A stretch of 64,000 bases of DNA from a virus. Below the pieces are notes generated by a model. It worked only from the letters and a program-made list of their open reading frames with translations. It did not search any database and was not told where the DNA came from. The DNA lies in the IMG/VR virus record IMGVR_UViG_3300046703_000335, positions 24,336 through 88,335 of that record, one strand, 5' to 3'. Numbering within the stretch: position 1 is the stretch's first letter; the number at the start of each line of letters is the position of its first letter. The translations under genes were made by a program, and so were the position numbers. Positions 1-64,000 of this stretch are shown one piece after another.

Positions 1-481
1 CTGACCCTACATAATTTACTATATTCTTTCTCTTTAGGTTAGCCCACTCAAAGTTTATTTCGTTTGGAAGCAAGTCTGTAGCCCATGGTTGATAGATAGC
101 GGAGCCCTCTATTATTGTATAATCATTTATTTTAGTAGTACCTTCAAGATTATATACTGGGTCTGTCAATACCTGGATATTAACAATACGGTCTAATACT
201 GTAATAAATACATCACGAGGGCAATTGTGCAAGATGTATAACCCATCTTTTCTTATGGGTATTTTAAGGCATTCTTCACTACCAGAAGTTAAAAAAAGAG
301 TATCTGAAAAATTAAAGTTTGACACGTCTATAGTATTGTTAAACCAATAGGTATCATACCCTAAAAATTTAAACGCTTTATAAAATGCCTCATGAATATA
401 CGAATGAGTATGTGTATCTTTAGGATAACCCCAGATGACTACTCTCTTTACGTTTAGTAAACGTGCATTTTTATCAGTCAT
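1..481 (-). CDS. Hypothetical protein, 3' end lies beyond the window start. Begins MTDKNARLLNVKRVVIWGYPKDTHTHSY, start codon at 479-481.
   Basis: Minus-strand frame stays open from 481 down to position 1. The ORF track omits it because no stop falls inside the window. Translated by hand. Confidence 0.4.
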   Translation of the reverse strand, partial: MTDKNARLLNVKRVVIWGYPKDTHTHSYIHEAFYKAFKFLGYDTYWFNNTIDVSNFNFSDTLFLTSGSEECLKIPIRKDGLYILHNCPRDVFITVLDRIVNIQVLTDPVYNLEGTTKINDYTIIEGSAIYQPWATDLLPNEINFEWANLKRKNIVNYVGS

Positions 482-484
482 ATT

Positions 485-1171
485 CTACACTTCCAATCTT
501 GCATAAATATCCCCAAAATCAATATGGTGGATATTTGTGTATAAGTATTCTGACATATCATTTTTAGTAAGCCAAGTATCATTACTAAATATTAAGGATT
601 CTCCCTCACTATACTTATAGGTATATCTTCCTACATTTTCCAAGATATTCATGCATGTAAGGGCATTTTCTTTCAATTCAGGTGTGTACTCAATGGATAT
701 ATATGGAATAGGATATGACAATCCTTTCAAAACCTCTACTTCACTACCCTCTACATCTATTTTACAGAAATTTGGAATGCCATAGTTTTCTATAAGATTA
801 TCTATTGTACTCGTTCTAATCTCAATAGGGGCATTCCATTCATAATTTTTGAATCTTTTTGACTTTGTCCTCTCAATAAAATCTTCTGAAAAGGTACTTA
901 AAGTAGAAGCACTAGATAATCTAAACATACGGGGTAAACCATCTGATGATAGCGCCAAAGGAATTATAATTACACAATCATTACTATAAAATTTATTAGT
1001 TAACTCTACTAAACATTTTTCTTGTGGTTCTATGCATATAACTTTTACGTTATATTTTAGAAAAAGTTCAGTCTTAGCTCCTGTGTTTGCTCCAATATCA
1101 AAGACAGTGTCTCCTGCCTTCAAAATTTCATCCAATATCATACCACGTACTCCTACTATGTATATATTCAC
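485..1171 (-). CDS. FkbM-family SAM-dependent methyltransferase
   Basis: FDIGANTGAKTELF, ICIEPQ and IDVEGSE motifs typical of Methyltransf_21/FkbM. Confidence 0.6.
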   Translation of the reverse strand: MNIYIVGVRGMILDEILKAGDTVFDIGANTGAKTELFLKYNVKVICIEPQEKCLVELTNKFYSNDCVIIIPLALSSDGLPRMFRLSSASTLSTFSEDFIERTKSKRFKNYEWNAPIEIRTSTIDNLIENYGIPNFCKIDVEGSEVEVLKGLSYPIPYISIEYTPELKENALTCMNILENVGRYTYKYSEGESLIFSNDTWLTKNDMSEYLYTNIHHIDFGDIYARLEV

Positions 1172-2415
1172 TACATGAGTTCTATTTTAAACACCCCAAC
1201 ACAGTGATGGTCAGTGTTATATCTTATGACCGCTTTATCACTCGTACCAAACGGATCATACTCTTTTAGAAATGATTCTACTAAATAATCCATATCTTTA
1301 AAGTACTTAGTATAAGCGTTACTTATGTGGACTTTCAATTTACGTACTATATCACCATATTCCTTTGTAATCTTATAAAACTTATTTATGATATCTTTTT
1401 CTGTAATATAAAAAGTTGGAATAGTTAAATCTTGAAGATCCACACTTTCCGCAAAATCTACACATTTAAAACAATATGAGATACTAATAAAAGGAGTTAA
1501 AACAGCTGCGGACAACACATTTGCATGTAACCTTGTACCAATTGTGAGAAAGCATTGAGAAGCTATTTTAAGTATGTCCTCAAAAGTTAGAGTATTAGGA
1601 AAATGTGTAACATAATTAATCAAACTTTCATGACTTTCTTTTATTTTATCATACATCAATTTACTTAGCTGCTTATCAGAACTATTAGACATATCAAAAA
1701 AAACTATATTATATTCGCCAGTCTCTAATAGCTTAATACAAACCTTATAGATCTCCTCAAATATCCTGCTATTATACTCTTCTATAGTCTCATTATCAGA
1801 AGAACCTAGCCTATGAGGACCAACAACATGTACAATACTAACTCCTATATTCTTCTTTTTTTGGCACAGCTCTATTGAGCTATCCCTAAAATTTATAAAA
1901 CAGTTACTAAGTAAACCTGCATCGTACATGTAAGAGCCAATGTCTGTATTATTCACTTTTTTAGAAAATAACACAGACATCGGACCTCTTAATCCTCCAC
2001 TTTTTACACCTGAGAGATTATTCAGGCTAACTTTTATGGTGTCATTAGTTATATAATCAATTTTGTCATATTCTCTATTTATAAAATGACAAATATTACT
2101 ATTATTTAAGTTAAAATCTGGATTAATGCCCGTACCAAAAGCCATGCTAAATTTACCATCGTTTATCATACCTGCATAGGTATTATCATAGTTATGTATA
2201 AGAGTCCCTCCACCAAATATCCTTATATCAGATAAATCTCTCCAACTTAAGGCATCTACTTTAAAGCTATTGTTATATACCTCAACAATGCTAAATTTTT
2301 TGTTTAATGAGCTCCTTAATAATAGAATAAAAATTAAATAGAGTATGTCATCCCCTATATTACCACTATTAATGCACCCTGTATAAAAACCTTTTATTTC
2401 TACAGATGGACTCAT
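1171..2415 (-). CDS. Polysaccharide pyruvyl transferase-like protein
   Basis: N-terminal GNIGDD motif and size fit the PS_pyruv_trans family. It sits next to glycosyltransferases. Confidence 0.4.
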   Translation of the reverse strand: MSPSVEIKGFYTGCINSGNIGDDILYLIFILLLRSSLNKKFSIVEVYNNSFKVDALSWRDLSDIRIFGGGTLIHNYDNTYAGMINDGKFSMAFGTGINPDFNLNNSNICHFINREYDKIDYITNDTIKVSLNNLSGVKSGGLRGPMSVLFSKKVNNTDIGSYMYDAGLLSNCFINFRDSSIELCQKKKNIGVSIVHVVGPHRLGSSDNETIEEYNSRIFEEIYKVCIKLLETGEYNIVFFDMSNSSDKQLSKLMYDKIKESHESLINYVTHFPNTLTFEDILKIASQCFLTIGTRLHANVLSAAVLTPFISISYCFKCVDFAESVDLQDLTIPTFYITEKDIINKFYKITKEYGDIVRKLKVHISNAYTKYFKDMDYLVESFLKEYDPFGTSDKAVIRYNTDHHCVGVFKIELM

Positions 2416-3119
2416 ACTTGATATACCTTATGATCCTTTTCCAATGCACATAACTTCTTTGTTGCCCTATAAGGATGCTCCTTAGCCCATTCTGCATCTT
2501 TAGGGAAACAATATGAAGGATCTAATATCACACTTGGAGGATTATCTATGAAGTATCGATTCATATGACTCTCATCATGCCATACAGCTACATACCCTTT
2601 ATTTATATCTTCTCCGATATTATTAGAAATAGTCTCTGACATCTTTAAGAAGTTTGCAGCTTTACCCCCGTTAAAACCTCCAGCATAATAGTGCTGACCG
2701 CACATAGGAGCTACATAAGCTCTTGATACAGGATTCCTATCATAGGATAATACATGGAGTGGAGCGTTCCAATAGCCTGGATGCAACGTAGCTACAGAAT
2801 CCCCAAGTATCTCATTACCCACATACCCTTCAAAGACCATATCAATATCACAATAAAAGAGGTAGTCCATATCTGATAATATCTTGGAATTCTTGCAAAA
2901 AATCTCATATCTACGTAAAGTCATCCCAGGCCATGGATAGTGTTCTTGAGGAATTACCGTAACATCATTTCTTTTTATGTCATTGGGTAGATTTGTAAAA
3001 AGGAAATAACTGATCTCATGACCCTCTTGGGATAAAAAATAATTCTTGGCTGAATCATACAGATTATCTATAAATTCAAGATATTTGTTCGTAGCTATAT
3101 TTAACAAACCTATCTTCAT
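2412..3119 (-). CDS. Family 6 glycosyltransferase (GT6, ABO/alpha-1,3-Gal transferase-like)
   Basis: NKYLEFIDNLYDSAKNYF..GHEISYFLFT, YCDIDMVF (DxD) and ATLHPGYWN resemble GT6 signatures. Confidence 0.6.
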   Translation of the reverse strand: MKIGLLNIATNKYLEFIDNLYDSAKNYFLSQEGHEISYFLFTNLPNDIKRNDVTVIPQEHYPWPGMTLRRYEIFCKNSKILSDMDYLFYCDIDMVFEGYVGNEILGDSVATLHPGYWNAPLHVLSYDRNPVSRAYVAPMCGQHYYAGGFNGGKAANFLKMSETISNNIGEDINKGYVAVWHDESHMNRYFIDNPPSVILDPSYCFPKDAEWAKEHPYRATKKLCALEKDHKVYQV

Positions 3120-3772
3120 ATGCTAAACCTAATCTTTCTTAATGTTTCTGACAGAGCGCTATTCTTTGTATTAAAAAAGGAATCACTATGAATTCGATGT
3201 CTAACCAGCACCATATCTATATTAAAAAAAGTCCAACCATCTTTAATTAATCTTATCCACAAATCATAATCCTCTACACCATCCCATGAGAAATCCCATG
3301 AAATATCTCTTCCTCTTCTATTAATCATTGATGAAGAGTTTATTATAGTATTTATATCTGAAAAGTTAGATTCAGAAATATCACCAGTGTACAACCTTGG
3401 GGTATCATCCGATTCCCCAAAATACTGACAATGTGTCCCTATGACATCATACCGGGCTGCATAAGCTATCTGTCTTTCTAATTTTTCTGGTAGCCAGACA
3501 TCATCAACGTCTAACAGACAAATAGAATCATATTTAGAAAAAAGTAAAAGCTTATTTAATGTTATAGATTTACCCTTAAACTCCGGGAACTCTCTGATAT
3601 GGATTTTATCTGAAGAATAGCTATTAGCTATTTTAAAAATTTCAGAATTTCCAGGGTGACCATTCACCCCTATAAGAAGTTCCCAGTCTATAAACGTCTG
3701 AGCTTTTATAGAAGATATACTCTCCTCAAGGAATTCTATACCATTATATATTGGCATTAATATCGAAACCAC
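3116..3772 (-). CDS. Family 2 glycosyltransferase
   Basis: VSILMPIYNGIEFLEESISSI..Q and LLDVDD motifs (GT-A, DxD). Confidence 0.65.
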   Translation of the reverse strand: MVSILMPIYNGIEFLEESISSIKAQTFIDWELLIGVNGHPGNSEIFKIANSYSSDKIHIREFPEFKGKSITLNKLLLFSKYDSICLLDVDDVWLPEKLERQIAYAARYDVIGTHCQYFGESDDTPRLYTGDISESNFSDINTIINSSSMINRRGRDISWDFSWDGVEDYDLWIRLIKDGWTFFNIDMVLVRHRIHSDSFFNTKNSALSETLRKIRFSI

Positions 3773-4476
3773 TATGATATTCCTCTTAGTACCTCAGTAG
3801 CTACAGTCACATAATACTCTTTATTTAATTCTAAAGTTCTTAGCATGCTATCGGGTCTTTCAGTGTGTTCATATATTAATGTAGGGAGATATTTAAACTT
3901 AGCACCTGCCATGAAACATCGACACCAGAAATTCCAATCCTCATAGTGTGCACCCTTTCTTACTTTATATCCAGACACTTTCTCCCACAAACTTTTACGA
4001 TAGAGAGAAGAACAAAAAATTGGATTATGTGACAAGAGTACTTCTTTTGTTATTTCTCCAATAAAGGGCTTGACTACTCTACCTGAACTAGTCATGTATC
4101 CGTAAAAGATATCAAAATCTTTGTCAATATAATGTGCAAGTGTCCGAAGACTTCTTGGGAAGAAAAAGTCGTCAGCATCTAAGGTTATAACAAATTCATA
4201 GTTAGAAGCTTTAATACCTGTATTTCGTGCGGCACTTAATCCCATATTTTTTTCATGTTGAATTACCCTAATAGCATCTCTATTCTCATTTATTAAACTC
4301 AGAGCCTCTTGATTAAAAGGCTTAGTAGAACAATCATCTACTAAGATTATCTCTTTCTCAATATTCTGTAATAAGCAACTACTAAGTGCTCTGTAAAGGA
4401 ATTCCGAATCATTATACGTGCACACTATTATGGATATCATAATCATTTCCATTCTAAGGGAATATCTTGATGACAA
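3772..4476 (-). CDS. Family 2 glycosyltransferase
   Basis: ISIIVCTYNDSEFLYRALSSCLLQ, ILVDDCS, TLDADD. Confidence 0.65.
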   Translation of the reverse strand: MSSRYSLRMEMIMISIIVCTYNDSEFLYRALSSCLLQNIEKEIILVDDCSTKPFNQEALSLINENRDAIRVIQHEKNMGLSAARNTGIKASNYEFVITLDADDFFFPRSLRTLAHYIDKDFDIFYGYMTSSGRVVKPFIGEITKEVLLSHNPIFCSSLYRKSLWEKVSGYKVRKGAHYEDWNFWCRCFMAGAKFKYLPTLIYEHTERPDSMLRTLELNKEYYVTVATEVLRGIS

Positions 4477-5252
4477 GATATGTTATATATTATATCCTTG
4501 TTTTTTAACATTTTATCATATGACAAGCTCTTACCATTTATATACTGCTCATTTATCTCATAAGCAGTTAATTTACCGTGCCTATTTCCATTTACATCCT
4601 GAACTTTATTAGCAGGTATATTTAATAGCTTTGATTCGGTGAAGCACATCATATAGGGGACAGGCAAGGGGCTATTAGCTAAATTACCCTCAAACGTATT
4701 TGGGTTTGAATATTCTAACTGTACTAATTTTGAGTAAATATCCTTTGTTCTAAATAGATGTCCATCAAGGGACATGGGGTATGACCAGTCACCGGGGCAA
4801 GCTTTATGCCAATCCCAGATCAATTTATCCCCAATAAAATTGGGGGGAGTCATCGGGATATTCATAGTATAACAGTAATTTATCCCTGGGTACAACCTAA
4901 GGGATAGGCAAGCAATATCCTCGTTATGTAAAAAATAATGCACTTCAGGGCTGTCAATATCAAACTTGTCTTTTAAAATTATATCATCCACAAAAAAGAT
5001 AGTAAATACATTTCCCATAGAAATTAGCTTTAACATATCACTTTTGAAACAACCCTTATTCTCAAAAGCGAAGTGAACATCTGGATGAAACATTATAGTT
5101 TTTACATAACCAGAACCAAAAGCTTCATTACTAAATGTATAAAGTACATGGATATTGCCTGGGGATATCCCACGAAACATTCTTTTTAGGCTATTAAGAA
5201 ATAAATCTAACTGACATCCACGATCTTTACTAAAAACCACTAAATTTATCAT
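4443..5252 (-). CDS. Hypothetical protein, possibly a nucleotide-sugar transferase fold
   Basis: ORF lies within the glycosylation island. No clear motif. Confidence 0.35.
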   Translation of the reverse strand: MINLVVFSKDRGCQLDLFLNSLKRMFRGISPGNIHVLYTFSNEAFGSGYVKTIMFHPDVHFAFENKGCFKSDMLKLISMGNVFTIFFVDDIILKDKFDIDSPEVHYFLHNEDIACLSLRLYPGINYCYTMNIPMTPPNFIGDKLIWDWHKACPGDWSYPMSLDGHLFRTKDIYSKLVQLEYSNPNTFEGNLANSPLPVPYMMCFTESKLLNIPANKVQDVNGNRHGKLTAYEINEQYINGKSLSYDKMLKNKDIIYNISCHQDIPLEWK

Positions 5253-5265
5253 ATTTATCCTTTAA

Positions 5266-6030
5266 TTAAAGAATAGCCCTATAAGTATAAGGTTGTTTAG
5301 CTGCAAAATAATCGGCAAACTGCATCTGCTCTTGAAGTCTCATTTTACCATCATTATAGGGAGATTCCTGATTATACACATAGATACGTTCATGTACAAA
5401 TTGAACCCTACTAAAGCCTGATAGTTCCAGCATAGGAAACATAATAGCAAGATCCCAAGTCACCCTAGCATATAAACCATCAGGACCCCTTAAATCTTCA
5501 TCCTTGACATGTTTCCACACCTTATATTTAAAAGTCCTTAAATGAGAAGCTCTCCAGTTAACTTTTCGAATTCCTATTTCCCAATCAGAAGCAGTATATG
5601 GAGCATTATTGGTATTAGCTCCCGGATCCGGATAAGATGCCCAAGATCCATGTGTCACCAGTAATTCTGGATTATTCTTATAATACCCATCTACAATGGA
5701 CAATGTATCAGGACCTGCAAACCAATCATCTGCATCAAGTGTAACAATGATATCGTTGTCTTCTGGTTGCTGCTCATTAATTGATCTAATAATATTTGCA
5801 GTAGCAAATAATTGGGTCTCATTTGCTATTACTTTTATTCGCGAATCCTTTTCCGCAAAACTTTTAGCAATCTCCACAGTTTTATCATCTGAAGGATCAA
5901 TTACAACACATGCTGTCCAATCTTTATTATCTTGGGATATAACAGAAGATAAACATCTCTCTATATATTTCTCTACTCTCCAGCCAATAATTACTATTCT
6001 ATACACATCACACCTCATCCCATCCAACAT
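5266..6030 (-). CDS. GT2-like glycosyltransferase
   Basis: VIIGWRVEKYIERCLSSVISQ, VVIDPSDD, TLDADDW. Confidence 0.5.
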   Translation of the reverse strand: MLDGMRCDVYRIVIIGWRVEKYIERCLSSVISQDNKDWTACVVIDPSDDKTVEIAKSFAEKDSRIKVIANETQLFATANIIRSINEQQPEDNDIIVTLDADDWFAGPDTLSIVDGYYKNNPELLVTHGSWASYPDPGANTNNAPYTASDWEIGIRKVNWRASHLRTFKYKVWKHVKDEDLRGPDGLYARVTWDLAIMFPMLELSGFSRVQFVHERIYVYNQESPYNDGKMRLQEQMQFADYFAAKQPYTYRAIL

Positions 6031-6736
6031 GAAAAACCGTTGTACCTCTTAAGTATAATTCTTTTTTCTTATCCTCATAAATTTTTAAATATGGGGTACT
6101 TGAATTCAAAGGATCATGTATCAGCCAGTCATCTTCACTATGAAGTACATACTTTTTCTGTGTAAGAAGACACATAGTAGCATCGTCCCTACCATAAACA
6201 CCACCATGATTCGTCCATGGATGATCATTCAAGAACTGATGATGAAAAAGCATCATCCCACCAGCTACACTCCAAGGGGTATAAAATTTATGACCCCCAT
6301 GATCCTTCGCCGAGCAATTTATCCGAACAGGGTCATGTGCCCAGAATCGAGCGCTACAAAATCCCATAATATCATAATCAATATTATCACATTGACTTAT
6401 ATAATGTAACCAGGGTTTAAGTATAACCATATCGTTATCCATAGTTATAACAAGATCAGCTTGATACCCATAAGTTTTAAATAGCACATTAAGTATTGCA
6501 GCTTTTCCAATATTGCTCGCATAAGGTATTGAGTCAAGCACTATACCTATATCATTAAATAGGGTACAGTATCTGCTAATTATCTGAATGTCTTCTGGGG
6601 AAGCTTGATTTAATCCAACTGCAATGCGAATGTCATACACATCCCCTTGTGGAGTATTATTAAGAAGACCATTCAAGGTAACATCTAAAACTTCAGGTCT
6701 CTTATATGAGGGTATAAGAATAGCTAACTTTTTCAT
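6008..6736 (-). CDS. Glycosyltransferase-like protein
   Basis: LAILIPSYKRPEVLDVTLNGLL and TMDNDM (DxD-like). Confidence 0.4.
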   Translation of the reverse strand: MKKLAILIPSYKRPEVLDVTLNGLLNNTPQGDVYDIRIAVGLNQASPEDIQIISRYCTLFNDIGIVLDSIPYASNIGKAAILNVLFKTYGYQADLVITMDNDMVILKPWLHYISQCDNIDYDIMGFCSARFWAHDPVRINCSAKDHGGHKFYTPWSVAGGMMLFHHQFLNDHPWTNHGGVYGRDDATMCLLTQKKYVLHSEDDWLIHDPLNSSTPYLKIYEDKKKELYLRGTTVFHVGWDEV

Positions 6737-8721
6737 ATCCAGTGTCTACCTTCGCAATTATCCGGGAGATTTGGACTATAAAAAGGATCCACAAAATTAG
6801 ACAAACACCACTTCTCATCCATATATGCTATAGCTTTTATAAAATTTTCATCTTTAGCAGAATCATATCCTCGGGTATGAGATTCACGATGATATAATCG
6901 AGCAAAAGGAGTATAAACAATCGATTTTCCATTTTTTCTTAATTTAAGACAAAGATCAATATCGTTAAATGCTGCAGGAAGCTTTGGATCAAAACCACCC
7001 ACTGCCAGAAAATCACCTTTACGAACCAACATGCATGCCCCAGTAACCGCAGAAATATCTTGAGTAAGATGAGGTCTTGAAAAATACCCAGGATCCCAAT
7101 CCCACAACATCTTATGACTGTGCCCTGCAACTCCATTATTTCCTACAATAACTCCTGCATGCTGTATCCGGTGATCTAAGTATAGGAGTTTAGCCCCTAC
7201 CGCAGCTACTTCTGGTTGTATGAAATGTTGCACCATGTTATAAAGCCAATCAGGATGCATGATCTCTATATCATTATTTAAGAACAGTACAAATTCTGAA
7301 TTATCTCCACAAACTGAAACAGCATAATTATTTATCTTAGAGAAATTAAACTCTTTCTCATATTTCAGTACTCTTATTTTCTTATTAGAAGATAATTTTG
7401 ATAAATATTTATGAGTTTCATTTTTCGTACTGTTATTATCTACCAGTATAATTTCATAATTCTTGTATGATGTCAATTTAAAAGTTTTTAAGAGATTATT
7501 AAGAACATAAATCTCATCTTTGAATGGTACAATAATAGAAATTTTAGGTTCTTTAGACAAGATATACCGTACATCATAATGCCCCGGAAAATTCCCAGCA
7601 GCCACTATAGCTTTTCTATTTATACGCTTGAGATGGTCCTCTAACGCTCTTGCACCATTAAACCTGGCATTAGGCTTATTTACGATGCTACTTGCTGTAG
7701 AAGAGGGGGTAATGCGCCAATGATATAGGATCTTAGGGACATGAAATATATTCTTTGTTTGCTCAATGAATCTCAACGCCAAATCATAATCTTGAGAACC
7801 ATCAAACCCCGTCCTGATTCCCCCAATATTATCAATAATATTTTTTCGATAAACTGAGAAATGACACATATACATTGAGGATAGAAAAAGGTTATAGTTC
7901 CAGTCAGGTTTATAAAAAGGACCCACAAATTTACCATCTTCCAAGACCTTATCTTCATCAGTGTATATTAAATCTGCTTCAGGATGTTCCTTACACATTA
8001 AAGCGATGTGTAAGAGGGCATCTTTATCCAAAAGATCATCATGATCCAGAAACCCTACAAAGCTCCCTGTAGCCATAGATAAGGCATCATTAGTAGAACT
8101 AACAATACCCCTATTCTTGTTATTAAGTAATACCTTGATCTTATCACTTTTTATAGATTTTAGATAATCTGTTAAAACCGGGTCACAAGATCCATCATCA
8201 ACTATACACCATTCCCAATTTTCATATGTCTGATTAATAACACTTTCTGCGGTGCTTTTAAAGTATGCAAGGTCTGTCTTATATGTAGGTGTAATTATGC
8301 TAAATATTGGTGCGTTATTAAACTCATATATTGATGTACGTTCTCCTTCTATATATAGACAGGGGCCATTACTATTGACTTTAATATTAAAGCTCCCCTC
8401 AGAATTTTCTCTAACAAAACTGAGAGAAGTATAGATCATACAATCTTGTTTAAATGAATGATCAATGGAAAGAATTATTGGACTCTCTGCTATAACTTGA
8501 TTTGGAGTAATAGTATACTTACGATGAGTTTTTTCGATATACATATCTACCGTAAGTTGACCCATTATATTTCCAGTAGAACTAAAAAATAATCCTATGG
8601 AGTTTACTTTACCCCTACTTATAGGGATATTAAAAGCATAACTGCTTAGTGGAGTATACTGAGAATCCTTATCAATATTACTATAAAGAATAGGATCAAT
8701 TTTGGTTAAGATATATGACAT
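6733..8721 (-). CDS. Two-domain family 2 glycosyltransferase
   Basis: Two GT2 modules: FSIITPTYKTDLAYFKSTAESVINQ..IVDDGS and KISIIVPFKDEIYVLNNLLKTF..ILVDNNS. Confidence 0.6.
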   Translation of the reverse strand: MSYILTKIDPILYSNIDKDSQYTPLSSYAFNIPISRGKVNSIGLFFSSTGNIMGQLTVDMYIEKTHRKYTITPNQVIAESPIILSIDHSFKQDCMIYTSLSFVRENSEGSFNIKVNSNGPCLYIEGERTSIYEFNNAPIFSIITPTYKTDLAYFKSTAESVINQTYENWEWCIVDDGSCDPVLTDYLKSIKSDKIKVLLNNKNRGIVSSTNDALSMATGSFVGFLDHDDLLDKDALLHIALMCKEHPEADLIYTDEDKVLEDGKFVGPFYKPDWNYNLFLSSMYMCHFSVYRKNIIDNIGGIRTGFDGSQDYDLALRFIEQTKNIFHVPKILYHWRITPSSTASSIVNKPNARFNGARALEDHLKRINRKAIVAAGNFPGHYDVRYILSKEPKISIIVPFKDEIYVLNNLLKTFKLTSYKNYEIILVDNNSTKNETHKYLSKLSSNKKIRVLKYEKEFNFSKINNYAVSVCGDNSEFVLFLNNDIEIMHPDWLYNMVQHFIQPEVAAVGAKLLYLDHRIQHAGVIVGNNGVAGHSHKMLWDWDPGYFSRPHLTQDISAVTGACMLVRKGDFLAVGGFDPKLPAAFNDIDLCLKLRKNGKSIVYTPFARLYHRESHTRGYDSAKDENFIKAIAYMDEKWCLSNFVDPFYSPNLPDNCEGRHWI

Positions 8722-9305
8722 GTCTTAATGTGCTCCTCAAATAAAACAATCAGGTTATGCAAAACTTCTTGCTCATCTCCAACAGCCTGAAGACAGATTA
8801 TAGGTACTTTTATGTATTCCCTGGTTTTAGCATAAGCTTCTAAGAGCTCCCTTTGATTATCAATATCAAGAGTCTCATCTCTTTCCGAACATATTTCTAT
8901 AGGAGTAGTAAGATAAATATAAAGGTCAGGCTGAACAAAAAGCTTTTCACTGGAGTAAAGTTCTTTTAAAAATCTGAAACAGTTTGAAGAATATTTATAA
9001 GCATAAGATAACCCTGACCATAGGTATCTTTCGCAAATAATATTTTTTGCTGCGATAATACCCTGATGTCTTAAACGAGATTCAAAAAATATTCTTTCTC
9101 TACGGTATTCATCTATATATCCAGGAGAGTTTAAGAGTTTTGCTTCCTCTATAGAAAAAGAGGGCTCTTTCGTCCATATGAAGTCCCCAAAATGGGGGTC
9201 TATTTTTAAGAGCCCATCAACTGTACAGCTGTTAAGATACTCGGCGAACTTAACAGACAGAGTGCTTTTACCAGCACGATCGATGCCTTCAAAGGCGATA
9301 AACAT
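8706..9305 (-). CDS. tmk: Thymidylate kinase
   Basis: MFIAFEGIDRAGKST P-loop and overall dTMP kinase layout. Confidence 0.8.
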   Translation of the reverse strand: MFIAFEGIDRAGKSTLSVKFAEYLNSCTVDGLLKIDPHFGDFIWTKEPSFSIEEAKLLNSPGYIDEYRRERIFFESRLRHQGIIAAKNIICERYLWSGLSYAYKYSSNCFRFLKELYSSEKLFVQPDLYIYLTTPIEICSERDETLDIDNQRELLEAYAKTREYIKVPIICLQAVGDEQEVLHNLIVLFEEHIKTCHIS

Positions 9306-9352
9306 ATAAAACCTCTAATTTTATTTAAATGTTATATTAATATACATGAAGC

Positions 9353-10162
9353 CTATTTATTGGCAAGTTTATCATTAACATCTTTTTCCGTACATGCCCT
9401 TTTTATTTTACCCTCTATTCGATATTTCAAAAACAAAGTATCATATTCTGCTTTTTTTCTCAAAACATTGGGGACATAATCCTTTGTTTCTTTAACTAAA
9501 CCTTCCTTTTTATTTTTATAATAATATGCCTGCCAGGGCCCACCATTATAATCTGCCAGGACTACATCCCAGGAATGGTGCTGAGCATATAATACATCAA
9601 AAAGCTTTACTGCAAATTTTGTACTTATACCAATATTATACAATAATGAGTCTGTGTATTCCATCCCAAAGTGCCCGGCTAATAATCGACCAGTCGATGG
9701 CATGAATTGATTTAATCCTAAAGCTCCCATAGAACTTCGTGCAAGTTTAGTAAATTTGGATTCTATACACTGTGTGGCAAGAATCAGAAAGGGGTCTATA
9801 TATGAATAATTTTCACACTCCCTCAGGTTGGCTTCAGCGATTTGATAAGCATCATCAAGATTAATTTTGATTCCACTTTTTTTCCACTGTAAAACTATTT
9901 GATCCCGCATAAAAAGGATCAACTGAGATCTTCTTGATGACCAATCTATTGTAGAGAGCAGAAATTGATTTGTTTCTGTATGCAATATAAACTGTTCATC
10001 CTGGACTTTCTTAATATCTGTGATCTCCTTATTCAGGTTCTTTGATAGAATTAAGATAAGAAATGTTAATCCAATGGAAACAATTAAGAAAAATAGGGCA
10101 AGAGACCAACCTATAGTGGTTGAGCTTTTCTTACCTCTTTTCTCTGTGTTATCCTCGTCCAT
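9353..10162 (-). CDS. Membrane-anchored lytic transglycosylase (SLT domain)
   Basis: N-terminal TM helix. ATQCIESKF..ALGLNQFMPSTG resembles the SLT catalytic E..S and GLMQ motifs. Confidence 0.55.
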   Translation of the reverse strand: MDEDNTEKRGKKSSTTIGWSLALFFLIVSIGLTFLILILSKNLNKEITDIKKVQDEQFILHTETNQFLLSTIDWSSRRSQLILFMRDQIVLQWKKSGIKINLDDAYQIAEANLRECENYSYIDPFLILATQCIESKFTKLARSSMGALGLNQFMPSTGRLLAGHFGMEYTDSLLYNIGISTKFAVKLFDVLYAQHHSWDVVLADYNGGPWQAYYYKNKKEGLVKETKDYVPNVLRKKAEYDTLFLKYRIEGKIKRACTEKDVNDKLANK

Positions 10163-10184
10163 TGATACATCCTTTCGAATAGGT

Positions 10185-10454
10185 TCATAAAACTTCCTTA
10201 CGTATAAATTTTCCGTTTTCCCAATATTCTTTATGATTATTTTTAGGATCTATCAATGCTGGACCACCAACCCTATGCAAAACTCCGTGCTTAAACCACG
10301 CCTGATAACCGGTTCGTTTGTTTATTTCAGCAGGACCACCCTGACGATGTTTCTTTCCGTCAAAGATGTACACATCCACATCACCAGTAAGAGCTTGCTT
10401 ACCATTAGGCAACTTCATCATTTTCCCGATATTCATACCTATGGATATAAACAA
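10185..10454 (-). CDS. Hypothetical small protein
   Basis: ORF only. Contains a duplicated GGPA motif. Confidence 0.3.
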   Translation of the reverse strand: MFISIGMNIGKMMKLPNGKQALTGDVDVYIFDGKKHRQGGPAEINKRTGYQAWFKHGVLHRVGGPALIDPKNNHKEYWENGKFIRKEVL

Positions 10455-10463
10455 ACATTCCCC

Positions 10464-11225
10464 CTACATCTTATATCTTGGTTCAGGCTCATATGTATCT
10501 TGATTTACTATCTCATACGTAAATGGCCTACCATATCCAGCTTTACGTGGGTCAAGTGCTATCTGTTCAGGGGTATACCCCCAGTTAGTACATTGACCTG
10601 CATGATAACAAAAGATATTTTTACAGAATGCTACTTCCCAGCCATCTTCCCTCATCATCTTAGACACTAATCCATCATCCCCATAGGCTCCGAGTGCCTG
10701 ATCCATTCTTTTTATTACCCTGTCAATACTTTCTCTTCTTATCAATTTTAAGGTATTTCCTACAGCCCCTGCATAAACTACATCGTGTGATATACGGATA
10801 GGCATTTGTAATCCTTGTGGAGGTAACTGGGGAGCCAGCATCCCAATTTCTGGATGCTTATTCATTATGTCAATCATACAACTAAGCCAATCGGGGGATA
10901 GCTTTGGGGGATAGACATCATTATCGGTTACGCAGTAATATTCATCTGAGGATTCCACCATAGCATGGAATATTATTTTATTGTACCTGCAGCCGGTATT
11001 TCTACTATCAAGTACTACTGAATTAATAATTTTTGAATCTATATACTCATTTAAAATATCACGAGTATTTTTATCACTTCCATTGTCATATACATTTATT
11101 GAAAATGTTCCAGGAGTAGTTCTTTCTACAAGATATCCAATTGTTTTTTTTAAAAAATCTGATCTCAACCAACTAGTTATGTATATCTGAGTAGGTTTAC
11201 TTACCATTATATGTGTACTCCCCAA
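10464..11225 (-). CDS. Hypothetical protein (GT-A-like?)
   Basis: SINVYDNGSD and DNDV are weakly glycosyltransferase-like. Confidence 0.35.
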   Translation of the reverse strand: MGSTHIMVSKPTQIYITSWLRSDFLKKTIGYLVERTTPGTFSINVYDNGSDKNTRDILNEYIDSKIINSVVLDSRNTGCRYNKIIFHAMVESSDEYYCVTDNDVYPPKLSPDWLSCMIDIMNKHPEIGMLAPQLPPQGLQMPIRISHDVVYAGAVGNTLKLIRRESIDRVIKRMDQALGAYGDDGLVSKMMREDGWEVAFCKNIFCYHAGQCTNWGYTPEQIALDPRKAGYGRPFTYEIVNQDTYEPEPRYKM

Positions 11226-11892
11226 AATATTTAAGTTCTGCGTTTTTTCTTGCTTTTATAGCATCTGACAATTCATAAAAATACCCCAAGTGTATACTTT
11301 TCTTTTGTACCATAATATTAGCGTAATATTTACCTGTCTCTTTTTTCTTACCCACACCAGTTACACCTATTTTATTCTTAGCCACCCGCTTATTTTCACA
11401 ATTTCTATAGTGCTCACAAACCCTTAAATTTACTTTTCTATTATCTAAGGTATCATGATTAATATGATCTACATCATATTTACTATTGTAAATTCCCATT
11501 ATAATTCTGTGCATTCTCACTATCTTACCAGATATTTTGCATCTTGATACAGCGTATCCTTCCGGGCCCCTAACAGCCCATTTGTATTCCCTAATTTTAT
11601 CTAAATCCTCTTTGTCTACTATAGCAAATTTATTCTTAGTAAGAGGTATTTGGTAATAGTCCTCCATGTCTATTGGCTCCCATAATTTAATTGAGGCCTT
11701 TGAAATTTGATCTCTCATATAACAACCACATGAATTAGAATTACCCGATTTTAAGTTTGCTCCTTGCACAATTATTATCTTACCACAAGAGCATTGACAA
11801 TTCCAAAATGTGGCACCACTTTTTATACAAGCCAAGGATAGCACAGTTAATCTACCAAAGAGTAGGCCTTCTAACTTTAGCTTCTTAGACAT
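11197..11892 (-). CDS. HNH homing-endonuclease-like protein
   Basis: VDHINHDTLDNRKVNLRVC and CEHYRNCENK (HNH motif). Confidence 0.6.
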   Translation of the reverse strand: MSKKLKLEGLLFGRLTVLSLACIKSGATFWNCQCSCGKIIIVQGANLKSGNSNSCGCYMRDQISKASIKLWEPIDMEDYYQIPLTKNKFAIVDKEDLDKIREYKWAVRGPEGYAVSRCKISGKIVRMHRIIMGIYNSKYDVDHINHDTLDNRKVNLRVCEHYRNCENKRVAKNKIGVTGVGKKKETGKYYANIMVQKKSIHLGYFYELSDAIKARKNAELKYFGEYTYNGK

Positions 11893-12104
11893 GGAGTCAT
11901 CTCTATTCGATAAAAATTGGTTATATAAATGTTTATTATCATATATTGTCTTTCTAATATTAATTGATTATCATAAAGTGTGCACATGTGTGCTTGATCT
12001 ACACACTTATTTGATTAAATAAATTGGTTTCTTATTTTTAATAATAGATAACTACAACTAAATACTATAAGTTGTTAACTTGTAAATTTTTATTGATTAG
12101 TTTA

Positions 12105-12485
12105 CTATCTCCCAATACGTAATCGGACGGTAGCTATATGCCCTGTTACCTTATTGTTAAGTAATAACGGCATCTTGTCAAAATCTATATGAAATAACAC
12201 ATTAAATATATCACCTCTATATTTTCCGAGTATCTCCCTTTGTTCATTATAGAGTTTACTATTTTTTCTCTTTTGTTTAGCTATTAGTACCTCAAGATAA
12301 CCTTCGGATAGCGTCTTATAGTTTCTCTGGATTTCCTTAAGAATAACTCTAAGATCTTCTAAGGCAGTGCACTCATCACCAACGTCAAATGAGCTTATAC
12401 CTGTAAATGACTTTATGCTATTGCATGTCTCATTTAGCAAGATAGCAACTTCACCGTTCGAATAAATTATAGTAGGCTTATCCAT
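12105..12485 (-). CDS. Hypothetical protein
   Basis: ORF with minus-strand codon usage consistent with neighbours. Confidence 0.3.
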   Translation of the reverse strand: MDKPTIIYSNGEVAILLNETCNSIKSFTGISSFDVGDECTALEDLRVILKEIQRNYKTLSEGYLEVLIAKQKRKNSKLYNEQREILGKYRGDIFNVLFHIDFDKMPLLLNNKVTGHIATVRLRIGR

Positions 12486-12496
12486 TTATATACACC

Positions 12497-12982
12497 TTAA
12501 TATGAGCAGTATAACACGGAATATAATCCAAATCTACTTTCATCCCACAAGCCATGTGGCTCCAAAGTTCTTTTTAATTTTTCTTTTAATCCATTTATAT
12601 CCGGAATAGGAATGAATCCTTCTTCATCACCCCCATTGGAACTTCCTGTTCCCACTGCACAACCGAGATACCAACTGTCATTATCCGTACCAGATGCCAC
12701 ATCAAGACTCTCAGGAAATACAACAAGAGTCTGCCCCTCTTCTAAATCGCTTACATCGTCATCTAAATTATAAACATAAGCGGGATAATCTGCTTCTATC
12801 TCCTCTTTTTCATTCAGCCATAACTTACGACCATCTTTAGGATGAAATTCCATTTCACCATCATCTGTGTATGTATGCTTAAATGCCCTTTTTCTTACAG
12901 GTATTTTAGCTCTTGGTATTTTCTCTTCATCAATTAATAACCGTACTCCTATAATCGCTTTTGAGTAATAATCTGCTCCCAT
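12497..12982 (-). CDS. Hypothetical protein
   Basis: ORF only. Confidence 0.3.
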   Translation of the reverse strand: MGADYYSKAIIGVRLLIDEEKIPRAKIPVRKRAFKHTYTDDGEMEFHPKDGRKLWLNEKEEIEADYPAYVYNLDDDVSDLEEGQTLVVFPESLDVASGTDNDSWYLGCAVGTGSSNGGDEEGFIPIPDINGLKEKLKRTLEPHGLWDESRFGLYSVLYCSY

Positions 12983-13018
12983 TACTTTGTACTCCTTTCT
13001 ATATGCTATTAGTTACAA

Positions 13019-13414
13019 TCAATTTCCATCAATATTAGAATTATCTAATTCATCAATATCTTCTTCCATGATTGCTCTGGGATCTTCTATTACTTCCTCT
13101 ATTATCCCTGAAAAACCTGTGGTCTCTTTAACTTCTCGATCATTAGCTAATACCATTCTTGGTTCAAGGATATCTTTTCGGTACTGCTCCTGATTGTATA
13201 AATAAAATTGAACTGCAGTGTTTAAAGCACTGGCAATTTCCATAGCTTCACACGGGGTCATATATATAGAAGTCTTTTTTCCTTCTATTTCTGTAAAGTT
13301 AAGTTTAAGAACATCACATTTAGGCTGTCCCTCATCTTCAGGAAAAAGAGTAACAGATAACTGTTCATTTATCTCCATATCCATCCGATCTTTAATAATC
13401 TCTGGTAATTGCAT
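13019..13414 (-). CDS. Hypothetical acidic protein
   Basis: ORF only. Confidence 0.3.
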   Translation of the reverse strand: MQLPEIIKDRMDMEINEQLSVTLFPEDEGQPKCDVLKLNFTEIEGKKTSIYMTPCEAMEIASALNTAVQFYLYNQEQYRKDILEPRMVLANDREVKETTGFSGIIEEVIEDPRAIMEEDIDELDNSNIDGN

Positions 13415-13424
13415 ACCTTCTCCT

Positions 13425-14222
13425 TTATAAATATTTGTCCAACCCTAAAATTGATTTTTTTTCTGATAAATCTTCTAATATTGGAACCTCTTCAACCCAT
13501 CGTTCAGTGTAACTTCGATCCTGTGATATAATTGGCATATCAAGATCAACTACCCACTTATTCCTGACAACACACCCAACCGGATAAGTAATCTTAAATG
13601 CTGATGTCCCTCTTTTATATGAAGTCTCTATATCATTCCAGTTGATACCCAATTGAAGCATTAACATATCCTGTTTTTGACTTCCATTTTTACCCATAAG
13701 TTGCTTATGTGAAAAATGTGCCATAGCCACTTGAGAGACTGAATTTTTTTCACAATCTCTTTCTCGCCAAATAAAATAGTTGGTAACTTCTTCCTTTGGG
13801 AGATTCCAGGCACGGGCGTCAAATATCGCAGGACCCTTTTTCTTGTATTGCTCTGGAAGATATGTCAAGCAAGCATGGTTAAACGCCGCAGTGCATATAG
13901 AAGCAGCCACGCTCTCAATCTTATTCGCCCTATTATCAAACCACGCCTCAGTACCTATACTTTGATAATCACACATTAATATGGATATCTCATCACTTTG
14001 ACAATATCCGAGTCTGGCACCCTCAATTTCACTACAGGTCTTTACCATAGCATAGTTCATGCACTTTTTTAGGTTACTATCAAACGGTCTAACTAAACCC
14101 CTTGTCCATGTATGAAATGCCTTTCCGTCAATTCTTAGCATAATGGGAATTCTGCGAACTAATAAACGAAATGCACGTTGCTCATAATCCTTCATGCGAT
14201 CCCCAAGAGAATCCTTACTCAT
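13425..14222 (-). CDS. Thg1-like protein (tRNA-His guanylyltransferase family, 3'-5' nucleotidyltransferase)
   Basis: N-terminus MKDYEQRAF..RIDGKAFHTW matches the Thg1/TLP signature (MKDYE .. R.DG.AFH). Confidence 0.7.
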   Translation of the reverse strand: MSKDSLGDRMKDYEQRAFRLLVRRIPIMLRIDGKAFHTWTRGLVRPFDSNLKKCMNYAMVKTCSEIEGARLGYCQSDEISILMCDYQSIGTEAWFDNRANKIESVAASICTAAFNHACLTYLPEQYKKKGPAIFDARAWNLPKEEVTNYFIWRERDCEKNSVSQVAMAHFSHKQLMGKNGSQKQDMLMLQLGINWNDIETSYKRGTSAFKITYPVGCVVRNKWVVDLDMPIISQDRSYTERWVEEVPILEDLSEKKSILGLDKYL

Positions 14223-14869
14223 TTTATCTCCTCAATACCTCTAAAAGCATTTTTTGTAATTGCTTCATATATAATCCTGAATCTTACAATTATAATCCGT
14301 AGGACTTTACCAACAAAGTCATCAATTAATGACCAAATAGCGGATATAGGCCAATAAAGTACCCAATGTGATATAGTCTTCTTATGCTGAATAGCTTTGG
14401 GGATTTCTCTATTACCATAACCATAATGTCTAAGCCAATCATCCTGCATATTATATGGAACATTAGTATCGAGAGTTATTTCTGGTGGACCACCCGCGTC
14501 ACTATATCTTTTTCCCAGGTCTTCTTTTCGGGATAAGAGCCATGCACATCTTTTTTCTTTATATGCAATAGCTTTCTTATTTACAAAAAGCCACCACTTA
14601 ACAAAAGACCAAAGAAATCCTATTATTATATACACAAGGATAAATATAAGAGTCCTCACTGGGTGTGAAACTACTCCATCAAAAATATTATTTTTTATTG
14701 TGAAGTTAAGAAATAAAATGTATAACAGGATATTAATTCCTGACCACACTATAAATTCTTTTTCTACCCAATAAAATAGGATAATAATCCAAAGTGTGGT
14801 AAGTATAATAGACCATACACTACCAAAGGCAAGATAAGCCCCCACTGCTTCCATAAAAATACCTCCCAT
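14219..14869 (-). CDS. Multi-pass membrane protein
   Basis: Several hydrophobic helices. Confidence 0.35.
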   Translation of the reverse strand: MGGIFMEAVGAYLAFGSVWSIILTTLWIIILFYWVEKEFIVWSGINILLYILFLNFTIKNNIFDGVVSHPVRTLIFILVYIIIGFLWSFVKWWLFVNKKAIAYKEKRCAWLLSRKEDLGKRYSDAGGPPEITLDTNVPYNMQDDWLRHYGYGNREIPKAIQHKKTISHWVLYWPISAIWSLIDDFVGKVLRIIIVRFRIIYEAITKNAFRGIEEIK

Positions 14870-14897
14870 AAAAAATTCCTCTAATTTTATATACTAT

Positions 14898-15185
14898 CTA
14901 AATAGAATAAGATGCATCTCTCGCTTTTTGATTGATACATCTGCCAATATCATTTGAGCATGCCAGCCCCATTATCCCAGAAGTTACTGTAGAACAGACA
15001 TCCTTATTAATGCAATCTTCTGGAAATTTTAATCTTTTTTTAGGAGCTATCCCCAGTTCTTTTTGTCTATTATATATCAGATTCCTAAGAGCATAGCATT
15101 CAAGTTCCTTAACCCTAAGTTCCTCCTGCATTGCGATAAGATCACAGTGACATGAATCATATCCCCCACACTTTGAACAAGCCAT
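14898..15185 (-). CDS. Cys-rich small protein
   Basis: CSKCGGYDSCHCD. Confidence 0.3.
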   Translation of the reverse strand: MACSKCGGYDSCHCDLIAMQEELRVKELECYALRNLIYNRQKELGIAPKKRLKFPEDCINKDVCSTVTSGIMGLACSNDIGRCINQKARDASYSI

Positions 15186-15198
15186 GTATAACTCTTTC

Positions 15199-15888
15199 CT
15201 ATATTATATCTGAGACATCAATATCCAGAACACCCTCATTATCTATAGTGTCAGCAAGTATAACCTGCTTAATATTCTTACAATATTCATATGCCTTTAA
15301 AATATCTTTTAATACTACCTTGTCGTACTCACTTAAGCACACGTCATTAAATTTTGGAGCAGTTCGCATCACATATGATGGATGGTATGTTGACATAGCG
15401 TTTATATGCCCAAATATCTCATTTGAGAAATTAGATATTTTTCCATGTTCTATTACCATCGCTCCAGACTGAGGAAAAAACGCTGACTTAGAAGCATTTC
15501 CTAAAAGAACAATAATACCAAGACCACGTTTTTTAAGTTCCGCTATATCTTTATAAAGATGCTTCAGACAATGTTTGTATTCCTGTGGAGTTGGTATCCT
15601 ATTACCATCCGGGTTATCTCTTATCGTATTGGAAAAAGCTACTCCAATATGTTTTTTTAGCTTTTTACGAATGAATAGAACTTGCTGACGAAGTCGTGAG
15701 CCTGCTCTCCCAATAAATGGTCTTCCTACTTTTCTTTCATCCGATCCCCCACCTTGACCAATAAATAATATGGACACCTTACCTTCTATATCAGGATGAC
15801 ATTCTGTGGGAAGAAAGCAGCATCTTGAAAAAGCAGGACAACTGTTTTCTATACAGGTACATTTCATAAGTTCGTGTTCAATTACCAT
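15199..15888 (-). CDS. Uracil-DNA glycosylase, family 4 (Fe-S type)
   Basis: Cys cluster at N-terminus. ILFIGQGGGSDE..GRPFIGRAGSRL matches the family 4 UDG motifs (GEAPG..GxPFvG.AG). Confidence 0.7.
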   Translation of the reverse strand: MVIEHELMKCTCIENSCPAFSRCCFLPTECHPDIEGKVSILFIGQGGGSDERKVGRPFIGRAGSRLRQQVLFIRKKLKKHIGVAFSNTIRDNPDGNRIPTPQEYKHCLKHLYKDIAELKKRGLGIIVLLGNASKSAFFPQSGAMVIEHGKISNFSNEIFGHINAMSTYHPSYVMRTAPKFNDVCLSEYDKVVLKDILKAYEYCKNIKQVILADTIDNEGVLDIDVSDII

Positions 15889-15894
15889 AGATAT

Positions 15895-17526
15895 CTATTC
15901 GAAAGAGTGTTTTGCATAAGGTGTTTGTGGAGATGGAACTTTTTCAGATTTTTCATATCCCTTGCTAATTTCCACGGTATCCTCAGAAGTATACCTAAAA
16001 GGATCAGTCCCACCAAAGTTACATTCCCTCAGGGCTTTTTTTGATTCTTCAAGGCTCTTAATACTCTCTTCTATAGCTTCATTTGTTAACATATTGTCAA
16101 AGAGTAATGACTTTTCTACTATTTCACAAATATCTGCTTGAGTAAACTTTTTTACGATAATGTCATTTAAAAGCTGCTTATTAATGTACGTAAAAGATAT
16201 GAAATCTTCTGTTAAATCAGGATCACCTTTTTTATTCTTATCATACCGGCACTTCAATATCTCATATACTTCCTCTATATCTTGAGGAGTTTTTACCATA
16301 ATAACTTCATCAAATCTACCAGGTCTATTTATAAGAGAATAATGGACAAGGCTAGTATCATTAACAGTAGCTAATAAAACAATATTTAATGTGTTATCTA
16401 CATCATCGATTTGTTCAAGAAATTCTCCAAGAGATTGGTGCTTATCTTTAAGTTCACATGAATCAAGATCCTCAATAACCACCACACAGGGTTGTATGTA
16501 TCGAATTGTTTGAAAGGTCTCTTTTACAACTGAGGAGGTAATAAAACAATTGGGGCTTATATATACAACAGGATATTCTGTTATTGTAGTCTCCAGACAA
16601 TGTATAATTGTAGATTTACCCGTACCCGGAACACCCACAAAAACAAAACCTCGCTTTTTCTTTCTTTTTAGCACTTTTCTAATCTCTGAAGATAATTTAC
16701 TTGTGCTAAATTGCTTTGGTTTTTCTACAATCTCCTGTCTAGGATATGTACTTAAATCATTTGCAGATAAAAGTATAACATTATTACTCACATCAAAGTG
16801 TTCTATGAATTCCCGATAAATAAAACTTTTTAATTCTTTAATTTTTGACATATTATCTCTTGATGTATATATGTCAGAAAATCTGATATAGTGATCTCCT
16901 TCAGATGTCATGTAGCTCCTAACCATCCAGGCAAACTTAACATCTTTTACTTCAAATATTGTTATTAATGTGCTATCATCTTCTCTGTATATATCAGGTA
17001 AAATCTGTAAATTTTCATATTTATAATAACCCAGTATATTAAAAAATTTAGTCTTGGGTCTTTGAAGAAGCCATCTTGTAACCTCACTACCCAGTGTAAA
17101 ACACTCACTATCTAAAAAAACGTTATTATCAGTTATGCCAAAGAGCTCTTTAACTTTTTCTACAGATTCATTGCATATTATCTCCTTACCAGCCTTAATA
17201 GCTAAATACCTTTTAACTTTTGATGCTAATTCTGTGATTAGCATAGTTGCGGGAATACCATATTTCAATAAGGTAAGCATAGCTTGATATCTTTTATTAT
17301 TTTTCTTAAACCTCTTTAATAAATCAATTGAATTATCTGCTATATCAAGAACAAATTCAAGACTCCCATATTCTTGTAACAGAAATTGAAAGAACTTAAC
17401 ATTCTGCGAATATCCTGCTGTAACGGGGGCCTCATTTACCTTGGCTTGATTATTCGAACTTTTGAATCTTCGTATATTACTCATATTGTATATAACTTTC
17501 CTATTTTCCGAATGTCCCTTTACCAT
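15895..17526 (-). CDS. AAA+ ATPase
   Basis: Walker A GFVFVGVPGTGKST, Walker B VVVIEDLD, sensor NRPGRFDEV. Confidence 0.6.
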   Translation of the reverse strand: MVKGHSENRKVIYNMSNIRRFKSSNNQAKVNEAPVTAGYSQNVKFFQFLLQEYGSLEFVLDIADNSIDLLKRFKKNNKRYQAMLTLLKYGIPATMLITELASKVKRYLAIKAGKEIICNESVEKVKELFGITDNNVFLDSECFTLGSEVTRWLLQRPKTKFFNILGYYKYENLQILPDIYREDDSTLITIFEVKDVKFAWMVRSYMTSEGDHYIRFSDIYTSRDNMSKIKELKSFIYREFIEHFDVSNNVILLSANDLSTYPRQEIVEKPKQFSTSKLSSEIRKVLKRKKKRGFVFVGVPGTGKSTIIHCLETTITEYPVVYISPNCFITSSVVKETFQTIRYIQPCVVVIEDLDSCELKDKHQSLGEFLEQIDDVDNTLNIVLLATVNDTSLVHYSLINRPGRFDEVIMVKTPQDIEEVYEILKCRYDKNKKGDPDLTEDFISFTYINKQLLNDIIVKKFTQADICEIVEKSLLFDNMLTNEAIEESIKSLEESKKALRECNFGGTDPFRYTSEDTVEISKGYEKSEKVPSPQTPYAKHSFE

Positions 17527-17627
17527 ATTTTTTCTTAGTAGGATCTTTTTTAACAGGTTCCTTATCCTCTGTAAAATCCTTCTTAAGATCTATTTTCATC
17601 TGCTGTCTTATTCTCTTTTTCTCTTCT

Positions 17628-18089
17628 TCAGTTCTCATTCCAATTTAATGCTCCTATACCATCTTCAAGTTCTTTGGTCACTTCTATTACAGTAAGGCTA
17701 TCCCGTGCAAAGCCACTATGAATCACATTGGCGATCTTTAATGTATTTTCACTGTTTAACCACCAATCATCTTCACCACGGAACTTCACATGTCCTTTTA
17801 CAAAAAGAGCTTCCTTATACTGACTTAGTGAATATAAAGGAGTCCCATCACAATCTCGATCGTGGCTTATTACCCATAATCTGGCATGTATCTTTTCACA
17901 ACTACCCCCACCATGCCATTTATCAAACTTAACTTCTACTAAAGATCCAATAGGAATATCGTGAACTATATCGAGATTGTTCTCTCGAATAGTCCTCCCA
18001 TTTTCTTCGATAATGTCCGCTATATTAATTGCTATCGCAGGTATTGTTTGTGGGTTCGGAGGGCTCACAAGGTGCCTCCGAAGCAGCAT
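17628..18089 (-). CDS. Hypothetical protein
   Basis: ORF only. Confidence 0.3.
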   Translation of the reverse strand: MLLRRHLVSPPNPQTIPAIAINIADIIEENGRTIRENNLDIVHDIPIGSLVEVKFDKWHGGGSCEKIHARLWVISHDRDCDGTPLYSLSQYKEALFVKGHVKFRGEDDWWLNSENTLKIANVIHSGFARDSLTVIEVTKELEDGIGALNWNEN

Positions 18090-18540
18090 AGGACTTGTCG
18101 CATTTTTTTGAGTTCCTTCTTATCTTATATAATTTTATTTTGAGTTTAAGATCCTTAATTGCGTAAATGATACAAAATTTTAGAGTACCAAAAAGAATCC
18201 GGAGTACATTAAACTTTTTAGCTTCAAGAATTCTAATTTTTTCATTATCATGAAGCTTCCATCCTATCGAATCAAAATCTATCCTATATTCATTACCCCG
18301 CCAGGTATCCTCCTCTTTAAGAAGATCTGTCTTATGTGGGGCATGCCCATTATATGAAATTATTGGTCTGAAATCCCCATCCCCATCAGCAAAAAAAGAT
18401 GTCCATCGACTGCAACCGGCACTACCTAATTGTTGCCAGGTAGCCAACAGATCTTCTAATGCCATAGACTGCTGTATAGATAGATTTTTTATTAAGATTA
18501 CAGAATCAAACTTTTTACCTTTTAAACTATTTTTTTTCAT
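18025..18540 (-). CDS. Hypothetical protein
   Basis: ORF only. Confidence 0.3.
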   Translation of the reverse strand: MKKNSLKGKKFDSVILIKNLSIQQSMALEDLLATWQQLGSAGCSRWTSFFADGDGDFRPIISYNGHAPHKTDLLKEEDTWRGNEYRIDFDSIGWKLHDNEKIRILEAKKFNVLRILFGTLKFCIIYAIKDLKLKIKLYKIRRNSKKCDKSYAASEAPCEPSEPTNNTCDSN

Positions 18541-19061
18541 TTAATCAAACTCGTTCCACCAAATAGAGCATAACTTGTCAGTATTGATGTAGCTATACCT
18601 GCCGCAAAACCAATATATCCCATATTTTTTTCAAGCCAACTCCGCTCGGATTTCTTCTCCAGCTTCACAATCTTATCCTGGTATAACGTCTCAGCTGCTT
18701 TAGCCTTGCTATAATATTCTGACATTAAATACTTCGTATATTTAAGTTCCGTCTGCTGACGCTCCCAGGAAGCTTTATAAAAGGAGTAGAGCATCGCTTT
18801 ACGATCACTTATTAGGACTCCTGGAGGCACTACCATAGAGTCTTTCTTTGTCATTCTAAGCATCCCGCCATCAAGAGGGATAGAGACAAAATCTTTTAGG
18901 GTAGAATCAACTACCCTATTAGTATCATCAAGATGAAAAGGTTGAATGCTATCAATGTTAAGATATGCAGGCATGAAGCTATACCCAAGAGGAGATTCTT
19001 TCATTTCTTTAGTAGTACAGGAAGTCAGGAGCAATACAAAAATAAAAATAGTATTCTTCAT
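18537..19061 (-). CDS. Putative lipoprotein
   Basis: Signal peptide with lipobox: MKNTIFIFVLLLTSC. Confidence 0.45.
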   Translation of the reverse strand: MKNTIFIFVLLLTSCTTKEMKESPLGYSFMPAYLNIDSIQPFHLDDTNRVVDSTLKDFVSIPLDGGMLRMTKKDSMVVPPGVLISDRKAMLYSFYKASWERQQTELKYTKYLMSEYYSKAKAAETLYQDKIVKLEKKSERSWLEKNMGYIGFAAGIATSILTSYALFGGTSLIK

Positions 19062-19066
19062 GATTA

Positions 19067-19459
19067 TTACCCTATCATTGCTGCTAAACGTTTACGACGC
19101 TCTGATGTATCCTCAATCTGCTTAATTCCCTCAAGCTGTTTGATTGTCTCTTCATTCTTATTTTTAGCTGCGGATATCTCGATTGCAGTTTCCATTTGGA
19201 CCTCTACAAGCTTGTCCTTAAGATTCTCAATAGATTTACTCGTATCATCATTTGGTTTATCACCGGATGACGATTTGATATCCGTTTTACCTTTTGAATC
19301 AGCAATGATTTTAAGTATTATAAGAATTGCCAGAGGAGCGAGAATTATAAAATACTTCCAGTTACTCTTAACGAAGGTAGTATTTCGAAAAATTATAAGA
19401 AGTATTCCGATTATAAGTATCCCAAATAGTGATAGCCATTCCCAGGACATAATCACCAC
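19067..19459 (-). CDS. Small membrane protein with coiled coil
   Basis: N-terminal TM helix, charged C-terminal half. Confidence 0.35.
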   Translation of the reverse strand: MVIMSWEWLSLFGILIIGILLIIFRNTTFVKSNWKYFIILAPLAILIILKIIADSKGKTDIKSSSGDKPNDDTSKSIENLKDKLVEVQMETAIEISAAKNKNEETIKQLEGIKQIEDTSERRKRLAAMIG

Positions 19460-19548
19460 CTTTCAGCTATAAAATGAAAAAGTGCCGAGAATCTTATGAC
19501 TCCGACACTGTAACATAATAACTGACAAAGATTATTTAAACCTAAATT

Positions 19549-20664
19549 TTAATTTTCTTCAAGAATTCTTTTTAATCGAGTAGAACACTCTACAGAATCC
19601 GGCAGGGTATTAAAGTTGGGACGAACTCTCCGGTGGATATTTTTCCATAGTTTAAGACTATTTCCCTTATGATAATACATAAGATCTGAGACAAGATCTG
19701 GATATCGCTCAGTTACCATAAAAAACAAAGTTTTATGGCTTATGTCCGCAGGAATATCTTTCATAACTTCCTCATAAGTTTCCTTAACCCTAATATAGTC
19801 ATTATGGTGGATATCGTATATCTGCCGATACAAGAGGTCTGTAAGCTCTCTAAACTCTTCGGGTACCTCTGCTATGAAACTACGGGGGATATCCGCTTTA
19901 TCGAAGTCCCAGGCACCCCAGAATGATAGTAGAGTCATATGTGATAGAATTCTATGAATTTTACAGTATTCTGATCCCTTAACCTTAATCTTAAGACCAT
20001 TGTGGAAAGTAATAACAAAACCCTCCTCAGTCGCCGGTAGAGTCTTACAATAAGCATATAACTCATCCAGGCTATTGAACTCTACAGCCTCTACCACAGT
20101 GGCTCCTATGCGCTTTCCTTCCTCTTTAAGGGAGGTGTAGGATATCTCTTCTCCGGTTTCATTATTGATGACACCTAAAAGTATCAAATCCTCTGTATCA
20201 CCATAGTCTATTACAATTTTATTTTCTGGATAGACCATCTCAAAAAGATATGTATGCCCTTTAAGCATTTCTGTTGACCTTATATGCTTCCGGAACCATA
20301 TAGTAGCCCACTGCGCCTGATCTGATAAGAAAGATCCCTTGGTCGCTATATAATCTTGACCTTCATATCTAAAGTAAATCGCTAAGCTACCGTCAATCTT
20401 CTTAAGGGAAATAAAAGGCTTCTTCGCCAAGTCACAAAGATCAATCTTACCCATAAGCTCGGAGGCATTAAAGAATTTCTTAAAGGAACGTGAAACCACC
20501 TCTCCAGTGATCCTATTAAATATGATACCCCGTGCAGCCATAGTGATATCATCCCAATGCCCGTCATATTGACATTCCCGTGAATAGCAAAAAAGAACAA
20601 GATCATTCCACTCAGTATGTCTGACATAAGGATGGTCATAAAATTTCTTAATATCAAAAGTCAT
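19549..20664 (-). CDS. ATP-dependent RNA ligase (Rnl-type KxDG nucleotidyltransferase)
   Basis: KKIDGSLAI motif I (KxDG). N-terminal segment and size resemble the T4 Rnl / PF09414 family. A separate NAD-dependent DNA ligase is present in this window. Confidence 0.5.
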   Translation of the reverse strand: MTFDIKKFYDHPYVRHTEWNDLVLFCYSRECQYDGHWDDITMAARGIIFNRITGEVVSRSFKKFFNASELMGKIDLCDLAKKPFISLKKIDGSLAIYFRYEGQDYIATKGSFLSDQAQWATIWFRKHIRSTEMLKGHTYLFEMVYPENKIVIDYGDTEDLILLGVINNETGEEISYTSLKEEGKRIGATVVEAVEFNSLDELYAYCKTLPATEEGFVITFHNGLKIKVKGSEYCKIHRILSHMTLLSFWGAWDFDKADIPRSFIAEVPEEFRELTDLLYRQIYDIHHNDYIRVKETYEEVMKDIPADISHKTLFFMVTERYPDLVSDLMYYHKGNSLKLWKNIHRRVRPNFNTLPDSVECSTRLKRILEEN

Positions 20665-21116
20665 GGTATATACTCCAGTGCGTATTTTGCAAATTCAGGA
20701 AAGTCATGTATTATTAAAGGTAAATCTTGCTTATTTTGCCCATAAGACATCATAAAGGGAAGAGCTCTTTTACAAAATATATCTGAATTAACCTTGTTAA
20801 AGGGATCACTTTGTGCCCCATCGCTATATTCATCACCTTCACAAAAAACAAATCTATAGATATATTCATCAGTTATTTCATCTTTTTCCCAGTACTTTTT
20901 TAGAGACCCCAGCCCAATAGTGTAAAATTCTACATAGTATATATGATCAATGCAATAATGCAGCTGTACCCCATTCTGACCGTACTGAGCAGATCTGTAT
21001 AGCTCTTCAAAGTACAAAATATTCTTAGGGAATATCTGAAACATAAACATAACCTTATCCTCATAAGACATGGCATCTATTTTAAGTAGATCTTCATGAT
21101 TTATAATTCTGCTCAT
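20661..21116 (-). CDS. Hypothetical protein
   Basis: ORF only. Confidence 0.3.
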   Translation of the reverse strand: MSRIINHEDLLKIDAMSYEDKVMFMFQIFPKNILYFEELYRSAQYGQNGVQLHYCIDHIYYVEFYTIGLGSLKKYWEKDEITDEYIYRFVFCEGDEYSDGAQSDPFNKVNSDIFCKRALPFMMSYGQNKQDLPLIIHDFPEFAKYALEYIP

Positions 21117-21117
21117 A

Positions 21118-23118
21118 TTAACCCTTTTGTAATTCCCTTAAACAATTGCCACAAAGACGAAAATTAACATAATATGCTGGGACATTCCGTTGATTAAACT
21201 GAATGTCACCAAGTCTATCCATAACAGCAACAAACCAGGGATTTTTTATCAATGCAATTGGGTCAATGTCATCCAAAATTGAATTCCCAAAATACTGTGT
21301 TGAAGATAAATTTAAATATTTTTTTATTTGGTCCGGAATAAGGGAGAGTTCTTCTTCTTTAATTTCAAAGAATGCTCTGAAGATATCCCAGTCAAGAAAT
21401 TGCAATGTATAAAAATGTCGGGCTATAGCATCATCACAATAGCAGCATAAGTGCTTATATCCCTTTATGGTCGAAGAAGGATATGAAAAAGATCGATCGT
21501 CACTTGAATAGTAATGCTGATGCAATTGTGTATAGCCAGTTAAACGGAAAGTATTTAAATAGGAGCCATGCTCATTTTTTACTTTTTTATCTATAGAATT
21601 TAGTATCGTGGTATCTATATAACCTTGTTCATTAGCTTTAGATACTGTACCAAACTGACGATATACTCGAAGTGGGTAAGTTAAATTTTTCAAGCTTTTC
21701 TGGGCTAAAAATTTTAAACCTTTATTAGTTATAAATGAAGCGAGCTCTTCAGAAACATTATTATGATTTTTCTTAAAATCTTCAAGCCACATCTCTTGGA
21801 GCGCTTCAGCTCTATTAAGTCTATTTCTAAATATTATTGATCGTCTCAAATGTTCTATAGAAGTCAAGCTACCTTGGGACAATCCCGACAAGTCAGTAGC
21901 TTGTACCATAGGGAGTTCCGCTTCAACTCCCTTTAAGGTATCTGATACATCATCCACACCAGCTTTATCCGGAGACCATGAGATATCCAAAGCACCAAGT
22001 GCGGGTAATAAAGATGCAGCAATCGCTGGAACATTCTCTGTAGAACCTTTCAAGAGCTGGTCTACGAACCCAGCACAGGATGTATTTGATATTTTTGATG
22101 CAAATTCCTGATCCTTAAAAAATGTAATGCAGTTATCGACAAAAGCATACGTATATAGCACAGTATGTGGAGAGCATTTAGTAAGTTCCCCTATGGATGT
22201 AAAGACGCTTTCTTCAAATATATTAACTGCTTTACTTGTAGTTTCCCCCGCAAAAAAGTTCATTACAATCTCTACAGGGAGATAGCATGTCTCGTACTTA
22301 CGATCAAGCCAAGCATCCTTACCAACAGTACCATTTGATTTATTTCTATAGTACTGATCTCGAAAAGAGTGCTTAGAATTTTCTACGAGGTATGCATAAC
22401 CTTTTTGACGAAATAGTACATAAAAAGCAGTCTCTGCATGATTACCATAGGGGACATTTGCAATAATATACACCCCAGGTTTAGCCCTATTAGCAAATGC
22501 GATTATTTGCTCTGGTTTATCTGTATAAAAAATATGGGTATTAAGTACTAATTCCGTGTCAAAAGGATGTTCTTCGCTTATAGGTATTTTAGATACTAAA
22601 AATTCACGACACCCATAATGATGCAAAGAGATATACATAGCATGTTTAAGTGCCTTTAAAATTTCAAATATATTCTTCCCTGAATTCAATATCTCTATAC
22701 AAGATTCATAATAAATACCTAAGTTTCGCATGCCCCTTTTTACATAAATTTTTAAAATATCAAGGTGTATTGTTAAATCTACGTACCTTTTAGTTTTCTC
22801 TTCAAATGCTTTGTGATCAAATTTTCTACGATGAATAAATTCCTTAGGGTCTAAGGATACCTCGTATACTTCACTAAAATAATGTAGATAAATTAATGAT
22901 TCAAAAATAAGTTGAAGAGTTAAAGAATGAAATCCACCCTTCATAACTTTAGAAAATTCTGCGTAATCAAAAGAAGGATCTCCAGCATAACCGGACATTG
23001 TACCTGTCTCATGGTATCTTGATATCTTTTCTATAATTTCTGAACCATAATCATAGAATTGTTCTCTTACTTTGTCAAGAGATTCCAACATTATTTTTAA
23101 TTCTATATTCTTTTTCAT
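21118..23118 (-). CDS. Large hypothetical protein
   Basis: 666-aa ORF ending in a CGNC Zn-ribbon-like motif. Confidence 0.35.
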   Translation of the reverse strand: MKKNIELKIMLESLDKVREQFYDYGSEIIEKISRYHETGTMSGYAGDPSFDYAEFSKVMKGGFHSLTLQLIFESLIYLHYFSEVYEVSLDPKEFIHRRKFDHKAFEEKTKRYVDLTIHLDILKIYVKRGMRNLGIYYESCIEILNSGKNIFEILKALKHAMYISLHHYGCREFLVSKIPISEEHPFDTELVLNTHIFYTDKPEQIIAFANRAKPGVYIIANVPYGNHAETAFYVLFRQKGYAYLVENSKHSFRDQYYRNKSNGTVGKDAWLDRKYETCYLPVEIVMNFFAGETTSKAVNIFEESVFTSIGELTKCSPHTVLYTYAFVDNCITFFKDQEFASKISNTSCAGFVDQLLKGSTENVPAIAASLLPALGALDISWSPDKAGVDDVSDTLKGVEAELPMVQATDLSGLSQGSLTSIEHLRRSIIFRNRLNRAEALQEMWLEDFKKNHNNVSEELASFITNKGLKFLAQKSLKNLTYPLRVYRQFGTVSKANEQGYIDTTILNSIDKKVKNEHGSYLNTFRLTGYTQLHQHYYSSDDRSFSYPSSTIKGYKHLCCYCDDAIARHFYTLQFLDWDIFRAFFEIKEEELSLIPDQIKKYLNLSSTQYFGNSILDDIDPIALIKNPWFVAVMDRLGDIQFNQRNVPAYYVNFRLCGNCLRELQKG

Positions 23119-23202
23119 ATTTTGTTACCAGGGAATATTTGAAGGTACAATGAGTATCTATAGTATAATTTAACCCTCATAGATAAAACTCCGAAACCCA
23201 AT

Positions 23203-23862
23203 TTACGATATAAGAAAATCCCAACCTTTAACAAGCCATTCTACATAAAGATCATCTTGTTTACCATACCAACCACAAGCATAGGGGGAATTAGCTTCTA
23301 CCAAAGCCATTTCTCCAGAATCCAACAATCCGAAATCCACTGCTCCACAATAACCTTTAGGAATATCTATATCTAATTCGGGAGCATCTGGAGTATTTAG
23401 CTCATCACCAGAATACCATTCTCCTGTTAGAATCTTTCCATCAGCGATATAGTATCTCCACTCATTTATAAAGGTAACGATATCTGAACACCAATAGGGG
23501 CCTCGTTTTTTCTTTCTATAGCCCCCTACTGTAATAAAACCATTAAATCTTTTATGACGATCTGCTGGCTTAATAAATACGCCCCTATTTTGGGGCCATA
23601 AAGTCGATTTCCATACTTTTCTATAAAGGTGGTCTTTTAAAAAATCAGGATAATAATCTGGTATAGTCTTTTCACTGGGTAAGAACTTTTCGCACCAATC
23701 CACCCGACCAGAAGGAATATATCCTTCTGGTCTATCTCCCAGTCTATTACAAAGTTTATAGGGGATCCTTTTTAAGATACAGTAGCTTATGATGGCTTTC
23801 TCTTCATTAGCACAGGAACCATAAACTAAATGTGATTGTAATGCAAATCCTTTAATATCCAT
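23203..23862 (-). CDS. ATP-grasp-like protein
   Basis: The C-terminal half (FIKPADRH .. GYCGAVDFGLLDSGEMALVEANSPY) resembles ATP-grasp carboxylate-amine ligases. Confidence 0.45.
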   Translation of the reverse strand: MDIKGFALQSHLVYGSCANEEKAIISYCILKRIPYKLCNRLGDRPEGYIPSGRVDWCEKFLPSEKTIPDYYPDFLKDHLYRKVWKSTLWPQNRGVFIKPADRHKRFNGFITVGGYRKKKRGPYWCSDIVTFINEWRYYIADGKILTGEWYSGDELNTPDAPELDIDIPKGYCGAVDFGLLDSGEMALVEANSPYACGWYGKQDDLYVEWLVKGWDFLIS

Positions 23863-23926
23863 TTTTCAAAAAATCCCTAATAATGTGGACTACCCGCTCA
23901 CTCTATTTTTTAAGGGGAGCATGCCT

Positions 23927-24409
23927 TCATAGTTCGATTACCCATATATCTGGATACTTTAATAAGACACCGGTAATCTCTGGAAATTCATTTATCAAAA
24001 GAGGGATATCGATAAGTTTTCCAGTATATACCGAACGAATCAACATACCAAGTGTTCTAATCTTATTTTTTACAACATCATCCCATTTACTTGAATAGTA
24101 CTCATACTCTTTTTCTGAAAAAAGAGCATCAGATATATGAATCTTATAGATACTATCTATCATAGTCACTACTCTATTAATACCTGAAGATTGTTGACAT
24201 TGATTAGTCATGAAAGATCTTGAAGTACTAATATTTAGTGATCTTATAGTGTCTATTCTGTCCATAGTACTTAATGCAGAATAATCAAAAAATTTAAGCT
24301 CAGCATGCTTTTTCAGAATATTATATATTTTAAATTCTGTTAAATGAGGACTATTCTGCCCAAATACTAAGGCTACCGCATGGTAGTTAAACTCATCATT
24401 GTTATCCAT
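23927..24409 (-). CDS. Hypothetical protein
   Basis: ORF only. Confidence 0.3.
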   Translation of the reverse strand: MDNNDEFNYHAVALVFGQNSPHLTEFKIYNILKKHAELKFFDYSALSTMDRIDTIRSLNISTSRSFMTNQCQQSSGINRVVTMIDSIYKIHISDALFSEKEYEYYSSKWDDVVKNKIRTLGMLIRSVYTGKLIDIPLLINEFPEITGVLLKYPDIWVIEL

Positions 24410-24416
24410 GCTATAC

Positions 24417-24668
24417 CTACTTTAATTCCAGGTACATTTTATTACACGTAGCACAATAAGAAGCAGGTACATTTCCACCTTTAAATCCCCAATTTCTTAA
24501 AAGATTTTCAATCTTCATTACTCTTTTTCCACCACAAAGAGCTTCACGGGAATATTCTCCTGAAACAGATAGATAATAGTGCCACATACCACTCATACTA
24601 TCCACAACTTTTAATAAATGTTTTTTTTGATTCTTCTGTTTCATCTTTTTTTCTTTCGTTTCATGCAT
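24417..24668 (-). CDS. Hypothetical small protein
   Basis: ORF only. Confidence 0.25.
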   Translation of the reverse strand: MHETKEKKMKQKNQKKHLLKVVDSMSGMWHYYLSVSGEYSREALCGGKRVMKIENLLRNWGFKGGNVPASYCATCNKMYLELK

Positions 24669-24928
24669 ATCCCAAAATTTTTTTGCTTTCTAACCCATTT
24701 AACCCATTTTTGGACACTCGGTTGAGATCTAAGCAGATTTATATTATAGTAGAGATCTCTCAGCTCATTATTAGTAAAAAGCATGTGAATTTGATCTCCA
24801 CAATCGATGCAAACCAGCTCAGTATCCCTACCTCCCTTTGCTACCGGAGTAGTATGATGTTTTTCCTGATAACGTGTATCTGGGATCTCTCTACCGCACA
24901 GGGAACAGTATATTTCTTCTTTACGCAT
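24641..24928 (-). CDS. Small HNH endonuclease
   Basis: CSLCGREIP..EKHHTTPVAKGG..CIDCGDQIH (HNH with two CxxC pairs). Confidence 0.45.
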   Translation of the reverse strand: MRKEEIYCSLCGREIPDTRYQEKHHTTPVAKGGRDTELVCIDCGDQIHMLFTNNELRDLYYNINLLRSQPSVQKWVKWVRKQKNFGICMKRKKKR

Positions 24929-25204
24929 AAATCATTTAGGGATATCTTCAACTTTTTTATACCAGAATTCAAACCCCGTGACTTGAAGACCATGCTCTCT
25001 AGCTATTTCGATCAGATCATCCTCTGTGGCATCATCTTCAACTTCCATTTCCTCTGTATCAGCTTCGCTCATACCATTACATCGAGCACCAACGATTATT
25101 TTCAAGATTTTTTCTCCTAAAAAATATAAATGAGTACATCTATAATTAATATACTGTTATAAAACATGGGACAAAAGTGCTATCTATAAAATACTGAGGA
25201 TTTA

Positions 25205-25837
25205 TTACGAGAGATTAAGAGTCTTCTTAATACCTATCTGATAGTTATCTATGATCCAATCAAACTGACCTCGATAGATATTTAAGAATGCATCGATAGC
25301 AATGCGCGGGTGAGTGAATCGTAACTTTGGGTTATCTTTATTAAATTCTGCATGACTTATGTAGTGCCATGGATCTGTGGTCTCCATTTCATAATCATCA
25401 ATAAGCATTATCCCACCAACTTTTAAAAGTTTCCAGGATAATATCAAATCCTCAAGGAGATTACAGGCATTATGATCCCCATCCACATAAATAAAATCAA
25501 ATCTAAAGATATTATCCTTTATAAGATCGATAAGAACTTTTCCGGAAGGTTCCCTATAAAATATAATGTCTCCTAAATGCTGTCTTAGGTTATATTCTCC
25601 ATTTTTAGCGATATAAGGATCAATACAATGTAACATCCCCTTACTTCTGTGGATACTTTCAATACTTAAGATATTATCAATCAACCAACAGGAAGTTCTT
25701 CCCTCAAAAACTCCTATTTCTAAGAAATTCAACTGAGATTCTTCTGTATTACTAAAAAGCTGTTTGATATACGCAAAATTAGTATGATGATCGGCATTCC
25801 AAAAATTTATTTTTTTTGTAAACTTATACTTATTCAT
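25205..25837 (-). CDS. Class I SAM-dependent O-methyltransferase-like (TylF/MycF type)
   Basis: LEIGVFEGRTSCWL, IYVDGDH. Confidence 0.55.
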   Translation of the reverse strand: MNKYKFTKKINFWNADHHTNFAYIKQLFSNTEESQLNFLEIGVFEGRTSCWLIDNILSIESIHRSKGMLHCIDPYIAKNGEYNLRQHLGDIIFYREPSGKVLIDLIKDNIFRFDFIYVDGDHNACNLLEDLILSWKLLKVGGIMLIDDYEMETTDPWHYISHAEFNKDNPKLRFTHPRIAIDAFLNIYRGQFDWIIDNYQIGIKKTLNLS

Positions 25838-26312
25838 TTATTATAAATTCTCTCATTTTTGGTAAGTATTTAATTACAAAGGTATCTGTATAGTACCATT
25901 TATCTTGAAGACACCTAAGCATATAAATACTTACTTTAAATGTATAAAAATTATAAGTGTCAAGTATCGAATCCAATAGAAACTGATGAGTCTGAGAAAC
26001 TTTACAAATATCTAACTCAATTAGTCTATCTCGAGTCCAACTTATTAAGTGCTCAGATTTAAACTTATTTGCTAATGTCAGAAACATCGTCTTATCTTCA
26101 GCTAATAATTCGTATTCATCATCTTTATACATATTAGAATACATATAGAGATACCATCGATATGTCCCGGGAACCAGATCCGGAGGAATATACCCTGGAA
26201 CGTTATCATCCAATGAGCAATTCAGGTGATCAACTGATAATGCTAATAATCTATTTAAATATTCTGGATTAATCATTTCCACAGCCCTTAGGCTTGTATA
26301 TGCCTTTTTCAC
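25830..26312 (-). CDS. Hypothetical protein
   Basis: ORF only. Confidence 0.3.
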   Translation of the reverse strand: MKKAYTSLRAVEMINPEYLNRLLALSVDHLNCSLDDNVPGYIPPDLVPGTYRWYLYMYSNMYKDDEYELLAEDKTMFLTLANKFKSEHLISWTRDRLIELDICKVSQTHQFLLDSILDTYNFYTFKVSIYMLRCLQDKWYYTDTFVIKYLPKMREFIINE

Positions 26313-27144
26313 GAACTATTTTGTCATAATAATATACTGCGGGGACTCCTACTACTTCTACTCCAGTTTTAGTACGCTTGACAGTAGAATTATGGTTAAA
26401 TTCATTCCTGGCTATATTACCTATTATTTTCATATCCTCAAAGCATGCAAAGACATTCCCACCTAAAGTATGCCCCCCAATAAGTATGGTCTTATATCCT
26501 CGAGTGCATGTACAAAAATCATTACACTTTTTATATTCAAAGTCTACAAGATACCAATCTTCTCCATCATAATCCTTGACTTCATGGAAATCCTTGCCAC
26601 GATCATACCCTTTAAAATCCTGAATCTTAAAAGGTATACCAAATGCCTTCCATTTACGTTTATTTTCTTTTATTACTTCCTTATCATTATGCACCAGTAG
26701 CTCTTTAACATATACGGGGACGCCATTATCATGAAGGAAGTGTACGTTGTCTTCGTACATTTTTACTAAACTTGGAATATGACCCATCATTTTTCGATGA
26801 AAAGTAAATCCTACACGGTGTATCCTATCTTTATAGGGTAATAACCGTGCATAATTTTCACGACTCTGAAGGCCATTTGTGAGAAAATCAAAGCGTTCTA
26901 TTGAAGTCGATCGAATAACTGTGCAGATAGTATTAATATTTGTGGAGATGAAAGGCTCACCACCGTGAAAATGCATCAAAATATCTTCAGCGGGTAAAAG
27001 ATGTGTGTCCCTGAATAGTTTATATTGGTCAATTGAGAAAGATTGATGCTTTGTGTAATTAGAATAGAAACGTTCATGATGGAAGCAATAACTGCAACGG
27101 AGATTACAGTCAAAAAAAATTGGGTATGCAATAAATAGCTTCAA
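26269..27144 (-). CDS. Radical SAM enzyme (QueE-like cluster motif)
   Basis: CNLRCSYC (CxxxCxxC) at N-terminus and an HFHGGEPF SAM-binding motif. Confidence 0.65.
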   Translation of the reverse strand: MKLFIAYPIFFDCNLRCSYCFHHERFYSNYTKHQSFSIDQYKLFRDTHLLPAEDILMHFHGGEPFISTNINTICTVIRSTSIERFDFLTNGLQSRENYARLLPYKDRIHRVGFTFHRKMMGHIPSLVKMYEDNVHFLHDNGVPVYVKELLVHNDKEVIKENKRKWKAFGIPFKIQDFKGYDRGKDFHEVKDYDGEDWYLVDFEYKKCNDFCTCTRGYKTILIGGHTLGGNVFACFEDMKIIGNIARNEFNHNSTVKRTKTGVEVVGVPAVYYYDKIVREKGIYKPKGCGND

Positions 27145-27185
27145 AGTATATTATCTTTTATTTATATTATATGTTAATTTACAAA

Positions 27186-27586
27186 TGGAGGAGAGGGGAG
27201 TTGAACCCCTGTGTCAAGTATGATCCCTATTAATCTCTACATGCTTAGTTTAATTTGCACTACCCCTCTGTAAATATCAATTAAACAAAATTTTTAACAG
27301 AGTGCATTAAGTAATTTCGGTCCCCTTCTCTATTATGCTTTTCGGGTACCCTACTTCGTGATCTTTTAAGAGATCGGATCCCACGATTGTCCGATACTCT
27401 TTGCTACCTTTAATTAGGCAGCGATTGAGCTTGCAACACCTAAACTGATATTATCAGCAAAGGCGAGAGCAAACTTAACAGCATAATCTTTTGCAATTAT
27501 ACTTTAACGGATGATTTACGAGGCCAACCGTTATCCTCAACATGCAATTAATACTTCACCTACCTGATCGAAACCAGTACTCCCCC
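27186..27586 (-). ncRNA. ssrA: tmRNA (ssrA), about 401 nt, one-piece
   Basis: Minus-strand 5' end GGGGGAGTACTGGTTTCGATCAGG resembles the E. coli tmRNA 5' end. An internal CGGTTGGCCTCGTAAA block matches the PK1 region. The 3' end ..CACAGGGGTTCAACTCCCCTCTCCTCC-A forms a T-arm plus acceptor. The acceptor pairs 7/7 with the 5' GGGGGAG, including a G3-U70 pair and an A discriminator, which are alanine identity elements. Candidate tag ORF: GCA AAA GAT ... GCT GCC TAA. Confidence 0.8.
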
Positions 27587-27698
27587 AAAACGTTCAAAGA
27601 ACACTTTTAATATACATTCATGAAAAACAGGACGCCCAATTATTTATAAATTAACTTCCTAATAGAATGTTAATTCCCTGCTTCTCTCAACCCATACC

Positions 27699-27782
27699 CG
27701 CGTGTATGTGACACACTTATGGATCTTTTTATAAATACTACATTCAATCGGTACATCCCCGCGTGTATGTGGCACACACCAA
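27699..27782. repeat. Two ~20-bp direct repeats (CCGCGTGTATGTGRCACAC) 64 bp apart, upstream of tmRNA
   Basis: cccgcgtgtatgtgacacac at 27699-27718 and cccgcgtgtatgtggcacac at 27763-27782. Each has an internal GTGT..ACAC dyad. Confidence 0.5.
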
Positions 27783-28055
27783 CCTATGGTATAGTTATTC
27801 TGTAAAAACATATATGCAATGTGTTTTACTCTCACACAAATAATGGTGCGCCCAATATGTCAATGAGCATGTGTCTTATATACGCGAGACATTTCACGCT
27901 TCAACACCCCAGTTACCCGGCAGCTCAGCGCGCCCACCCCGGCAAACCTGCCGGTGAGTGTATTTATCTATGCAACACATTAAGTGCTGCATTAATGGCT
28001 ATATCATTTGTAGATTTTCATTTCAGACATGTAATCTTATGTGTAATCCCGATAT

Positions 28056-28730
28056 TTAATTAACTCTACATATTTTAAAGTCCTTCAAGCTTATAAGATA
28101 ATTTTCTTTTACACCAGTATCAACAAATCTTATTAAAGATTCTGTACCGACAATTACAGCCAAAAGTGCAGTATTGCGTGCAAGGGGATACTCACAAACA
28201 TCTATCCCTGTACCTTTTTTAGGTACACGATATCTCTCGTTCCAGGTAACTTCTGCGCAATCCTCTGATAAGCCTATGTGCATACAATCGATCTTATTAA
28301 CTAAGCAATGATCCATAACTATTTTACGACTCTCCGGATTATCAAAGCCATCAATTACTATCGAATCAGCTTTTAAAAATTTTCGAACATTGGAAGCCTC
28401 AAGTTTTTTATCGATAGGATCTATAGTAACTTTCATAACATTGAAGAGATGTGACCGGATAGCTGCAACTTTCAGTTGACCTACATCCCGACTATTCCAA
28501 ATTTGAGTATTTCGGTTATGTTCCTCTACTCTATCAAAATCGATTACAGTCATTCTCTGAAAACCCTGACGTACCAGATTATCTGCGAGGTTCGAACCGA
28601 TCGCACCTACCCCGCATAACGTGATATGCTGTGCAGCTATCTTCTTTAAAAGATCTTCCCCACGGTAAGCTCCCTCATGTACAAAAGTTTTCATTATCTC
28701 ACCTTTTTTATATTTTCTATGACATTGCAT
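28056..28730 (-). CDS. ThiF/MoeB/E1-like adenylyltransferase
   Basis: TLCGVGAIGSNLADNL Rossmann motif, VIDFDRVEEHNRNTQ, C-terminal IDVCEY cysteine. Confidence 0.7.
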   Translation of the reverse strand: MQCHRKYKKGEIMKTFVHEGAYRGEDLLKKIAAQHITLCGVGAIGSNLADNLVRQGFQRMTVIDFDRVEEHNRNTQIWNSRDVGQLKVAAIRSHLFNVMKVTIDPIDKKLEASNVRKFLKADSIVIDGFDNPESRKIVMDHCLVNKIDCMHIGLSEDCAEVTWNERYRVPKKGTGIDVCEYPLARNTALLAVIVGTESLIRFVDTGVKENYLISLKDFKICRVN

Positions 28731-29263
28731 GCAATTAAAAAATCACTAAGATAATCCAAGTTATACCTTGAAACTGCATATGTGGTCCCATTATTGTCTT
28801 GTTTTAATAATACTACCCAATGACTGAATGTCAATTCCATCCCAGGCAGAGCAGAGATATAGGGTCCCGATATAACATCCTGTTCCCAATTTGAATTTTC
28901 TTTCAATATCTTAAGAGTATGATGAATGAGATTCAGCCATTTTCTTTCCTCAAGAAGATCTTCCAAAAAAACATGAGGGTATCCTTCCCAATCATCAATA
29001 GGCTCCAATTCATATACAAAAAAGTCAGTCTCATATCCTGTTCGGGGTATTCTAACAGTATTGCTTATAGCTCGATTACCAGACAGCATTTCATTGTAAA
29101 TATTACGAATTTTAGGATGCCATTCCTTGTTTATATACAAAGGCAATTCCAATTTTTGTAAGTTACTCAGAAAGTATAAATCTTCCACCATCTGGTAACT
29201 ATTAATTCTCGTCAGATGTCTTGTTAAATTTTCAAAATCTATACTATGAGAATATGTAAACAT
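28694..29263 (-). CDS. Hypothetical protein, overlaps and is probably co-transcribed with the E1-like gene
   Basis: ORF overlapping ThiF by 37 bp. No E2-like HPN-Cys motif found. Confidence 0.3.
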   Translation of the reverse strand: MFTYSHSIDFENLTRHLTRINSYQMVEDLYFLSNLQKLELPLYINKEWHPKIRNIYNEMLSGNRAISNTVRIPRTGYETDFFVYELEPIDDWEGYPHVFLEDLLEERKWLNLIHHTLKILKENSNWEQDVISGPYISALPGMELTFSHWVVLLKQDNNGTTYAVSRYNLDYLSDFLIACNVIENIKKVR

Positions 29264-29269
29264 ATAAAA

Positions 29270-29890
29270 CTATCCCTGACAGATATTATCTCTTCTTTTT
29301 AAATTTTTTGCTGTCCCACTATTTTCTCTGCCCTGACGAACCCAAGCGATATCATGTATTGATGCAAGCGTCATAGCATTATCTCGTTCTTCATCACTTT
29401 TAAATCCATAAACTGTGTTATGGTTACCAACATTATTTCTGGGCTTATCAAACATATGATACACTGTTACGTTCTGATAGTTTTTCAGGAATTCTTGTGC
29501 CAAAGTATCAGTACCCCGTGCATCCCCAACTATAAAAGAATAATTACCTGCTATCACATTCTCTATCATAGGCTGATAGTGCTCTTTAAATTCATCAGTA
29601 GTTAAGTCTAAATGACCCGATATAAAATAGGTATGTTCTCTACTTTTTTCTTTTTCAAGCCACAAAAGATCTTCTTTGGAAATCACTTCATCAAATAAAA
29701 ACTGTGATCGATCTCCATAATCGATAACTCTACCATCCCGGGAACGACAACCTATAAGATTATTACTGTCCCATCCAGGGCATTTATCTATAAATGCATA
29801 TAGACCTTTCAATGTGGGAGGATTAATCTCTGGCATATCCTCCCAAGGAGTCACCACTGCATCATTAATAACTTTTCGATGTCGTATCAT
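29270..29890 (-). CDS. Putative SLOG/DprA-like Rossmann-fold protein
   Basis: ISGH .. FIVGDARGTD resembles the DprA/SLOG GxARGxD signature. Weak. Confidence 0.35.
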   Translation of the reverse strand: MIRHRKVINDAVVTPWEDMPEINPPTLKGLYAFIDKCPGWDSNNLIGCRSRDGRVIDYGDRSQFLFDEVISKEDLLWLEKEKSREHTYFISGHLDLTTDEFKEHYQPMIENVIAGNYSFIVGDARGTDTLAQEFLKNYQNVTVYHMFDKPRNNVGNHNTVYGFKSDEERDNAMTLASIHDIAWVRQGRENSGTAKNLKRRDNICQG

Positions 29891-29975
29891 TTTTACTCCA
29901 ATACAAAAAAGCTAATGAATGCAAATTTCTATAGTTCATTCTACTATTTAATATACTATTTTAAAATTAGCTATA

Positions 29976-30015
29976 CAATAAAAAAGAAAGGGGAAGACTT
30001 TTCCCGGTCTTCCCC
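29976..30015 (-). terminator. Rho-independent terminator
   Basis: Minus strand GGGGAAGAC-CGGGAAAA-GTCTTCCCC followed by TTTCTTTTTTATT. Confidence 0.7.
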
Positions 30016-30101
30016 CTCAAATTATATCTCACCCGAGAGTTGTAATCTCAGGATTAGATAGTGATGGTCAATAAATAATACCCTCGCCCTTTATAATAAG
30101 T

Positions 30102-30192
30102 CTCCCACTCTACCGCTGAGCTATAGACCCCCGAAGTTATCTATTACAAAATAACTTAGAGGGTCTAAATGGATTTGAACCACTGACAGGAG
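30102..30192 (-). tRNA. Candidate circularly permuted tRNA gene B. The 3' half (anticodon-stem 3' strand CTCCT, T-arm AGTGG-TTCAAAT-CCATT, acceptor TAGACCC) at 30160-30192 precedes the 5' half (GGGTCTA-TA-GCTC-AGCGGTA-GAGT-GGGAG) at 30102-30130.
   Basis: Acceptor strands pair 7/7 (GGGTCTA/TAGACCC). Anticodon-stem strands pair 5/5 (GGGAG/CTCCT). D-loop carries GG and the T-loop is TTCAAAT. The T-arm lies upstream of the D-arm on the coding strand, the reverse of a normal gene. The 29-nt linker contains a hairpin, AAGTTAT..ATAACTT. Confidence 0.5.
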
Positions 30193-30313
30193 TGTTTTAA
30201 GGCTACCTATTCTTTATTAACCACCTTCAATTTTGAATCTTGGACATTCAAAACACTAATCATCAACTTAAATCTGGTATGCAAAAAAATAAAAATAATC
30301 TTTTGCCTTTTAC

Positions 30314-30392
30314 AGAAGTACTCTACCAAACTGAGCTACCTTCTCCATATTTTTTAGGGGAGAAGGAGAGGAATCGAACCTCCGCGTCTTCT
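30314..30392 (-). tRNA. Candidate circularly permuted tRNA gene A. The 3' half (AGAAG-ACGC-GGAGG-TTCGATT-CCTCT-CCTTCTC-C) at 30359-30392 precedes the 5' half (GAGAAGG-TA-GCTC-AGTTTGGTA-GAGT-A-CTTCT) at 30314-30345. Linker is 13 nt.
   Basis: Acceptor pairs 7/7 (GAGAAGG/CCTTCTC). Anticodon stem pairs 5/5 (CTTCT/AGAAG). Canonical GTTCGATTCC T-arm and GCTCAGTTTGGTAGAG D-arm. No matching partner exists in the canonical gene order. Leader and trailer are complementary (AAAAG/CTTTT repeats) next to the anticodon stem. Confidence 0.55.
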
Positions 30393-30441
30393 GATATAGA
30401 AAAAGACAAAAGTGCTTTTAGGATAATTAACCTACTCGGGG

Positions 30442-31215
30442 CTAATTAACTTTAAACCCCTGATTAATATAATTAAAAAATTTCAGTCCAACTTTTGCTG
30501 ACTCAGTTTCCTGAGCATTTGCTTTTGACCGGGCGATCTTCACACCAGAGATCAGGCAATCAATACGATTGAGCAACTGACTCTTCTGTTTTGGAGATAA
30601 ACCTCCACTAGCGTAGGTTTGTGTCCAAGTTCCAACTGCTTCATCCGACATAACAATCTCAGTTTGTGCTTGAAACTTATCAGTAGCTTCAGCCTTGGTA
30701 ATAACCTTTGGAATTTTCTTTGTTCTGATACGTTCTATTGGTTCAGATTTCCATACCCCTGTTCGAGTTACATCATCTGACCAAACCTTTGAGGGATCAA
30801 TTGTAGGAATCTCTTCATAGACCTTCCTAACTCTTTCCAGAGCGGATTCCATCTGTACCAGAAATGTTACAGGGGCCTTTTCAAGAATAATCTCTGTAGT
30901 GCCATCAGGAAGCTCTACAACGACATCCGCAGAGGCACTCTGATTACCACGTTCTTTCTGAAGTTCAATATCAATAAAACGAACTATCGATGCTTGAGAA
31001 TAATCAAGTTTATCCTTAACTGTTGTGACCATAGGAGTAAACTCTTCATCAGGGCGATCCTTATCCTGGTCATTGAAAGGAGAATAACTCTTACGTGATT
31101 CAATGAAGTGTGCCGAGCGCTGATTGAATGTTTTAAGAGTTTCATCAATAATCTTGGCAAAGACATCCTTTGCATCTTTTTCTACTGCAAGAAGCTCATA
31201 CAATTTACCACCCAT
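30442..31215 (-). CDS. Hypothetical protein (possibly structural)
   Basis: ORF only. Confidence 0.35.
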   Translation of the reverse strand: MGGKLYELLAVEKDAKDVFAKIIDETLKTFNQRSAHFIESRKSYSPFNDQDKDRPDEEFTPMVTTVKDKLDYSQASIVRFIDIELQKERGNQSASADVVVELPDGTTEIILEKAPVTFLVQMESALERVRKVYEEIPTIDPSKVWSDDVTRTGVWKSEPIERIRTKKIPKVITKAEATDKFQAQTEIVMSDEAVGTWTQTYASGGLSPKQKSQLLNRIDCLISGVKIARSKANAQETESAKVGLKFFNYINQGFKVN

Positions 31216-31309
31216 TAAAAACCTCCTGAGAATATTATGTATATTTTATCTATCTAATAGGATATCTAAAGGATATTATTAAATATAATTAAAACTCTAA
31301 GGTAATAAC

Positions 31310-31350
31310 ATATAAAAATAAAAAAGAGTCCTGCTTTGGCGGGACTCTTT
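31310..31350 (-). terminator. Rho-independent terminator (hairpin usable on both strands)
   Basis: AGAGTCC-TGCTTTGGC-GGGACTCT. On the minus strand it is followed by TTTTTTATTTTTAT. Confidence 0.7.
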
Positions 31351-31375
31351 TGAAAAAGCATATAAACATCAAATC

Positions 31376-32569
31376 TTATCTCTGAGCAGTATTATTCTTA
31401 CCTGCCATTCCCATATTAATACCGAGATCCATAGCTGTCTTAGCATTCAGCATATTAATGAGATCAGTTGCTCCATTTGCACCTTTACTATTTTCACCCA
31501 TAATAACAGAAGGAACCCAGTTACCTTTATATTCAGAGATAGCTTTAGCATAATTAGCGTTAACTTCTTTATAAGCCTCTAATTTTTTATCCAAAGCACC
31601 ATCAGCTGTCATAACAAGTTTCTTACGTTCAGCCTCTCCCTGCCCCAGAAGAATCTGTTCTGCTTTCTTAAATTCAGCAGCCTCTTTGTTAAGTTTAGCA
31701 ACCTCTTTTTCTTGCTCCCCAAGAGTGACTGCGCGCGCCTTGACAACTTCCTGTTCCCAGCGACTTCTTGCAGCATTAGCCTCCCCCTGCTTTGCAACAG
31801 TAATTGCATTCTGTTCTGCTTTTTTAGCATCGGCTATTGAAGTTTGAACATCCATAGTAATCTGCTGTTGACTCTGAATTTGCTTTTCAATTGCCCCATC
31901 ATAAGGGAGGGCATTAATCGCGAAGTTAAATGTTTTTATGCCAAAAATAGCCATAGCAGCATCTTCTTGACGTTCAGGCACTCCATTTTTCATTATTATA
32001 TCAACTACAGTTACGGTTTTTTCAGCGCCAGTCATTTGGTCTATAGTCTTTGCTTCCTTAGAAACAGTTCGGTACACACCATTTTGAATCTGATCCTCTA
32101 CATACTGAATAAGATAGTTTCTTTTTTCGGCATATGACTCTTTGGAAGACATAAGTGGTCCAGTCATATAAATGGCTTTATTTACTACTGTTGCTACTAA
32201 CTGATTTTCAAGAGCTTGGATGCTACCAAATTTTGAATGAATATTAGAAAGATTAATGGGATCCACAGGTAATTCATAACTTACACTGCCGTCCATTGTT
32301 CCATGTCCACCATCATTAAATCTTACTTGAGTTTTAAAGGAGTATATTTCTCTTTTAGGGTACTTAGATACCTTACCAAAACCTTGCCATTTTACACCGG
32401 CAGTTACATGCCAGGTAAGCTTACCAGAAATCGGACTTTGAACTACTAAGATCTGATTAGCATTATTGACCTCAACAAATTGAAAAATTGACCACAAGCC
32501 TATTATGCATATGATCCCCCCAACGATTAATTTAAAAACTCCAGCAGGACTTTCCTGGGCTCTTGCCAT
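31376..32569 (-). CDS. SPFH/band-7 (stomatin/prohibitin/HflK-like) membrane protein
   Basis: N-terminal TM helix, central SPFH-like region, C-terminal Ala/Glu/Lys-rich coiled coil. Confidence 0.55.
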   Translation of the reverse strand: MARAQESPAGVFKLIVGGIICIIGLWSIFQFVEVNNANQILVVQSPISGKLTWHVTAGVKWQGFGKVSKYPKREIYSFKTQVRFNDGGHGTMDGSVSYELPVDPINLSNIHSKFGSIQALENQLVATVVNKAIYMTGPLMSSKESYAEKRNYLIQYVEDQIQNGVYRTVSKEAKTIDQMTGAEKTVTVVDIIMKNGVPERQEDAAMAIFGIKTFNFAINALPYDGAIEKQIQSQQQITMDVQTSIADAKKAEQNAITVAKQGEANAARSRWEQEVVKARAVTLGEQEKEVAKLNKEAAEFKKAEQILLGQGEAERKKLVMTADGALDKKLEAYKEVNANYAKAISEYKGNWVPSVIMGENSKGANGATDLINMLNAKTAMDLGINMGMAGKNNTAQR

Positions 32570-32619
32570 AAGACACTCCTTAATATAAATGTTATTTGAT
32601 TTGGAAGATTCACTCCCTG

Positions 32620-32886
32620 TTATTTATTATCGTTTGTTTCTTCTTTTTTAAGATCTTCTATAGACTTTAATTTTTCATCATTTATTTTTCTTTGCTGCAC
32701 TATATCCTGGATTAAATCTAATTCTACTGAACTCTGCTTTACCTCTTCCAATTTTTTAAGTATAACTCTTTCTTTTGTAAATATCGGGAAATATGAAGTA
32801 CCCCTTAAAAAAGGGTAAATAATTTGAGTAACCAGCACAGAAGCTATAATGCAAAACATACCGAGTTCTAATACAAAAAAAATCAT
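32620..32886 (-). CDS. Small membrane protein
   Basis: N-terminal TM helix. Confidence 0.3.
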   Translation of the reverse strand: MIFFVLELGMFCIIASVLVTQIIYPFLRGTSYFPIFTKERVILKKLEEVKQSSVELDLIQDIVQQRKINDEKLKSIEDLKKEETNDNK

Positions 32887-32917
32887 AAAACTCCTTTTAA
32901 TATTGTCTTAATCCAAG

Positions 32918-33172
32918 TTAATTACTGCCGAATTGCTTGACTTCAGTATCACTGTCAAGAACGCAAGCACAATCTTTAATATTAGGATCACAAATTGCAC
33001 CTATTGCAATAATATCTATTCTCAATCTCTCCAAATTAATCTTAAGATCATTAACAGGTATAATAACTCTATCCATATCAATGTCTTCACAAATAGCGCT
33101 ATCTAAAGAACTTATAACATGATTATAATCTTTGATAAGTTTTTTTCTTAGGATATTAAAGTCTATTTCCAT
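32918..33172 (-). CDS. Hypothetical small protein
   Basis: ORF only. Confidence 0.25.
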   Translation of the reverse strand: MEIDFNILRKKLIKDYNHVISSLDSAICEDIDMDRVIIPVNDLKINLERLRIDIIAIGAICDPNIKDCACVLDSDTEVKQFGSN

Positions 33173-33184
33173 TGCATTTCCCTT

Positions 33185-33406
33185 TTATAAACTTTGAATA
33201 GGCTCTATGGTAGAGCTTTTAGGGCAGACAGTATCTATTTTTTTATTTTTTACTTTTAAACTATTTTTCTTCTTATCCAGTTGAATAATGTAATCATGAA
33301 GTTCATGAAATTCTGAAGCTGAAAATTTTGAATGTGGGTTGCCTACAGCAACTAATCTCTCGGTCAATTCTCTAAATCTGCTATCCATAAAATACCTTCC
33401 ATACAA
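33185..33406 (-). CDS. Hypothetical small protein
   Basis: ORF only. Confidence 0.25.
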   Translation of the reverse strand: MYGRYFMDSRFRELTERLVAVGNPHSKFSASEFHELHDYIIQLDKKKNSLKVKNKKIDTVCPKSSTIEPIQSL

Positions 33407-33622
33407 AAATTAAATGTCATTGTAAAAAATCAGAAATCTGTGCTTCACAAGATGATTGAAATTCTTTAATAACAGCTATTGCATCTTTAACACGCTGAGC
33501 ATCTTCTGGATTTGAGCATATAAGATCAGGATTAAGATATCCACCATCAGCTAAATCATACCAGAAATCACTGGATGATGCCCCACATTTTTTATTTACT
33601 TTCATAAGAAACCTTATATGAA

Positions 33623-34036
33623 TTAAATTGGTAGCCAACAAATAAAAAATGGACCATAAGACCAAAAGTCTACAGAAGATTTTTTTACAATAGTGGATCT
33701 ATCTTTACGAAGACCTCCTACAGAATAGCAATAATACGCAGAATGATTCCCGCACCCAATCCCACAGAGATATGTCTTATATATTGATTTCACCCAAGAT
33801 CTCATTGTAGAATTATCTGTGGCACTTGGTGTGACATTTGATATACCTGGATGAGTATGATACCACCCAATTACCCAAGGACTATTCGCTTTTGAATAAT
33901 TCATTTCCACTTTAGCAGAAGATCCTATAGCATGATATCTACGAATCCCAATGAAAAATCTTATACCTGGAAGAAACTTTTCCAAGCGAATTCCATACAA
34001 GAACCAGCATTCTTCTTTAAAGTTTAGTTTCGACAT
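33623..34036 (-). CDS. JAB/MPN (JAMM) metalloprotease domain protein
   Basis: E .. WYHTHPGISNVTPSATD matches the JAMM motif E-HxHx7Sx2D. Confidence 0.6.
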   Translation of the reverse strand: MSKLNFKEECWFLYGIRLEKFLPGIRFFIGIRRYHAIGSSAKVEMNYSKANSPWVIGWYHTHPGISNVTPSATDNSTMRSWVKSIYKTYLCGIGCGNHSAYYCYSVGGLRKDRSTIVKKSSVDFWSYGPFFICWLPI

Positions 34037-34244
34037 CCGGAGATTCTTTCTTAGCTATTGCATCAATCAAAGCATCTAACCTTACTCGGTCAAATTTTTT
34101 ATCACAAAACCGACAATTTACACGAGAATAATCTTTATGTCCTATAGCATGTGGATGCTTAGCAATTGATAATCCTTTTCTTTTACATGCAGGGCACTCA
34201 ATTCCCCTATAATTTAATCGCATCATATGACCGACTCTAATCAA
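34017..34244 (-). CDS. Zinc-ribbon small protein
   Basis: CPACKRKG .. CRFCDKKF (two CxxC pairs). Confidence 0.3.
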   Translation of the reverse strand: MIRVGHMMRLNYRGIECPACKRKGLSIAKHPHAIGHKDYSRVNCRFCDKKFDRVRLDALIDAIAKKESPDVETKL

Positions 34245-34632
34245 TTATGTCCCCTATTTCCTTTTTCAGCGCTTCTTTGTCTGAATGAGTATTCTTTTCG
34301 TTTATTTTAATGAAATCTTTATTCCTAACCATCTCCCATAACCCACAGTCTTTCAAATCCTCAATTATTGAAAATACCGTACGTTTATCCCTGGACCATC
34401 TTTGCTCACTACCTTTAAAGTCATAATGGGATATCTTTGAATAGTATTGATAAGTTGGATTTTGTATTTCAAGATACTCATCATCTATAAAAAACAACTG
34501 ATAGCATGTTATACGGGTACTCTCTTCAACTGTGATTTCTATAATAGGATATGCTGCAGTTATACGCCTCTTCTTCCTACCATACTTATGCATAAGATTG
34601 TCTACAGCATCTAATATAATAGGAGGGAACAT
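34237..34632 (-). CDS. Hypothetical protein
   Basis: ORF only. Confidence 0.3.
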   Translation of the reverse strand: MFPPIILDAVDNLMHKYGRKKRRITAAYPIIEITVEESTRITCYQLFFIDDEYLEIQNPTYQYYSKISHYDFKGSEQRWSRDKRTVFSIIEDLKDCGLWEMVRNKDFIKINEKNTHSDKEALKKEIGDIID

Positions 34633-34634
34633 TC

Positions 34635-35009
34635 TTACCTAATCTCCCGAATCTCTATAATATCAGGATTTTTACATTCCATAAATTGAAGTCTAGCTCT
34701 TCCAAGACTATTCAAAGTACCTACAAATTCTTTTAGTAATGCTTTTGACTCTTCTGAATATTTATCTGCGGGTATAGAGAATAGTGTAATATAGAGTTTT
34801 AATCGATGATCCTTTTTTTCAGTAAGTTTTGAAAAGTAATCTTTTAGCTTCTTATCACTATCTAAAATGAACTCACGAAAGCCTTCATGTTGAACTTTTA
34901 TGGTATAATCTACTTTCTCGGAAAAGCTTAAAGTAGCCCACTCAAGTGGAAGAAGATTACTATATGCACTCTTATCAGATCTTTTTTTAAGCATCATGCC
35001 TCCTATCAA
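34635..35009 (-). CDS. Hypothetical protein
   Basis: ORF only. Confidence 0.3.
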   Translation of the reverse strand: MIGGMMLKKRSDKSAYSNLLPLEWATLSFSEKVDYTIKVQHEGFREFILDSDKKLKDYFSKLTEKKDHRLKLYITLFSIPADKYSEESKALLKEFVGTLNSLGRARLQFMECKNPDIIEIREIR

Positions 35010-35526
35010 AATGAGGAAGTCTCACTTCACTTAGCATATACCAACCCTCATCAATATACTTAAATATCCTAAAATACCCTGTTCCTTTTAATCTACTTAG
35101 AATCTTTGAAAATTGATATTTAATCTTTATTTGATTCATAGCCTGAACACCAGTAAGATTAAACAAGGTATTTAATATATGCGCAGAATATGATTGACTA
35201 GTAGTCCTATATACAGCTTTTAGCAAAGCTATCTCAAAAGGGTCACAATATTGTTTTAGCTCTTTAAATATTTTTTCTGAATCACCTTCACACAATCTAT
35301 CTAAAGTTTCAAGAAAAGTTACCCGGGCACGTAATTTTGCCAATCGATGTGAGATAGCCCCCTGGGTCAATCCTGTAATGTCTGCTATTTCAACTTGCCC
35401 TAAATTAAAGATACAATAGTACTTGTAAATGTCACGTTCTAAAGAAGGTATCTTATCATAGAATCTTAAGAAATTCTCATAAGATATCTGAGATGCATTA
35501 GCATTGCTATGTTGGCTCAGCATCAT
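34987..35526 (-). CDS. HTH protein resembling sigma-70 region 4 (possible sigma or anti-termination factor)
   Basis: VEIADITGLTQGAISHRLAKLRARV helix-turn-helix. Confidence 0.4.
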   Translation of the reverse strand: MMLSQHSNANASQISYENFLRFYDKIPSLERDIYKYYCIFNLGQVEIADITGLTQGAISHRLAKLRARVTFLETLDRLCEGDSEKIFKELKQYCDPFEIALLKAVYRTTSQSYSAHILNTLFNLTGVQAMNQIKIKYQFSKILSRLKGTGYFRIFKYIDEGWYMLSEVRLPHFDRRHDA

Positions 35527-35700
35527 TTTCCTGGGGATTTAATCGCTTTAAGATATTATCCATTTTAGATTTATATACACCCTGCTCAGCCCAGGTGTAT
35601 CTTGCGCTAATATCAAAAAATTTAGATAGGACTGTAGCGAGTTCTATAATTTCTTTCTTTATAGCACATGTATTACATTGTTCTGGCATATGCAACCCTC

Positions 35701-36558
35701 TTATTGAACATTATTAAATCGATGCAACACACCCGTCTGTTGAGCTTCCCTAACCACAGTGATTAAGCTCTTCAAGTCAAACCTGTGATCATTTCCAGAT
35801 AAACAAATACCTGCGGCAATGACCATTCGCTTGTTATCTTTCGAAATATGGCTGGTGAACTCCTCACCATCCACCTTATATGTCACACTAAAGTGGTCAC
35901 TTCTTTCTACGAACCGAACAAACTCTCCCCCGGCATGTTCCACATCTTTTTTTAAGACATTTTCTTTCTTATCCTCCAAAAACCTTTTATCAAAGGTCGT
36001 TCGAAGAGAATAAGCCATTTTTTCCTCAAATGAGAGATTTGCAAACTTAATCTCACCAGGGTCCACTAACTTTTCCAAACTATCCCGAAGATATTCCGCT
36101 TTAGTAGGGTCATTCCCTGTATCTACACTCTCAAACCAGAAATTAGCACCGTCATAACGAACGATAACACGGTCAAAATTCATGACCGTATCATCAAATA
36201 ATAGCACCGGTATCAGCCCACGGAATGGCAACCCATATTTATTAGCCTTATCCGGGATAGCTAGGAATTCTTTGTCTCTTCTCAGAGTCAGAGTCACTCT
36301 TAGCCTACCAAGACGGCGTAAATAGAGCTCACGTTCAGTAAAGTCTGCATCACCGGTTATTTTAGCAGAAATAGAATTTAAAGGGCGGATTTTATACCAC
36401 CCAGGATCAACATTAGGAACTTTGAATGTATATACCAGCCCATCGATAGTAGTTACTACAGAGTTATTATAGAAAATAGGAGAAATGAACTCCAGATTTG
36501 TGATCTGTTGTTCTTTCCTTCCTAAATTACTAATAATATCAAGGACATTAATAGACAT
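35701..36558 (-). CDS. Hypothetical protein
   Basis: ORF only. Confidence 0.35.
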   Translation of the reverse strand: MSINVLDIISNLGRKEQQITNLEFISPIFYNNSVVTTIDGLVYTFKVPNVDPGWYKIRPLNSISAKITGDADFTERELYLRRLGRLRVTLTLRRDKEFLAIPDKANKYGLPFRGLIPVLLFDDTVMNFDRVIVRYDGANFWFESVDTGNDPTKAEYLRDSLEKLVDPGEIKFANLSFEEKMAYSLRTTFDKRFLEDKKENVLKKDVEHAGGEFVRFVERSDHFSVTYKVDGEEFTSHISKDNKRMVIAAGICLSGNDHRFDLKSLITVVREAQQTGVLHRFNNVQ

Positions 36559-36573
36559 ACAATCTCCCGAGTA

Positions 36574-38136
36574 TTACCTAAAAGATCCACGAGAAATCAA
36601 AGGCGTTTCCATGATCTCGAAAACCAGGTCAAGCTTAGATTTACGAGATAAAAGAGGGATCAATCCCGGTAATGCATAATAATCATTACCTTCAGGGGTA
36701 TAGATATCATATTCAATACCCGCCCTCTTCAAGTTACTAGAAAAGGTATTATCCGCAGGTCCTATATGAATGATCACCACATTTGGACGAACATTAAATG
36801 TCTTTGCATACTGTTCGTACACTGTAGTAAACATAGGACTAGCATTTTCACCCTCATCCGTTATCACCACAATAGTTTCCACACTCTTTTTCTTTAACAA
36901 CAAATAATTAAGTGCACAACCCATCGAAGTTGACCCTCCGGCACGTATGGGTCTAAATGCATTCTCCCAGTCGGTCAAAGAAGTTCCTTTTGCCTCAATC
37001 ACTGCTGGAGTTGTATCAAATGCTACCACAGTAAGTTCTGCTATTGTAGCACCAGAAATCAATGCTGCGGTATTCTTACCAACTTCAATTGCTTTATCCA
37101 TTGATCCGGACCGGTCAACAAATACAGCGGTTGATACTGAAATCTGACCACTCTTTTTGACCTGAGCATCTGCTACTTTATCCAATTGTGCTAAAACATC
37201 TACATCAAGGATACGACCAGTTTTAGCAGCTGTTTTGGACTTAAGTGTCGACACATTCTTTGACTTTTCAGCCTTTTTCAATTTTTCCTGAATAAGTGCT
37301 TTTGTAGCTTCATTAGCCATAGCACCCTTCTCTTCAAGAGAAGCCATGTTATTAATGACTTCCATAGAAGACATGCTATTGATAAGAGCCACGAGTATAG
37401 TTGGAGTAATTTTATCGATCAACCCAATTGCGATCGTATATGGAATTTTATTTTCCACAATCATCTTTGCTGCATCAGCCGGTTCTGCTTCTGATATCTT
37501 TTTCAAGATAGTCAGCTTAGAGTCTTCTGGTATTTTCCCATCAAAAAGAATAGCTTGAGCTTGTGCTGAAGGTTTTACTTTAATTTTCTTGTAAAGGCTC
37601 TTCAAATCAGCTCGATTCTTCAAAGCGACTGTATCAAATCGATCCTTATCCGCTTCCAACCAACGCAAATAATTTTTGATTTCAGTTTCAAAAGAGGAAG
37701 TGGTATTTCTTTTCATACCTACAGTCTTCTCTTCGATCCGAACTTCATCGATTGACTTCTTATCGATCTTGATCTTTTTACCTGTCTTTATCCGAATCTT
37801 AACCTTTTTACCTCGGATAAAACCAAGTATTTTATTCTTCATGAAAACCGCATGTTTTCTGAAAAGAGCAAGACCGACTTCACGATTATCGATAAAGGGA
37901 TCCGTAATAAGCATGGCTGCAAAGATCTCGTTATGATCCCTGATCTCGCCCTTAGCGAGATACCAGCAAGCAAGATGCGCATAGAACAACGGATCATTAT
38001 CCCGAATATCCTCATGGATCTTTTTTAAAACGTCCGTATCACGATGAGGACAAGTCATGAATGAATTGAGCACCCTAACACGGATATCCCCTTCAACTAC
38101 AGGAGCTGCAGGGGGAATAACTCTACGAGTTGTCAT
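36574..38136 (-). CDS. Ro60/Rsr-like protein (TROVE domain plus C-terminal vWA domain)
   Basis: N-terminal DNDPLFYAHLACW resembles the conserved Ro60/Rsr block NDPALFALALC. C-terminal vWA MIDAS motif VFVDRSGSM. Length of 520 aa is typical of Ro60. Confidence 0.6.
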   Translation of the reverse strand: MTTRRVIPPAAPVVEGDIRVRVLNSFMTCPHRDTDVLKKIHEDIRDNDPLFYAHLACWYLAKGEIRDHNEIFAAMLITDPFIDNREVGLALFRKHAVFMKNKILGFIRGKKVKIRIKTGKKIKIDKKSIDEVRIEEKTVGMKRNTTSSFETEIKNYLRWLEADKDRFDTVALKNRADLKSLYKKIKVKPSAQAQAILFDGKIPEDSKLTILKKISEAEPADAAKMIVENKIPYTIAIGLIDKITPTILVALINSMSSMEVINNMASLEEKGAMANEATKALIQEKLKKAEKSKNVSTLKSKTAAKTGRILDVDVLAQLDKVADAQVKKSGQISVSTAVFVDRSGSMDKAIEVGKNTAALISGATIAELTVVAFDTTPAVIEAKGTSLTDWENAFRPIRAGGSTSMGCALNYLLLKKKSVETIVVITDEGENASPMFTTVYEQYAKTFNVRPNVVIIHIGPADNTFSSNLKRAGIEYDIYTPEGNDYYALPGLIPLLSRKSKLDLVFEIMETPLISRGSFR

Positions 38137-38194
38137 ATCTTATCTCCAATCTTATATAGTATCTTATCTGTTATGGCACTCTATATAAAGTACC

Positions 38195-38461
38195 TTAGCT
38201 TTTACCAAACGGAGTATTAGCCCTTACTGTTATGTTCCCGTTTGAGCTAATTTCTATAGCATGGTCCCTGAATTCATCCATGCCTACATCATATTTCTGG
38301 GCTAATGCCATACGAATTTGATCATGATTAACAGATGATGGTGTTATCACTGTTCCGATAGTGATACCCAATGCTTCAAATCGATCTTGTGAAAAAAGAT
38401 CGCTAAACTTAAGATCATCCTGTCTTCCTCGAAACATTACATGGATATCCTGCATACACAC
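38195..38461 (-). CDS. Hypothetical small protein
   Basis: ORF only. Confidence 0.3.
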   Translation of the reverse strand: MCMQDIHVMFRGRQDDLKFSDLFSQDRFEALGITIGTVITPSSVNHDQIRMALAQKYDVGMDEFRDHAIEISSNGNITVRANTPFGKS

Positions 38462-38510
38462 CTCCTATAGATGTTGTTAATATAATGTTGTGTCAAAATT
38501 TTTTAAACTT

Positions 38511-38822
38511 TTATTTACAAATTTTTAATCGCCATTGAACAAATATATTAAGTTTTGAATTATTGATATATAATGCCACATTATCAAATTCAGTTTCATA
38601 GAGAAATTCATGTATTTTATTACCATCACCATAAAAATTCTTAAGTAACCATCTTATTAACAATTCTTCTATATCCCATCCTTTAAGCTCTCTGAACTCC
38701 AATATCTTAATTGCTTTATGCACTACTTCTTCATAAAACTCAATAGAGCCCGTAGCACCCTTACGACCTTTAAGAATATTATGTAACACTAAACAATCAG
38801 TTATAAGATAAGTATTCTTCAT
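38511..38822 (-). CDS. Hypothetical small protein
   Basis: ORF only. Confidence 0.3.
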   Translation of the reverse strand: MKNTYLITDCLVLHNILKGRKGATGSIEFYEEVVHKAIKILEFRELKGWDIEELLIRWLLKNFYGDGNKIHEFLYETEFDNVALYINNSKLNIFVQWRLKICK

Positions 38823-38852
38823 ACTATAACTAATATACTTTTATAAAACGAG

Positions 38853-38902
38853 AATACAAAGTAAAAAAGAAACCCCGATAGAACTTTTTGCTCTACCGGG
38901 GT
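38853..38902. terminator. Bidirectional rho-independent terminator
   Basis: GAAACCCCG-16 nt-CGGGGTTTC perfect 9-bp stem, flanked by an A-run and a T-run. Confidence 0.65.
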
Positions 38903-39100
38903 TTCTTTTATGAAGATCGTAAGAAAAATCAATAAGAAGTAGAGCACCTTATGGGTGGAGCAGTTGGGTTACTTTGGGATACCCACTTATGGTATCCAAG
39001 AAACTTTTTTAATGCTGATGTTTTGTAACTTTTTCTCATATCCGTGCTATCCTAAAATATTTAAAAAATTACGCAGAAGTTAGGGATGCTAATTTTTTGG

Positions 39101-39173
39101 CTTCTAATGATGGACTTGAACCATCGACGCATTTCTTATAAGGAAATTGCCCTACCAACTGGGCTAATTAGAA
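39101..39173 (-). tRNA. tRNA, anticodon UAU (Ile, AUA codon). CCA encoded at 39098-39100.
   Basis: Minus strand TTCTAAT-TA-GCCC-AGTTGGTA-GGGC-A-ATTTC-CTTATAA-GAAAT-GCGTC-GATGG-TTCAAGT-CCATC-ATTAGAA-G-CCA. All stems pair perfectly. Confidence 0.75.
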
Positions 39174-39536
39174 AATGTAAGCAACCAAAGTAATTGCGTA
39201 ATTTTTATTATTGTTTGTTTCAATCCGCGCTTTTCAGCGACTATATAAAAATGAGCTAATATAAGAATCTCTACCTAAGTCGTTCGTACTATATGATGAC
39301 CAGATACCCATACTGGGCAGTGATCATCAAGTTTTTTTTACCCAAAAAAAATGTAAGTCCAAACTATAATGGTAAAAATTCTATTAATTCGTTTGTTCGT
39401 TTCAATCCACGCTTTTCAGCGACTGTACAAAAGTAAAAAAGTTGAAACTACAGAAGTCGTGCATGCTAGTCTGAGGGATTTGAACCCCCTACCTATTGAT
39501 TAGAAGTCAATTGCTCTACCAAATGAGCTAATGTAA
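39174..39536 (-). repeat. Degenerate tandem array of ~175-bp units, each starting (minus strand) with CTTACATT
   Basis: AATGTAAG on the plus strand at 39174-39181, 39346-39353 and 39529-39536. Conserved AGTCGCTGAAAAGCGYGGATTGAAAC segments at about 39214-39247 and 39394-39430, each carrying a CGCT-GAAA-AGCG tetraloop hairpin. Confidence 0.45.
39464..39536 (-). tRNA. tRNA-Arg(UCU)-like element whose 5' acceptor strand does not pair. Positions 1-8 are replaced by the CTTACATT unit motif. Possible pseudogene or repair substrate.
   Basis: Good D-arm GCTC-ATTTGGTA-GAGC, anticodon arm ATTGA-CTTCTAA-TCAAT, T-arm GGGGG-TTCAAAT-CCCTC. The 3' acceptor AGACTAG has no complementary 5' strand. Confidence 0.45.
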
Positions 39537-39679
39537 GCCTTCACTGTAATTGTAGTTTCAACCAAGTACCCTATTCATCAGGGTTACATCTTAATAATAC
39601 TAAATAATTTTATATTATGCAAATACTATTTTAAAATGAAATCCAATGGATATATAATATAGATCGTATTAAAATATTT

Positions 39680-40060
39680 TTATTCATCCTCGGATATTTT
39701 AATACTCGGGAATCTACTCCTTACTGCGCTATACACTTTTGCCTTGAGTTCCTTTAAAGAACCATCATACCATACAGGAACTGAAGAATATTGATTAACT
39801 CTGGATATGGCATTTCTAGCATGGGCAGCATCTGGAATAGGAAAATGATCTTTACCATCTTTTACTTTTGAGCTCTTATCAGAAAATATAGGAGCAGGTC
39901 GATTTGATCCTGCTGGAATATCTCCCGCCATCTTCTCGAGAGTATTTGAAACAACATCAATAGATTCAGCTTCACTGAATAACCCGTTTGCCTCAACACT
40001 ACTTGCTACATTATCAAGGCTCTCTATAATAGAAGCCAATCTTTCTTTAGGTGATGACAT
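39680..40060 (-). CDS. Hypothetical protein
   Basis: ORF only. Confidence 0.3.
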   Translation of the reverse strand: MSSPKERLASIIESLDNVASSVEANGLFSEAESIDVVSNTLEKMAGDIPAGSNRPAPIFSDKSSKVKDGKDHFPIPDAAHARNAISRVNQYSSVPVWYDGSLKELKAKVYSAVRSRFPSIKISEDE

Positions 40061-40083
40061 ATGTGTGCCCTTTTTTAAAAAGT

Positions 40084-40401
40084 TTATAGATTTATTCTTT
40101 GTAGCCGTTCTTCATCAAAAGGTCGGCAACATTCTTCTCTACTATTACAGGCAGAGCAGAGACCACAATGAGTGCATTCGAAAGGAATAGTTTCTGCCCA
40201 TTCTCGAAATGTGGTAGCATACTTCTGTACCCATTCCAGTGTGGCTTTTTCAGAAACATCTCTCCCGGCACGTTCAGATTCGATCCATTTATAGATCTCA
40301 ATCTGTCTTTTTTGCTCACAATTGACCTGTTTAACATGATCTTTTGGTTCCATAGCATACCACCCCAAGTAATCTTGTAGATCATATAACCAAAGGGACA
40401 T
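40084..40401 (-). CDS. Cys-rich hypothetical protein
   Basis: CTHCGLCSACNSREECC. Confidence 0.3.
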   Translation of the reverse strand: MSLWLYDLQDYLGWYAMEPKDHVKQVNCEQKRQIEIYKWIESERAGRDVSEKATLEWVQKYATTFREWAETIPFECTHCGLCSACNSREECCRPFDEERLQRINL

Positions 40402-40425
40402 ATTAAAAGATTATAGTTTATGCTA

Positions 40426-40466
40426 CAAATATAAAAGGCGATACAGGACTATGTCCTATACCGCCT
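40426..40466 (-). terminator. Rho-independent terminator
   Basis: Minus strand GGCGGTATAGGAC-ATA-GTCCTGTATCGCC followed by TTTTATATTTG. Confidence 0.6.
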
Positions 40467-40505
40467 CACCTTCATCACACACACATGTATAATATATAAT
40501 TATTA

Positions 40506-41633
40506 TTACCCTACAGGCAACCCATTTAACATGCCTTCTTTACAATCTTTGAAATTCTTAAAACCACCCGCAGCCATATTTTTAAATTCTTCCTGGAACA
40601 CAAAATAAATGGTCATAACGGCATCAGGGGTATCCTTCCAACTATCTACTGGATAGATATCAATTGGAAGCTCTTGATGTATCTTTGCTCCAGCCCCTAC
40701 AGCCACTTCTTTCTGAGGAGTAAAACTTCGTTCTTGATCAACCGGGTAATCTTTTAACATATCCGCAGAGCACTCTTCTGAGGGGGGGAAACCACGGTCC
40801 CTTTCCAATCCCGGTACATCTAACATTGATGCCCCAATATAAGACTCTGTTGACTGCCCTCCAGCAGAGTATAATGCGTCCAATGAAATAGATCGAGAGG
40901 ACTTAGATTTACATCTCATGCCTCTATCTTTACCTAAAGCGCCATTCAATCCCTTAAGAGAATCAAATGAAGTTTTCACATTATTCAGTGATGGGGAAGA
41001 ATAATAAACAGTGTTTATTATTGGGGCTGTGAAGACATTTCTCACAATCGCAACTTGTCTTGGGACCTTTGGACTATAAAAAGCGAAGCCAAAAGCGGGC
41101 ACAGTATTCTCTTTGCCAATCATATGTGTTGCTACATCTCGCACCATATCTTCAGTAAAAAAGAATTGACGTATGCAACCATCTTCACTGCGAAATCCAT
41201 CCCACCACATAGGATTACCGCTCACGTATCCCCTATCAGGCCATTTATACCCACATTCTGGACAAAATCTATCTGCCTCAAAAGCACAACCATGCTTTGG
41301 ACATTTTGTATCATAGCGCTCCAAATGAAATCCTGTAGTCTGCATACCCGTAAGAGGATTACATCCTTTGACTGTAGGTATAACTGCGGTATTACTATAA
41401 TCATTACCTCTCCAGTCAAACCATAAACCTTTATTGGTTTGTACAGGCACTACAAACACTCCCGGACCTTTCATCCAATTTTCTGGATAGGTTACAAAAG
41501 AATCTGCATGATAAACGGCAAGAGGGCGTCCCGGTGGGAGTTCAAAAACTCTATCACCTACAAGTCGCTCAGCTTCCATTATCTTTGCTTTATAACCTTT
41601 ATATTCCATTATTTCTGATGTATTATTTTGCAT
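40506..41633 (-). CDS. Hypothetical protein
   Basis: ORF. Contains a CPKHGC .. CPECGYKW zinc-ribbon-like segment. Confidence 0.35.
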   Translation of the reverse strand: MQNNTSEIMEYKGYKAKIMEAERLVGDRVFELPPGRPLAVYHADSFVTYPENWMKGPGVFVVPVQTNKGLWFDWRGNDYSNTAVIPTVKGCNPLTGMQTTGFHLERYDTKCPKHGCAFEADRFCPECGYKWPDRGYVSGNPMWWDGFRSEDGCIRQFFFTEDMVRDVATHMIGKENTVPAFGFAFYSPKVPRQVAIVRNVFTAPIINTVYYSSPSLNNVKTSFDSLKGLNGALGKDRGMRCKSKSSRSISLDALYSAGGQSTESYIGASMLDVPGLERDRGFPPSEECSADMLKDYPVDQERSFTPQKEVAVGAGAKIHQELPIDIYPVDSWKDTPDAVMTIYFVFQEEFKNMAAGGFKNFKDCKEGMLNGLPVG

Positions 41634-41697
41634 ATTATATCTCCCATAAGTAATAATTATTTGAAGAGGGGCTGTTTAATAAGCCCCTTACTTAAGA

Positions 41698-42666
41698 TTA
41701 GAATTGACGATTACCCGAGACATGAAAGGGATCTGCAGGAGCTTTTGATGGACGATTTGCAATTTTCCTTAACTTTGGAAGATTGCCTGTAAGACGAAGT
41801 TCTTCGAATTCTTTAATGATACCAGGCCATGTGCATTTAAGATCGTCAATACCTTTTGCAGCACTCACTACCACTGCTTTGCGATCAGAAGCTGTTTTAT
41901 TGTTGATTTTACCGGATTCTACTATCAGTTTAACATATGCTCTCTCATCATCACCGATACCTGCAAAGTTAGAATCACATTCAGCACAATATCCCTTCCA
42001 GAGGATTTCTCCACAGAGGGGGCATAACTCAATGACACGGTCATTAAGGTTCAATTCCGAAATCTTATACACAGTTGCAAAGGTATTATCAAGATAGGGA
42101 ATAATAGTAGGATTGGTTCGCTTACGAGCAGATCTGAGCATTTCCAAAGTATACTCAATATCAATAGCTTCTTTACCAGGAATTTGAGTACCAGATTTCA
42201 AGACAATGAAAGATTGTCCCTTAGCTCTTCTGTTAAGTTCCTGCTCAGTTTGCTCACTTCTATTCTTATCCCATATAGACAGCAATTCAGAATCAGTCAT
42301 TTGACCAATAGGTTTGTTTGCCTGGATAAATTCCATGAGAGCAGAATTTGATGAACTTCCAGATTCTTGAGCTTCAGGTTTAACTATTACTGGGAGTACT
42401 TCCTCGAAAGGATCTTGCCCCTTGAGGTATGTAGCAGCAGCTCTGACGCAGAACATTCCTTTACCATCAAAATTTACTTGGAGGACATTCTGCAAGTCTT
42501 CCTGAGTAACCATCATAGAATTGAGATATCTCAAACCAGAGTCATCTTCAGAAATGCCATGATCATTAAGAATTTGTTTTAGCTTGGGTACTTCTAAATC
42601 TTTGAGCTTGAGAGATTCTGCAGCTTTTTCAAAACGTACAGATACTGAGGTAAGATCGATGGACAT
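41698..42666 (-). CDS. Hypothetical protein
   Basis: ORF only. Confidence 0.35.
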   Translation of the reverse strand: MSIDLTSVSVRFEKAAESLKLKDLEVPKLKQILNDHGISEDDSGLRYLNSMMVTQEDLQNVLQVNFDGKGMFCVRAAATYLKGQDPFEEVLPVIVKPEAQESGSSSNSALMEFIQANKPIGQMTDSELLSIWDKNRSEQTEQELNRRAKGQSFIVLKSGTQIPGKEAIDIEYTLEMLRSARKRTNPTIIPYLDNTFATVYKISELNLNDRVIELCPLCGEILWKGYCAECDSNFAGIGDDERAYVKLIVESGKINNKTASDRKAVVVSAAKGIDDLKCTWPGIIKEFEELRLTGNLPKLRKIANRPSKAPADPFHVSGNRQF

Positions 42667-42846
42667 AAAACTTCTCCTGTGTTTGCTAACGTATAACGGT
42701 CAGCGGATTTTGAGCATCTCGACAACAGCGGCTCACCTGCACATGCCTTCAAACCTGCATGTTCGGTTTTGTGAGTCTTAATGAAATTTTAAGACTCACG
42801 TTAATTAATATAGCTAATACCAAAATAAAAAGTCAATAACTTTTTA

Positions 42847-43245
42847 TTAACTATTATCTACTATCATTATAATATCACTGAGAATTTTTACATGAAGAGG
42901 AGTCATAGGTTCTCTGCTGTCGATTTTTATCTTTCCAGATAATGCTAAATCAATACCTTCCTCATCAATTTCATTCAATTCTTTAGTACACAGATCCTGC
43001 AATTCAGGAGTCTCAAAAATAAGATTCCCATTTACATCAGATATAGGCTTTCCGTCACTATTCTTTGTGCAGTACTTATCGGCAATTGCTCTTTTAGCTC
43101 GTCCAACAATTTGATACTGACCCATAACATCATCAATGCAAGAAGATACTTCGAGGCATTGCTTAGCAGGCATTTTCAAGACCATAAGACTTGAAAAACC
43201 TTCAATAAATGCCTTATGTGTGATCTGAGAATTTTTAATAAACAT
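42847..43245 (-). CDS. Hypothetical protein
   Basis: ORF only. Confidence 0.3.
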   Translation of the reverse strand: MFIKNSQITHKAFIEGFSSLMVLKMPAKQCLEVSSCIDDVMGQYQIVGRAKRAIADKYCTKNSDGKPISDVNGNLIFETPELQDLCTKELNEIDEEGIDLALSGKIKIDSREPMTPLHVKILSDIIMIVDNS

Positions 43246-43291
43246 TTTAAGTTCCTTATGTTATTTGTTATTATGTAATAAAATATCTAAT

Positions 43292-45034
43292 TTATGGGTT
43301 TAAAATACCGCCACAAACATAAACTCTTACTGGGAGTCCAGTTGATTGATCCCTTAAGTATATCGCCTCATAACCCGATCCTGTGCTTCCTATGTACGTT
43401 CCTGTAGGGGAACTTGGGTAAATATCTAAGGAATATACTGGTTCGTACATTTCAATAAATGTATCACAAATGCCAATTTTAGTATCACCAGAAACTTTAA
43501 TATTCAAATTTGGTCCACAGATTGTCCATGCAGTACTCGTATCATTAAACAATCCAAAGCGAGCATTCAATTGTGAAGTGTAAATTGTATTATACGCTAA
43601 AGAGGCGGATCCGATATTATTAGAGACATCTGTTTTAGGTAAAATGTCTAGGGAAGTCATACATACACGTGCTTCTATAGTTGCACTATTTATCAGCAAA
43701 ACATCCATATTACTTATAGAATTTTTAATATTTAAATTAGGACCGCATATCTCCCAATTAGTAGCATTAGAGCTATACAGGCCATTTTCAGTGTATAATC
43801 TATTTGCATAGATTGTGCTGTATTTAAGAATTGAGGAACCTACATTATAGCTATTATCAGCGTCTGGCATAATCGCTTTAGTAGTTAGAGTGCCCGCAAA
43901 GGTACCTGTCCCGGAATTAATATTACCAACCCATATGCCATCAAAACCTACGCCAGGACCCCCAAGATTAACACCACAAGGTAATCCTGATATAACTGTT
44001 TTGTTTAATATAAGATTAGATGCATTTGAAGAAAATACTGCAGTAGCTGGATCAGACGAATAAACGCTAAATGTACCTGCTTGTACTTTTACATCATAAT
44101 CATATGCAGTAGTCCCTAAGAAAATAGTATTACTATTTAATGAAATAGCCGATAAAGCATCACTATTATTATAGAGTTTAAAATTCCCGGATCTTATGTT
44201 AATATCAGTTGAATTATCAAGATCACCAATTGTCACACTACTACAAAGATATGGTAAAATAGTATTGGTATTGGTATTGGGGCTATTAAGATTTGTAGCA
44301 AACACATCACTAGCATATATCTCTCTATAGATTAACGAACTTGATCCTATAGAGTACCCGCATGTAGAGACAGGATAAACATTATTGGTAATAAGATCCC
44401 CGGTAAGCTTCAGCTTACCCCCTGTAGGTAATTCAAGTTGAGGAACGCCCCCTACCTCTCCAAAAACATACTGACTACCATTTACACTAATGGTGTATTT
44501 GTATATCGTAGAATTATCATATAACTCTGTATAAACATTTTTAAAAGCAATAGTACCGGTAGAACTCGTACCACTTAAACTAAAATTAGTACTGAGCGTT
44601 AAGTTATTCGCAGAAGCTTCAAAATCACTGCCTATGTAAATAGCATTATCAGGACCGCTTATAACAACCCCACAAATAGCCATAGTCGGAAGAGATAAAT
44701 CAAAAATTCCAACATCAACACCTGATCTACCTACAAGTTTAACCATATTTTTGGCAACATTGATCTCAGATCCAGCTTCTCCAGGAGTAAGGCTTATATC
44801 AGATAATGCATTATATGGGTCAAATAGAGTTTTATAAATCTTTGCAATAAAATCATAAGTTCTTTCACCAGCTATTCTCTCAGTACGTCCCCATTCATCG
44901 TCTGTATCAGTTTGGGGCACATTGAGGATAGCACCAGGAAGCATCTCATCACCAACACCATAATATATGCTCTTTGGTCCTTTTGAAAAAGTTTCATATA
45001 TTGAGCTATATGAAAGAAAATCACTGTCAGCCAT
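43292..45034 (-). CDS. Tail fiber / receptor-binding-like structural protein with internal repeats
   Basis: Ser/Thr/Asn/Gly-rich beta-rich sequence. Duplicated ~50-aa module: W(E/T)ICGPNLNIK .. twice. Confidence 0.45.
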   Translation of the reverse strand: MADSDFLSYSSIYETFSKGPKSIYYGVGDEMLPGAILNVPQTDTDDEWGRTERIAGERTYDFIAKIYKTLFDPYNALSDISLTPGEAGSEINVAKNMVKLVGRSGVDVGIFDLSLPTMAICGVVISGPDNAIYIGSDFEASANNLTLSTNFSLSGTSSTGTIAFKNVYTELYDNSTIYKYTISVNGSQYVFGEVGGVPQLELPTGGKLKLTGDLITNNVYPVSTCGYSIGSSSLIYREIYASDVFATNLNSPNTNTNTILPYLCSSVTIGDLDNSTDINIRSGNFKLYNNSDALSAISLNSNTIFLGTTAYDYDVKVQAGTFSVYSSDPATAVFSSNASNLILNKTVISGLPCGVNLGGPGVGFDGIWVGNINSGTGTFAGTLTTKAIMPDADNSYNVGSSILKYSTIYANRLYTENGLYSSNATNWEICGPNLNIKNSISNMDVLLINSATIEARVCMTSLDILPKTDVSNNIGSASLAYNTIYTSQLNARFGLFNDTSTAWTICGPNLNIKVSGDTKIGICDTFIEMYEPVYSLDIYPSSPTGTYIGSTGSGYEAIYLRDQSTGLPVRVYVCGGILNP

Positions 45035-45092
45035 AGCGGACTCCTTATTGATATCTCGATAACCGTACTATCAATAACATATTCGCATTAAG

Positions 45093-45125
45093 AGATTATT
45101 AAACAAAAAAGGCTCTGTAATTACA
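45093..45125 (-). terminator. Rho-independent terminator
   Basis: Minus strand AAGGTTCTGTAATTACAGAGCCTT hairpin followed by TTTTTTGTTTAAT. Confidence 0.65.
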
Positions 45126-45166
45126 GAACCTTAGTTTATAATAAAAGTTTATTAGCCCCTATAAGA

Positions 45167-46078
45167 TCAATCTACTGGAACAACCTTCAACTTAAACGTG
45201 ACATAACATTTAAATTTTTCTGGGTGCCGTAGGTATTCCAGATAATGTTCGATAGGTACTTCTTGATCCTCTTCCTTACCAAAAACTTTAAGAGTCTCTA
45301 CATCTCCATGCTTCTCTAATCTAAGCTCCCCCTTATGCGTATATTCTATAGGGCTATCCGCAGTAGGGGTAGTATTAACCGGTTCATCATCAAGTGCTGC
45401 ATGATTCCCAGAACCTCCTGTAGAATCAGGATCGATGTTCTCCTGCTTATAATTCTTTTCAACAGCTTTAAGGATAGAAGGAACTTCTCTTGGAGGAGTA
45501 TCATGCTCAAGAATAAAATCTACAGTATCCTTGATTATATCCGGATCCTCGGTACTACTGGAGATTTTTTCCCAATGTAAATCATTAAACTTGGATTCCC
45601 CAGCAGGTTTAGAAAGTTCTACCCGAGCATTCTCAGGAATACGCCCCATATCAGCAGATAATGTCGCTAATCTCTTTAACCGATGGGGAGTAACATGGAG
45701 GATATCTGAAATTTCCTTATCTTTTTTTCCAAGACCATTTAATCGAAGATATGCACGATTGAGGTCTATTGGACTGAGATTTACACGATTGATATTTTCG
45801 TCCAAAGAAATTAGATAAGCTTCTTCCTCATCAGCTTCTATAACTACAAATTCATCTTCAGGAAGTTCATGGTCATTCCCGAAAGATTCTTTTAACGCTT
45901 TAAGTCTTCGCTGTCCTGCGACCACTTCAAAAACTCCATCAGAATTTTTTCTGAGAATAAGTTTTGAAATAAGTTTATGCTTTTTTATAGAAGTAGAGAG
46001 AGACGTGATATCATCAGCATCCCCATCAACAACTGTACGGGCGTTACACTGGGAAATAACAAGTTCACCAATTTTCAT
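45167..46078 (-). CDS. ParB-like nuclease domain protein
   Basis: N-terminal ParB/Srx fold motif VVAGQRRLKAL. Confidence 0.55.
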   Translation of the reverse strand: MKIGELVISQCNARTVVDGDADDITSLSTSIKKHKLISKLILRKNSDGVFEVVAGQRRLKALKESFGNDHELPEDEFVVIEADEEEAYLISLDENINRVNLSPIDLNRAYLRLNGLGKKDKEISDILHVTPHRLKRLATLSADMGRIPENARVELSKPAGESKFNDLHWEKISSSTEDPDIIKDTVDFILEHDTPPREVPSILKAVEKNYKQENIDPDSTGGSGNHAALDDEPVNTTPTADSPIEYTHKGELRLEKHGDVETLKVFGKEEDQEVPIEHYLEYLRHPEKFKCYVTFKLKVVPVD

Positions 46079-46101
46079 TTGAATCTTCCTTTAACAAAGG
46101 T

Positions 46102-48054
46102 TTAAAAAAGTTTTTCGGATACAATCGTCAAACCTTCTTTTTTTTCTATTTTTTTAATTTCTTCTTTTTCAGGGAGTCCACCGATAAATTTCAGGAACTC
46201 ATCCTCATTAATGATCTTAACTCCAAGCTTAGCAGCCTTCTCATTCTTTTTGGACCCCGTATCTTTATCATTTGTGACAAGGTAAGTCAAGCCCTCTGAT
46301 ACTGTATCCTTTGCTGTACCACCTCTATCAACCACTAATGCCTGAAATTCTTTTCTTCCCATGGAGGTCAGTGACCCAGTAACACAAAAAGAGAAGCCGG
46401 TCAGAATTCCCTTTTTCTTTTCCTTAATTTTAATAACTTTAAGCAGATCTTCCGCCATATCTTTAATCTCAGCTATCCCCTCACAAACTGTTCGAGCAGA
46501 AGTCTCTGCAAAACCAGATAACTTTTCCAGATCTGAAGGTTTTATAGAAATAATTCTATCCCAAGAACCAAACTTTTCTACTAAAATTTCAGCGGTAGAT
46601 TTAGAACAAGTAGGGATCCCCAAAGCAGTGATAAATTTTTCCAGATAAAGTTCAGAGGTATCTTTCATAGTTTCAAAGAAGGATAATATGGTTTTTTCCC
46701 CAATCCCTTCCACAGCAATGAAATCATCTGTGGTCAGTTTATAAAGATCTGATACCATTCGAATCTTATTAAGATCCCACAGCCTCTCTACAAATTTATC
46801 TGAAAAGCCTTTCATGCCCAGAGTTTGTATCCAGTATACAATTCTATTCACATCTCTTTCTTTACAAACCAAATTTCGACACCAAATGTTTACGCCATCA
46901 TCTTCCAAAGGACCACCACATGAAGGACATTTAGTAGGTTTCTCAAAGGGATCTCCTTCAGTAATGACTTCGGTTACCTGAGGGATAATGTCCCCCTTTT
47001 TTTCAATAACGACTTCTGCTCCAATCCCTATACCCATCTCTATCATGTAAGAGAAGTTATGTACAGAAGCTTTTTTGATGGTACTCCCCATAAGTTCAGC
47101 ATCTTCAAGCATTACAACAGGCGTAAATTTACCCGTACGACCTATCTGAAGTTTAAGACCTATGATCGTCGTAATAATTTTTTCTGAATCAAATTTTAGA
47201 GCTACCTGACCTTCAGGACGATTCTTCTTTACTCCTAATTTTTCCTGAAGATTAAGATCATTAAGTTTTAAAACTAAGCCATCGATATCATATGAAAATT
47301 TATTACGTTGATCATCCCGAATAGATTTGTAGATAGCCAATATTTCTTCAATTGAGTGACAGATAAAAGTTTCTACTGTTGTAAATCCTAATTTCTTAAG
47401 TATCTCAATCTTCTCAGTCTCTTTGCTCACCTTAGCATTGATGTCATAAGCAATGACACGGATATACTTACTATGTGTTCCATCTAATCTTCGACTTATA
47501 CCACTGGCAGCATTTCTGGCATTCTTATAATGCCCGCCACTTTCTTCTTGTATAAGATCATAATCCTTTTTTGAAAGAACACCCTCTCCACGGCATACCA
47601 CAGCATTTTTTATTGGAATGATCCCCGGTAGTTGCCTGAACAGTCTGGCATTCTGGTATATGTCCGCTCCTACTTGTCCGTCTCCTCTTGTTAGACTACT
47701 CTCAAGCCTACCTTGTGAATAGCACATTTCTAACGAAAACCCATCAATTTTATGTTGAAGAACAAATTCAAGAGCAGTAGTTTTAAGCTCCAGGGTAACT
47801 CTTGTATACCACTCTACTATAGCATTTATAGAGGATACCTTATTTTGAGATCCCATAGCTATTGTATGCTTCTTTTTAGGCCATAAGCTACACTCACTAT
47901 GCCCCACTTTATTCAATCTTGGGTGATCTGGTGGTAGATGCCTATAAATAAAATCCTTGAAGGTATCATATTCAGGGTCATCAATTAAAGATTGCTTATT
48001 ATAGTAGGCATCATCATATTCGTCTAATAATTTTAATTTATCTTGGATATTCAT
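46102..48054 (-). CDS. ligA: NAD-dependent DNA ligase
   Basis: KIDGFS adenylation motif, CPSCGGPL..CRNLVC zinc finger, HhH region, C-terminal BRCT (GFSFCVTGSL). Confidence 0.85.
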   Translation of the reverse strand: MNIQDKLKLLDEYDDAYYNKQSLIDDPEYDTFKDFIYRHLPPDHPRLNKVGHSECSLWPKKKHTIAMGSQNKVSSINAIVEWYTRVTLELKTTALEFVLQHKIDGFSLEMCYSQGRLESSLTRGDGQVGADIYQNARLFRQLPGIIPIKNAVVCRGEGVLSKKDYDLIQEESGGHYKNARNAASGISRRLDGTHSKYIRVIAYDINAKVSKETEKIEILKKLGFTTVETFICHSIEEILAIYKSIRDDQRNKFSYDIDGLVLKLNDLNLQEKLGVKKNRPEGQVALKFDSEKIITTIIGLKLQIGRTGKFTPVVMLEDAELMGSTIKKASVHNFSYMIEMGIGIGAEVVIEKKGDIIPQVTEVITEGDPFEKPTKCPSCGGPLEDDGVNIWCRNLVCKERDVNRIVYWIQTLGMKGFSDKFVERLWDLNKIRMVSDLYKLTTDDFIAVEGIGEKTILSFFETMKDTSELYLEKFITALGIPTCSKSTAEILVEKFGSWDRIISIKPSDLEKLSGFAETSARTVCEGIAEIKDMAEDLLKVIKIKEKKKGILTGFSFCVTGSLTSMGRKEFQALVVDRGGTAKDTVSEGLTYLVTNDKDTGSKKNEKAAKLGVKIINEDEFLKFIGGLPEKEEIKKIEKKEGLTIVSEKLF

Positions 48055-49139
48055 GCAAACAATCCTTGTAGAGTTAATTTAGAGTAGCTACTTTTGTAAA
48101 ATTCCTCTTCAGTTCTAAAGTTCTTAATTGCATTTATGCTAAAAGAGCATACGCACAAATTATTGGAATGTCCAATTTTTTCAGGAGAGATATTGTTTCT
48201 ATAACCATAAATCATGCTTATTTTATGGTCGATGGACGGTTGCTTCCCTCTACCTTGATCCAAAAGTAAATCTTCACCAGTATAATAACATGTCCCAAAA
48301 AATAACATCCATCCTTCTACTAATTCCTTTGCCCATTTTCTTGTCTCTTGCTGTACCATCAATTTATAATTAGCGTATTCTGATCTCTTTTCTTTCGGAA
48401 GCCAATGTCCCTGAGCTATCATTAATGCCCTTTTATAATTAGAATACGCTATATTGTAAACACCATATTTTCTATAGATAGTTTCCTTTATCTTATCTTT
48501 TATAGCTGGTAACTTAAATACATTATCTACCCCATATATAGCTAATATAGCCTGATTCCTTTTTGCTATATACTCTGCCCTTATAGCACTATCTTTCCAC
48601 CTATCTTTCATATCTGTAGAGGACTTAAGTAGTATAGCACTACTTTTATTTTTAAGTTTATTAATTACAGCAGGTATCTTAGAGGGATTATCAACACCAT
48701 ACCTTTTTATAAAGGTTTCTTTCCTTTTAGCATTAATACTGTCAATATTTTTTTTATTTTTTTTCTGTATATTATGAATAACTTCTTTAATCTGAAATGG
48801 ATTCTCAACACCATAACGATCTAAAAAATGAAGCTTATTCTTATCGTTTTGCAATCTAATAGCTTCAACCTGACTTCTTGTTATTTTTAAATAATCTACC
48901 AGATACTTTAAAACAATATAAGGAATCTTTTTTTCTCTTGATATGCTTCTTAAACCTTTTTCTAATTCGAGATAATCATATTTTAAATCTGATATAGGAT
49001 AGCCATAAAAAGAACAGTAAAAATTTATACGATCTTCTACACTATGGTATCTTGAATAGTGCTGCACTACAGAAGAAATAACTTTGAACTCTTTTTTACA
49101 TACACTACAGATTATATTTTTTTTAAGTTTATATAACAT
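48051..49139 (-). CDS. HNH homing-endonuclease-like protein with four YGV(D/E)NP repeats
   Basis: C-terminal SIDHKISMIYG .. HSNNLCVC HNH motif. Repeats RYGVENPFQI, RYGVDNPSKI, IYGVDNVFKL, KYGVYNIAYS. Overlaps the ligA stop by 4 bp. Confidence 0.55.
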   Translation of the reverse strand: MLYKLKKNIICSVCKKEFKVISSVVQHYSRYHSVEDRINFYCSFYGYPISDLKYDYLELEKGLRSISREKKIPYIVLKYLVDYLKITRSQVEAIRLQNDKNKLHFLDRYGVENPFQIKEVIHNIQKKNKKNIDSINAKRKETFIKRYGVDNPSKIPAVINKLKNKSSAILLKSSTDMKDRWKDSAIRAEYIAKRNQAILAIYGVDNVFKLPAIKDKIKETIYRKYGVYNIAYSNYKRALMIAQGHWLPKEKRSEYANYKLMVQQETRKWAKELVEGWMLFFGTCYYTGEDLLLDQGRGKQPSIDHKISMIYGYRNNISPEKIGHSNNLCVCSFSINAIKNFRTEEEFYKSSYSKLTLQGLFA

Positions 49140-49173
49140 AACTACTTTTACCCCTTCCCTGTATATACTACTC

Positions 49174-49677
49174 CTAAATTTTCTCCGTACATGTCATTTC
49201 TACCACAATATTTTGCATATCATTAGCCAGAATATGCTTATCTTTTTTTAGCATGCTTTTTATTGTACAAGGACATGGAAACAGCACTGTCCAAAATTTA
49301 CCCTTTTTTTCTTCTTCTATAACAGCCATTTTCTGCTCTTCCGTTAAACCCTTCAGAGGGACAGAAGCAAGTATTATAAAATCTTCTGTATTAGAAATCT
49401 TTTTCTTATCCATATATACTATTTTTTTACCCGTGCCATAACAATTCTTGCAGCTTTGATTAGCACATGACATTGTCTCCACAATCCCAATATGACGTGC
49501 TGATATCACATATGTTTTTTCTCCAGCAACTCTCTCTATAGAGGTATATGTAAATAGATCATCACTAACATATTTCCGTGAATCCATGAGCTCTTTATAA
49601 ATCAATTTAGTTACCGTAGAGTTAAATAACTCCTCGACAGCATAAACTTCTTTATCATTCGGAATCTTGAGTGTCAT
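49174..49677 (-). CDS. Hypothetical protein
   Basis: ORF only. Confidence 0.3.
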   Translation of the reverse strand: MTLKIPNDKEVYAVEELFNSTVTKLIYKELMDSRKYVSDDLFTYTSIERVAGEKTYVISARHIGIVETMSCANQSCKNCYGTGKKIVYMDKKKISNTEDFIILASVPLKGLTEEQKMAVIEEEKKGKFWTVLFPCPCTIKSMLKKDKHILANDMQNIVVEMTCTEKI

Positions 49678-50914
49678 TCGTAATAACCCCTTCAGAAAAG
49701 AACAAGTTTAGATATATCCCAATCGCTTTTTCTATTTGAACTCTCTTTAAAATTTCAAAATCTTTTGCGACTAATCCCACATGCATGGCAAGATCCCAGG
49801 GGGAACTTATATCTTCAATGCATTCTGAAATTTGGTGATATATTGCTTTTTTTATCGATGAAGTCATCCCTTTAGCCTTACAAATTTCCATAGCATCAGA
49901 TTCAACACAAAAAACAGAATTTGTATAGCTCCTTTGCTTTTTATCTAACCGGGATAATATCTCTGGAATTTCATCTTCAAATCTGGTAAGCATTAACGGG
50001 AGTATTTCCTTTAAACTTGAAGATTGTAACCCCTTATAATCTGATTTGAAGAATGATTCACCACCATAGAGTGCAATACAATTAGTCTTTGATATTTTAT
50101 TATATAATAATACATCTATGGACAGGGGACATGCATCTAATTCCGAGGCAGTTATTGAAAAACCAAGACAAATCGGACCATTAAAAGTATATTCTTTTTC
50201 AAATATAAAACGAGCATGAAATACTAAATCATCTTTTTCATCCCCATAAGCTTCTTCTATCTTAAAAGGCACATTCAAAGAATCCTTAATAATCTGTATC
50301 AACTCATATAGAGGGATGAATGATTTTGTTGTTGGAGTGACTGCTCTAATTATAGTGCATGCTTTCGATTCTCGTATTTTAAAAACATTTTGAGATTTTT
50401 TTACATCATCAACTAAACCTGCCTGCCAGGTCCGAACAATATTTTTCTTTAAAGAGGGTCTATTAGCTGCAAAGAATGTATAAGGGATTCCTATAATCTT
50501 ACAAAGTTGCTTCGTAGCATGTACCACTTTTGCATCTTTTGGATTTTGAAGATCTACTTTGAAATATAATCGCTGTTCATAATAATTCTTATCTTTAAAT
50601 TCTATATACGTATCATCTTCTGTTATCTCATAATTAACAGTCCGAAGATCTACCAAAAGATCCCGGCAGTTTTCATGCCAGGTCTTTAATCTCCCACATA
50701 AATCTGAGATATCTCGTGGAACTTCGGATTCTATCTCTGTAACATTATTAGAATCGATCTTATCTGGCAAATCTTTTGAAGGGAGTTTGTCTTTCTTGAT
50801 TCGATCTAATATATCTTTTTCGGAGAATTCCTCATTGAGAATATCTGTTATATCAACTTCCATAATTCCAATTCCATCTCTTTTATAAAAGAAATTGTAC
50901 CAGTACTCATCCAA
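49655..50914 (-). CDS. Hypothetical protein
   Basis: ORF only. Confidence 0.3.
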   Translation of the reverse strand: MDEYWYNFFYKRDGIGIMEVDITDILNEEFSEKDILDRIKKDKLPSKDLPDKIDSNNVTEIESEVPRDISDLCGRLKTWHENCRDLLVDLRTVNYEITEDDTYIEFKDKNYYEQRLYFKVDLQNPKDAKVVHATKQLCKIIGIPYTFFAANRPSLKKNIVRTWQAGLVDDVKKSQNVFKIRESKACTIIRAVTPTTKSFIPLYELIQIIKDSLNVPFKIEEAYGDEKDDLVFHARFIFEKEYTFNGPICLGFSITASELDACPLSIDVLLYNKISKTNCIALYGGESFFKSDYKGLQSSSLKEILPLMLTRFEDEIPEILSRLDKKQRSYTNSVFCVESDAMEICKAKGMTSSIKKAIYHQISECIEDISSPWDLAMHVGLVAKDFEILKRVQIEKAIGIYLNLFFSEGVITNDTQDSE

Positions 50915-51405
50915 GATACTATCTGCTCGATATCCCTTTTAAAATATAAATTAAAAATTGGTATCTTGTAATGCTGTGCAATACGTATCGCCTGACCTGT
51001 CCCACCTTCTGCTTTTCCATGAGGGGTATAACAAATAACAACATCTACTGGAGTATCCAAAGAGTCCCCCAGCACTTGGTATCCGTTTCTAGCAATCAAT
51101 ATCTTTGCAGCATATGATAGGGTATCCCAAGAGGGGTGGAATGCCTTAGCCAAAGCTATAGCTTTTTCTGACACGCCATATAACATGGAGATATTACTAT
51201 TGAATCCCTTCCAGGGTAAAAAAATCTTTTTCATGTCTGTATTATGCACCCCGAGCTCAAAAGCATTATCTGCTCCCTCCGCCCCTCCGGAATGTAGAAT
51301 ATATCCCTGCTTTTCCATAAAGGAAGCTATGGAAGTCATCAATTCTAATATCTCAGACTGACTCCGCCTGCTTCCTATACCACTATATATTTTTTGTTTC
51401 AGCAT
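50848..51405 (-). CDS. DprA/Smf-like (SLOG Rossmann) protein
   Basis: GIGSRR .. YILHSGGAEGADNAFELG matches the DprA GSR / SGGAxGxD motifs. Confidence 0.55.
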   Translation of the reverse strand: MLKQKIYSGIGSRRSQSEILELMTSIASFMEKQGYILHSGGAEGADNAFELGVHNTDMKKIFLPWKGFNSNISMLYGVSEKAIALAKAFHPSWDTLSYAAKILIARNGYQVLGDSLDTPVDVVICYTPHGKAEGGTGQAIRIAQHYKIPIFNLYFKRDIEQIVSWMSTGTISFIKEMELELWKLI

Positions 51406-51595
51406 ACTTTTGTCGAACTTTCTTACTTGTTGTTCGTTGCAGATTTCTTAGATAAGCTAACTTTTTAATCGCTTCCGCATAGCTCATATCCCCGACATTT
51501 TCGGAACCTGTATGAAGATATTTTTTGATATCCTTTTTAAGATCCAAGATATTCTCCACCAATTTTTTATAACGATCTAATTCAAAGTCTTCCAT
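51383..51595 (-). CDS. Hypothetical small protein
   Basis: ORF only. Confidence 0.25.
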   Translation of the reverse strand: MEDFELDRYKKLVENILDLKKDIKKYLHTGSENVGDMSYAEAIKKLAYLRNLQRTTSKKVRQKYAETKNI

Positions 51596-52224
51596 CTATC
51601 AAATTTCCTCTGAAGTTTTTGTTTGATAAATTTTACCATATTATCTGAGACTCCTAATATAGCTGCTACATCAGAAGAATTGCACCCAATCTTCTTACAA
51701 TCCAGAAAAGTAATCATCTGATTAGCGCTATTTCTTGATTCTGTATTTTTAACATAATCTTTAAATTCATTCAAATATTGATTAAATGTACTCTCCTCTT
51801 CTTCATCAAAAACCCGAGGAGTACAAGGGGAAAAGTCAATTTTGTAGGGTCCATTAAATGCTCCTATATGTTCCCAGACATCATCTGCATCAAAAATAGT
51901 TTGCATACCAATTCTTACTTTAGTTATGAAGTCATATTGCACCGAAACATTTTTCTTTGCCTTAACGGGAAGAAGCCAGCATAACAGGGTTGATATATAG
52001 GTATCAAAAGAACCTTTATCTTCTTTGTATAATTCAAGAGCTTTAGTTTGAATCATCCTAAGATAAAAATCTTGAAGGTGTTCCTGGATCAATTCACGAT
52101 CTCTGATCCCTGTTTTATATATAAAAAAATTTTGTAGTTGCTTACCATTTTTTTTCACAAACGATTTAACATCCCGGACGATTTCCATAAAAACCCCATA
52201 GTGTGATATGATATTTTTAGACAC
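51577..52224 (-). CDS. Sigma-70-family-like transcription factor
   Basis: Region-2-like ELIQEHLQDFYLRMI and C-terminal HTH NSSDVAAILGVSDNMVKFIKQK. Confidence 0.4.
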   Translation of the reverse strand: MSKNIISHYGVFMEIVRDVKSFVKKNGKQLQNFFIYKTGIRDRELIQEHLQDFYLRMIQTKALELYKEDKGSFDTYISTLLCWLLPVKAKKNVSVQYDFITKVRIGMQTIFDADDVWEHIGAFNGPYKIDFSPCTPRVFDEEEESTFNQYLNEFKDYVKNTESRNSANQMITFLDCKKIGCNSSDVAAILGVSDNMVKFIKQKLQRKFDRWKTLN

Positions 52225-55200
52225 TTAACATAAGACATAATGCCAAAAACGAATCTACAGAAAATTCTTCTGTAGATTTGTACAAAATTTCCCCATCCTT
52301 ATTCATAAGACAAAGTTTATTCCTGGGTCCTACAAATAAGTTATTTCCTGATCTCAGTACTTCCAAAATGAACTTTATTTTTTGAGCTGAAATAATATTT
52401 ATATCTATTGTGTAATTGAAAGAGCCATCTTTATCAATATTCTTTTCAATTTGTATGTCTTTACAAAAAGAAGTATCTATTTTTTCAGGTACTCGTCCAA
52501 GAATCTTAGGTACTTCCTTCCCAATATCCCTCTCCCCAACCACCGAATTCTGATAATAGCTATGTGCTTCATTTGTTGTTGACCCAGTAATACTGGAAGT
52601 TTTATTTATTTCTGAGTCTATTTCTTTTTTTTCCCCATTATTGATCAGATCATTTTCCAAGGTTGGTACTGTAATATCTGGTTTAACAGGTTCCTCAGGT
52701 TTAAGGGGCTTCTCAGGAAGACATTCAGAGGGTAATTCTGAAGATTGTAAAACAGATACTGGACTTGATACATCTGCCATTTTCGCTTCCATTTCTTTCC
52801 AATAATCATGATCTACATGAAAAGAGTCCCCATATTCGGCATCAACTTCAAGTGGGACTACCCACTTCAATTTATCTGTGATATCTCTAATTTTCATTAG
52901 TCTACATAATTCCGGAACAATCATATCCATCTTCTCTTCCCGTACCTCATAAAGCACTTCATCATGTACAGGAAGGAGAATTTTTACATCATCCTGAAGA
53001 TTATTATCATATATCCACTTATATACTCTCCACAAAGCAATTTTTATTACATCTGCGCCAGTATTTTTACTTATTATTCCTACTGAATCAAATCTATGAA
53101 GATCAGAATGCACCGCTAAAGTATAGGTATCTTCAATTTTATCTATTACAGTTTTTCGTTTTAATTTATAATGGTAGTAAATCTCTGATGGGAGCTCACA
53201 AGTATATTTCTCCATCAAAGATATCATCCCTGGTAAAGTCACAACTTTACCTGTATTGAGTTTACAAAAATATGCACAATCATTAGCATTTTTTCGATCA
53301 TATACAGAGTGCAAATTTGATCGGATAACTTCTCTTAAAAAGTTAGGCAAAATCATTTTATTAATAGTATTTCGCAGTTTCCATATCGTAGGAGGCAAAT
53401 CTAATAAATCTTCTACCTTTTTAAGATCTTGCCATTCCAATTTAAAATTTCCATTAGTGACAGATCTAACAATTGAAGATAATCCTAATGTCCAACCTAT
53501 AAGCTGAACATCCCGTAATAATGCTATATTAGGGGTATGGTACCCATATCTATTCTTTCTTTTTTTACACCCATCTGTATCAAAGTATCCTTGTAAGAAA
53601 GCTTTCCGCATAGCTACAGGTGCTTTATATATTACTTCAGGTATTCTCTTTCCTCGGGCATCAGCAGGTATATAGCCCAATTTTATAAATAAATCTACTA
53701 ATCCTTTTGAGTTTATCTGTACTTGATATGACTCCCCTTTAGCCGAATTAGTTTTCCTCATATTTGAAAGACATAAGCCAAGATCTTTCAAAGATTCCTC
53801 AATGGTAGGAAGATACTTTTTAATTTTTTCTGCACCCAGGCATAAAGTTAAGGACTGTCTTGAATCAGTTCTTATACCTCCATCTCCTATAATATAACCC
53901 ATCAAATAGCCAATAAAATCCCATTGTTCCTTAGTTTTTATACAAAAGGATTTTCCATTATGTACTTGAGACTCATAGGTATAATCCGCAGGATATTCAC
54001 CAAATTGTTTTATGGTAGGTATAGACACACATATCTCTGTATCTTCATTAAGATCACTAAAATGTCTAAACTCATAACCCTCTTTACCTACGACTAATAC
54101 TTCATGTCTTGTATCACAGTTTAAAACCATACCATTAGATAATTCTAATTGAGCAAGCTGTGCTTTACCTCTATTTATTACATCAAAGGTCTCCCAAGAA
54201 GTACCCGTCCAAATCTTTAATTTTCTTAATAACTCTATAGGTAGAATATAAAGTTCACCTATAGGTATATATCCTTTATTAGTTAGTACTCTCTCTTCCT
54301 TTGTCAAGCACCCTTGAATTGCTGAATTTATAGCGCATCTGTCACCTTTGGATTGTATACCTTTATCTGGTGAATTATAAAATTCTTCCAGGGGTCTTCT
54401 TCTTCCAAAAGCAGTCTTACTATATCCCCTCTTTCGGGATGCCGCCCATTCTCTTTTGATCCAGCTATTTAAACCTACATATTCTTTAAAAAAGTTAAGA
54501 ATCATTTTCTTGGCAGTCTCAAAAGGTATTTTTGCCTGTGCAGCAAAGCCCCCTGCGCCTCCTCCGTACATTGTCAAGAAGTTTACCGTTTTGCCAAGAG
54601 AGCGTTCTTTCTTTGTAATTTCAGTTTTACCTGTTATAATTTTACCTGTGATAGTATGAAGATCTCCTGTGCCATGTAAAAACTCTTGAACCCATTTTGG
54701 CTCTTTTGAAAAATTTGTGGCTATTCTAAGCTCTTCTCCACTATAGTCAATGGACACCATTTTGAATCCAAAATGAGCAATCATAGCTCTTCTCAAGTTT
54801 ACAGCGTAAGGGTTACTCTTATCATAGGTAGGAATGTTCTGACAGTTTACTCCACAATATCCATCAATTTCTAAACCTTGACCCCCGGACCCACTAAATC
54901 TACCGGTATCTGCCTGAACCTGATTAAGCTGAAATTTAACCTCATCATTTTCATCGGCGTTAGTCAGCCAATTATATAGATAAGTGCTTTGAATTTTAAC
55001 ATAGCCACGATAAGTCAAGATTAAATTAATGATCGGATTTTTAGTAGAAATCATCTCAAGTATTTCACTATTTGTCTGATAATGCCCAGTTTTTGTTTTT
55101 TCTGCTTTAGGAGGATAAGGTAATTTTAATTCATTAAAAAGTATGGAGCCAAGCTGCTGTGTGGAATTAATATCAAACTCATGTCCGACTATTGAGAAAA

Positions 55201-56065
55201 TCTCTTTTATTAACTTTGACATCATAATTTCTACTTCAGCATTAATCTTTATAAGATACTGCTTATCTATTTTTACTAAGTTGCGCTCCATTTCCATAGT
55301 GACAAAGAGACACCGTTTTTCTACCTTATAAATTGCCCACGGTCCTTCTTTTCCTGTAGGATCTATGGCATTAAGTTTACCTTTAAGATATAAATATAAT
55401 GCCATAGTATTCATTCCATCACCACCTCCATAATAAACTGCTTTCTGTGGTGGGACCAGATAAAATGCAACTACTCCTTTTTTTGTACCTTGTATTCCAA
55501 GATCGTCAATTTCAAGCTGAGGCCTATCAAGAAGTGCCCCAGAAAGATATTTCAAATTTTTTGTTTTTCTTGATGCATCCTCAATTGCTGCCATAAGATA
55601 TGTATCTTCATACATATCTTCATTAGTAAATTCCACTCCATGGGTTAATAATATTTGACCATCATATTTAAAGTTATGGAAAATAAGTACACAATTAGCA
55701 GCAAGTTTTTTTGTTTGTCGTATCATAAAATTTAATGATACATTAAATTCCTCAGCATGTTCATGAGCTACAGGGATATAGATACCTTCATCGGGATCGT
55801 GTGAAAGACATATTCCTACTATCTTTGCATGACAGCCATTATCTGCATCTTTACGGGTATTAAGGCTGTTAGTTTCAAGATCATATACGCATAATCCCTT
55901 CTGAACGCACTTATCGATATACTCTTCAATTTCTGTTTGTTTTGTAAGAAGTATGAAACGTTTTGTTTTCATCCAAGGACGAAGTTCAATAAGTTCTTTT
56001 ACTTTTATACTGGTAAAGTCGTCTAATAATGTCGTAGCTACCGCTATGTTATCTGATTTACTCAT
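52217..56065 (-). CDS. Family A DNA polymerase with 3'-5' exonuclease, interrupted by an intein
   Basis: Exo I VYDLETNSL. Motif A VSIDYSGEELR. Motif B KERSLGKTVNFLTMYG. Motif C LLPVHDEVLYEV. The extein junction INSAIQG | intein | TGADVIKIAL matches the PolA QG-TAADIIK region. Confidence 0.9.
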   Translation of the reverse strand: MSKSDNIAVATTLLDDFTSIKVKELIELRPWMKTKRFILLTKQTEIEEYIDKCVQKGLCVYDLETNSLNTRKDADNGCHAKIVGICLSHDPDEGIYIPVAHEHAEEFNVSLNFMIRQTKKLAANCVLIFHNFKYDGQILLTHGVEFTNEDMYEDTYLMAAIEDASRKTKNLKYLSGALLDRPQLEIDDLGIQGTKKGVVAFYLVPPQKAVYYGGGDGMNTMALYLYLKGKLNAIDPTGKEGPWAIYKVEKRCLFVTMEMERNLVKIDKQYLIKINAEVEIMMSKLIKEIFSIVGHEFDINSTQQLGSILFNELKLPYPPKAEKTKTGHYQTNSEILEMISTKNPIINLILTYRGYVKIQSTYLYNWLTNADENDEVKFQLNQVQADTGRFSGSGGQGLEIDGYCGVNCQNIPTYDKSNPYAVNLRRAMIAHFGFKMVSIDYSGEELRIATNFSKEPKWVQEFLHGTGDLHTITGKIITGKTEITKKERSLGKTVNFLTMYGGGAGGFAAQAKIPFETAKKMILNFFKEYVGLNSWIKREWAASRKRGYSKTAFGRRRPLEEFYNSPDKGIQSKGDRCAINSAIQGCLTKEERVLTNKGYIPIGELYILPIELLRKLKIWTGTSWETFDVINRGKAQLAQLELSNGMVLNCDTRHEVLVVGKEGYEFRHFSDLNEDTEICVSIPTIKQFGEYPADYTYESQVHNGKSFCIKTKEQWDFIGYLMGYIIGDGGIRTDSRQSLTLCLGAEKIKKYLPTIEESLKDLGLCLSNMRKTNSAKGESYQVQINSKGLVDLFIKLGYIPADARGKRIPEVIYKAPVAMRKAFLQGYFDTDGCKKRKNRYGYHTPNIALLRDVQLIGWTLGLSSIVRSVTNGNFKLEWQDLKKVEDLLDLPPTIWKLRNTINKMILPNFLREVIRSNLHSVYDRKNANDCAYFCKLNTGKVVTLPGMISLMEKYTCELPSEIYYHYKLKRKTVIDKIEDTYTLAVHSDLHRFDSVGIISKNTGADVIKIALWRVYKWIYDNNLQDDVKILLPVHDEVLYEVREEKMDMIVPELCRLMKIRDITDKLKWVVPLEVDAEYGDSFHVDHDYWKEMEAKMADVSSPVSVLQSSELPSECLPEKPLKPEEPVKPDITVPTLENDLINNGEKKEIDSEINKTSSITGSTTNEAHSYYQNSVVGERDIGKEVPKILGRVPEKIDTSFCKDIQIEKNIDKDGSFNYTIDINIISAQKIKFILEVLRSGNNLFVGPRNKLCLMNKDGEILYKSTEEFSVDSFLALCLMLSV
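53063..54310 (-). mobile_element. Intein (416 aa, protein residues 586-1001) with LAGLIDADG homing endonuclease, inserted in the polA finger/palm region
   Basis: N-terminal Cys (CLTKEERVLT). Two LAGLIDADG motifs (LMGYIIGDGG and LQGYFDTDG). C-terminal block G TYTLAVHSDLHRFDSVGIISKN ending in Asn, followed by Thr +1. Confidence 0.8.
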
Positions 56066-56066
56066 A

Positions 56067-56621
56067 TTATTTTTTATTCAACCTTTCAAACACTCGAAGC
56101 ATCCCACTCTTAAGTTTCGCACATTGTTCCAGAAATTGCTCTTCTGGTACAGCATACTTTAGAATCATATACGCATATACTATCTTAGCATAGGTAGGTA
56201 AATCAACATCCCCCCTGACAACTATAATAGCCTGGTTGATTTTTTCTAAAGCTAACTTTTTAGTATCTACTTTAGATTCTGTAACACGCTGAATCTTACG
56301 AATATGCTCTTCTGTAGCTTCTGGTAAAACAGATACATCAATATTATAGTCTTTAACAATATGATTTATAGCTTCACCAAAACCGATGCCTTGCTTCTTA
56401 CATATATAAGAAATGGAATCCCATCTCTCTTTACAAACCCAACAATATGCTGAATCTGTTACTCTATAATATCTGGCACTCTTTTTTCTATCAATACCAT
56501 GGAAATTACATCCGAATTGTTCTTCCTCAAGAGTATTAGTAATACGACCATCTATTCTTAGGAGTTCCCCTAAAGAAACATGTTGTTTTATTAATTCTTT
56601 AAGACTTTCAATATCTTTCAT
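56067..56621 (-). CDS. Primase-like CHC2 zinc-finger domain protein
   Basis: CNFHG .. CWVCKERW resembles the DnaG CHC2 zinc-binding domain. No TOPRIM domain recognised. Confidence 0.4.
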   Translation of the reverse strand: MKDIESLKELIKQHVSLGELLRIDGRITNTLEEEQFGCNFHGIDRKKSARYYRVTDSAYCWVCKERWDSISYICKKQGIGFGEAINHIVKDYNIDVSVLPEATEEHIRKIQRVTESKVDTKKLALEKINQAIIVVRGDVDLPTYAKIVYAYMILKYAVPEEQFLEQCAKLKSGMLRVFERLNKK

Positions 56622-58156
56622 CTTAATACTTCTGAAACATCTGTGATATTATCTGCGTTCTCTATAGCATGGGTGTAATTCCAAATGAAACCTGTTTCAA
56701 AATCTATACATGCATCAAACGGCTTAAAAAAGCTATTTCTTCGATTCTTAAGACAACAGTATTTTAATCTGTTATTATCTCCATCAGTATCAAATTTATA
56801 AGAGGATATAACGAGATCAGCACTTCGCTCAACTTCATGGTTATTACTGAGTGCTGTTAAATCATATAGCCCTTCATTCTTCTTAGCTTCACGATATCCA
56901 TCACGATTACACTGATGGGGGGATAACATCCTAATCCCCATACCATTATTAAACGTAAGGCAAAATCTTTTTAAATTTTTTACAATATTATTTGTTGTCT
57001 CGTTATGATCACGAGAGCGTTCCCCTTCATCAGCACCCATAAGACTTATATAATCTATTACACCAAAATCCAAATTTCTTCCAGTCAATTGCAAATCCTG
57101 TTGATATTGCCGAAATTTAAGATCTATCTCAGAAAGTGTAGTAACTGTTTTATCTGGTTGCCATACAAAGAATCTTCCGTAAGGTGAGTTCTCCGAAGTG
57201 TTATCAAGGTCATCACAAACTTTAAAAAAATATTCTTTCTCTTCTTTATTGAGTCTACCATACAAAACATCATTGTAGGAAATCTTACCAACAAGATGAG
57301 CATATTTAGGCCATTCTATTCTAAATTTTGGATTACAACTATGAAGGATATATATCTTATTTCTAATTTCTTGAAAGCTCATTTCCAAAGTAACAAAAGC
57401 AGTATTCCATCCCCCGTAAAGTGCTCGGTAAGCTTGATTAAGTGCAAAAGTTGTTTTACAATGACCTGTGAATGCCGTAATAATCATTAGCTCACCAGAC
57501 TTAAGACCTCCAGTAGACTCATCTATCTCTCGTAACCAAGTTTGTATCCCAATAGAATCAGTGGGATTCGCTTCTGATTTGTTGTACTGCTCTTTAACTT
57601 CCCGTGCATCTTCTTCACTGACGATCTGACTCTCTGTTTTTATACCAGCTTTTTGTTGACTAAAAGCCCGAGTTTCTCGTGCAATATAGCTAATAGAGTC
57701 AGAGATCCCTTTTAATTTTGTTTTAACTTTCCCCTTTACTATATCAAAACCTGTTGAAGCTATTTTCTGTGCATTATTGAGAATCTTATCTAATTCTAGG
57801 ATCTGCTGCTGTTCATTGTACTGCTTAAGTATAGTCCGGTAATCCATCCCTACATAAGGCTGTTGACTTTTAATTTTATCCAGAATTACAAGAGTTGATT
57901 CACTTCCTTCGACAGTCTGAAAATGATTTTTAATAAATTCAAAGGAAGGTACGGATAACTCTGTAGTATCACAACTTTTTATATATTCTAATATAAAGTA
58001 GTAAAGATTTTTATAAGCTTTTTCTTCAGGAGATTTAGGTATAATATCCTGCATAGCTCTAAAATTCTTTACGCAGTCTCTCTGAGATATTGTCTCAATA
58101 CCCTCAGCAGTTTTTATATATATAATTGATCTAAATAGCGCGTCAATTTCTATCAT
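56618..58156 (-). CDS. DnaB-family replicative helicase
   Basis: Walker A ITAFTGHCKTTFAL and TLEMS motif. RecA-like C-terminal domain. Confidence 0.75.
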   Translation of the reverse strand: MIEIDALFRSIIYIKTAEGIETISQRDCVKNFRAMQDIIPKSPEEKAYKNLYYFILEYIKSCDTTELSVPSFEFIKNHFQTVEGSESTLVILDKIKSQQPYVGMDYRTILKQYNEQQQILELDKILNNAQKIASTGFDIVKGKVKTKLKGISDSISYIARETRAFSQQKAGIKTESQIVSEEDAREVKEQYNKSEANPTDSIGIQTWLREIDESTGGLKSGELMIITAFTGHCKTTFALNQAYRALYGGWNTAFVTLEMSFQEIRNKIYILHSCNPKFRIEWPKYAHLVGKISYNDVLYGRLNKEEKEYFFKVCDDLDNTSENSPYGRFFVWQPDKTVTTLSEIDLKFRQYQQDLQLTGRNLDFGVIDYISLMGADEGERSRDHNETTNNIVKNLKRFCLTFNNGMGIRMLSPHQCNRDGYREAKKNEGLYDLTALSNNHEVERSADLVISSYKFDTDGDNNRLKYCCLKNRRNSFFKPFDACIDFETGFIWNYTHAIENADNITDVSEVLR

Positions 58157-58163
58157 ACTTTAC

Positions 58164-58844
58164 CTACATATTTGCGAGTTTATCGTTCGCTTTTTGTTCC
58201 AAATTAATTAAGTTAGATTTACGAGGTACATAACCTTTTAAATCTTTAATAGTACTTAAATTTACAGTCTTATAATTTTCAAAATAAATTTTTAGGTCAT
58301 CACTATATTCACGGGCATCTTTTAAGTGAATAGATGAATGAGCAAATATCCAAGTAGGTTTCGCAAGACGGCCCCTATTTTTTATTACTTCTAGTACACA
58401 ATCCTTGAGGCTAGCATACCGGGCACTTGTTGTGAACATTAATGCCAACATATCATATTGATTAAGATGTGATGTAGTCAACCAATCTCCACTCGAATCC
58501 TTAGGTACATTATACTGCTCAACAATAGTGCCTCCTTCAAGAATTATATAATTCTTATACATAAAGCCTGTTAAAAAATAGCACTTTACGATATACAAGT
58601 ATAAGTCTTCTAATCCATGAAAGATAATATCATTATTCCCGAACAGTTTATGAACAGTAGCAGAGTCTGTCGGATTAGCAGGACTTACAGGAGACAAGAT
58701 ACCAAACTTCTTACTGATACTAGCATTTATTCGGCAATAACATGGCTCTGTATGAGGATAGATCACTCTATGACCAGATTCATTCTTTTCAGTAAAACCA
58801 GTTCCTATAAAACCGGTGTCACCACAATACGGGCACTTTCCCAT
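58164..58844 (-). CDS. Hypothetical protein with N-terminal zinc ribbon (possible helicase-associated factor)
   Basis: CPYCGDTG .. CYC. Confidence 0.3.
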   Translation of the reverse strand: MGKCPYCGDTGFIGTGFTEKNESGHRVIYPHTEPCYCRINASISKKFGILSPVSPANPTDSATVHKLFGNNDIIFHGLEDLYLYIVKCYFLTGFMYKNYIILEGGTIVEQYNVPKDSSGDWLTTSHLNQYDMLALMFTTSARYASLKDCVLEVIKNRGRLAKPTWIFAHSSIHLKDAREYSDDLKIYFENYKTVNLSTIKDLKGYVPRKSNLINLEQKANDKLANM

Positions 58845-58847
58845 AAA

Positions 58848-60632
58848 CTATACCACTTTGCTAAAAACAGAATTATATAGAGCGTTAACGGAACTCTCAT
58901 CTTCCTGAAACAATACATCATCATTTTTAAAATCGATGGCTCCTTGAGCAATATCACCAACAATTTGGTTTATAAGATTTTTCTTACCTTCAAGGATACC
59001 TAAAACATGTTCATCAATAGTATCTCTATTGATCATATGGAGCAATAAAATGTGCTCCTGAATGCTACCAATACGTTGGGCTCTACCTATTGATTGGTAA
59101 AGATCCCCATAAGACCAGGGCGTATCATAATATAGTATTACCCCCGCAGCTTGCAAGTTAATAGCTGCAGACCCTGCTTGAGTGATGAAGATAATATTAC
59201 AATCCTGGCTCATATCCTGAAAGAGTTTACGAGCATTAGTTCTTGCATTAATATCCTCATCACCAGTAATCTTAACATGCTTCAATTCAAGATCATTGAG
59301 GATAGCTGATAATCTCTTAATACCTGATTTAAAACGCGTAAATACAATAACTTTTTCATCTGAAAGTTCCTGATCAAAGAGTCTTCTAAATTCAGTTTCT
59401 TTTGAACTTTCTCCATCCTCATTAAGCCATCCTGGACCATTTGACACAAGCTGGCAATAGGATAATGAAGCTATTTTATTTTTAGCCATTCCCTCTTTTG
59501 TTAATGACTCTTCATATTTAATTTTAAGTAAATCATACATCATACTCTCTTTGTCAGTAAGATCCTCTACTTTACTATTAGCATACTCTTCAAACTTAAA
59601 ATATCTCTCTTTTATTAATTTCTGATATAGCTCTCCGCTTAGAGCCTTACGATAAAGCTGCTTCTGAGCTTCTGACATTTCAAGTATAAGTTTTCGAGAT
59701 ATAAGCTGGGGAAGTTCACTAGCCACATCTCGAGTCCTACGAATTAAGAAAAAGGGATCAATAGTATCTTTAAATTGAACAAGATTCTTATATCCTGTTA
59801 CTTTATTGAAATAACGCTTTCTACCTTTTTCCCATCTTGTCATCTTTTTACGAACAGTATACTCGGAAAAAAACTTTATTTTACCGGGGAATAAACCTGG
59901 CACGATCACACGATATATATAGTAAGCCTCTTCTAATCTGTTTTTTATAATCGTGGCAGACATTCCATAGCAGTATTTAGCCTTACTTGATAATTCACTG
60001 GCACCAAACCAAGTTTTGGTTTTCATGTTTTTGAACTCTTGGCACTCATCAAGAGCAATCTGAAACACTGGTCCACGATTTTCTGAAAGAAACGTATAAT
60101 CTTCTTGAACTGCATGGTAATTAACTATTAATACGTGAGCATCTACGGTTGTATATTGCGCTTTCCTCGCCTCAAAACCACTAATAATACGGCACTTTTT
60201 ACCTGCAGCTTTTAGATCTTCAATTTTACCATATTCTTGTTTACTCTGCATTTTTCCAAATTCATCTTTATACCTAACCTGCCCATAATCATTAGTCAGT
60301 ACATGAGTAGTAATACCATTGCAGAACTTTTCAAATTCCTCAGCCCACTGTGCCATAGCTGATTTTGGCGTAACTACTATAAGTTTAAGATTTGGTTCGG
60401 ACATGAGTCGATAGACATATGCAGTTATCATTTGTAAAGTTTTGCCCAGTCCGACGCCATCTCCAAGAATCATTCGAGAAAGGGACAGAAAATGAAGGAC
60501 ACCTATAACTTGATAATCGCGCAATTGAGTAGTGGGTTTCAAATATGAACAGGGTTTCAGTGTGGCTTTTTTTGCCTGGCGAAGTTTTTGTAGGAATGGG
60601 TAATTAGAAGGTCTGCTAGAAAAACCAGCCAT
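58848..60632 (-). CDS. SNF2-family helicase
   Basis: LGDGVGLGKT (motif I), ALDECQEFKN (motif II), C-terminal helicase motifs including QSIGRAQRIG. Confidence 0.8.
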   Translation of the reverse strand: MAGFSSRPSNYPFLQKLRQAKKATLKPCSYLKPTTQLRDYQVIGVLHFLSLSRMILGDGVGLGKTLQMITAYVYRLMSEPNLKLIVVTPKSAMAQWAEEFEKFCNGITTHVLTNDYGQVRYKDEFGKMQSKQEYGKIEDLKAAGKKCRIISGFEARKAQYTTVDAHVLIVNYHAVQEDYTFLSENRGPVFQIALDECQEFKNMKTKTWFGASELSSKAKYCYGMSATIIKNRLEEAYYIYRVIVPGLFPGKIKFFSEYTVRKKMTRWEKGRKRYFNKVTGYKNLVQFKDTIDPFFLIRRTRDVASELPQLISRKLILEMSEAQKQLYRKALSGELYQKLIKERYFKFEEYANSKVEDLTDKESMMYDLLKIKYEESLTKEGMAKNKIASLSYCQLVSNGPGWLNEDGESSKETEFRRLFDQELSDEKVIVFTRFKSGIKRLSAILNDLELKHVKITGDEDINARTNARKLFQDMSQDCNIIFITQAGSAAINLQAAGVILYYDTPWSYGDLYQSIGRAQRIGSIQEHILLLHMINRDTIDEHVLGILEGKKNLINQIVGDIAQGAIDFKNDDVLFQEDESSVNALYNSVFSKVV

Positions 60633-60702
60633 ATCAGGTATCCGTTCTATAAAATTTATAAAAATTTACCATACGAGTAAATTTTATATTTATTTCCTGC
60701 TT

Positions 60703-61908
60703 CTATGAAACTGCTCTTAGATCTGATGTCTCCAAAAGTCTTACACTTTCTCCACAGGCTTGAATTCCTCTCGAACTGAGAGTATCTATTCCGAAATCTT
60801 CTATATTTATTGATGCATTTAAATCTCTGTCTTCAATATGACCACATTCACAAATATAAATTCTATCCTCTAATTTTAAATCCTCCTTTATATTTCCACA
60901 TACCCTACAAAGTTTAGAACTTGGATAAAATCTATCTACGTCTATGATTTCACCACCATACCATGCAGTCTTATACAATGATTGACGCTTTATCTCATTG
61001 AATGAAGCATCAGCTAAAGCACCTGCAAGTTTATGGTTTTTCACCATACCTAAGACATTTAAATCCTCTAATGCAATGTATCTCGGCTTGGTTTTCGTCA
61101 AGATACTTGTCATCTTATGGATTGCATCTTTTCGTTGATTACTTATTCTACTATAAATTTTCTGTATTTTTAACTTAATCTTATATCTATTATTTGAGGA
61201 CCTTTTAGTTTTTTTATCAAATTTCTTTCTTGCTAAATTCTTTTGTGCATGAGCTAATCTTTTTTTTGATTTTCTTAAATACTTGTTATTTTTAAAAACT
61301 TGACCATTAGAACATGTAGCTAAATTTTTTATACCGACATCAATGCCCAAGACAGTTTCTAATTGATTTGTTATTTCAGGTATCTCTACCTCACAATTAA
61401 CAGAAACGAACCACTTGCCTGTTATTTTAGAAATAGTCAAAGAGTTATACTTAACATTTTCAGTAGGTATATACCCTTTTTCCTTTAACTTAACTATACC
61501 AATTTTAGCTAATTTAATTTTATCGATAGTAACATGCAAATTACTACTGTCTAAGTGGTAGGTAGGTATACTTTTATGCTTAGATTTAAATTTGGGAAAG
61601 CCAATCTTTTTTCCTTTTTTAAGTCCTCGAAAAAAGTTTTTAAAAGCTTTATCTAAATCTATCAAAGCTAATTGAGGAGCACACTTAGAAACTTCGTACA
61701 TCCAAGGAAATTCTTTTTTTTTGCGAGCACATAATGATTTATGTTGGTCTATAGCTGATAAAGATCTCTTTTCACTCTCGTATAGAGATATACGCTCCGA
61801 AAGACCTAAATTATAAGCAAAACGAGCTACACCGGCACTCTTCTCGAAAAGAGTACGTTGTTTGTTATTTGGTTTTATCTCAGTTTTATATGATCTATTT
61901 ATTATCAT
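60703..61908 (-). CDS. tnpB: IS200/IS605-family TnpB (OrfB) RNA-guided nuclease-like transposase accessory protein
   Basis: N-terminal YKTEIKPNNKQRTLFEKSAGVARFAYN. RuvC-I GIDVGIKNLA, RuvC-II ALEDLN, zinc finger CRVCGN .. CECGH, RuvC-III EDRDLNASINI. All catalytic residues intact. Confidence 0.8.
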   Translation of the reverse strand: MIINRSYKTEIKPNNKQRTLFEKSAGVARFAYNLGLSERISLYESEKRSLSAIDQHKSLCARKKKEFPWMYEVSKCAPQLALIDLDKAFKNFFRGLKKGKKIGFPKFKSKHKSIPTYHLDSSNLHVTIDKIKLAKIGIVKLKEKGYIPTENVKYNSLTISKITGKWFVSVNCEVEIPEITNQLETVLGIDVGIKNLATCSNGQVFKNNKYLRKSKKRLAHAQKNLARKKFDKKTKRSSNNRYKIKLKIQKIYSRISNQRKDAIHKMTSILTKTKPRYIALEDLNVLGMVKNHKLAGALADASFNEIKRQSLYKTAWYGGEIIDVDRFYPSSKLCRVCGNIKEDLKLEDRIYICECGHIEDRDLNASINIEDFGIDTLSSRGIQACGESVRLLETSDLRAVS

Positions 61909-62034
61909 GTATTATAATAGGCTATCATTAGCATTTAACAGCCTCCCTGACCATGTTTCCAAAAACAAATCCATCTAATCTATAAGATTTGATAGACAGC
62001 TAATAAATTTCCAAAAATTGATAAGTCTATAGTA

Positions 62035-62081
62035 ATGAATTTAAAGTATAAGACTCTATAGCTTATACTTTAAATTCATTA
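62035..62081. repeat. Perfect 19-bp inverted repeat with a 9-nt spacer
   Basis: aatgaatttaaagtataag-actctatag-cttatactttaaattcatt. Confidence 0.6.
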
Positions 62082-62196
62082 CTGGATTTTAAAGTACGTA
62101 ATAAATAATTACTATACTTTTAAAATCAATTCAAAAACATTCTTAGTTAAATCTATATATAGAAAAAAGTTTTGTCAATACTACTTTAGAAGTAAA

Positions 62197-63459
62197 TTAT
62201 CGATTCATTCGTGCCAGCTCATCAGCGACACTTTTTAATTTTTTACCAGCTTTTGTGTGCTGCTCTGATTCTTCATATAAGTCCTTTGCAACTCCACTAG
62301 ACCCCCCACTATATCCTCCCGTAGACCCGCCAATTCCTCCCTGGGACATGCTCATCGCTGCATCCTCTTCCATAGAGGCTTCCTCTTCGATGTATCCTGC
62401 AAGAACTTTTCGAGCCATACGTTTAATCTTATACTTATTTGAGGAAAATCTTTCATTATTTGTCATAGGACTCCCCGTTGGTTTATCTAACTCATCCCCA
62501 CGTACTCTGTCTTTACTCTGTTCATCTACAGGTTCAAAAGGAGATTTTTCAGTAGGAGGTTGTTGATCTGCTTTATCTTTTAAAGAAGGCTGTTGAGGCT
62601 GCTCTTTTTGCTGAATATCCTGAAGATATGGTCCTACTATCTTATTAAAATAGTTAGGACCTCCCATATAATGACCCCCTGGTACACCATCTGTTTTTGG
62701 GATACTATGATCAGGATAAACTAATTGATTTAAACTTAAAGACCAAATTCTAAATTCATCAAATATCCCAAAGAAACTTTGATAATTCAAAGGGGGGAAT
62801 TGCCCTCTTGATGGCACCCCGCCATTCAAAAGGATATTAACGGTATTACTAGGGGGTTCCTTCACATTACAATATACTGATTCACCTGAATTATCTATAG
62901 AAATAACATTAGAATTGCTGCCAGGAAAAAGATCAATATCCTTCTCAAATACTTCTGGTGTAACATTGGAACTCTTAGGATATATATTAGCAGTACCTTC
63001 ACTTTTTGTCCCATCCGGATTTAGCATTACTTCGTATACCACTAAGGATTTTCCATCCTGAGAATACTGTGTTGTAGATATGACTACTTTAAGCCAAATA
63101 AAATAATCCGCAAAATATTTACCGTGATTACCACCCTTAAGACTATTAACAAGACTGATTCTTTTATCATTATTGCTATTATCTTCTAATATGCTTGTGA
63201 TACCCTTAAAATTTATGCTATTTGAAGGAAGAGCATTGTAGTAATAATATCTTTTTCTTGTGACCGGTTTATCTACATTCATATCTGGAGCCGGGGAAAG
63301 TGAATCCTGTGCAGGAGTCCCAGGGGATTGAGGAGAAATTCCTGATGCAGGAACCGGAGCACTTTGAGGAGACACTTCTTTTCCCGCTACTACATTTCTT
63401 AAAACGTTATTTAAAATTTTTCTATTCAGCATGCTATCCTCTAATGATTGGTCTACCAA
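62197..63459 (-). CDS. Hypothetical protein with a Pro/Gln/Ser-rich N-terminal region (possibly structural)
   Basis: ORF. Low-complexity PQ-rich segments. Confidence 0.35.
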   Translation of the reverse strand: MVDQSLEDSMLNRKILNNVLRNVVAGKEVSPQSAPVPASGISPQSPGTPAQDSLSPAPDMNVDKPVTRKRYYYYNALPSNSINFKGITSILEDNSNNDKRISLVNSLKGGNHGKYFADYFIWLKVVISTTQYSQDGKSLVVYEVMLNPDGTKSEGTANIYPKSSNVTPEVFEKDIDLFPGSNSNVISIDNSGESVYCNVKEPPSNTVNILLNGGVPSRGQFPPLNYQSFFGIFDEFRIWSLSLNQLVYPDHSIPKTDGVPGGHYMGGPNYFNKIVGPYLQDIQQKEQPQQPSLKDKADQQPPTEKSPFEPVDEQSKDRVRGDELDKPTGSPMTNNERFSSNKYKIKRMARKVLAGYIEEEASMEEDAAMSMSQGGIGGSTGGYSGGSSGVAKDLYEESEQHTKAGKKLKSVADELARMNR

Positions 63460-64000
63460 TCAGCTCAAAAATATCAACGACATCTTTATCCGAAAATGGG
63501 TTCAAATAATTCCGATTACTATCTATTGTTTCACCAGCTATAACCATAAGATATATCTTACCCAAAAGATCAGGGTTATTATGATACCCCATACCTGATC
63601 TCATAAATATATAAAATTGATATACTTTTTTATTATGCCCAGTAGGCACAGTATATGTTTCAGGGTAAGTCAAATAAGGTCTTCCTTCACCTACCTTAAA
63701 TGCTGGATTTCCACCCGTAGACATCTTAAAGTCATTTCTACCGCGCTTTGCATCCGTACCCTGCCCCAAGATATAATCATTTGTGAAAGCATTCAAAGGA
63801 TCTTGAAGTTTATTTCTAACTGAGACCATTACTATATCACTTGGGCCCCCGGAATACTCCAGAGCATCAGAATAACAGGTATAATCCAGGATATCCCCCG
63901 CCAAACTTGGACTGAATGCAGGGAGACGGTCTACTATATTTGATATTATAGAATTAGGGATATCATATCGAGTTATCTCATACGCAGTACCACTTTCTTC
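63434..64000 (-). CDS. Hypothetical protein, 5' end lies beyond the window end
   Basis: Reading frame remains open upstream of the listed TTG start through position 64000. Confidence 0.35.
   Translation of the reverse strand, partial: EESGTAYEITRYDIPNSIISNIVDRLPAFSPSLAGDILDYTCYSDALEYSGGPSDIVMVSVRNKLQDPLNAFTNDYILGQGTDAKRGRNDFKMSTGGNPAFKVGEGRPYLTYPETYTVPTGHNKKVYQFYIFMRSGMGYHNNPDLLGKIYLMVIAGETIDSNRNYLNPFSDKDVVDIFELIGRPIIRG

What the first reader, a model, noticed from the sequence alone, without database searches (positions are those of the whole stretch)
36574..39600. Ro60/Rsr-like (TROVE-vWA) protein next to an array of tRNA and tRNA-like RNAs (candidate Y-RNA-like partners)
The 520-aa ORF carries the conserved Ro60 N-terminal block (DNDPLFYAHLAC versus NDPALFALALC) and a C-terminal vWA MIDAS motif. 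Immediately upstream in the transcription direction lies an 0.8-kb non-coding region with three parts. One is a canonical tRNA(UAU). Another is a tRNA-Arg-like element with an unpaired acceptor. The remainder is structured hairpins, including GGATACC-N7-GGTATCC. Bacterial Ro60 orthologs bind tRNA-like Y RNAs encoded adjacent to rsr, as with Salmonella YrlA next to rsr and rtcB, and with mycobacteriophage Y RNAs. This arrangement looks like a viral version of that module.
Basis: partly seen in the sequence, partly recalled or inferred. Interest (0 to 1): 0.7.

Follow-up and report, generated by a model that had tools for sequence, protein, structure and literature searches.

The report
Divergent phage Ro60 with tRNA-mimic RNAs
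A huge-phage genome encodes a very diverged copy of the ring-shaped RNA-binding protein Ro60 next to its tRNA genes and several non-functional tRNA look-alikes, so the known "Ro60 plus tRNA-like Y RNA" partnership seems to exist here in a new viral form.

Summary
The 520-aa ORF (36574-38136, minus strand) is a real but very diverged Ro60 homologue. Pfam TROVE does not detect it. Its AlphaFold model matches only Ro60 structures over the full length, and a widened family profile hits solved Ro60 proteins at E=2e-18 to 4e-8. The family is large and sits on contigs of up to 200-600 kb.

They are separated from the gene by a strong terminator and two small conserved ORFs. They are three cassettes sharing one covariation-supported scaffold. 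The cargoes are a tRNA-like body without an acceptor stem, a non-tRNA hairpin RNA, and a true tRNA-Ile(UAU). Two type I-C CRISPR-repeat-like solitary units lie between them. None matches the Rfam Y RNA models.

Better candidates lie elsewhere. Two tandem YrlA-type RNAs (T arm, closed acceptor hairpin, D arm) sit at 30063-30412. In related phages such RNAs sit inside the same scaffold just upstream of the Ro60-like gene.

Binding is untested, and the known Ro60-binding motif is absent. I rate it a new variant of a known kind, with moderate to high interest.

The parts
36574..38136 (-). Ro60-like protein gene (520 aa): N-terminal HEAT-type helical repeats with a beta-hairpin insertion (residues 110-139), and a C-terminal vWA domain with a complete MIDAS motif
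   Evidence: AF2 model has pLDDT 82 and pTM 0.73. Foldseek PDB top 13 hits are all Ro60/Rsr/TROVE, full length. Profile A7 against PDB: 9nen 2e-18, 1yvp 2e-13, 9l5y/9kop 2.9e-13, 2nvo 4e-8. Pfam vWA_Ro60 hits 13 of 55 homologues. Pfam TROVE, PHROGs and NCBIfam are all negative.
35701..36558 (-). Conserved partner gene p285 (285 aa), probably made of OB/S1-like beta-barrels and a long helix. Function unknown.
38195..38461 (-). Small conserved ORF p88, directly upstream of the Ro60-like gene
   Evidence: tblastn finds it upstream of the Ro60-like gene, usually directly adjacent, in 12 related loci, down to loci whose Ro60-like protein is about 55% identical. It has no family hit.
38511..38822 (-). 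Small ORF p103, the first gene after the terminator
   Evidence: Conserved in L001, L004, L005, L008 and L012. It has no family hit.
38865..38909 (-). Strong intrinsic terminator that closes the RNA island. Its 5' arm and loop (GGTAGAGC) are complementary to a conserved upstream box (GGTGCTCTAC, about 38938-38947).
   Evidence: Terminator scan gives 20 pairs followed by a T-run. It is conserved, with compensatory changes, in five loci. The upstream-box pairing covaries in L008 (GTTCTATC/GATAGAAC), as read from the sequences.
38860..39062 (-). Terminal structured RNA or leader of about 200 nt between cassette 3 and p103. It contains the GGATACC-N7-GGTATCC hairpin (38977-38997).
   Evidence: Conserved blocks are seen in W, L001, L004, L005 and L008. 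No Rfam family matches beyond terminator look-alikes.
39064..39206 (-). Cassette 3 (class B): scaffold around a canonical tRNA-Ile(UAU) (39098-39173) with encoded CCA. Outer stem AAAAATTACGCA/TGCGTAATTTTT.
   Evidence: ARAGORN and Rfam tRNA at 62.8 bits. Scaffold model R1 scores 75.1 bits.
39217..39241 (-). Solitary type I-C CRISPR-repeat-like unit R2 (GTCGCTGAAAAGCGCGGATTGAAAC)
   Evidence: Direct repeat with R1: 40 nt, 90% identical, 182 nt apart. Weak Rfam CRISPR-DR9 hit. The motif GTCGC-N-GCGYGGATTGAAAC is that of true 32-33-nt repeats in about 66-nt-period arrays, and of many solitary mini-hairpin units, in IMG/VR.
39264..39382 (-). Cassette 2 (class C): scaffold around a non-tRNA cargo, which is a U7/A7 hairpin plus a long irregular hairpin (GATGATCACTGCCCAGTATGGGTATCTGGTCATCAT)
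   Evidence: R1 scores 42.9 bits. MFE z-score is -4.15. The scaffold is conserved with covariation in six class-C units.
39399..39423 (-). Solitary type I-C CRISPR-repeat-like unit R1 (GTCGCTGAAAAGCGTGGATTGAAAC). Its TTGAAA could also serve as a -35 box for cassette 2.
   Evidence: for the repeat. The promoter-like match TTGAAA-16-TAGAAT is, where the promoter count was not above shuffled sequence.
39441..39562 (-). Cassette 1 (class A): scaffold around a tRNA-like body (39472-39531) with D arm, anticodon arm (UCU) and T arm, but no acceptor pairing beyond 3 bp. Closed by the 12-bp stem GTTGAAACTACA/TGTAGTTTCAAC. This gives a Yrn1-like topology.
   Evidence: Rfam tRNA scores 51.3 bits over positions 7-64 only. 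R1 scores 141.5 bits. MFE. Orthologues in L001, L004, L005, L008 and L010 keep the arms while their anticodon loops differ (UCU, UUU, GUU, GUU, GAU, UUU; some lack U33).
39555..39587 (-). Degenerate CRISPR-repeat-like unit R0 (GTAACCCTGATGAATAGGGTACTTGGTTGAAAC). Its 3' end forms the 5' strand of the cassette-1 outer stem.
   Evidence: Read. The orthologous positions in L001 (GTCACATCTGATGAAGGTGCGATGATTGAAAT) and L005 (GTCGCACTGAAAGAAGCGGTGCGTAGATTGGAAC) carry full-length I-C-like repeats.
30300..30412 (-). YrlA-type RNA #1. It has a 12-bp closing stem, an asymmetric internal loop and a 6-bp stem. These lead into a T arm (GGAGG/UUCGAUU/CCUCU), an 8-bp closed acceptor-like hairpin and a D arm (UAGCUCAGUUUGGUAGAGU).
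   Evidence: Rfam YrlA (RF02553) scores 29.5 bits over the full model 1-114. E is 0.027 for the whole window and 1e-4 locally; the gathering score is 69. MFE. Orthologues in L001 and L005 show 11 compensatory pairs. R2 scores 50.4 bits, but this RNA was a training sequence.
30063..30225 (-). YrlA-type RNA #2. It has a long closing stem and two further helices. These lead into a T arm (AGUGG/UUCAAAU/CCAUU), a 17-bp closed acceptor-like hairpin and a D arm (UAGCUCAGCGGUAGAGU). A terminator follows at about 29980-30015.
   Evidence: MFE z-score is -4.25. The consensus structure with the L001 and L005 orthologues has 52 pairs, 11 of them compensatory. R2 scores 45.7 bits, but this RNA was a training sequence.

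Best explanation
The ORF encodes a highly diverged Ro60 (TROVE-vWA) ring protein. It belongs to a large subfamily carried on contigs of up to 200-600 kb, sizes typical of huge phages. It forms a fixed two-gene module with a beta-barrel (OB/S1-like) protein, p285. The module sits at the downstream end of a tRNA and non-coding-RNA island.

Shown: the fold, the homology, the conserved gene linkage, the RNA structures and their covariation.

Inferred: the protein, probably together with p285, forms ribonucleoproteins with phage-encoded tRNA-mimic RNAs that cannot be aminoacylated. These are the two YrlA-type RNAs at 30063-30412 and, less certainly, the stem-closed acceptor-less tRNA-like RNA and the hairpin RNA of the island at 39264-39562. 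This would parallel bacterial Rsr with YrlA/Yrn1 and Thermus phage phiLo Ro60 with Yrl1/Yrl2. In those systems the RNA gates the ring and tethers it to a host 3'-5' exoribonuclease such as PNPase.

In relatives the YrlA-type domains sit inside the same scaffold that flanks the true tRNAs. The scaffold consists of an outer stem, a conserved 6x6 internal loop (AUUACN/RACUUN), a 9-bp helix and the sequence UACAU. It is therefore the most likely docking surface. The complex would then act on the phage's own tRNA-like transcripts during infection, in quality control, 3'-end handling or protection. The same window also encodes an Rnl1-type RNA ligase, a Thg1-like enzyme and a tmRNA.
For: Fold and homology.

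Family size and contig sizes: 480 hits on contigs up to 470 kb. 1408 clusters at 50% identity. The only INPHARED hit is a 595-kb uncultured phage.

Conserved Ro60-like plus p285 pair: present in all loci down to 26-36% identity.

tRNA or tRNA-like units within 4 kb upstream: present in 19 of 19 loci.

Scaffold: 40 units in 18 loci, with 93% of cells paired against 41-44% when the structure is slid. The outer stem has double changes in 12 of 12 pairs. The covariation score is 0.79 against 0.09-0.14.

YrlA-type RNAs: window 30294-30406 scores 29.5 bits at E=0.027 window-wide. Relatives score 31.3, 26.3 and 24.7 bits, and all three hits lie inside scaffold units upstream of the gene on the right strand. 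The MFE folds show the order T arm, closed acceptor, D arm. Orthologues show covariation. Model R2 finds further non-training hits upstream of the gene in L022, L006 and L014.

Precedent: bacterial and phage Y RNAs lie next to Ro60 and mimic tRNA, and Yrn1 has its ends at the acceptor position (PMC4201824). Phage phiLo Ro60 binds upstream-encoded Yrls and host PNPase (PMC12135203).

RNA-repair context in the window: Rnl1 at 19549-20664, Thg1-like at 13425-14222, tmRNA at 27183-27586.
Against: No binding data exist. All YrlA hits are far below the Rfam gathering score (25-31 bits against 69). The GNCGAAN0-1G / CGAA motif that marks Ro60-binding stems is absent from the two YrlA-type RNAs. In the class-A cassette it appears only loosely (AG[C/U]GAAGG), and even that is lost in L004, L010 and more distant loci.

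In this window the YrlA-type RNAs are 6.2 kb and about ten genes away from the Ro60-like gene. The island is separated from the gene by a strong terminator.

The same scaffold flanks ordinary tRNAs, so it could be a plain processing signal. Linkage among related phages may partly reflect inherited gene order. Pfam TROVE itself never hits.
Confidence: 0.55

Rival explanations
1. The island at 39064-39562 is simply a phage tRNA operon. On this view the shared scaffold is a processing signal, built as lower stem, internal loop and upper stem. It would resemble phage T7 RNase III sites or the stems that flank rRNAs, and it would let each RNA be cut out of a polycistronic precursor. The acceptor-less tRNA-like and hairpin cargoes would be decayed or repurposed tRNA genes. 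The Ro60-like protein would not bind the scaffold. Its RNA partners, if any, would be only the YrlA-type RNAs, or host or misfolded RNAs.
For: The same scaffold surrounds bona fide tRNAs that carry an encoded CCA. UACAU lies immediately 5' of the mature tRNA end. A strong terminator separates the island from the protein genes. No Rfam Y RNA or YrlA hit falls inside 38800-39720. The resemblance to T7 RNase III signals rests on my own knowledge and was not tested.
Against: The class A body is kept across at least six loci with compensatory changes in all arms, while its anticodon loop drifts and sometimes lacks U33. A decaying pseudogene would not behave this way. In relatives, YrlA-type non-tRNA cargoes occupy the same scaffold next to the Ro60-like gene. 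The internal-loop sequences are conserved across 36-86% protein identity, which suggests a specific reader.
Confidence: 0.28
2. The non-tRNA elements are anti-defence decoys. The GTCGC...GGATTGAAAC units would be RNA anti-CRISPRs (Racr) against a host type I-C system. The tRNA-like bodies with drifting anticodon loops would be decoys or replacements aimed at host anticodon nucleases. The Ro60-like protein would only stabilise them or would be unrelated.
For: The units share both ends with true I-C repeats. Such solitary mini-hairpin units are common in viral contigs. RacrIC1 and viral solitary repeat units are documented (PMC10651486). In L001 and L005 a full-length I-C-like repeat runs into the outer stem of cassette 1. 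Orthologous tRNAs change their anticodons between close relatives. No type I-C cas genes are present in the window.
Against: The units are sporadic: present in W, L001 and L005, absent in L004 and L008. The cassettes exist without them. The hairpin of R1 and R2 is only about 3 bp. The host and its CRISPR type are unknown. Elsewhere in IMG/VR, solitary units are not near tRNAs (0 of 113). This idea does not explain the invariant Ro60-like plus p285 linkage.
Confidence: 0.1
3. The protein is not an RNA-binding Ro60 equivalent. It would be a vWA/MIDAS protein with a helical domain, used for something else such as protein-protein adhesion, a chelatase-like complex or a virion or assembly role. Its position next to RNA genes would be incidental.
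For: Sequence identity to Ro60 is only 10-14% in the structural alignments. Pfam sees only vWA-type domains. The RNA-contacting residues of Ro60 were not checked.
Against: Full-length fold matches go only to Ro60 proteins. Plain vWA domains come next, at E around 1e-4, and cover only the C-terminal third. The profile alignment to phiLo Ro60 spans profile positions 23-394 against chain residues 60-432, and the alignment to Xenopus Ro60 spans 102-420 against 142-504. Both extend well beyond the vWA domain. Linkage to tRNA-mimic RNAs is conserved.
Confidence: 0.05

Closest known systems
Bacterial Rsr (Ro60) with YrlA/YrlB RNAs (Salmonella, Mycobacterium; Chen et al. 2014, PMC4201824)
   Same: A TROVE-vWA ring fold. 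The RNAs are encoded near the gene on the same strand. They combine a closing 5'/3' stem with a tRNA-like domain in the order T arm, closed acceptor-like hairpin, D arm. This applies to window 30063-30412 and to the island units in L010, L012, L021, L022, L006 and L014. More than one such RNA occurs per locus.
   Different: The protein is undetectable with Pfam TROVE. The RNAs reach only 25-31 bits against the 69-bit gathering score of RF02553. The GNCGAAN0-1G motif is absent. No rtcB/rtcA genes are adjacent; instead there is an invariant partner of unknown function, p285. Some mimics also keep an anticodon arm (L012, L014). In this window the YrlA-type RNAs lie 6.2 kb from the gene.
Deinococcus radiodurans Rsr with Yrn1 (RYPER complex with PNPase)
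   Same: The class-A RNA (39441-39562) has the Yrn1-type layout: its ends emerge where the acceptor stem would be, followed by D-like, anticodon-like and T arms. The proposed mechanism, tethering an exoribonuclease, is borrowed from this system.
   Different: The class-A RNA is far more tRNA-like, scoring 51 bits on the tRNA model. It carries a conserved scaffold that Yrn1 does not have. No PNPase link was tested.
Phage Ro60 systems: Thermus phage phiLo Ro60 with Yrl1/Yrl2 (PMC12135203; PDB 9KOP, 9L5Y); mycobacteriophages, CcrColossus, Bacillus phage G (Chen 2014); TROVE in some jumbo phages (PMC7824862)
   Same: A phage-encoded Ro60 with candidate Y-like RNAs upstream of the gene. phiLo Ro60 is among the best matches both by structure and by profile (E 2.9e-13, near full length).
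   Different: A different and much larger subfamily found on contigs of up to 200-600 kb. Its only hit in INPHARED is one unannotated 595-kb genome. The RNAs are embedded in a tRNA-island scaffold. The CGAA motif is not conserved.
Viral solitary CRISPR repeat units / RNA anti-CRISPRs (Racr; Camara-Wilpert et al. 2023, PMC10651486)
   Same: R1, R2 and R0 share the 5' GTCGC and the 3' GCGYGGATTGAAAC of type I-C repeats. They are solitary and have no cas genes nearby.
   Different: They have a minimal (about 3-bp) hairpin. They sit between tRNA-type cassettes. R0 is fused to the outer stem of a structured RNA. Anti-CRISPR activity is untested.

Membership tests
Ro60 / TROVE-vWA protein family | Helical-repeat (HEAT-like) toroid closed by a C-terminal vWA domain | tested here: met
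   The AF2 model (pLDDT 82, pTM 0.73) aligns over 528-576 columns to 2nvo, 9kop, 9nfa, 1yvp, 9nen, 2i91, 9l5y and 1yvr. E values are 1.5e-10 to 1.9e-8 and TM scores 0.52-0.65. No other fold matches over the full length. This rests on a prediction, not a solved structure.
Ro60 / TROVE-vWA protein family | Significant match to the Pfam TROVE domain (PF05731) | tested here: not met
   The query has no TROVE hit at E<=0.1. None of 55 family members has one at E<=0.01. No precomputed TROVE domain appears among 120 listed homologues.
Ro60 / TROVE-vWA protein family | Sequence-profile homology to experimentally characterised Ro60 proteins, extending beyond the vWA domain | tested here: met
   Profile A7 against PDB: human Ro60 2e-18 (profile 166-420 against chain 228-504), Xenopus 2e-13 (102-420 against 142-504), phiLo Ro60 2.9e-13 (23-394 against 60-432), D. 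radiodurans Rsr 4e-8. The narrower profile A1 gave only E=0.19. Pfam vWA_Ro60 (PF25045) hits 13 of 55 members, best 5.4e-8.
Ro60 / TROVE-vWA protein family | MIDAS motif (DxSxS...T...D) in the vWA domain | tested here: met
   D341, S343, S345 and D427 are invariant, and T403 is at least 90% conserved, across homologues of 27-86% identity.
Ro60 / TROVE-vWA protein family | Binds Y RNAs on the outer surface and single-stranded RNA ends in the central channel | not testable with these tools
   This needs EMSA, CLIP or a structure. Conservation of the RNA-contact residues was not examined.
YrlA-type Y RNA (Rfam RF02553) | Reaches the Rfam gathering score (69 bits) | tested here: not met
The best hit in the window is 29.5 bits, at 30294-30406. 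Relatives score 24.7-31.3 bits.
YrlA-type Y RNA (Rfam RF02553) | tRNA-like domain in the order T arm, closed acceptor-like stem-loop, D arm, held by a stem formed by the 5' and 3' ends | tested here: met
   Met for 30300-30412 and 30063-30225, with compensatory changes in the L001 and L005 orthologues. Also met for the island units of L010, L012 and L021. Not met by the three RNAs at 39064-39562.
YrlA-type Y RNA (Rfam RF02553) | Conserved GNCGAAN0-1G (CGAA) motif on the 5' strand of the Ro60-binding stem | tested here: not met
   The model's CGAAUG positions align to UUUCUAUA in RNA #1. RNA #2 has no CGAA in its 5' strand. The class-A cassette has AGUGAAGG, and AGCGAAGG in L001, but this is not kept in L004, L010 and beyond.
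YrlA-type Y RNA (Rfam RF02553) | Encoded close to a Ro60 gene | tested here: met
   In this window the distance is 6.2 kb downstream on the same strand. In L006, L010, L012, L014 and L021 it is 0.4-0.9 kb upstream of the gene, and in L022 about 2 kb.
Canonical tRNA | Full cloverleaf with a 7-bp acceptor stem (plus a 3' CCA, encoded or added) | tested here: met
   Met for 39098-39173 (tRNA-Ile UAU; ARAGORN, Rfam 62.8 bits over model 1-71, CCA encoded). Not met for 39472-39531: the match covers model positions 7-64 only, just 3 of 7 acceptor pairs can form, there is no CCA, and ARAGORN makes no call.
Type I-C solitary repeat unit / Racr | Sequence of a CRISPR repeat of a defined subtype, occurring singly and without cas genes | tested here: met
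   GTCGC-N6-GCG[T/C]GGATTGAAAC matches both ends of 32-33-nt repeats found in about 66-nt-period arrays in IMG/VR. It also matches 25-27-nt solitary mini-hairpin variants. The two copies are 182 nt apart. No type I-C cas genes are in the window. Calling this repeat type I-C rests on my knowledge of I-C repeats.
Type I-C solitary repeat unit / Racr | Inhibits the cognate CRISPR-Cas system by binding Cas proteins | not testable with these tools
   The host and its CRISPR type are unknown, and no assay was possible.

The most novel reading that the evidence does not exclude
The conserved scaffold is a dedicated docking module for the Ro60-like/p285 pair. It consists of an outer stem, an AUUACN/RACUUN internal loop, a 9-bp helix with conserved purine-purine mismatches, and UACAU. 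In these phages every RNA of the island would then be made as a Ro60-bound particle. That includes true pre-tRNAs, acceptor-less and circularly permuted tRNA mimics, and hairpin RNAs. Ro60 would act as a built-in pre-tRNA chaperone, quality-control factor or 3'-end processing factor, rather than only as a Y-RNA-regulated surveillance ring. The interleaved type I-C repeat mimics would let the same transcripts also soak up, or be cut by, host Cas5d.
Probability: 0.2. Interest if true: 0.8.

Novelty: new variant of a known kind. Interest (0 to 1): 0.6.

Why it matters
What Ro60 does with its tRNA-like Y RNAs is still poorly understood, and so is why those RNAs mimic tRNA. Here a large Ro60 subfamily that standard domain models miss is tied to tRNA genes. 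It comprises about 1400 clusters at 50% identity and sits on contigs of up to 200-600 kb. It is also tied to several kinds of non-chargeable tRNA mimics that share one scaffold with the real tRNAs. That arrangement links Ro60 directly to tRNA biogenesis or protection during infection, which makes the question testable. It also supplies many natural sequence variants for mapping the RNA-protein interface. Finally, it adds a previously unannotated conserved RNA motif, and candidate RNA anti-CRISPRs, to the inventory of huge-phage genomes.

Tried and rejected
1. Single-sequence searches of the protein gave no Ro60 link. These were Pfam, PHROGs, NCBIfam and PDB phmmer. The close-homologue profile A1 gave only E=0.19. 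The link appeared only with the AF2 model and the widened profile.

2. A 15-bit YrlA hit in L005 reflects T-arm similarity only.

3. I first read the GTCGC...ATTGAAAC elements as a possible CRISPR-like array with structured spacers, or as nothing more than a -35 box. Alignment of the inter-cassette spacers shows they are discrete insertions. L005 has both the TTGAGTTT box and the element. Their spacing of 182 nt is not array-like.

4. I considered a hammerhead ribozyme because of CUGAUGA...GAAA in R0. I rejected it because no stem II hairpin lies between the core boxes (sequence).

5. The tmRNA flanks have no scaffold.

6. A reverse-association test used the 16-mer GGCWTACATTAGCTCA in IMG/VR. 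It returned seven hits. Two are contigs already held, and five are chance matches with no RNA-model hit, so the test was uninformative.

7. Solitary repeat units elsewhere in viral contigs are not near tRNAs (0 of 113).

9. R2 hits in L019, L143 and L004 are probably artefacts of tandem tRNAs, where the T arm of one tRNA and the D arm of the next are read as one domain. I did not count them.

10. The sigma-70 promoter scan found no more matches than shuffled sequence.

Full report
**1. What is at the coordinates**

On the minus strand, a 520-aa ORF occupies 36574-38136. Upstream in the direction of transcription come, in order:
- an 88-aa ORF (38195-38461);
- a 103-aa ORF (38511-38822);
- a 20-bp intrinsic terminator (38865-38909);
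- a non-coding stretch reaching to 39679.

ARAGORN and Rfam find a canonical tRNA-Ile(UAU) at 39098-39173 (62.8 bits, CCA encoded). Rfam alone finds a second tRNA match at 39472-39531. That match scores 51.3 bits and covers only model positions 7-64, so it lacks an acceptor stem. The GGATACC-N7-GGTATCC hairpin is at 38977-38997.

The RNA region is not immediately adjacent to the ORF. Two ORFs conserved in related loci and a terminator lie between them.

**2. The protein**

Standard tools do not recognise it as Ro60.
- Pfam gives only a sub-threshold VWA_2 hit (22 bits) and no TROVE hit.
- PHROGs, NCBIfam and a single-sequence PDB search give nothing.
- A profile of 45 close homologues hit only the entry named "TROVE domain-containing protein" (9l5y/9kop), at E=0.19.

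Two further lines settle the question.
- An AlphaFold2 model (pLDDT 82, pTM 0.73) shows an N-terminal helical-repeat region, a beta-hairpin insertion and a C-terminal vWA domain. Its top 13 Foldseek matches in the PDB are all Ro60 proteins aligned over their full length. These are D. radiodurans Rsr, human and Xenopus Ro60, and Thermus phage phiLo Ro60, at E 1.5e-10 to 1.9e-8 and TM 0.52-0.65. Ordinary vWA domains come next, at E around 1e-4, and cover only the C-terminal third.
- An exhaustive profile search found 1408 cluster representatives. A profile including members of 27-42% identity (A7) hits human Ro60 at 2e-18, Xenopus Ro60 at 2e-13, phiLo Ro60 at 2.9e-13 (nearly full length) and Rsr at 4e-8. 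Pfam vWA_Ro60 hits 13 of 55 members.

The MIDAS residues D341, S343, S345 and D427 are invariant, and T403 is at least 90% conserved.

I conclude that this is a genuine but very diverged Ro60 homologue. It fails the formal Pfam-TROVE test.

**3. Who carries it**

Homologues sit on metagenomic contigs of up to 470 kb. The only hit among 50,697 deposited phage genomes is an unannotated 595-kb uncultured phage, LR756511.1, at 42% identity.

The window itself looks like a large phage genome. Nearly all ORFs are on one strand. It encodes:
- a family A DNA polymerase;
- an NAD-dependent DNA ligase;
- DnaB and SNF2 helicases;
- glycosyltransferases;
- a tmRNA;
- an Rnl1-type RNA ligase (19549-20664);
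- a Thg1-like enzyme (13425-14222);
- a TnpB.

**4. Conserved neighbourhood**

tblastn of the window's proteins against 18 related loci shows three things.
- The 285-aa protein (35701-36558) follows the Ro60-like gene in every locus that has downstream sequence, down to 26% identity.
- The 88-aa ORF lies upstream of it, usually directly adjacent, down to loci whose Ro60-like protein is about 55% identical.
- Other neighbours are not conserved at that depth.

**5. The RNA island is built from cassettes**

Reading the minus strand and comparing it with orthologous loci shows three paralogous units in the window. Each unit has the same parts in the same order:
- an outer stem of 12 bp or more, with a different sequence in each unit;
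- a conserved 6x6 internal loop (AUUACN on the 5' side, RACUUN on the 3' side);
- a 9-bp inner helix ending in GCN/NGC, with conserved A.G and G.A mismatches in class A;
- the sequence UACAU;
- the cargo.

The cargoes are:
- an acceptor-less tRNA-like body (class A, 39441-39562);
- a two-hairpin non-tRNA RNA (class C, 39264-39382);
- the true tRNA-Ile (class B, 39064-39206).

A covariance model built from six class-A units finds 40 full-length units at E<1e-5 in 18 non-redundant loci, including the 595-kb phage. On that alignment:
- 93% of cells form standard pairs, against 41-44% when the partners are slid;
- all 12 outer-stem pairs and 8 of the 9 inner-helix pairs show changes on both sides;
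- the covariation score is 0.79 against 0.09-0.14.

The alignment is fitted to the model, so the absolute numbers are flattering. The contrast with the slid controls and the diversity of pair types are nonetheless strong. In the window, the model finds these three units and nothing else.

**6. Class A behaves like a structural RNA, not a decoding tRNA**

Its orthologues keep the D, anticodon and T stems through compensatory changes. Their anticodon loops read UCU, UUU, GUU, GUU, GAU and UUU, and some lack U33. Only 3 of the 7 acceptor pairs can form, and there is no CCA. The 5' and 3' ends are locked in the scaffold.

This is the topology described for D. radiodurans Yrn1 (PMC4201824). The 5' strand carries AG[C/U]GAAGG, which resembles GNCGAAN0-1G. 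The resemblance is loose, and it is lost in L004, L010 and more distant loci. I give it little weight.

**7. YrlA-type RNAs**

A permissive Rfam scan of the whole window gave one unexpected hit. YrlA (RF02553) matches 30294-30406(-) at 29.5 bits over the full model, with E=0.027 for the whole window. The hit lies in a 550-nt intergenic gap downstream of a DUF7873 gene.

The alignment and the MFE fold of this RNA show:
- a 12-bp closing stem;
- an asymmetric internal loop;
- a 6-bp stem;
- a T arm;
- an 8-bp closed acceptor-like hairpin;
- a D arm.

A second RNA of the same design, with a 17-bp closed hairpin, follows at 30063-30225. Both are conserved at the same position in L001 and L005, with 11 compensatory pairs each.

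In relatives, YrlA hits of 31.3, 26.3 and 24.7 bits fall in L021, L012 and L010. Each lies inside a scaffold unit of the island, 0.5-0.9 kb upstream of the Ro60-like gene on the same strand. Each folds in the order T arm, closed acceptor, D arm.

A small model of that core (R2) finds further non-training examples upstream of the gene in L022, L006 and L014. I discount its hits in tandem-tRNA arrays, following the caveat in Chen et al..

Every individual YrlA score is well below the gathering threshold, and the CGAA motif is missing. The case rests on three things: recurrence, position and strand, and the independently predicted architecture.

**8. CRISPR-repeat-like units**

Between the cassettes lie two copies of GTCGCTGAAAAGCG[T/C]GGATTGAAAC, at 39399-39423 and 39217-39241. 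A degenerate third copy (39555-39587) has its 3' end in the outer stem of cassette 1. L001 and L005 carry full-length versions at that third position.

The pattern GTCGC-N4-24-GCGYGGATTGAAAC occurs in more than 120 IMG/VR contigs. Some are true arrays of 32-33-nt repeats with a period of about 66 nt. Many are solitary units, including 25-27-nt mini-hairpin forms. This fits the solitary repeat units and RNA anti-CRISPRs described by Camara-Wilpert et al., which include a type I-C example.

In other viral contigs these units are not near tRNAs. No type I-C cas genes are in the window. Their function here is untested.

**9. Interpretation**

Shown:
- Ro60 fold and homology;
- an invariant Ro60-like plus p285 gene pair;
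- constant placement downstream of a tRNA and non-coding-RNA island;
- a covariation-supported scaffold shared by tRNAs and non-chargeable tRNA mimics;
- YrlA-type RNAs in the same genomes.

Inferred: the protein forms RNPs with these mimics, as Rsr does with YrlA/Yrn1 and phiLo Ro60 does with Yrl1/Yrl2. The scaffold may be the docking site. That would draw the phage's pre-tRNAs into the same pathway.

The main rival is that the scaffold is a nuclease processing signal and the protein binds only the YrlA-type RNAs, or other RNAs altogether. Anti-defence decoy functions are possible and are not exclusive.

**10. Verdict**

It needs correcting on three points.
- The evidence for TROVE comes from structure and profiles, not from a domain-model hit.
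- One of the named RNAs is an ordinary tRNA.

Phage Ro60 and Y-like RNA modules are already known. They have been described in mycobacteriophages, CcrColossus, phage G and phiLo, and TROVE has been noted in some jumbo phages (PMC7824862). This is therefore a new variant of a known kind. It adds a Ro60 clade that Pfam cannot see, a new conserved RNA scaffold, permuted and acceptor-less tRNA mimics, and interleaved CRISPR-repeat mimics.

Noticed in passing
window 27183-27586 (-): Phage-encoded tmRNA (Rfam 133 bits; tag peptide AKDYAVKFALAFADNISLGVASSIAA). Its flanks lack the tRNA-cassette scaffold. In relatives L006 and L007 a tmRNA also lies near the Ro60-like gene; in L006 it sits inside the island.
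   Followed up: partly
window 19549-20664 (-) and 13425-14222 (-): A T4 Rnl1-type RNA ligase (PF09511, 1.9e-21) and a Thg1-like tRNA 5'-end repair enzyme (PF04446, 6e-29), on the same strand 16-23 kb downstream of the Ro60-like gene. This suggests a tRNA-repair toolkit in this phage.
   Followed up: partly
window 39098-39173 versus L001 8967-9041, L008 2955-3026 and L004 8872-8946: Clearly orthologous tRNA bodies carry different anticodons in close relatives: UAU (Ile) here, UAC (Val) in L001, GCA (Cys) in L008, and an aberrant loop in L004. They share the same acceptor and T arms and the same G73-CCA end. This looks like anticodon switching, or like relaxed decoding constraints.
   Followed up: partly
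window 38865-38947 (-): The conserved box GGTGCTCTAC lies about 35 nt upstream of the terminator. It is complementary to the terminator's 5' arm and loop (GGTAGAGC). The pairing covaries in L008 (GTTCTATC/GATAGAAC). It may be a pseudoknot or an antiterminator controlling read-through from the RNA island into the p103-p88-Ro60-like genes. No Rfam family matches.
   Followed up: partly
L012 3012-3157 and L014 about 3550-3650: Scaffolded RNAs that are circularly permuted tRNA look-alikes: T arm, closed acceptor hairpin, D arm, then an intact anticodon arm. The ends emerge at the variable-loop position. This permutation differs from the one described for YrlA.
   Followed up: partly
window 60703-61908 (-); L012 2109-2294: A TnpB/Cas12f-like protein (OrfB_IS605 plus TNB; PADLOC Cas12f models at 1.6e-69) is in the window. 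A HEARO (IscB-type omega) RNA at 90 bits lies inside the RNA island of relative L012. Mobile RNA-guided nuclease elements seem to frequent these regions.
   Followed up: no
IMG/VR loci L023-L142: Many viral contigs carry solitary minimal versions of the type I-C repeat with a UUCG tetraloop. GTCGCACTTCGGTGCGTGGATTGAAAC occurs 18 times and GTCGCCTTCGGGCGTGGATTGAAAC 4 times. They look like a family of streamlined candidate I-C RNA anti-CRISPRs.
   Followed up: partly
homologues P0088 and P0207: NCBI copies of both the Ro60-like protein and p285 are labelled 'MAG: Candidatus Nanoarchaeia archaeon'. The same proteins sit on phage-like contigs of 39 kb (P0088) and 424 kb (P0207). A phage contig was probably binned into an archaeal MAG.
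   Followed up: no
window ORF set A6: One window protein matches a PADLOC 'Csx1 (found elsewhere)' model at 2e-42. Others match SNF2/ZorD/DpdE-type helicase models and E1-E2 (ThiF) models. I did not determine which ORF gives the Csx1-like hit.
   Followed up: no

What the first reader, a model, noticed from the sequence alone, without database searches (positions are those of the whole stretch)
39174..39536. About 175-bp periodic array with conserved CTTACATT motif and a 5'-truncated tRNA-Arg(UCU)-like unit
Plus-strand AATGTAAG recurs at 39174, 39346 and 39529, about 175 bp apart. On the minus strand the motif CTTACATT directly abuts the 5' end of the canonical tRNA(UAU). In the Arg-like unit the same motif occupies tRNA positions 1-8. 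That element has perfect D, anticodon and T arms, but its 3' acceptor strand AGACTAG has no 5' partner. The middle unit is degenerate. Units also share AGTCGCTGAAAAGCGYGGATTGAAAC with a GAAA-tetraloop hairpin. This could be a decaying tandem tRNA array, a promoter or processing-site repeat, or a truncated tRNA that a Thg1-like enzyme completes by 3'-5' templated synthesis.
Basis: seen in the sequence. Interest (0 to 1): 0.6.

Follow-up and report, generated by a model that had tools for sequence, protein, structure and literature searches.

The report
Phage Y-RNA cassettes beside Ro60 gene
The ~180-bp repeat is not a decaying tRNA array: it is three small structured RNAs (a tRNA look-alike with no acceptor stem, a double hairpin and a real tRNA), each held in the same conserved stem, next to a Ro60-like RNA-binding protein gene in a giant phage, so they are most likely that protein's "Y RNA" partners, a new variant of a known RNA-protein system.

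Summary
All three AATGTAAG copies in the 64-kb window lie at 39174, 39350 and 39530, inside a genuine ~180-bp tandem triplication on the minus strand.

Each unit is a cassette with four parts: a 12-bp leader/trailer helix whose sequence differs in every unit, a conserved internal loop (AUUACA / GACUUC), a short inner helix, and a GCUUACAUU junction.

- **Cargo 1:** a tRNA-like D/anticodon/T body with no acceptor stem.
- **Cargo 2:** a conserved double hairpin.
- **Cargo 3:** a true tRNA(UAU) with encoded CCA.

The architecture is kept with many compensatory changes in relatives, so it is not a pseudogene array.

A 520-aa ORF about 0.9 kb downstream on the same strand is a structural Ro60 (TROVE+vWFA) homolog. 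The same scaffold recurs beside this gene in distant huge phages, some with YrlA-type cargo. The best reading is a phage Y-RNA-like array.

The linker hairpins (GTCGC…GCGYGGATTGAAAC) copy the constant ends of type I-C CRISPR repeats and are possible RNA anti-CRISPRs.

A Thg1-like gene does exist in the window, but the evidence does not favour 5' completion of the tRNA-like unit.

Verdict: a new variant of a known kind. Ro60 binding and function are inferred, not shown.

The parts
39594..39623 (-). Promoter-like site (TTTGCA-18 nt-TATTAT) in front of the array. The surrounding block ...AGTATTTGCAT...TAGTATTATTAAG is conserved in relatives.
   Evidence: Consensus scan. The conserved block is visible in the relatives' sequences. 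Function is inferred.
39553..39584 (-). 5' hairpin (ACCCTG-ATGAA-TAGGGT) followed by GGTTGAAAC. GTTGAAAC doubles as the start of the 5' arm of unit 1.
   Evidence: Sequence and hairpin scan. Equivalent hairpins with different stems, followed by [GA]TTGA[AG]A[CT], precede unit 1 in most relatives (L011, L014-L016, L019, L021).
39441..39562 (-). Unit 1 is a Y-RNA-like cassette.
- Outer helix: GTTGAAACTACA (39562..39551) with TGTAGTTTCAAC (39452..39441).
- Internal loop: AUUACA / GACUUC.
- Inner helix: GUG..GCU with AGC..CAC.
- Junction motif: CTTACATT (39537..39530).
- Cargo: a tRNA-like D, anticodon (UCU) and T arms (39531..39472) with no acceptor stem.
   Evidence: Fold: -35.8 kcal/mol, z -3.8. 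On 8 orthologs, 98.8% of cells are paired and 13 pairs show compensatory change. Rfam tRNA matches model positions 7-64 only. CM R1 scores it 148.9 bits.
39399..39423 (-). Linker element 1: GTCGCTGAAAAGCGTGGATTGAAAC, a 4-bp GAAA-tetraloop hairpin. It carries the constant 5' GTCGC and 3' GCGTGGATTGAAAC of type I-C CRISPR repeats. It is a candidate solitary repeat unit or RNA anti-CRISPR.
   Evidence: Rfam CRISPR-DR9 gives 14.4 bits, below threshold. The flanks are identical to real CRISPR arrays found in many phyla. 30-nt copies lie in the same context in L028.
39264..39382 (-). Unit 2 uses the same scaffold: outer helix AGAATTTTTACC with GGTAGAGATTCT (2 G-U pairs), and CTTACATT at 39357..39350. 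The cargo is a U/A hairpin plus a longer hairpin. It is not tRNA-like.
   Evidence: Fold: -36.6 kcal/mol, z -4.9. It is conserved in 7 loci, with 11 pairs showing compensatory change. CM R1 scores it 39.3 bits.
39249..39265 (-). CTTATATTAGCTCATTT is a 17-nt copy (16/17) of the start of the unit-1 cargo. It abuts linker element 2 and looks like a recombination scar.
   Evidence: the repeat finder family D8 and self-BLAST.
39217..39241 (-). Linker element 2: GTCGCTGAAAAGCGCGGATTGAAAC, a type I-C repeat-like hairpin.
   Evidence: Rfam CRISPR-DR9 gives 15.6 bits, below threshold.
39064..39206 (-). Unit 3 uses the same scaffold: outer helix AAAAATTACGCA with TGCGTAATTTTT, and CTTACATT at 39181..39174. 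It carries a complete tRNA(UAU) at 39173..39098, with acceptor stem, G73 and an encoded CCA.
   Evidence: ARAGORN. Rfam tRNA 62.8 bits. Fold z -3.8. The ortholog alignment shows covarying arms. CM R1 scores it 65.8 bits.
38865..39063 (-). 3' tail of the transcript: a conserved non-coding stretch of about 150 nt, then an intrinsic terminator (38909..38865). The tail is kept even in relative L001, which lacks the cassettes.
   Evidence: Alignment with L001. Terminator scan: 20-pair stem followed by a T run.
36574..38136 (-). A 520-aa Ro60-like protein (TROVE HEAT-repeat ring plus vWFA domain), two small ORFs downstream of the array on the same strand.
   Evidence: AlphaFold2 model: pLDDT 81, pTM 0.75. 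The top 13 Foldseek PDB hits are all Ro60/TROVE, full length, E 4.5e-11 to 5e-8. Pfam gives a weak VWA_2 hit. A profile search gives a weak collinear hit to phage phiLo Ro60. Synteny is conserved.
13425..14222 (-). Context only: a Thg1-like protein (3'-5' nucleotidyl transferase), 25 kb away.
   Evidence: Pfam Thg1 E 6e-29 (101 bits) and Thg1C 30 bits.
19549..20664 (-). Context only: a T4 Rnl1-type RNA ligase, part of an RNA-repair gene set.
   Evidence: Pfam RNA_lig_T4_1, E 1.9e-21.

Best explanation
The region is a co-transcribed cluster of three Ro60-associated, Y-RNA-like cassettes of a huge (>=210 kb) phage. It is read on the minus strand, from a promoter near 39600 to the terminator at 38909..38865.

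**Architecture.** In each cassette the 5' and 3' ends pair, forming a 12-bp closing helix, a conserved non-Watson-Crick internal loop, a short inner helix and a GCUUACAU junction. This is the stem-bulge-stem design of Y RNAs. A tRNA-derived or other cargo sits on top.
- Unit 1 carries a tRNA-like D/anticodon/T module in native order, with the stem in place of the acceptor arm. This is the topology described for Deinococcus Yrn1.
- Unit 2 carries a double hairpin.
- Unit 3 carries a complete tRNA.
- CTTACATT is the junction motif of this scaffold.

**Proposed mechanism.** By analogy with Ro60-Y RNA particles, the stem would bind the Ro60-like ring protein encoded 0.9 kb downstream. The tRNA-like module would then recruit or gate a partner, such as a nuclease or a tRNA-binding enzyme. 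The true tRNA would still be released by RNase P.

**Shown:**
- the repeat;
- the conserved, covarying structure;
- the Ro60 fold of the neighbouring protein;
- the association of scaffold and gene across distant phages.

**Inferred:**
- physical binding to Ro60;
- the processing pathway;
- the biological role.
For: 1. **Covarying structure.** The outer helix is perfect in all three window units but has a different sequence in each. Over 47 units from 16 loci, 99.5% of 551 positions pair: 514 Watson-Crick, 34 G-U, 3 unpaired. There are 43 distinct 5' arms, and a mismatched-arm control pairs at only 48%. The G-U pairs mean the structure is specific to the sense-strand RNA.
2. **Unit 1 is structurally conserved.** Its orthologs keep the outer and inner helices and the D, anticodon and T arms. 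98.8% of cells are paired and 13 pairs show compensatory change; sliding the 3' partners by 1-3 columns drops pairing to 33-45%. Unit 2 is likewise conserved.
3. **The neighbouring protein has the Ro60 fold.** The 520-aa ORF at 36574..38136(-) matches Ro60 over its full length. The top 13 PDB hits are all Ro60/TROVE and include phage phiLo Ro60, D. radiodurans Rsr, and Xenopus and human Ro60.
4. **Conserved synteny.** The gene order 126-aa ORF, RNA array, 103-aa ORF, 88-aa ORF, Ro60-like, 285-aa ORF is kept in every relative with enough sequence. The one relative without cassettes (L001) also shows no Ro60-like, 88-aa or 285-aa ORF in the 12-kb locus fetched, about 6 kb downstream of the array site.
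5. **Association in distant phages.** 14 more distant Ro60-like loci (36-72% identity) were examined. In most, the same scaffold clusters within 4 kb upstream on the same strand: 45 detections (about 35 distinct units once double counts of one helix are removed) in 60 kb. Elsewhere there are 29 detections in 250 kb; these are shorter (mostly 10-bp), but include the opposite-strand array of L031. The covariance model built from unit 1 finds full-length matches there: L024 133 bits, L027 59, L026 57, L030 54, L029 50, L037 46. Ordinary tRNAs match only the body of the model. In the 64-kb window only the three units match.
6. **YrlA-type cargo in distant members.** Some carry the permuted T arm, closed acceptor-like hairpin and D arm of YrlA Y RNAs. 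One matches Rfam YrlA at 29.1 bits, E 4e-4.
7. **Agreement with the literature.** Bacterial and phage Y RNAs lie within 4 kb of Ro60 on the same strand and carry tRNA-like domains (PMC4201824). Thermus phage phiLo has two Y-RNA-like genes upstream of its Ro60 (PMC12135203). TROVE proteins with tRNA-like partners are noted in some jumbo phages (PMC7824862).
Against: - No window unit matches Rfam YrlA or Y_RNA, even at E<=10.
- The published Ro60-site motif GNCGAAN0-1G is absent in strict form. Unit 1 has AGUGAAGG, its orthologs in L019 and L021 have AGCGAAGG, and units 2 and 3 have nothing similar.
- The Ro60-like protein is only 11-15% identical to solved Ro60s, and Pfam TROVE does not detect it. 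Its RNA specificity is therefore unknown.
- A complete tRNA with CCA in the same stem (unit 3) is not a described Y-RNA feature. It would fit a plain processing stalk equally well.
- Three of the most distant Ro60-like loci (L033, L034, L036) show few or no scaffold units by the helix criterion.
- The co-absence argument rests on a single genome (L001).
- No expression or binding data exist.
Confidence: 0.68

Rival explanations
1. This is an ordinary small-RNA/tRNA operon. The leader/trailer duplexes are RNase III-type processing stalks, like rRNA processing stems or T7 R-sites, that excise each cargo. The neighbouring Ro60-like gene is coincidental.
For: - Each stalk has a 12-bp lower stem, an internal loop of about 6x6 nt and an upper stem. 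This resembles phage T7 RNase III sites (from my own knowledge of those sites; folds).
- True tRNAs with encoded CCA sit in the same stalk in the window and in L011, L013, L016, L021, L024 and L030.
- The units are apparently co-transcribed between one promoter-like site and one terminator.
Against: - The scaffold keeps conserved unpaired sequence (UUACA / GACUU, GCWUACAW) across AT-rich and GC-rich phages. This suggests a specific protein site rather than a generic dsRNA cut site.
- It carries YrlA-type and acceptor-less tRNA mimics that have no obvious need for excision.
- It tracks the Ro60-like gene over 36-100% protein identity, and in L001 the two appear to be absent together.
- The two readings are not mutually exclusive.
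Confidence: 0.17
2. Sub-feature, and compatible with the main explanation. The linker hairpins GTCGCTGAAAAGCG[T/C]GGATTGAAAC are solitary mimics of type I-C CRISPR repeats (SRU/Racr-type RNA anti-CRISPRs). They would titrate Cas5d/Cascade of the host. They are expressed and liberated as part of the small-RNA operon.
For: - The 5' GTCGC and the 3' GCG(T/C)GGATTGAAAC are identical to the constant ends of a repeat family. That family forms real CRISPR arrays (65-67-nt period, up to 88 copies) in many phyla.
- Papers on type I-C systems of Xanthomonas and Legionella hold the string GTGGATTGAAAC. This comes from a title and full-text hit only; the passages were not read.
- Both copies are the only CRISPR-family hits in an Rfam scan of the region (CRISPR-DR9, 15.6 and 14.4 bits).
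- A distant phage (L028, Ro60-like 59% identical) has two 30-nt copies between its Y units, each followed by a similar tail of about 55 nt ending in a T run: GTCGCTCTTTGATAGAGCGTGGATTGAAAC and GTCACTCTTTTAGAGAGCGTGGATTGAAAC. The 14-nt 3' end is conserved far better than its surroundings.
- Racrs, including a type I-C one, are established (PMC10651486).
- No type I cas gene appears among the PADLOC hits listed for the window ORFs. Only 25 of 73 matched families were shown, and 56 ORFs were scanned.
Against: - The Rfam scores are far below the gathering score of 45.
- The window copies are 25 nt with a 4-bp stem. That is shorter than every one of about 1,680 real repeats sampled (27-37 nt, mode 32).
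- The elements are absent from some relatives (L013), and others carry a different hairpin family ending in GTTGAAAG (L014, L016).
- The host and its CRISPR type are unknown.
- TTGAAA could also act as a -35 box: one sigma-70-like match, TTGAAA-16-TAGAAT, lies before unit 2. The -10 part is not conserved in the other copies.
Confidence: 0.4
3. Unit 1 is a 5'-truncated tRNA-Arg(UCU) whose acceptor 5' strand is rebuilt after transcription by the phage's Thg1-like 3'-5' polymerase, using AGACUAG as template.
For: - The window does encode a Thg1-like protein (13425..14222(-); Pfam Thg1 101 bits plus Thg1C) and a T4 Rnl1-type RNA ligase.
- The D, anticodon and T arms of unit 1 are canonical and under structural selection.
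- Thg1-like proteins repair 5'-truncated tRNAs in vitro (established knowledge; mentioned for jumbo phages in PMC7824862).
Against: - The nucleotides that would be positions 71-73 pair with the leader in a conserved, covarying inner helix.
- The segment between the T stem and that helix is 3-6 nt long in different orthologs and has no conserved discriminator or CCA.
- The 12-bp outer helix would be pointless for a precursor that is trimmed at both ends.
- The same UACAU junction precedes complete tRNAs and non-tRNA cargo.
- Acceptor-less units occur in other Ro60-like phage contigs, and none of those is among the 23 IMG/VR contigs with a close Thg1-like homolog. That scan finds only close relatives, so this point is weak.
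- No nuclease is known that would create the required 5' end at position 8.
Confidence: 0.05
4. This is a decaying tandem tRNA gene array. Unit 1 is a pseudogene that lost its 5' end, unit 2 is a degenerate remnant, and the motif is a leftover from duplication.
For: - The units arose by tandem duplication.
- tRNA fragments and recombination scars are present: 39265..39249 in the window, and bare anticodon-arm and D-arm fragments in L016.
Against: - The acceptor-less form is kept in all 8 orthologs examined, with compensatory changes in the D-flanking helices and in the anticodon and T stems. It is also kept in distant phages.
- Unit 2 is conserved with covariation.
- Near-identical copies come from three independent samples.
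Confidence: 0.02

Closest known systems
YrlA-type bacterial and phage Y RNAs with Rsr/Ro60 (Salmonella, Mycobacterium smegmatis, mycobacteriophages; Chen et al. 2014, PMC4201824; Rfam RF02553)
   Same: - Small RNAs encoded within a few kb of a Ro60 ortholog on the same strand, often in several copies.
- The 5' and 3' ends pair into a stem with an internal loop.
- The distal module mimics tRNA.
- Distant members of the present family carry the YrlA-type permuted T arm, closed acceptor-like hairpin and D arm.
   Different: - The window units do not match the YrlA covariance model.
- They lack the GNCGAAN0-1G motif in strict form.
- They have a different conserved junction (GCWUACAW) and loop (UUACA / GACUU).
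- Unit 1 keeps the native tRNA order with a canonical 7-nt anticodon loop.
- One unit carries a complete, CCA-ended tRNA.
- The partner protein is so diverged that Pfam TROVE misses it.
Deinococcus radiodurans Yrn1 (Y RNA that tethers Rsr to PNPase)
   Same: As described in PMC4201824, Yrn1 can be drawn with D-like, anticodon-like and T arms in tRNA order. The 5'/3' stem then takes the place of the acceptor arm. This is the same topology as unit 1.
   Different: - Yrn1 has a 6-nt 'anticodon' loop and an incomplete D arm. Unit 1 has fully canonical D, anticodon and T arms.
- There is no sequence similarity.
- No PNPase link was tested here.
Thermus phage phiLo Ro60 with Yrl1/Yrl2 (PMC12135203; PDB 9KOP, 9L5Y)
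   Same: - A phage-encoded Ro60 with Y-RNA-like genes immediately upstream.
- It is the best structural match of the window's 520-aa protein (Foldseek E 4.5e-11).
   Different: - Sequence identity is about 13%.
- The phiLo Yrls are described as stem-bulge-stem RNAs with a CGAA motif, not as tRNA-like cassettes.
- No tRNA cargo or CRISPR-repeat-like linkers are reported there.
Solitary repeat units / RNA anti-CRISPRs (Racr; Camara-Wilpert et al. 2023, PMC10651486), including RacrIC1
   Same: - A phage-borne, cas-less single copy of a CRISPR-repeat-like hairpin, downstream of a promoter.
- The 3' 14 nt and the 5' 5 nt are identical to type I-C repeats.
   Different: - The hairpin is shortened to 4 bp plus GAAA (25 nt in total).
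- The elements are embedded as linkers between Y-RNA/tRNA cassettes rather than next to acr genes.
- Inhibition is untested and the host is unknown.
Leader/trailer processing stems cut by RNase III (rRNA operons, phage T7 R-sites)
   Same: Long-range pairing of flanks around a stable RNA, with a lower stem, an internal loop and an upper stem.
   Different: - Here the unpaired loop sequences are conserved across very different phages.
- The element tracks a Ro60-like gene.
- The cargo includes tRNA mimics that cannot be matured into tRNAs.
Thg1-like protein (TLP) 5'-end repair or editing of tRNAs
   Same: A Thg1-like gene is present in the same genome as a tRNA-shaped RNA that lacks a paired 5' acceptor strand.
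   Different: Known editing replaces 1-3 terminal mismatched nucleotides of otherwise complete tRNAs. Here positions 3-6 are mismatched, the helix continues beyond position 1, and the arrangement is conserved as such.

Membership tests
Y RNA (Ro60 partner RNAs) | Encoded close to a Ro60/TROVE ortholog (within about 4 kb) on the same strand | tested here: met
   The array at 39590..39064(-) lies 0.9-1.5 kb upstream of the Ro60-fold ORF at 38136..36574(-). The same arrangement holds in the relatives and in most of the 14 distant loci.
Y RNA (Ro60 partner RNAs) | 5' and 3' ends base-pair into a stem interrupted by a conserved bulge or internal loop | tested here: met
   The outer helix is 99.5% paired over 47 units with 43 different arm sequences. 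The conserved loop AUUACA / GACUUC and the inner helix covary.
Y RNA (Ro60 partner RNAs) | Ro60-binding sequence motif on the 5' strand (GGUCCGA in animals; GNCGAAN0-1G in YrlA) | tested here: not met
   Unit 1 has AGUGAAGG. Its orthologs in L019 and L021 have AGCGAAGG, which is 6 of 7. Units 2 and 3 have UUUGG-type strands. A different conserved motif, GCWUACAW, is present instead.
Y RNA (Ro60 partner RNAs) | Physical association with the Ro60 protein | not testable with these tools
   This needs RIP, EMSA or a structure.
YrlA (Rfam RF02553) | Match to the YrlA covariance model at or above the gathering score (69 bits), with a permuted T / acceptor-like / D module | tested here: not met
   No YrlA hit in window 38700-39800, even at E<=10. 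Distant family members reach 29.1, 16.6 and 16.5 bits (L037) and do show the permuted module.
Ro60/TROVE protein (for the 520-aa ORF) | HEAT-repeat ring plus C-terminal vWFA domain, about 500-540 aa | tested here: met
   AF2 model with pLDDT 81. Full-length Foldseek matches to 13 Ro60 chains, TM 0.50-0.61, E down to 4.5e-11. VWA_2 at residues 338-428. The Pfam TROVE model itself was not matched.
tRNA | Cloverleaf with a 7-bp acceptor stem closing the 5' and 3' ends | tested here: not met
   This result is for unit 1. Rfam tRNA matches model positions 7-64 only, ARAGORN makes no call, and 3 of 7 acceptor pairs form. Unit 3 does meet the feature: ARAGORN calls tRNA(UAU), Rfam gives 62.8 bits, and CCA is encoded.
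Solitary CRISPR repeat unit / Racr (type I-C) | Sequence and hairpin similarity to the repeats of a CRISPR type | tested here: inconclusive
   The 5' GTCGC and the 3' GCG(T/C)GGATTGAAAC are identical to real arrays. However, the hairpin is only 4 bp, the total of 25 nt is shorter than all sampled repeats, and Rfam CRISPR-DR9 gives 15.6 and 14.4 bits against a gathering score of 45.
Solitary CRISPR repeat unit / Racr (type I-C) | Solitary, with no regular repeat-spacer array and no adjacent cas genes | tested here: met
   There are two copies 182 nt apart, separated by a Y cassette. No type I cas family appears among the PADLOC hits listed for 56 window ORFs; only the first 25 of 73 families were shown.
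Solitary CRISPR repeat unit / Racr (type I-C) | Inhibits the cognate CRISPR-Cas system, and the host carries that system | not testable with these tools
   The host is unknown. A functional assay is needed.
Thg1-like-dependent 5' tRNA completion | A Thg1-like enzyme encoded by the genome | tested here: met
   ORF 13425..14222(-): Pfam Thg1 101 bits and Thg1C 30 bits.
Thg1-like-dependent 5' tRNA completion | A substrate with a free, conserved 3' acceptor strand (7 nt plus discriminator plus CCA) to serve as template | tested here: not met
   The 3' segment is 3-6 nt long before it enters the conserved inner helix. No CCA is encoded, and the sequence and length vary among orthologs.
Integron attC / MITE (DNA-level cassette) | Conserved core sites (GTTRRRY / RYYYAAC) or conserved terminal inverted repeats | tested here: not met
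   The arm sequences differ in every unit and include G-U pairs that work only in sense-strand RNA.

The most novel reading that the evidence does not exclude
The locus is an RNA-only counter-defence island built on a Ro60 platform.

- The acceptor-less tRNA-like modules act as anticodon-loop baits. Because they cannot be charged, they cannot disturb translation. Displayed on Ro60, they would intercept or sense host tRNA-targeting defences such as anticodon nucleases.
- Their anticodons turn over quickly to track host specificity. Unit 1 has UCU, AUU, UAU or an unread variant loop (CGUUUAA in L019) in otherwise conserved orthologs. Two near-identical contigs differ at 3 of 3 unit-1 positions inside the anticodon loop.
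- The orthologous true tRNA in the same scaffold likewise switches among UAU, UAA, UCA and UAC.
- The true tRNAs would replace depleted species.
- The type I-C repeat mimics in the linkers would blunt CRISPR.
- The phage's Thg1-like enzyme and Rnl1 ligase would repair damaged tRNA ends.
Probability: 0.12. Interest if true: 0.85.

Novelty: new variant of a known kind. Interest (0 to 1): 0.62.

Why it matters
**Why the kind is known but this variant is useful.** Ro60-Y RNA particles are known from animals, bacteria and a few phages, yet what their tRNA-like modules do is still unclear.

**What this locus adds.**
- It belongs to a large clade of huge phages. The search for the Ro60-like protein returned 480 homologs at E<=0.001, and the 120 listed are at least 56% identical, on contigs up to 470 kb.
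- In that clade a very divergent Ro60 is accompanied by modular arrays.
- One common stem in these arrays presents permuted YrlA-type mimics, native-order acceptor-less tRNA mimics, and even complete tRNAs.

**What becomes testable.**
- What the stem recognises.
- Whether Ro60 handles pre-tRNAs.
- Why the anticodon loop of a non-chargeable tRNA mimic evolves so fast.

**Practical points.**
- Annotation pipelines miss both partners. Pfam TROVE does not detect the protein, and Rfam sees only a truncated tRNA.
- The CRISPR I-C repeat mimics in the linkers suggest that small-RNA operons of phages may bundle several RNA-based counter-defences.

Tried and rejected
**Searches that led nowhere**
- An exact-pattern search for the linker element in IMG/VR found nothing.
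- A blastn search of 3 kb against INPHARED phages matched only generic tRNA similarity.
- PHROGs gave nothing for the neighbouring ORFs.
- A conserved 25-mer of the 3' tail found only the L001 contig.
- A genome-wide scan for a hairpin followed by TTGA[AG]A was too noisy to be informative.

**CTTACATT/TTTGG as a Bacteroidota-type promoter (TAnnTTTG) for each unit.** Rejected. Unit 1 lacks TTTGG. The TTTGG strand is the covarying 5' strand of the inner helix. The 5' arm upstream of it must be on the same RNA as the 3' arm.

**GATTGAAAC as a -35 box.** There is one sigma-70-like match before unit 2, but no conserved -10 in the other copies or in the relatives.

**Integron attC, MITE or another DNA-level cassette.** Rejected. 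The arm sequences are not conserved, and the G-U pairs are strand-specific.

**Real mini-CRISPR array.** Rejected. The "spacers" are 156-nt paralogous cassettes, not unique 32-37-nt spacers.

**Retron ncRNA or archaeal bulge-helix-bulge.** No reverse transcriptase is present among the neighbouring ORFs (Pfam found none). The tmRNA gene points to a bacterial host.

**Link to CreT toxins, which sequester rare AGA and AUA tRNAs.** Considered because of the UCU and UAU anticodons. No evidence was found, and the anticodons vary among relatives.

**Co-occurrence of the Thg1-like gene with Ro60-like contigs.** None was found. The scan detects only close homologs.


Full report
**1. Observation**

AATGTAAG occurs on the plus strand exactly three times in the 64-kb window, at 39174, 39350 and 39530. 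About four copies are expected anywhere in the window. Three on one strand within 364 nt has a rough chance of 2e-5.

Every ORF near the site is on the minus strand, and the RNA genes are too, so I read the region on the minus strand. Self-BLAST aligns 39554->39348 with 39374->39172 (218 columns, 65% identity, E 1.4e-14). This is a real tandem triplication with a period of about 180 nt.

- ARAGORN and Rfam call a complete tRNA(UAU) at 39173..39098, with CTTACATT directly upstream.
- The Arg(UCU)-like element matches Rfam tRNA only over model positions 7-64 (39531..39472, 51.3 bits). ARAGORN does not call it.
- The shared GTCGCTGAAAAGCG[T/C]GGATTGAAAC is present twice.

The one correction is that the middle unit is not a degenerate tRNA.

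**2. Anatomy of a unit**

Each of the three units is closed by a perfect 12-bp helix between its leader and trailer. The sequence differs in each unit:

| Unit | 5' arm | 3' arm |
|---|---|---|
| 1 | GTTGAAACTACA | TGTAGTTTCAAC |
| 2 | AGAATTTTTACC | GGTAGAGATTCT |
| 3 | AAAAATTACGCA | TGCGTAATTTTT |

These are the only three such arrangements in the window.

Inside the helix come four further elements:
- a conserved internal loop, 5'-AUUACA / 5'-GACUUC, made of U-U, A-C and A-G oppositions;
- a short inner helix;
- the cargo.

All three units fold this way, with z-scores of -3.8 to -4.9.

| Unit | Cargo |
|---|---|
| 1 | D arm, anticodon arm (CUUCUAA loop) and T arm, but no acceptor stem |
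| 2 | A U/A hairpin plus a longer hairpin |
| 3 | A whole tRNA with acceptor stem, G73 and encoded CCA |

In unit 1 the UACA/GACU opposition occurs a second time, where the base of the acceptor stem would be (read directly from the sequence).

A promoter-like site (TTTGCA-18-TATTAT, 39623..39594) and a strong terminator (38909..38865) bracket the array and a conserved tail of about 150 nt.

**3. Relatives**

The window matches no cultured phage. Identical copies come from three sequencing runs. The upstream protein occurs on a 210,408-bp contig, so this is a huge phage.

I fetched orthologous loci through homologs of the flanking proteins: L009, L011-L023. All of them hold two to four cassettes with the same scaffold, and CTTA[CT]ATT occurs one to three times in each contig that reaches into the array. 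In every unit 11-12 of 12 outer-helix positions pair, although the arm sequences differ.

- **Unit 1.** On eight orthologs, 98.8% of cells are paired and 13 pairs carry compensatory changes. Sliding the 3' partners by 1-3 columns lowers pairing to 33-45%.
- **Unit 2.** It is conserved in seven loci, with 11 compensatory pairs.
- **All units.** Over 47 units the outer helix is 99.5% paired, against 48% for mismatched arms. It includes 34 G-U pairs, which would be A-C mismatches on the other strand.

The structure is therefore an RNA structure of the sense strand. The acceptor-less tRNA-like unit is a maintained design, not a decaying gene.

**4. The neighbour**

Two small ORFs downstream, on the same strand, lies a 520-aa ORF (38136..36574). 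It is conserved next to the array in every relative with enough sequence.

- Pfam sees only a weak VWA domain.
- A profile of 29 homologs gives a weak collinear hit to the Ro60 of Thermus phage phiLo.
- An AlphaFold2 model (pLDDT 81) matches 13 Ro60/TROVE chains over its full length as its top hits. These include phiLo Ro60, Deinococcus Rsr, and Xenopus and human Ro60, with E 4.5e-11 to 5e-8 and TM 0.50-0.61. Isolated vWFA domains follow.

The protein is a divergent Ro60. The one relative that lacks all cassettes (L001) also shows no Ro60-like gene and neither of its two flanking ORFs within the 12-kb locus I fetched, about 6 kb downstream of the array site.

**5. Generality**

The Ro60-like protein has 480 homologs at E<=0.001. 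The 120 listed are at least 56% identical, on contigs up to 470 kb. I fetched 14 further loci from IMG/VR at 36-72% identity.

- Most have tRNA or tRNA-like genes just upstream.
- A helix-plus-ACUY search gives 45 detections (about 35 distinct units) in the 60 kb upstream on the same strand. It gives 29 detections in 250 kb elsewhere; these are mostly shorter, but four of them are the array of L031 on the opposite strand.
- The scaffold consensus holds in AT-rich and GC-rich phages alike: arm | YYWAAC..; inner helix; GCWUACAW; cargo..RACUY | arm.
- A covariance model built from unit 1 finds full-length matches next to Ro60-like genes in nine loci, from 133 down to 30 bits. Ordinary tRNAs hit only the tRNA-body part of the model. 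In the window only the three units match.

Cargo in these distant units falls into three classes:
- native-order acceptor-less tRNA mimics;
- true tRNAs;
- permuted modules with a T arm, a closed acceptor-like hairpin and a D arm.

The permuted module is the hallmark of YrlA Y RNAs. One such unit matches Rfam YrlA at 29.1 bits, E 4e-4.

**6. Interpretation**

Bacterial and phage Y RNAs are encoded within about 4 kb of Ro60 on the same strand. They pair their ends into a stem and carry a tRNA-like domain. Deinococcus Yrn1 has that domain in native order, with the stem replacing the acceptor arm (PMC4201824). Phage phiLo has two Y-RNA-like genes upstream of its Ro60 (PMC12135203). TROVE proteins with tRNA-like partners are noted in some jumbo phages (PMC7824862).

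The array is therefore best explained as a set of Y-RNA-like partner RNAs of the phage Ro60, and CTTACATT is the junction motif of their common stem.

- **Shown:** the structure, its conservation, the fold of the neighbouring protein, and the association of the two.
- **Inferred:** that the stem binds this Ro60, and what the particle does.

It is not a member of YrlA by the Rfam model. It also lacks the GNCGAAN0-1G motif in strict form. I therefore file it as a new variant. A plain RNase III-type processing-stalk function is the main rival, and it may coexist with the Ro60 reading.

**7. The linker hairpin**

GTCGC-TGAAAA-GCG(T/C)GGATTGAAAC shares its first 5 and last 14 nt with a repeat family. 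A genome scan shows that this family forms real CRISPR arrays, with a 65-67-nt period and up to 88 copies, in many phyla. Papers on type I-C systems hold the 3' string (the passages were not read).

- Rfam's CRISPR-DR9 model hits both copies, but far below threshold.
- The window copies are 25 nt, shorter than all ~1,680 sampled repeats.
- A distant phage (L028) has two 30-nt copies between its Y units, each followed by a similar tail of about 55 nt ending in a T run.

This fits solitary repeat units or RNA anti-CRISPRs (PMC10651486). It remains a candidate only, at about 0.4. Some relatives lack the element or carry another hairpin family ending in GTTGAAAG.

**8. The Thg1 idea**

The window does encode a Thg1-like protein (13425..14222) and a T4 Rnl1-type RNA ligase. 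Even so, four points argue against 5' completion of unit 1:
- Its 3' side is engaged in the conserved inner helix, varies in length and has no CCA.
- The long closing helix would be pointless for a precursor that is trimmed at both ends.
- The same junction precedes complete tRNAs.
- No other Ro60-like contig is among the 23 contigs with a close Thg1-like homolog.

I give this reading about 0.05.

**9. Anticodon turnover**

Orthologous cargos keep their bodies but change anticodon.

| Cargo | Anticodons seen |
|---|---|
| Unit 3 (true tRNA) | UAU, UAA, UCA, UAC |
| Unit 1 (tRNA mimic) | UCU, AUU, UAU, or a variant loop (CGUUUAA in L019) that I did not assign |
| A further tRNA cassette | UAG or CUG |

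Two near-identical contigs (14 differences in 3,026 nt) differ in unit 1 only at loop positions 32, 34 and 35. For a molecule that cannot be charged, this points to a function that reads the anticodon loop. That is the basis of the more speculative bait or counter-defence reading.

**10. Verdict**

The finding is real. It is a phage Y-RNA-like cassette array beside a divergent Ro60 gene, with CRISPR-repeat-like linkers. It is a new variant of a known kind and of moderate to high interest.

Noticed in passing
window 27186-27586 (-), and 27680-27779 (-): A phage-encoded tmRNA (Rfam 133 bits; tag AKDYAVKFALAFADNISLGVASSIAA). It is preceded by two copies of a hairpin element, GTGTGT(GC)CACATACAC-GCGGG(G/T)ATG..., followed by GATTGAATG or GGTTGAGAGAAG. 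These resemble the hairpin plus TTGA[AG]A linkers of the array and the degenerate copy after unit 3 (about 39045..39025).
   Followed up: partly
window 13425-14222 (-) and 19549-20664 (-): A Thg1-like 3'-5' nucleotidyl transferase (Pfam Thg1 101 bits plus Thg1C) and a T4 Rnl1-type RNA ligase. Together with Ro60 they form an RNA/tRNA-repair gene set.
   Followed up: partly
window 60703-61908 (-): A TnpB/IS605 OrfB-type protein (HTH_OrfB_IS605, OrfB_IS605 and Cas12f1-like TNB domains). A window ORF, presumably this one, gives the strong PADLOC Cas12f-model hits (E 1.6e-69; the aggregated scan did not say which ORF). I did not look for its omega RNA.
   Followed up: no
L011 2219-2294, L013 3183-3258, L014/L016/L021 unit 3; L019 4312-4385 vs L021 4207-4280: Orthologous true tRNAs in the same scaffold keep their body but carry different anticodons (UAU, UAA, UCA, UAC; UAG vs CUG). 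The UCA version in L013 would read UGA. L019 has a 6-nt anticodon loop.
   Followed up: partly
L014 vs L015, positions 2833, 2835, 2836: Two near-identical contigs (14 differences in 3,026 nt) differ in unit 1 only at anticodon-loop positions 32, 34 and 35 (AUU vs UCU). This is a local burst of change in a non-chargeable tRNA mimic.
   Followed up: partly
L016 1100-1215 and 1515-1610: Five copies of TTTTCCTCAC-NNNN-GTGGGGGTTGAAAG-type hairpins. Two pairs of them flank short tRNA fragments of 31-40 nt: a bare anticodon arm with CAU, and a D arm. The repeat-spacer geometry is reminiscent of a mini CRISPR array whose 'spacers' are tRNA pieces.
   Followed up: no
window 38910-39063 (-); L001 6500-6660; L024 4063-4270: A conserved non-coding tail of about 150 nt lies between the last cassette and the terminator. 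It is kept even in L001, which lacks the cassettes. The terminator loop contains GGTAGAGCAA, the same 10-mer as in the D arm of unit 1.
   Followed up: no
L028 3109-3294: A HEARO RNA (Rfam 90.2 bits, above gathering) lies about 0.4 kb upstream of the Y-like units of this distant Ro60-like phage.
   Followed up: no
window 52217-56065 (-): A 1,282-aa DNA polymerase ORF. An internal stretch (residues about 704-866) matches LAGLIDADG/homing-endonuclease families, so it is probably an intein or an inserted endonuclease.
   Followed up: no
window, unidentified ORF among the 56 scanned: One ORF matches the PADLOC model 'Csx1 (found elsewhere)' at E 2e-42. Others match SNF2-type ZorD/DpdE/DrmD models and an E1-E2 (ThiF) model. 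I did not determine which ORF gives the Csx1-like hit.
   Followed up: no
window 485-11225 (-): A run of glycosyltransferase, methyltransferase (FkbM) and polysaccharide pyruvyl transferase genes. This is unusual ballast for a phage and suggests modification of surface polysaccharide or of DNA.
   Followed up: no

Follow-up and report, generated by a model that had tools for sequence, protein, structure and literature searches.

A Putative Non-Autonomous IS607-Family TnpB Element in the 5' Untranslated Region of the SNF2 Helicase Gene of a Large Phage

The 64,000-nt stretch of viral DNA analysed here (hereafter, the window) most likely carries a non-autonomous IS607-family element, consisting of tnpB and its omega-RNA without TnpA, in the 5' untranslated region (5'UTR) of the SNF2 helicase gene of a large phage, where it would be maintained by RNA-guided homing or retention. 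The probability of this reading is estimated at about 0.7. The gene is intact, copies at other sites delimit the element, its omega-RNA has a covarying structure, relatives assign the lineage, and related phages possess empty sites matching the predicted guide. Cleavage and homing are proposed by analogy with published TnpB systems.

Genomic Context

The window originates from a contig of 210 kb. It contains replication genes, an RNA ligase, a homing-endonuclease-like ORF, tRNAs, and a tmRNA and looks like a part of a large phage genome. A megablast search with positions 58000-64000 against 50,697 phage records gave no match. The features of the locus are as follows.

58848-60632, minus strand: SNF2 helicase gene, downstream of tnpB on the same strand; start codon at 60630-60632
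60622-60641, minus strand: predicted 20-nt guide ATACCTGATATGGCTGGTTT, the first flank bases after the right end; it covers the SNF2 start codon
60642-60784, minus strand: omega-RNA (reRNA) scaffold of 143 nt; its first 82 nt lie within the 3' end of tnpB, the other 61 nt being the right end
~60642-61941, minus strand: whole element from left end to right end, ~1,300 bp (1.3 kb); homology stops exactly here, with the left limit placed to within ~3 nt on either side
60703-61908, minus strand: tnpB ORF, 401 aa, with intact RuvC residues and zinc finger
61909-61941, minus strand: left end (LE), 33 nt, CTGTTAAATGCTAATGATAGCCTATTATAATAC, with a tandem TGYTAAY motif, from the alignment of the window with two other copies (L004 and L005)
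61942-61947, minus strand: left flank GGGAGG, predicted TAM with the GG core dinucleotide; the former Shine-Dalgarno sequence of SNF2
62031-62083: perfect palindrome with 22-bp arms (62031-62052 and 62062-62083), belonging to the SNF2 5'UTR of the phage and not an end of the element
62150-62178, minus strand: promoter-like site TTGACA-17-TAGATT, upstream of the SNF2 5'UTR and outside the element; 10 of 12 positions agree with the consensus
62197-63459: ORF of 420 aa upstream of tnpB

No function was found in PHROGs for the neighbouring 420-aa protein. The promoter-like site is retained just after the upstream gene in three related contigs, L161, L162, and L164, all of which lack the element. 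This conserved site (62178-62150) would transcribe tnpB and the omega-RNA besides SNF2. The SNF2 gene of relatives is a hotspot of inteins and LAGLIDADG endonucleases.

The tnpB Gene and Its Product

The 401-aa ORF matches the Pfam domains HTH_OrfB_IS605 (PF12323), OrfB_IS605 (PF01385), and Cas12f1-like_TNB (PF07282), and it passes the NCBIfam guided_TnpB model with 300 bits (cut-off 100). In the alignment with ISDra2 TnpB (PDB 8bf8), the RuvC triad D190/E281/D362 corresponds to D191/E278/D361. The zinc finger contains four cysteines (C334, C337, C353, and C355), and its second half is CxC, not CxxC; the same half is present in TnpA-associated relatives, such as that of the L010 contig. The catalytic residues, zinc finger, domain architecture, and family profile are all those of a TnpB; the first-pass annotation had noted the retention of the RuvC-I Asp, RuvC-II Glu, RuvC-III Asp, and zinc finger. 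That annotation was also correct in reporting no tnpA partner: neither a TnpA nor a second TnpB is found in the 64-kb window.

When tnpB is compared with its copies at other loci, the dN/dS value is 0.10-0.14 over ~0.8 synonymous substitutions per site; judging from this ratio, TnpB is under purifying selection across these loci. This constraint on the protein, together with the compensatory changes in the RNA described below, argues that both TnpB and the omega-RNA are functional. Both are probably expressed, and TnpB would be expected to perform RNA-guided, TAM-dependent DNA cleavage.

Limits of the Element

TnpBs with 83-84% identity to the window copy show three different intergenic contexts in related phages, and the DNA of the element is 83% identical to copies in two other insertion contexts (L004; L005 and L007). 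The tnpB of L004 is located between a ParB-like gene and a gene encoding a 580-aa protein, with a DNA ligase gene preceding them. The same gene order is observed at 43292-48054 of the window, where TnpB is absent, and the empty version of the L004 site is found in the window itself at 45109-45172. Comparison of these two sites confirms an insertion in L004, with a junction that is not fixed to the base owing to the divergence of the intergenic DNA. The third context is represented by the TnpBs of L005, L006, and L007.

The three contexts share similar DNA from ~35 nt before the ATG to 61 nt beyond the stop codon, where the similarity is lost abruptly. The right end of all copies reads ...TTTTATAGAACGG, followed by complete divergence, and conservation stops after ...AGAACGG. 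GG precedes the left end in every independent copy examined. The left junctions, marked here by a slash, are GGGAGG/CTGTTAA in the window, TGGGG/CTGTTAA in L004, and CAAGG/TTTGTAA in L005; the left flanks of further copies are TTGGG in L246 and AGGGG in L010. Short tandem motifs can be noted at both ends: TGYTAAY occurs twice in the left end, and the right end contains two units of GATAGATTTT in L004 and L005 and two units of TAAATTTT in the window. They are candidates for the subterminal repeats to which TnpA binds in IS607 elements. No inverted repeat linking both element ends was found. A GG terminus, insertion at or after GG, and the lack of both terminal inverted repeats and target-site duplication are the end features of IS607 elements, and all of them are observed here.

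The limits derived from the copies (~60642-61941) replace those of the first-pass annotation, which had extended the element over 60640-62085. It had also considered the case of a domesticated gene without IS ends in related genomes, and the sharp IS ends of the relatives' copies speak against this case.

Because the element spans 61941-60642, the palindrome is situated 90 nt outside it and was rejected as the left end. It was likewise rejected as a terminator of the upstream gene, being downstream of the conserved promoter, and as a repeated phage motif, since it occurs only once in the window. The other copies (L004 and L005) lack the palindrome. At its position, the phages without the element (L161, L164, and L162) have a different hairpin in each case. 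The 9-bp hairpin with arms 60661-60669 and 60677-60685 is an internal helix of the omega-RNA scaffold and not an IS end. Two structures had earlier been taken for the bounds of the element: a 19-bp perfect palindrome (62035-62081) and a 9-bp hairpin (60668-60693). Both exist, and the former is indeed perfect; however, its arms are 22 bp in length and it lies outside the element, while the latter has other coordinates and is located within the omega-RNA.

The Omega-RNA

The scaffold consists of three structural parts.

60768-60782, minus strand: stem-loop 1, a 5-bp stem with a conserved AGUUC loop; all 5 pairs covary
60694-60758, minus strand: RAGATH-18-like module (CCUGUGGAG ... GAAGCAGGAA), spanning the stop codon (60703-60705)
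60649-60693, minus strand: 3' stem, in which 60689-60693 pairs with 60649-60653; it encloses the hairpin 60677-60685/60661-60669

Its structure was analysed using an alignment (A1) of 25 distinct 3' ends with TnpB identity of 42% to 100% and GC content of 33% to 64%, collected from TnpB-based loci in viral contigs and by a motif scan (GAAGCAGGAA-N25-55-AGAACGG). RNAalifold found six helices in A1, namely the 5-bp stem with the AGUUC loop, three helices of the RAGATH-18-like module (the outer one, CCUGU/GCAGG, and two inner ones), a 5-bp stem that joins GGAA-NNNNN ... NNNNN-AGAACGG, and the inner 9-bp hairpin. The proportion of paired cells is 96.4% against 72.4% in shuffles, and with the partners slid out of register, pairing is observed in only 38-54% of the cells. 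Compensatory changes, with both sides changed, are present in 21 of the 25 pairs, and none of the 500 shuffles reaches any of the five pairing measures. Helices 5 and 6 covary strongly; one pair, for example, is CG in 12 sequences, AU in 5, UA in 4, and GC in 3. The single-sequence fold of this AT-rich RNA reproduces the consensus structure with a stability no better than that of shuffles (z = -0.24), so it is the covariation that carries the structure.

The covariance model R1 built from A1 scores 113.7 bits at 60642-60784 (minus strand) and has no other match in the window. Outside its training set, R1 finds the omega-RNA 3' of TnpB genes in viral contigs and matches nearly all of 80 loci from bacterial and archaeal genomes. 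Judging from these matches, this omega-RNA type is widespread and not new. At the gathering threshold, no omega-RNA family of Rfam matches this locus or any of 20 related ones. In the E-value scan, RAGATH-18 (RF03064) appears at 60758-60694 on the tnpB strand with 24.7 bits, which is below its gathering score of 44.9, and sub-threshold matches with 24.8-30.2 bits are found at the corresponding position in six relatives. The scaffold is thus outside the Rfam RAGATH-18 family as delimited by at least 44.9 bits. The L012 contig has a genuine RAGATH-18 downstream of a second TnpB (61.2 bits with the Rfam model), to which R1 gives 34 bits. This cross-detection and the sub-threshold Rfam matches indicate that the scaffold is a distant, diverged relative of the RAGATH-18 reRNA. 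RAGATH-18 is the guide-RNA core of IS607 TnpBs (PMC11061315).

The synonymous divergence between the copies decreases from ~0.8 to ~0.3 in the last 31 codons of tnpB. This decrease is consistent with the double duty of the region as ORF and omega-RNA. The locus has a structured, conserved 3' RNA with a sharp boundary between the scaffold and the variable guide, as TnpB loci do. The expectation of the first-pass annotation that an omega-RNA would overlap the 3' end of the ORF and run into the 70-bp gap before SNF2 agrees with the covariation in A1 and the R1 score; the scaffold and the guide fill this gap. The search with RNA models that it had proposed was unproductive with Rfam at the gathering threshold and succeeded with the purpose-built R1.

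Empty Sites, Guide, and TAM

SNF2 orthologues with identity of 92%, 87%, and 82% (P0122, P0123, and P0125) are encoded by the contigs L161, L164, and L162. In these contigs, the upstream gene is followed by an intergenic region of 270-290 bp and then by SNF2; there is no TnpB, and R1 detects no omega-RNA on them. A conserved second hairpin precedes the G-rich motif and the SNF2 spacer in all three. The empty sites read ...AACAGGGG ATACCTGGTATGG in L161, ...AACAGGGA ATACCTGATATGG in L164, and ...CAAGGGGA ATACCTGATGG in L162, and the corresponding window sequence is ...GTCAGGGAGG (element) ATACCTGATATGG. The insertion point falls exactly where the Shine-Dalgarno-like G run (GGGAGG) meets the spacer preceding the SNF2 ATG. 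Owing to the GG at its right end, the element leaves GGAUACCUGAUAUG intact upstream of SNF2.

The guide length was adopted from published TnpBs (PMC11061315). At the position of the left flank, the empty sites have AGGGG (L161), AGGGA (L164), and GGGGA (L162). The 20-nt guide matches L164 in 20 of 20 positions, preceded by AGGGA, and L161 in 19 of 20 positions, with the mismatch at position 8, preceded by AGGGG; L162 has a 2-nt deletion after position 7 or 9. The perfect match in L164 is directly preceded by GGGA, not GG. The G-rich motif of the left flank is the probable TAM. All three empty alleles differ at the TAM or at TAM-proximal bases, so none of them is a proven cleavable target. These differences could be explained either by escape from cleavage or by neutral drift in the untranslated spacer; three alleles are too few to decide.

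In viral contigs, the exact 20-nt guide was found in the source contig only. It has no match in metagenome contigs, a collection which evidently does not include even the source contigs and so says little about targets. The suggestion that the guide could target the DNA of a host or of a competing phage can be kept for a related phage, which the matches at the empty sites make plausible; nothing found points to a host target. As with all TnpB elements, the guide is the flank of the donor site.

Family Assignment and Distribution

The TnpB of L010, 69% identical to that of the window, has in front of it an overlapping ORF that encodes 206 aa with MerR-HTH and resolvase domains. The L019 locus shows the same arrangement. 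In total, 39 of 123 related loci encode a serine-recombinase TnpA immediately upstream of tnpB, and none of the 123 gave a match to a Y1 TnpA, which is a weak negative result. The L251 contig retains a TnpA remnant of 53 aa with 90% identity to the C-terminus of the L010 TnpA. The solo TnpB of L246 is 70% identical to that of the window, and the start of its left end, GGG/AATCTAACAG, is shared with the autonomous L010 element. The serine TnpA upstream, typical of IS607, is thus missing in the window copy, present in L010 and the other loci among the 39, and decayed in L251. Published IS607 elements have a GG core, a TGGG TAM, and a scaffold that ends in UCGG and spares the element's own locus (bioRxiv 10.1101/2023.11.20.567912; PMC13565253).

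The serine TnpA in relatives, the right end finishing in GG, and the G-rich left flank place the lineage in IS607 and not in IS200/IS605 or IS1341. Since the window copy has no TnpA, it is a non-autonomous solo-TnpB derivative. The designation IS1341-like, given to the element earlier, describes its solo-TnpB layout properly and does not hold for its lineage.

Relatives with 60-84% identity are found on metagenomic contigs of up to 282 kb. Those inspected are phage-like, being IMG/VR entries, syntenic with the window, or adjoining a baseplate gene. Among genomes of 185,579 species, each represented by one genome, the best relative is 52% identical, in a search limited to fairly close relatives. 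These observations are suggestive of a lineage that resides in phages.

Alternative Explanations

An IS200/IS605-type (IS1341) element would end in the palindrome and the 9-bp hairpin, acting as single-stranded DNA hairpins recognised by a Y1 TnpA. Both hairpins exist, the architecture is that of a solo TnpB, and the NCBIfam IS200_TnpB model scores higher than IS607_TnpB (308.7 against 218.4 bits), both values being below the models' own cut-offs. However, the palindrome begins 90 nt beyond the point where similarity to other copies stops, these copies lack it, and the element-free phages have unrelated hairpins in its place. The locus therefore shows neither subterminal hairpins at both ends nor an AT-rich motif: the left flank is G-rich, in contrast to the AT-rich TAM typical of IS605, and the right end finishes in GG. 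Instead of a Y1 (HUH) TnpA, for which the query used gave no match, a weak negative, the lineage has the serine recombinase in 39 of the 123 loci. Such an origin is highly improbable, and the IS607 assignment is preferred. That the element is an inert relic, whose ORF and RNA remain intact by chance or because of recent insertion and which is inactive in the phage, is also very unlikely. The missing TnpA in the window and the CxC half of the zinc finger are compatible with decay; however, CxC is common to TnpA-associated relatives such as L010, and a dN/dS of 0.10-0.14 across ~0.8 synonymous substitutions per site and the compensatory changes in the RNA helices are not expected of a relic.

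A somewhat stronger, though still unlikely, explanation is that TnpB and the omega-RNA are domesticated by the phage as a weapon and kept, no longer as a transposon, to destroy or out-compete related co-infecting phages by cutting their SNF2 start region, in the manner of the marker exclusion that free-standing homing endonucleases bring about. The start codon under the guide is that of a replication helicase, whose gene is an intein and LAGLIDADG hotspot in relatives. The clade with at least 60% identity is seen only on phage-like contigs, with 52% for the best match in the 185,579 species genomes; however, this genome sampling is pattern-based and reaches close relatives only. The examined copies with 70-84% identity are solo TnpBs, but at 69-72% identity an intact TnpA (L010) and a TnpA remnant (L251) are found. 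Copies at different loci with sharp IS ends point to recent transposition and not to a fixed domesticated gene. The molecular mechanism would in any case be homing, and domestication differs from the preferred reading, a non-autonomous IS607-family element with RNA-guided homing or retention, only in the beneficiary.

Proposed Mechanism and Comparison with Known Systems

In the preferred reading, the element would be co-transcribed with the SNF2 operon, probably from the phage promoter at 62178-62150. TnpB would associate with the folded 3' portion of the transcript that encodes it (scaffold 60784-60642), and the next 16-20 nt (AUACCUGAUAUGGCUGGUUU) would serve as the guide. Target recognition by this complex would require a G-rich TAM with GG at its end, followed by a guide-matching sequence, a combination that is present only in element-free genomes. 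The empty allele would be cut and the break repaired from the genome carrying the element, and by such homing the element would persist and spread to related phages that co-infect the cell. Its own locus would be spared, since the target there is preceded by the right end ...ACGG and not by the TAM. Moves to new sites would need a serine-recombinase TnpA in trans; none is encoded within the 64 kb. The best-supported model is the one published for TnpB, in which the element-free allele would be cut and the element restored or spread by recombination with a carrier. For a lytic phage, such a process would be homing among genomes that replicate together or co-infect a cell.

ISFba1 TnpB, an IS607 protein with a RAGATH-18-derived reRNA (Ren et al. 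2024, PMC11061315; PDB 8iaz), resembles the window TnpB in its size of ~390-400 aa and serine-recombinase lineage, and phmmer comparison of the window TnpB with 8iaz gives 214 bits. As in the window, where the TAM is inferred, a G/A-rich TAM adjoins the left end of ISFba1, and its reRNA is composed, in order, of the CCUGUGGAG...GAAGCAGGAA kink-turn module, a flanking stem-loop region on the 3' side, and the guide (PMC11061315). The RAGATH-18-like module of the window overlaps the last 55 nt of the ORF, whereas the ISFba1 reRNA is wholly outside the coding sequence (Ren et al., PMC11061315). Further differences from ISFba1 (PMC11061315) are the score of 24.7 bits to Rfam RAGATH-18 (below 44.9), the 3' flank of 52 nt versus 64 nt, the lack of TnpA in the window copy, and its residence in a phage.

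The CboIStron, an IS607 element with TnpB and TnpA(S) (Zedaveinyte et al., bioRxiv 10.1101/2023.11.20.567912), likewise has the GG core at both junctions, a TAM (TGGG) coinciding with the target motif of the transposase, and a scaffold end ...CGG, owing to which its own locus is not cut. The published function of the CboIStron TnpB is homing or retention (bioRxiv 10.1101/2023.11.20.567912). In contrast to the CboIStron, the window element has no evident group I intron, no TnpA, and a far shorter left end (33 nt before the ATG). ISDra2 TnpB (IS200/IS605; PDB 8bf8, 8exa) is an equally similar protein (214.6 bits) with the same catalytic triad and the same general order of domains, and its omega-RNA also extends over the 3' end of the ORF; however, its Y1 TnpA, AT-rich TTGAT TAM, and subterminal DNA hairpins are not seen at this locus. 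The free-standing homing endonucleases of T-even phages (Seg, Mob; PMC13565253) are, like the window element, selfish nuclease genes located between conserved phage genes, and they cut the allele without the nuclease gene during co-infection (PMC13565253), as is predicted here. Unlike Seg and Mob, the window element has defined transposon ends, and its target would be recognised by an RNA guide and TAM instead of protein.

Significance

TnpBs in viruses, solo TnpBs, guide RNAs of IS607 TnpBs, and TnpB homing have already been described (PMC10691335, PMC11061315, bioRxiv 10.1101/2023.11.20.567912, PMC13565253), and the current understanding of TnpB is unchanged by these findings. The RAGATH-18-type guide-RNA module also occurs, in diverged versions, with TnpBs whose guide RNA and coding sequence overlap, and compact nucleases (401 aa) from AT-rich phages join the pool of candidate editors.

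We tentatively suggest that a phage-resident TnpB/omega-RNA lineage of the IS607 type may persist without a transposase as an RNA-guided, free-standing homing endonuclease passing between co-infecting large phages. The G-rich TAM would coincide with the Shine-Dalgarno sequence, so the element would land between the ribosome-binding site and the start codon, with its guide over the start of an essential gene (SNF2) in rivals. Related phages provide clean natural alleles with and without the element, in which guide and presumed target can be compared directly; with this filled and empty pair, RNA-guided homing from phage to phage becomes testable by mixed infection.

The SNF2 leader and tmRNA/tRNA genes of the window

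A promoter-like site lies just past the gene upstream of SNF2, and the 22-bp perfect palindrome (62031-62083) is therefore placed inside a long 5'UTR. A role of the palindrome as the terminator of the upstream gene was ruled out by this location, downstream of the promoter-like site. The same 5'UTR also contains a conserved hairpin.

62150-62178, minus strand: promoter-like TTGACA-17-TAGATT, directly 3' of the upstream gene, conserved in three related phages
61956-62017: conserved hairpin of the SNF2 5'UTR, itself at approximately 61971-61995, CTATCAAATCT/AGATTAGATGG on the minus strand

The hairpin lies between two exact TTTTTGGAAA repeats. It is present in the related phage contigs L161 and L164, and compensatory changes were found in a third, L162. 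This hairpin may act as a regulatory RNA or serve as an operator.

The window also carries a phage-encoded tmRNA, whose tag peptide is AKDYAVKFALAFADNISLGVASSIAA as predicted by ARAGORN, a tRNA and a tRNA-like match.

27183-27586, minus strand: tmRNA (Rfam RF00023, 133 bits)
39098-39173, minus strand: tRNA-Ile, anticodon TAT
39472-39531, minus strand: another tRNA-like match, incomplete (positions 7-64 of the Rfam model)

Selfish elements in SNF2 genes and a homing-endonuclease-like ORF next to DNA ligase

In related phages, SNF2 forms a hotspot of further selfish elements. Intein or LAGLIDADG domains are present in several SNF2 orthologues (database proteins P0128, P0132, P0160, P0166, P0186, and P0215). 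In L164, a LAGLIDADG ORF (2408-3586) starts with the SNF2 N-terminus; an intein or intron therefore interrupts SNF2 close to its beginning. In the window, a homing-endonuclease-like ORF adjoins the DNA ligase gene.

48051-49139, minus strand: 362-aa ORF matching phage homing endonuclease and endonuclease VII families

Flanks and right ends of related TnpB elements

The two sides of the L011 TnpB element (2350-2500 and 3712-3830) are paralogous to each other, and the element is placed between tandem duplicated genes. In the L010 contig, a second strong omega-RNA match (1143-1273, 95.5 bits) closely precedes two tRNA genes and the autonomous TnpA-TnpB element, which means that this phage has more than one copy. 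In L016 and L031, tnpB is preceded, at a distance of roughly 100 nt, by a small ribbon-helix-helix-like ORF (...AQIIRDLILAAME...), which recalls the Arc proteins described recently for IS605 elements.

L005 and L007 have the left flank and the TnpB element in common. About 625 bp immediately next to the right end in L005 (4271-4898) are absent from L007 (at 3019). This indel falls precisely on the guide position and changes the guide. In two of the contexts examined, the window (60642-60632) and contig L246 (approximately 4314-4322), only 7-9 nt separate the right end from the next gene's start codon. The G-rich target motif of the element resembles a Shine-Dalgarno sequence, and this likeness may bias these elements toward ribosome-binding sites.
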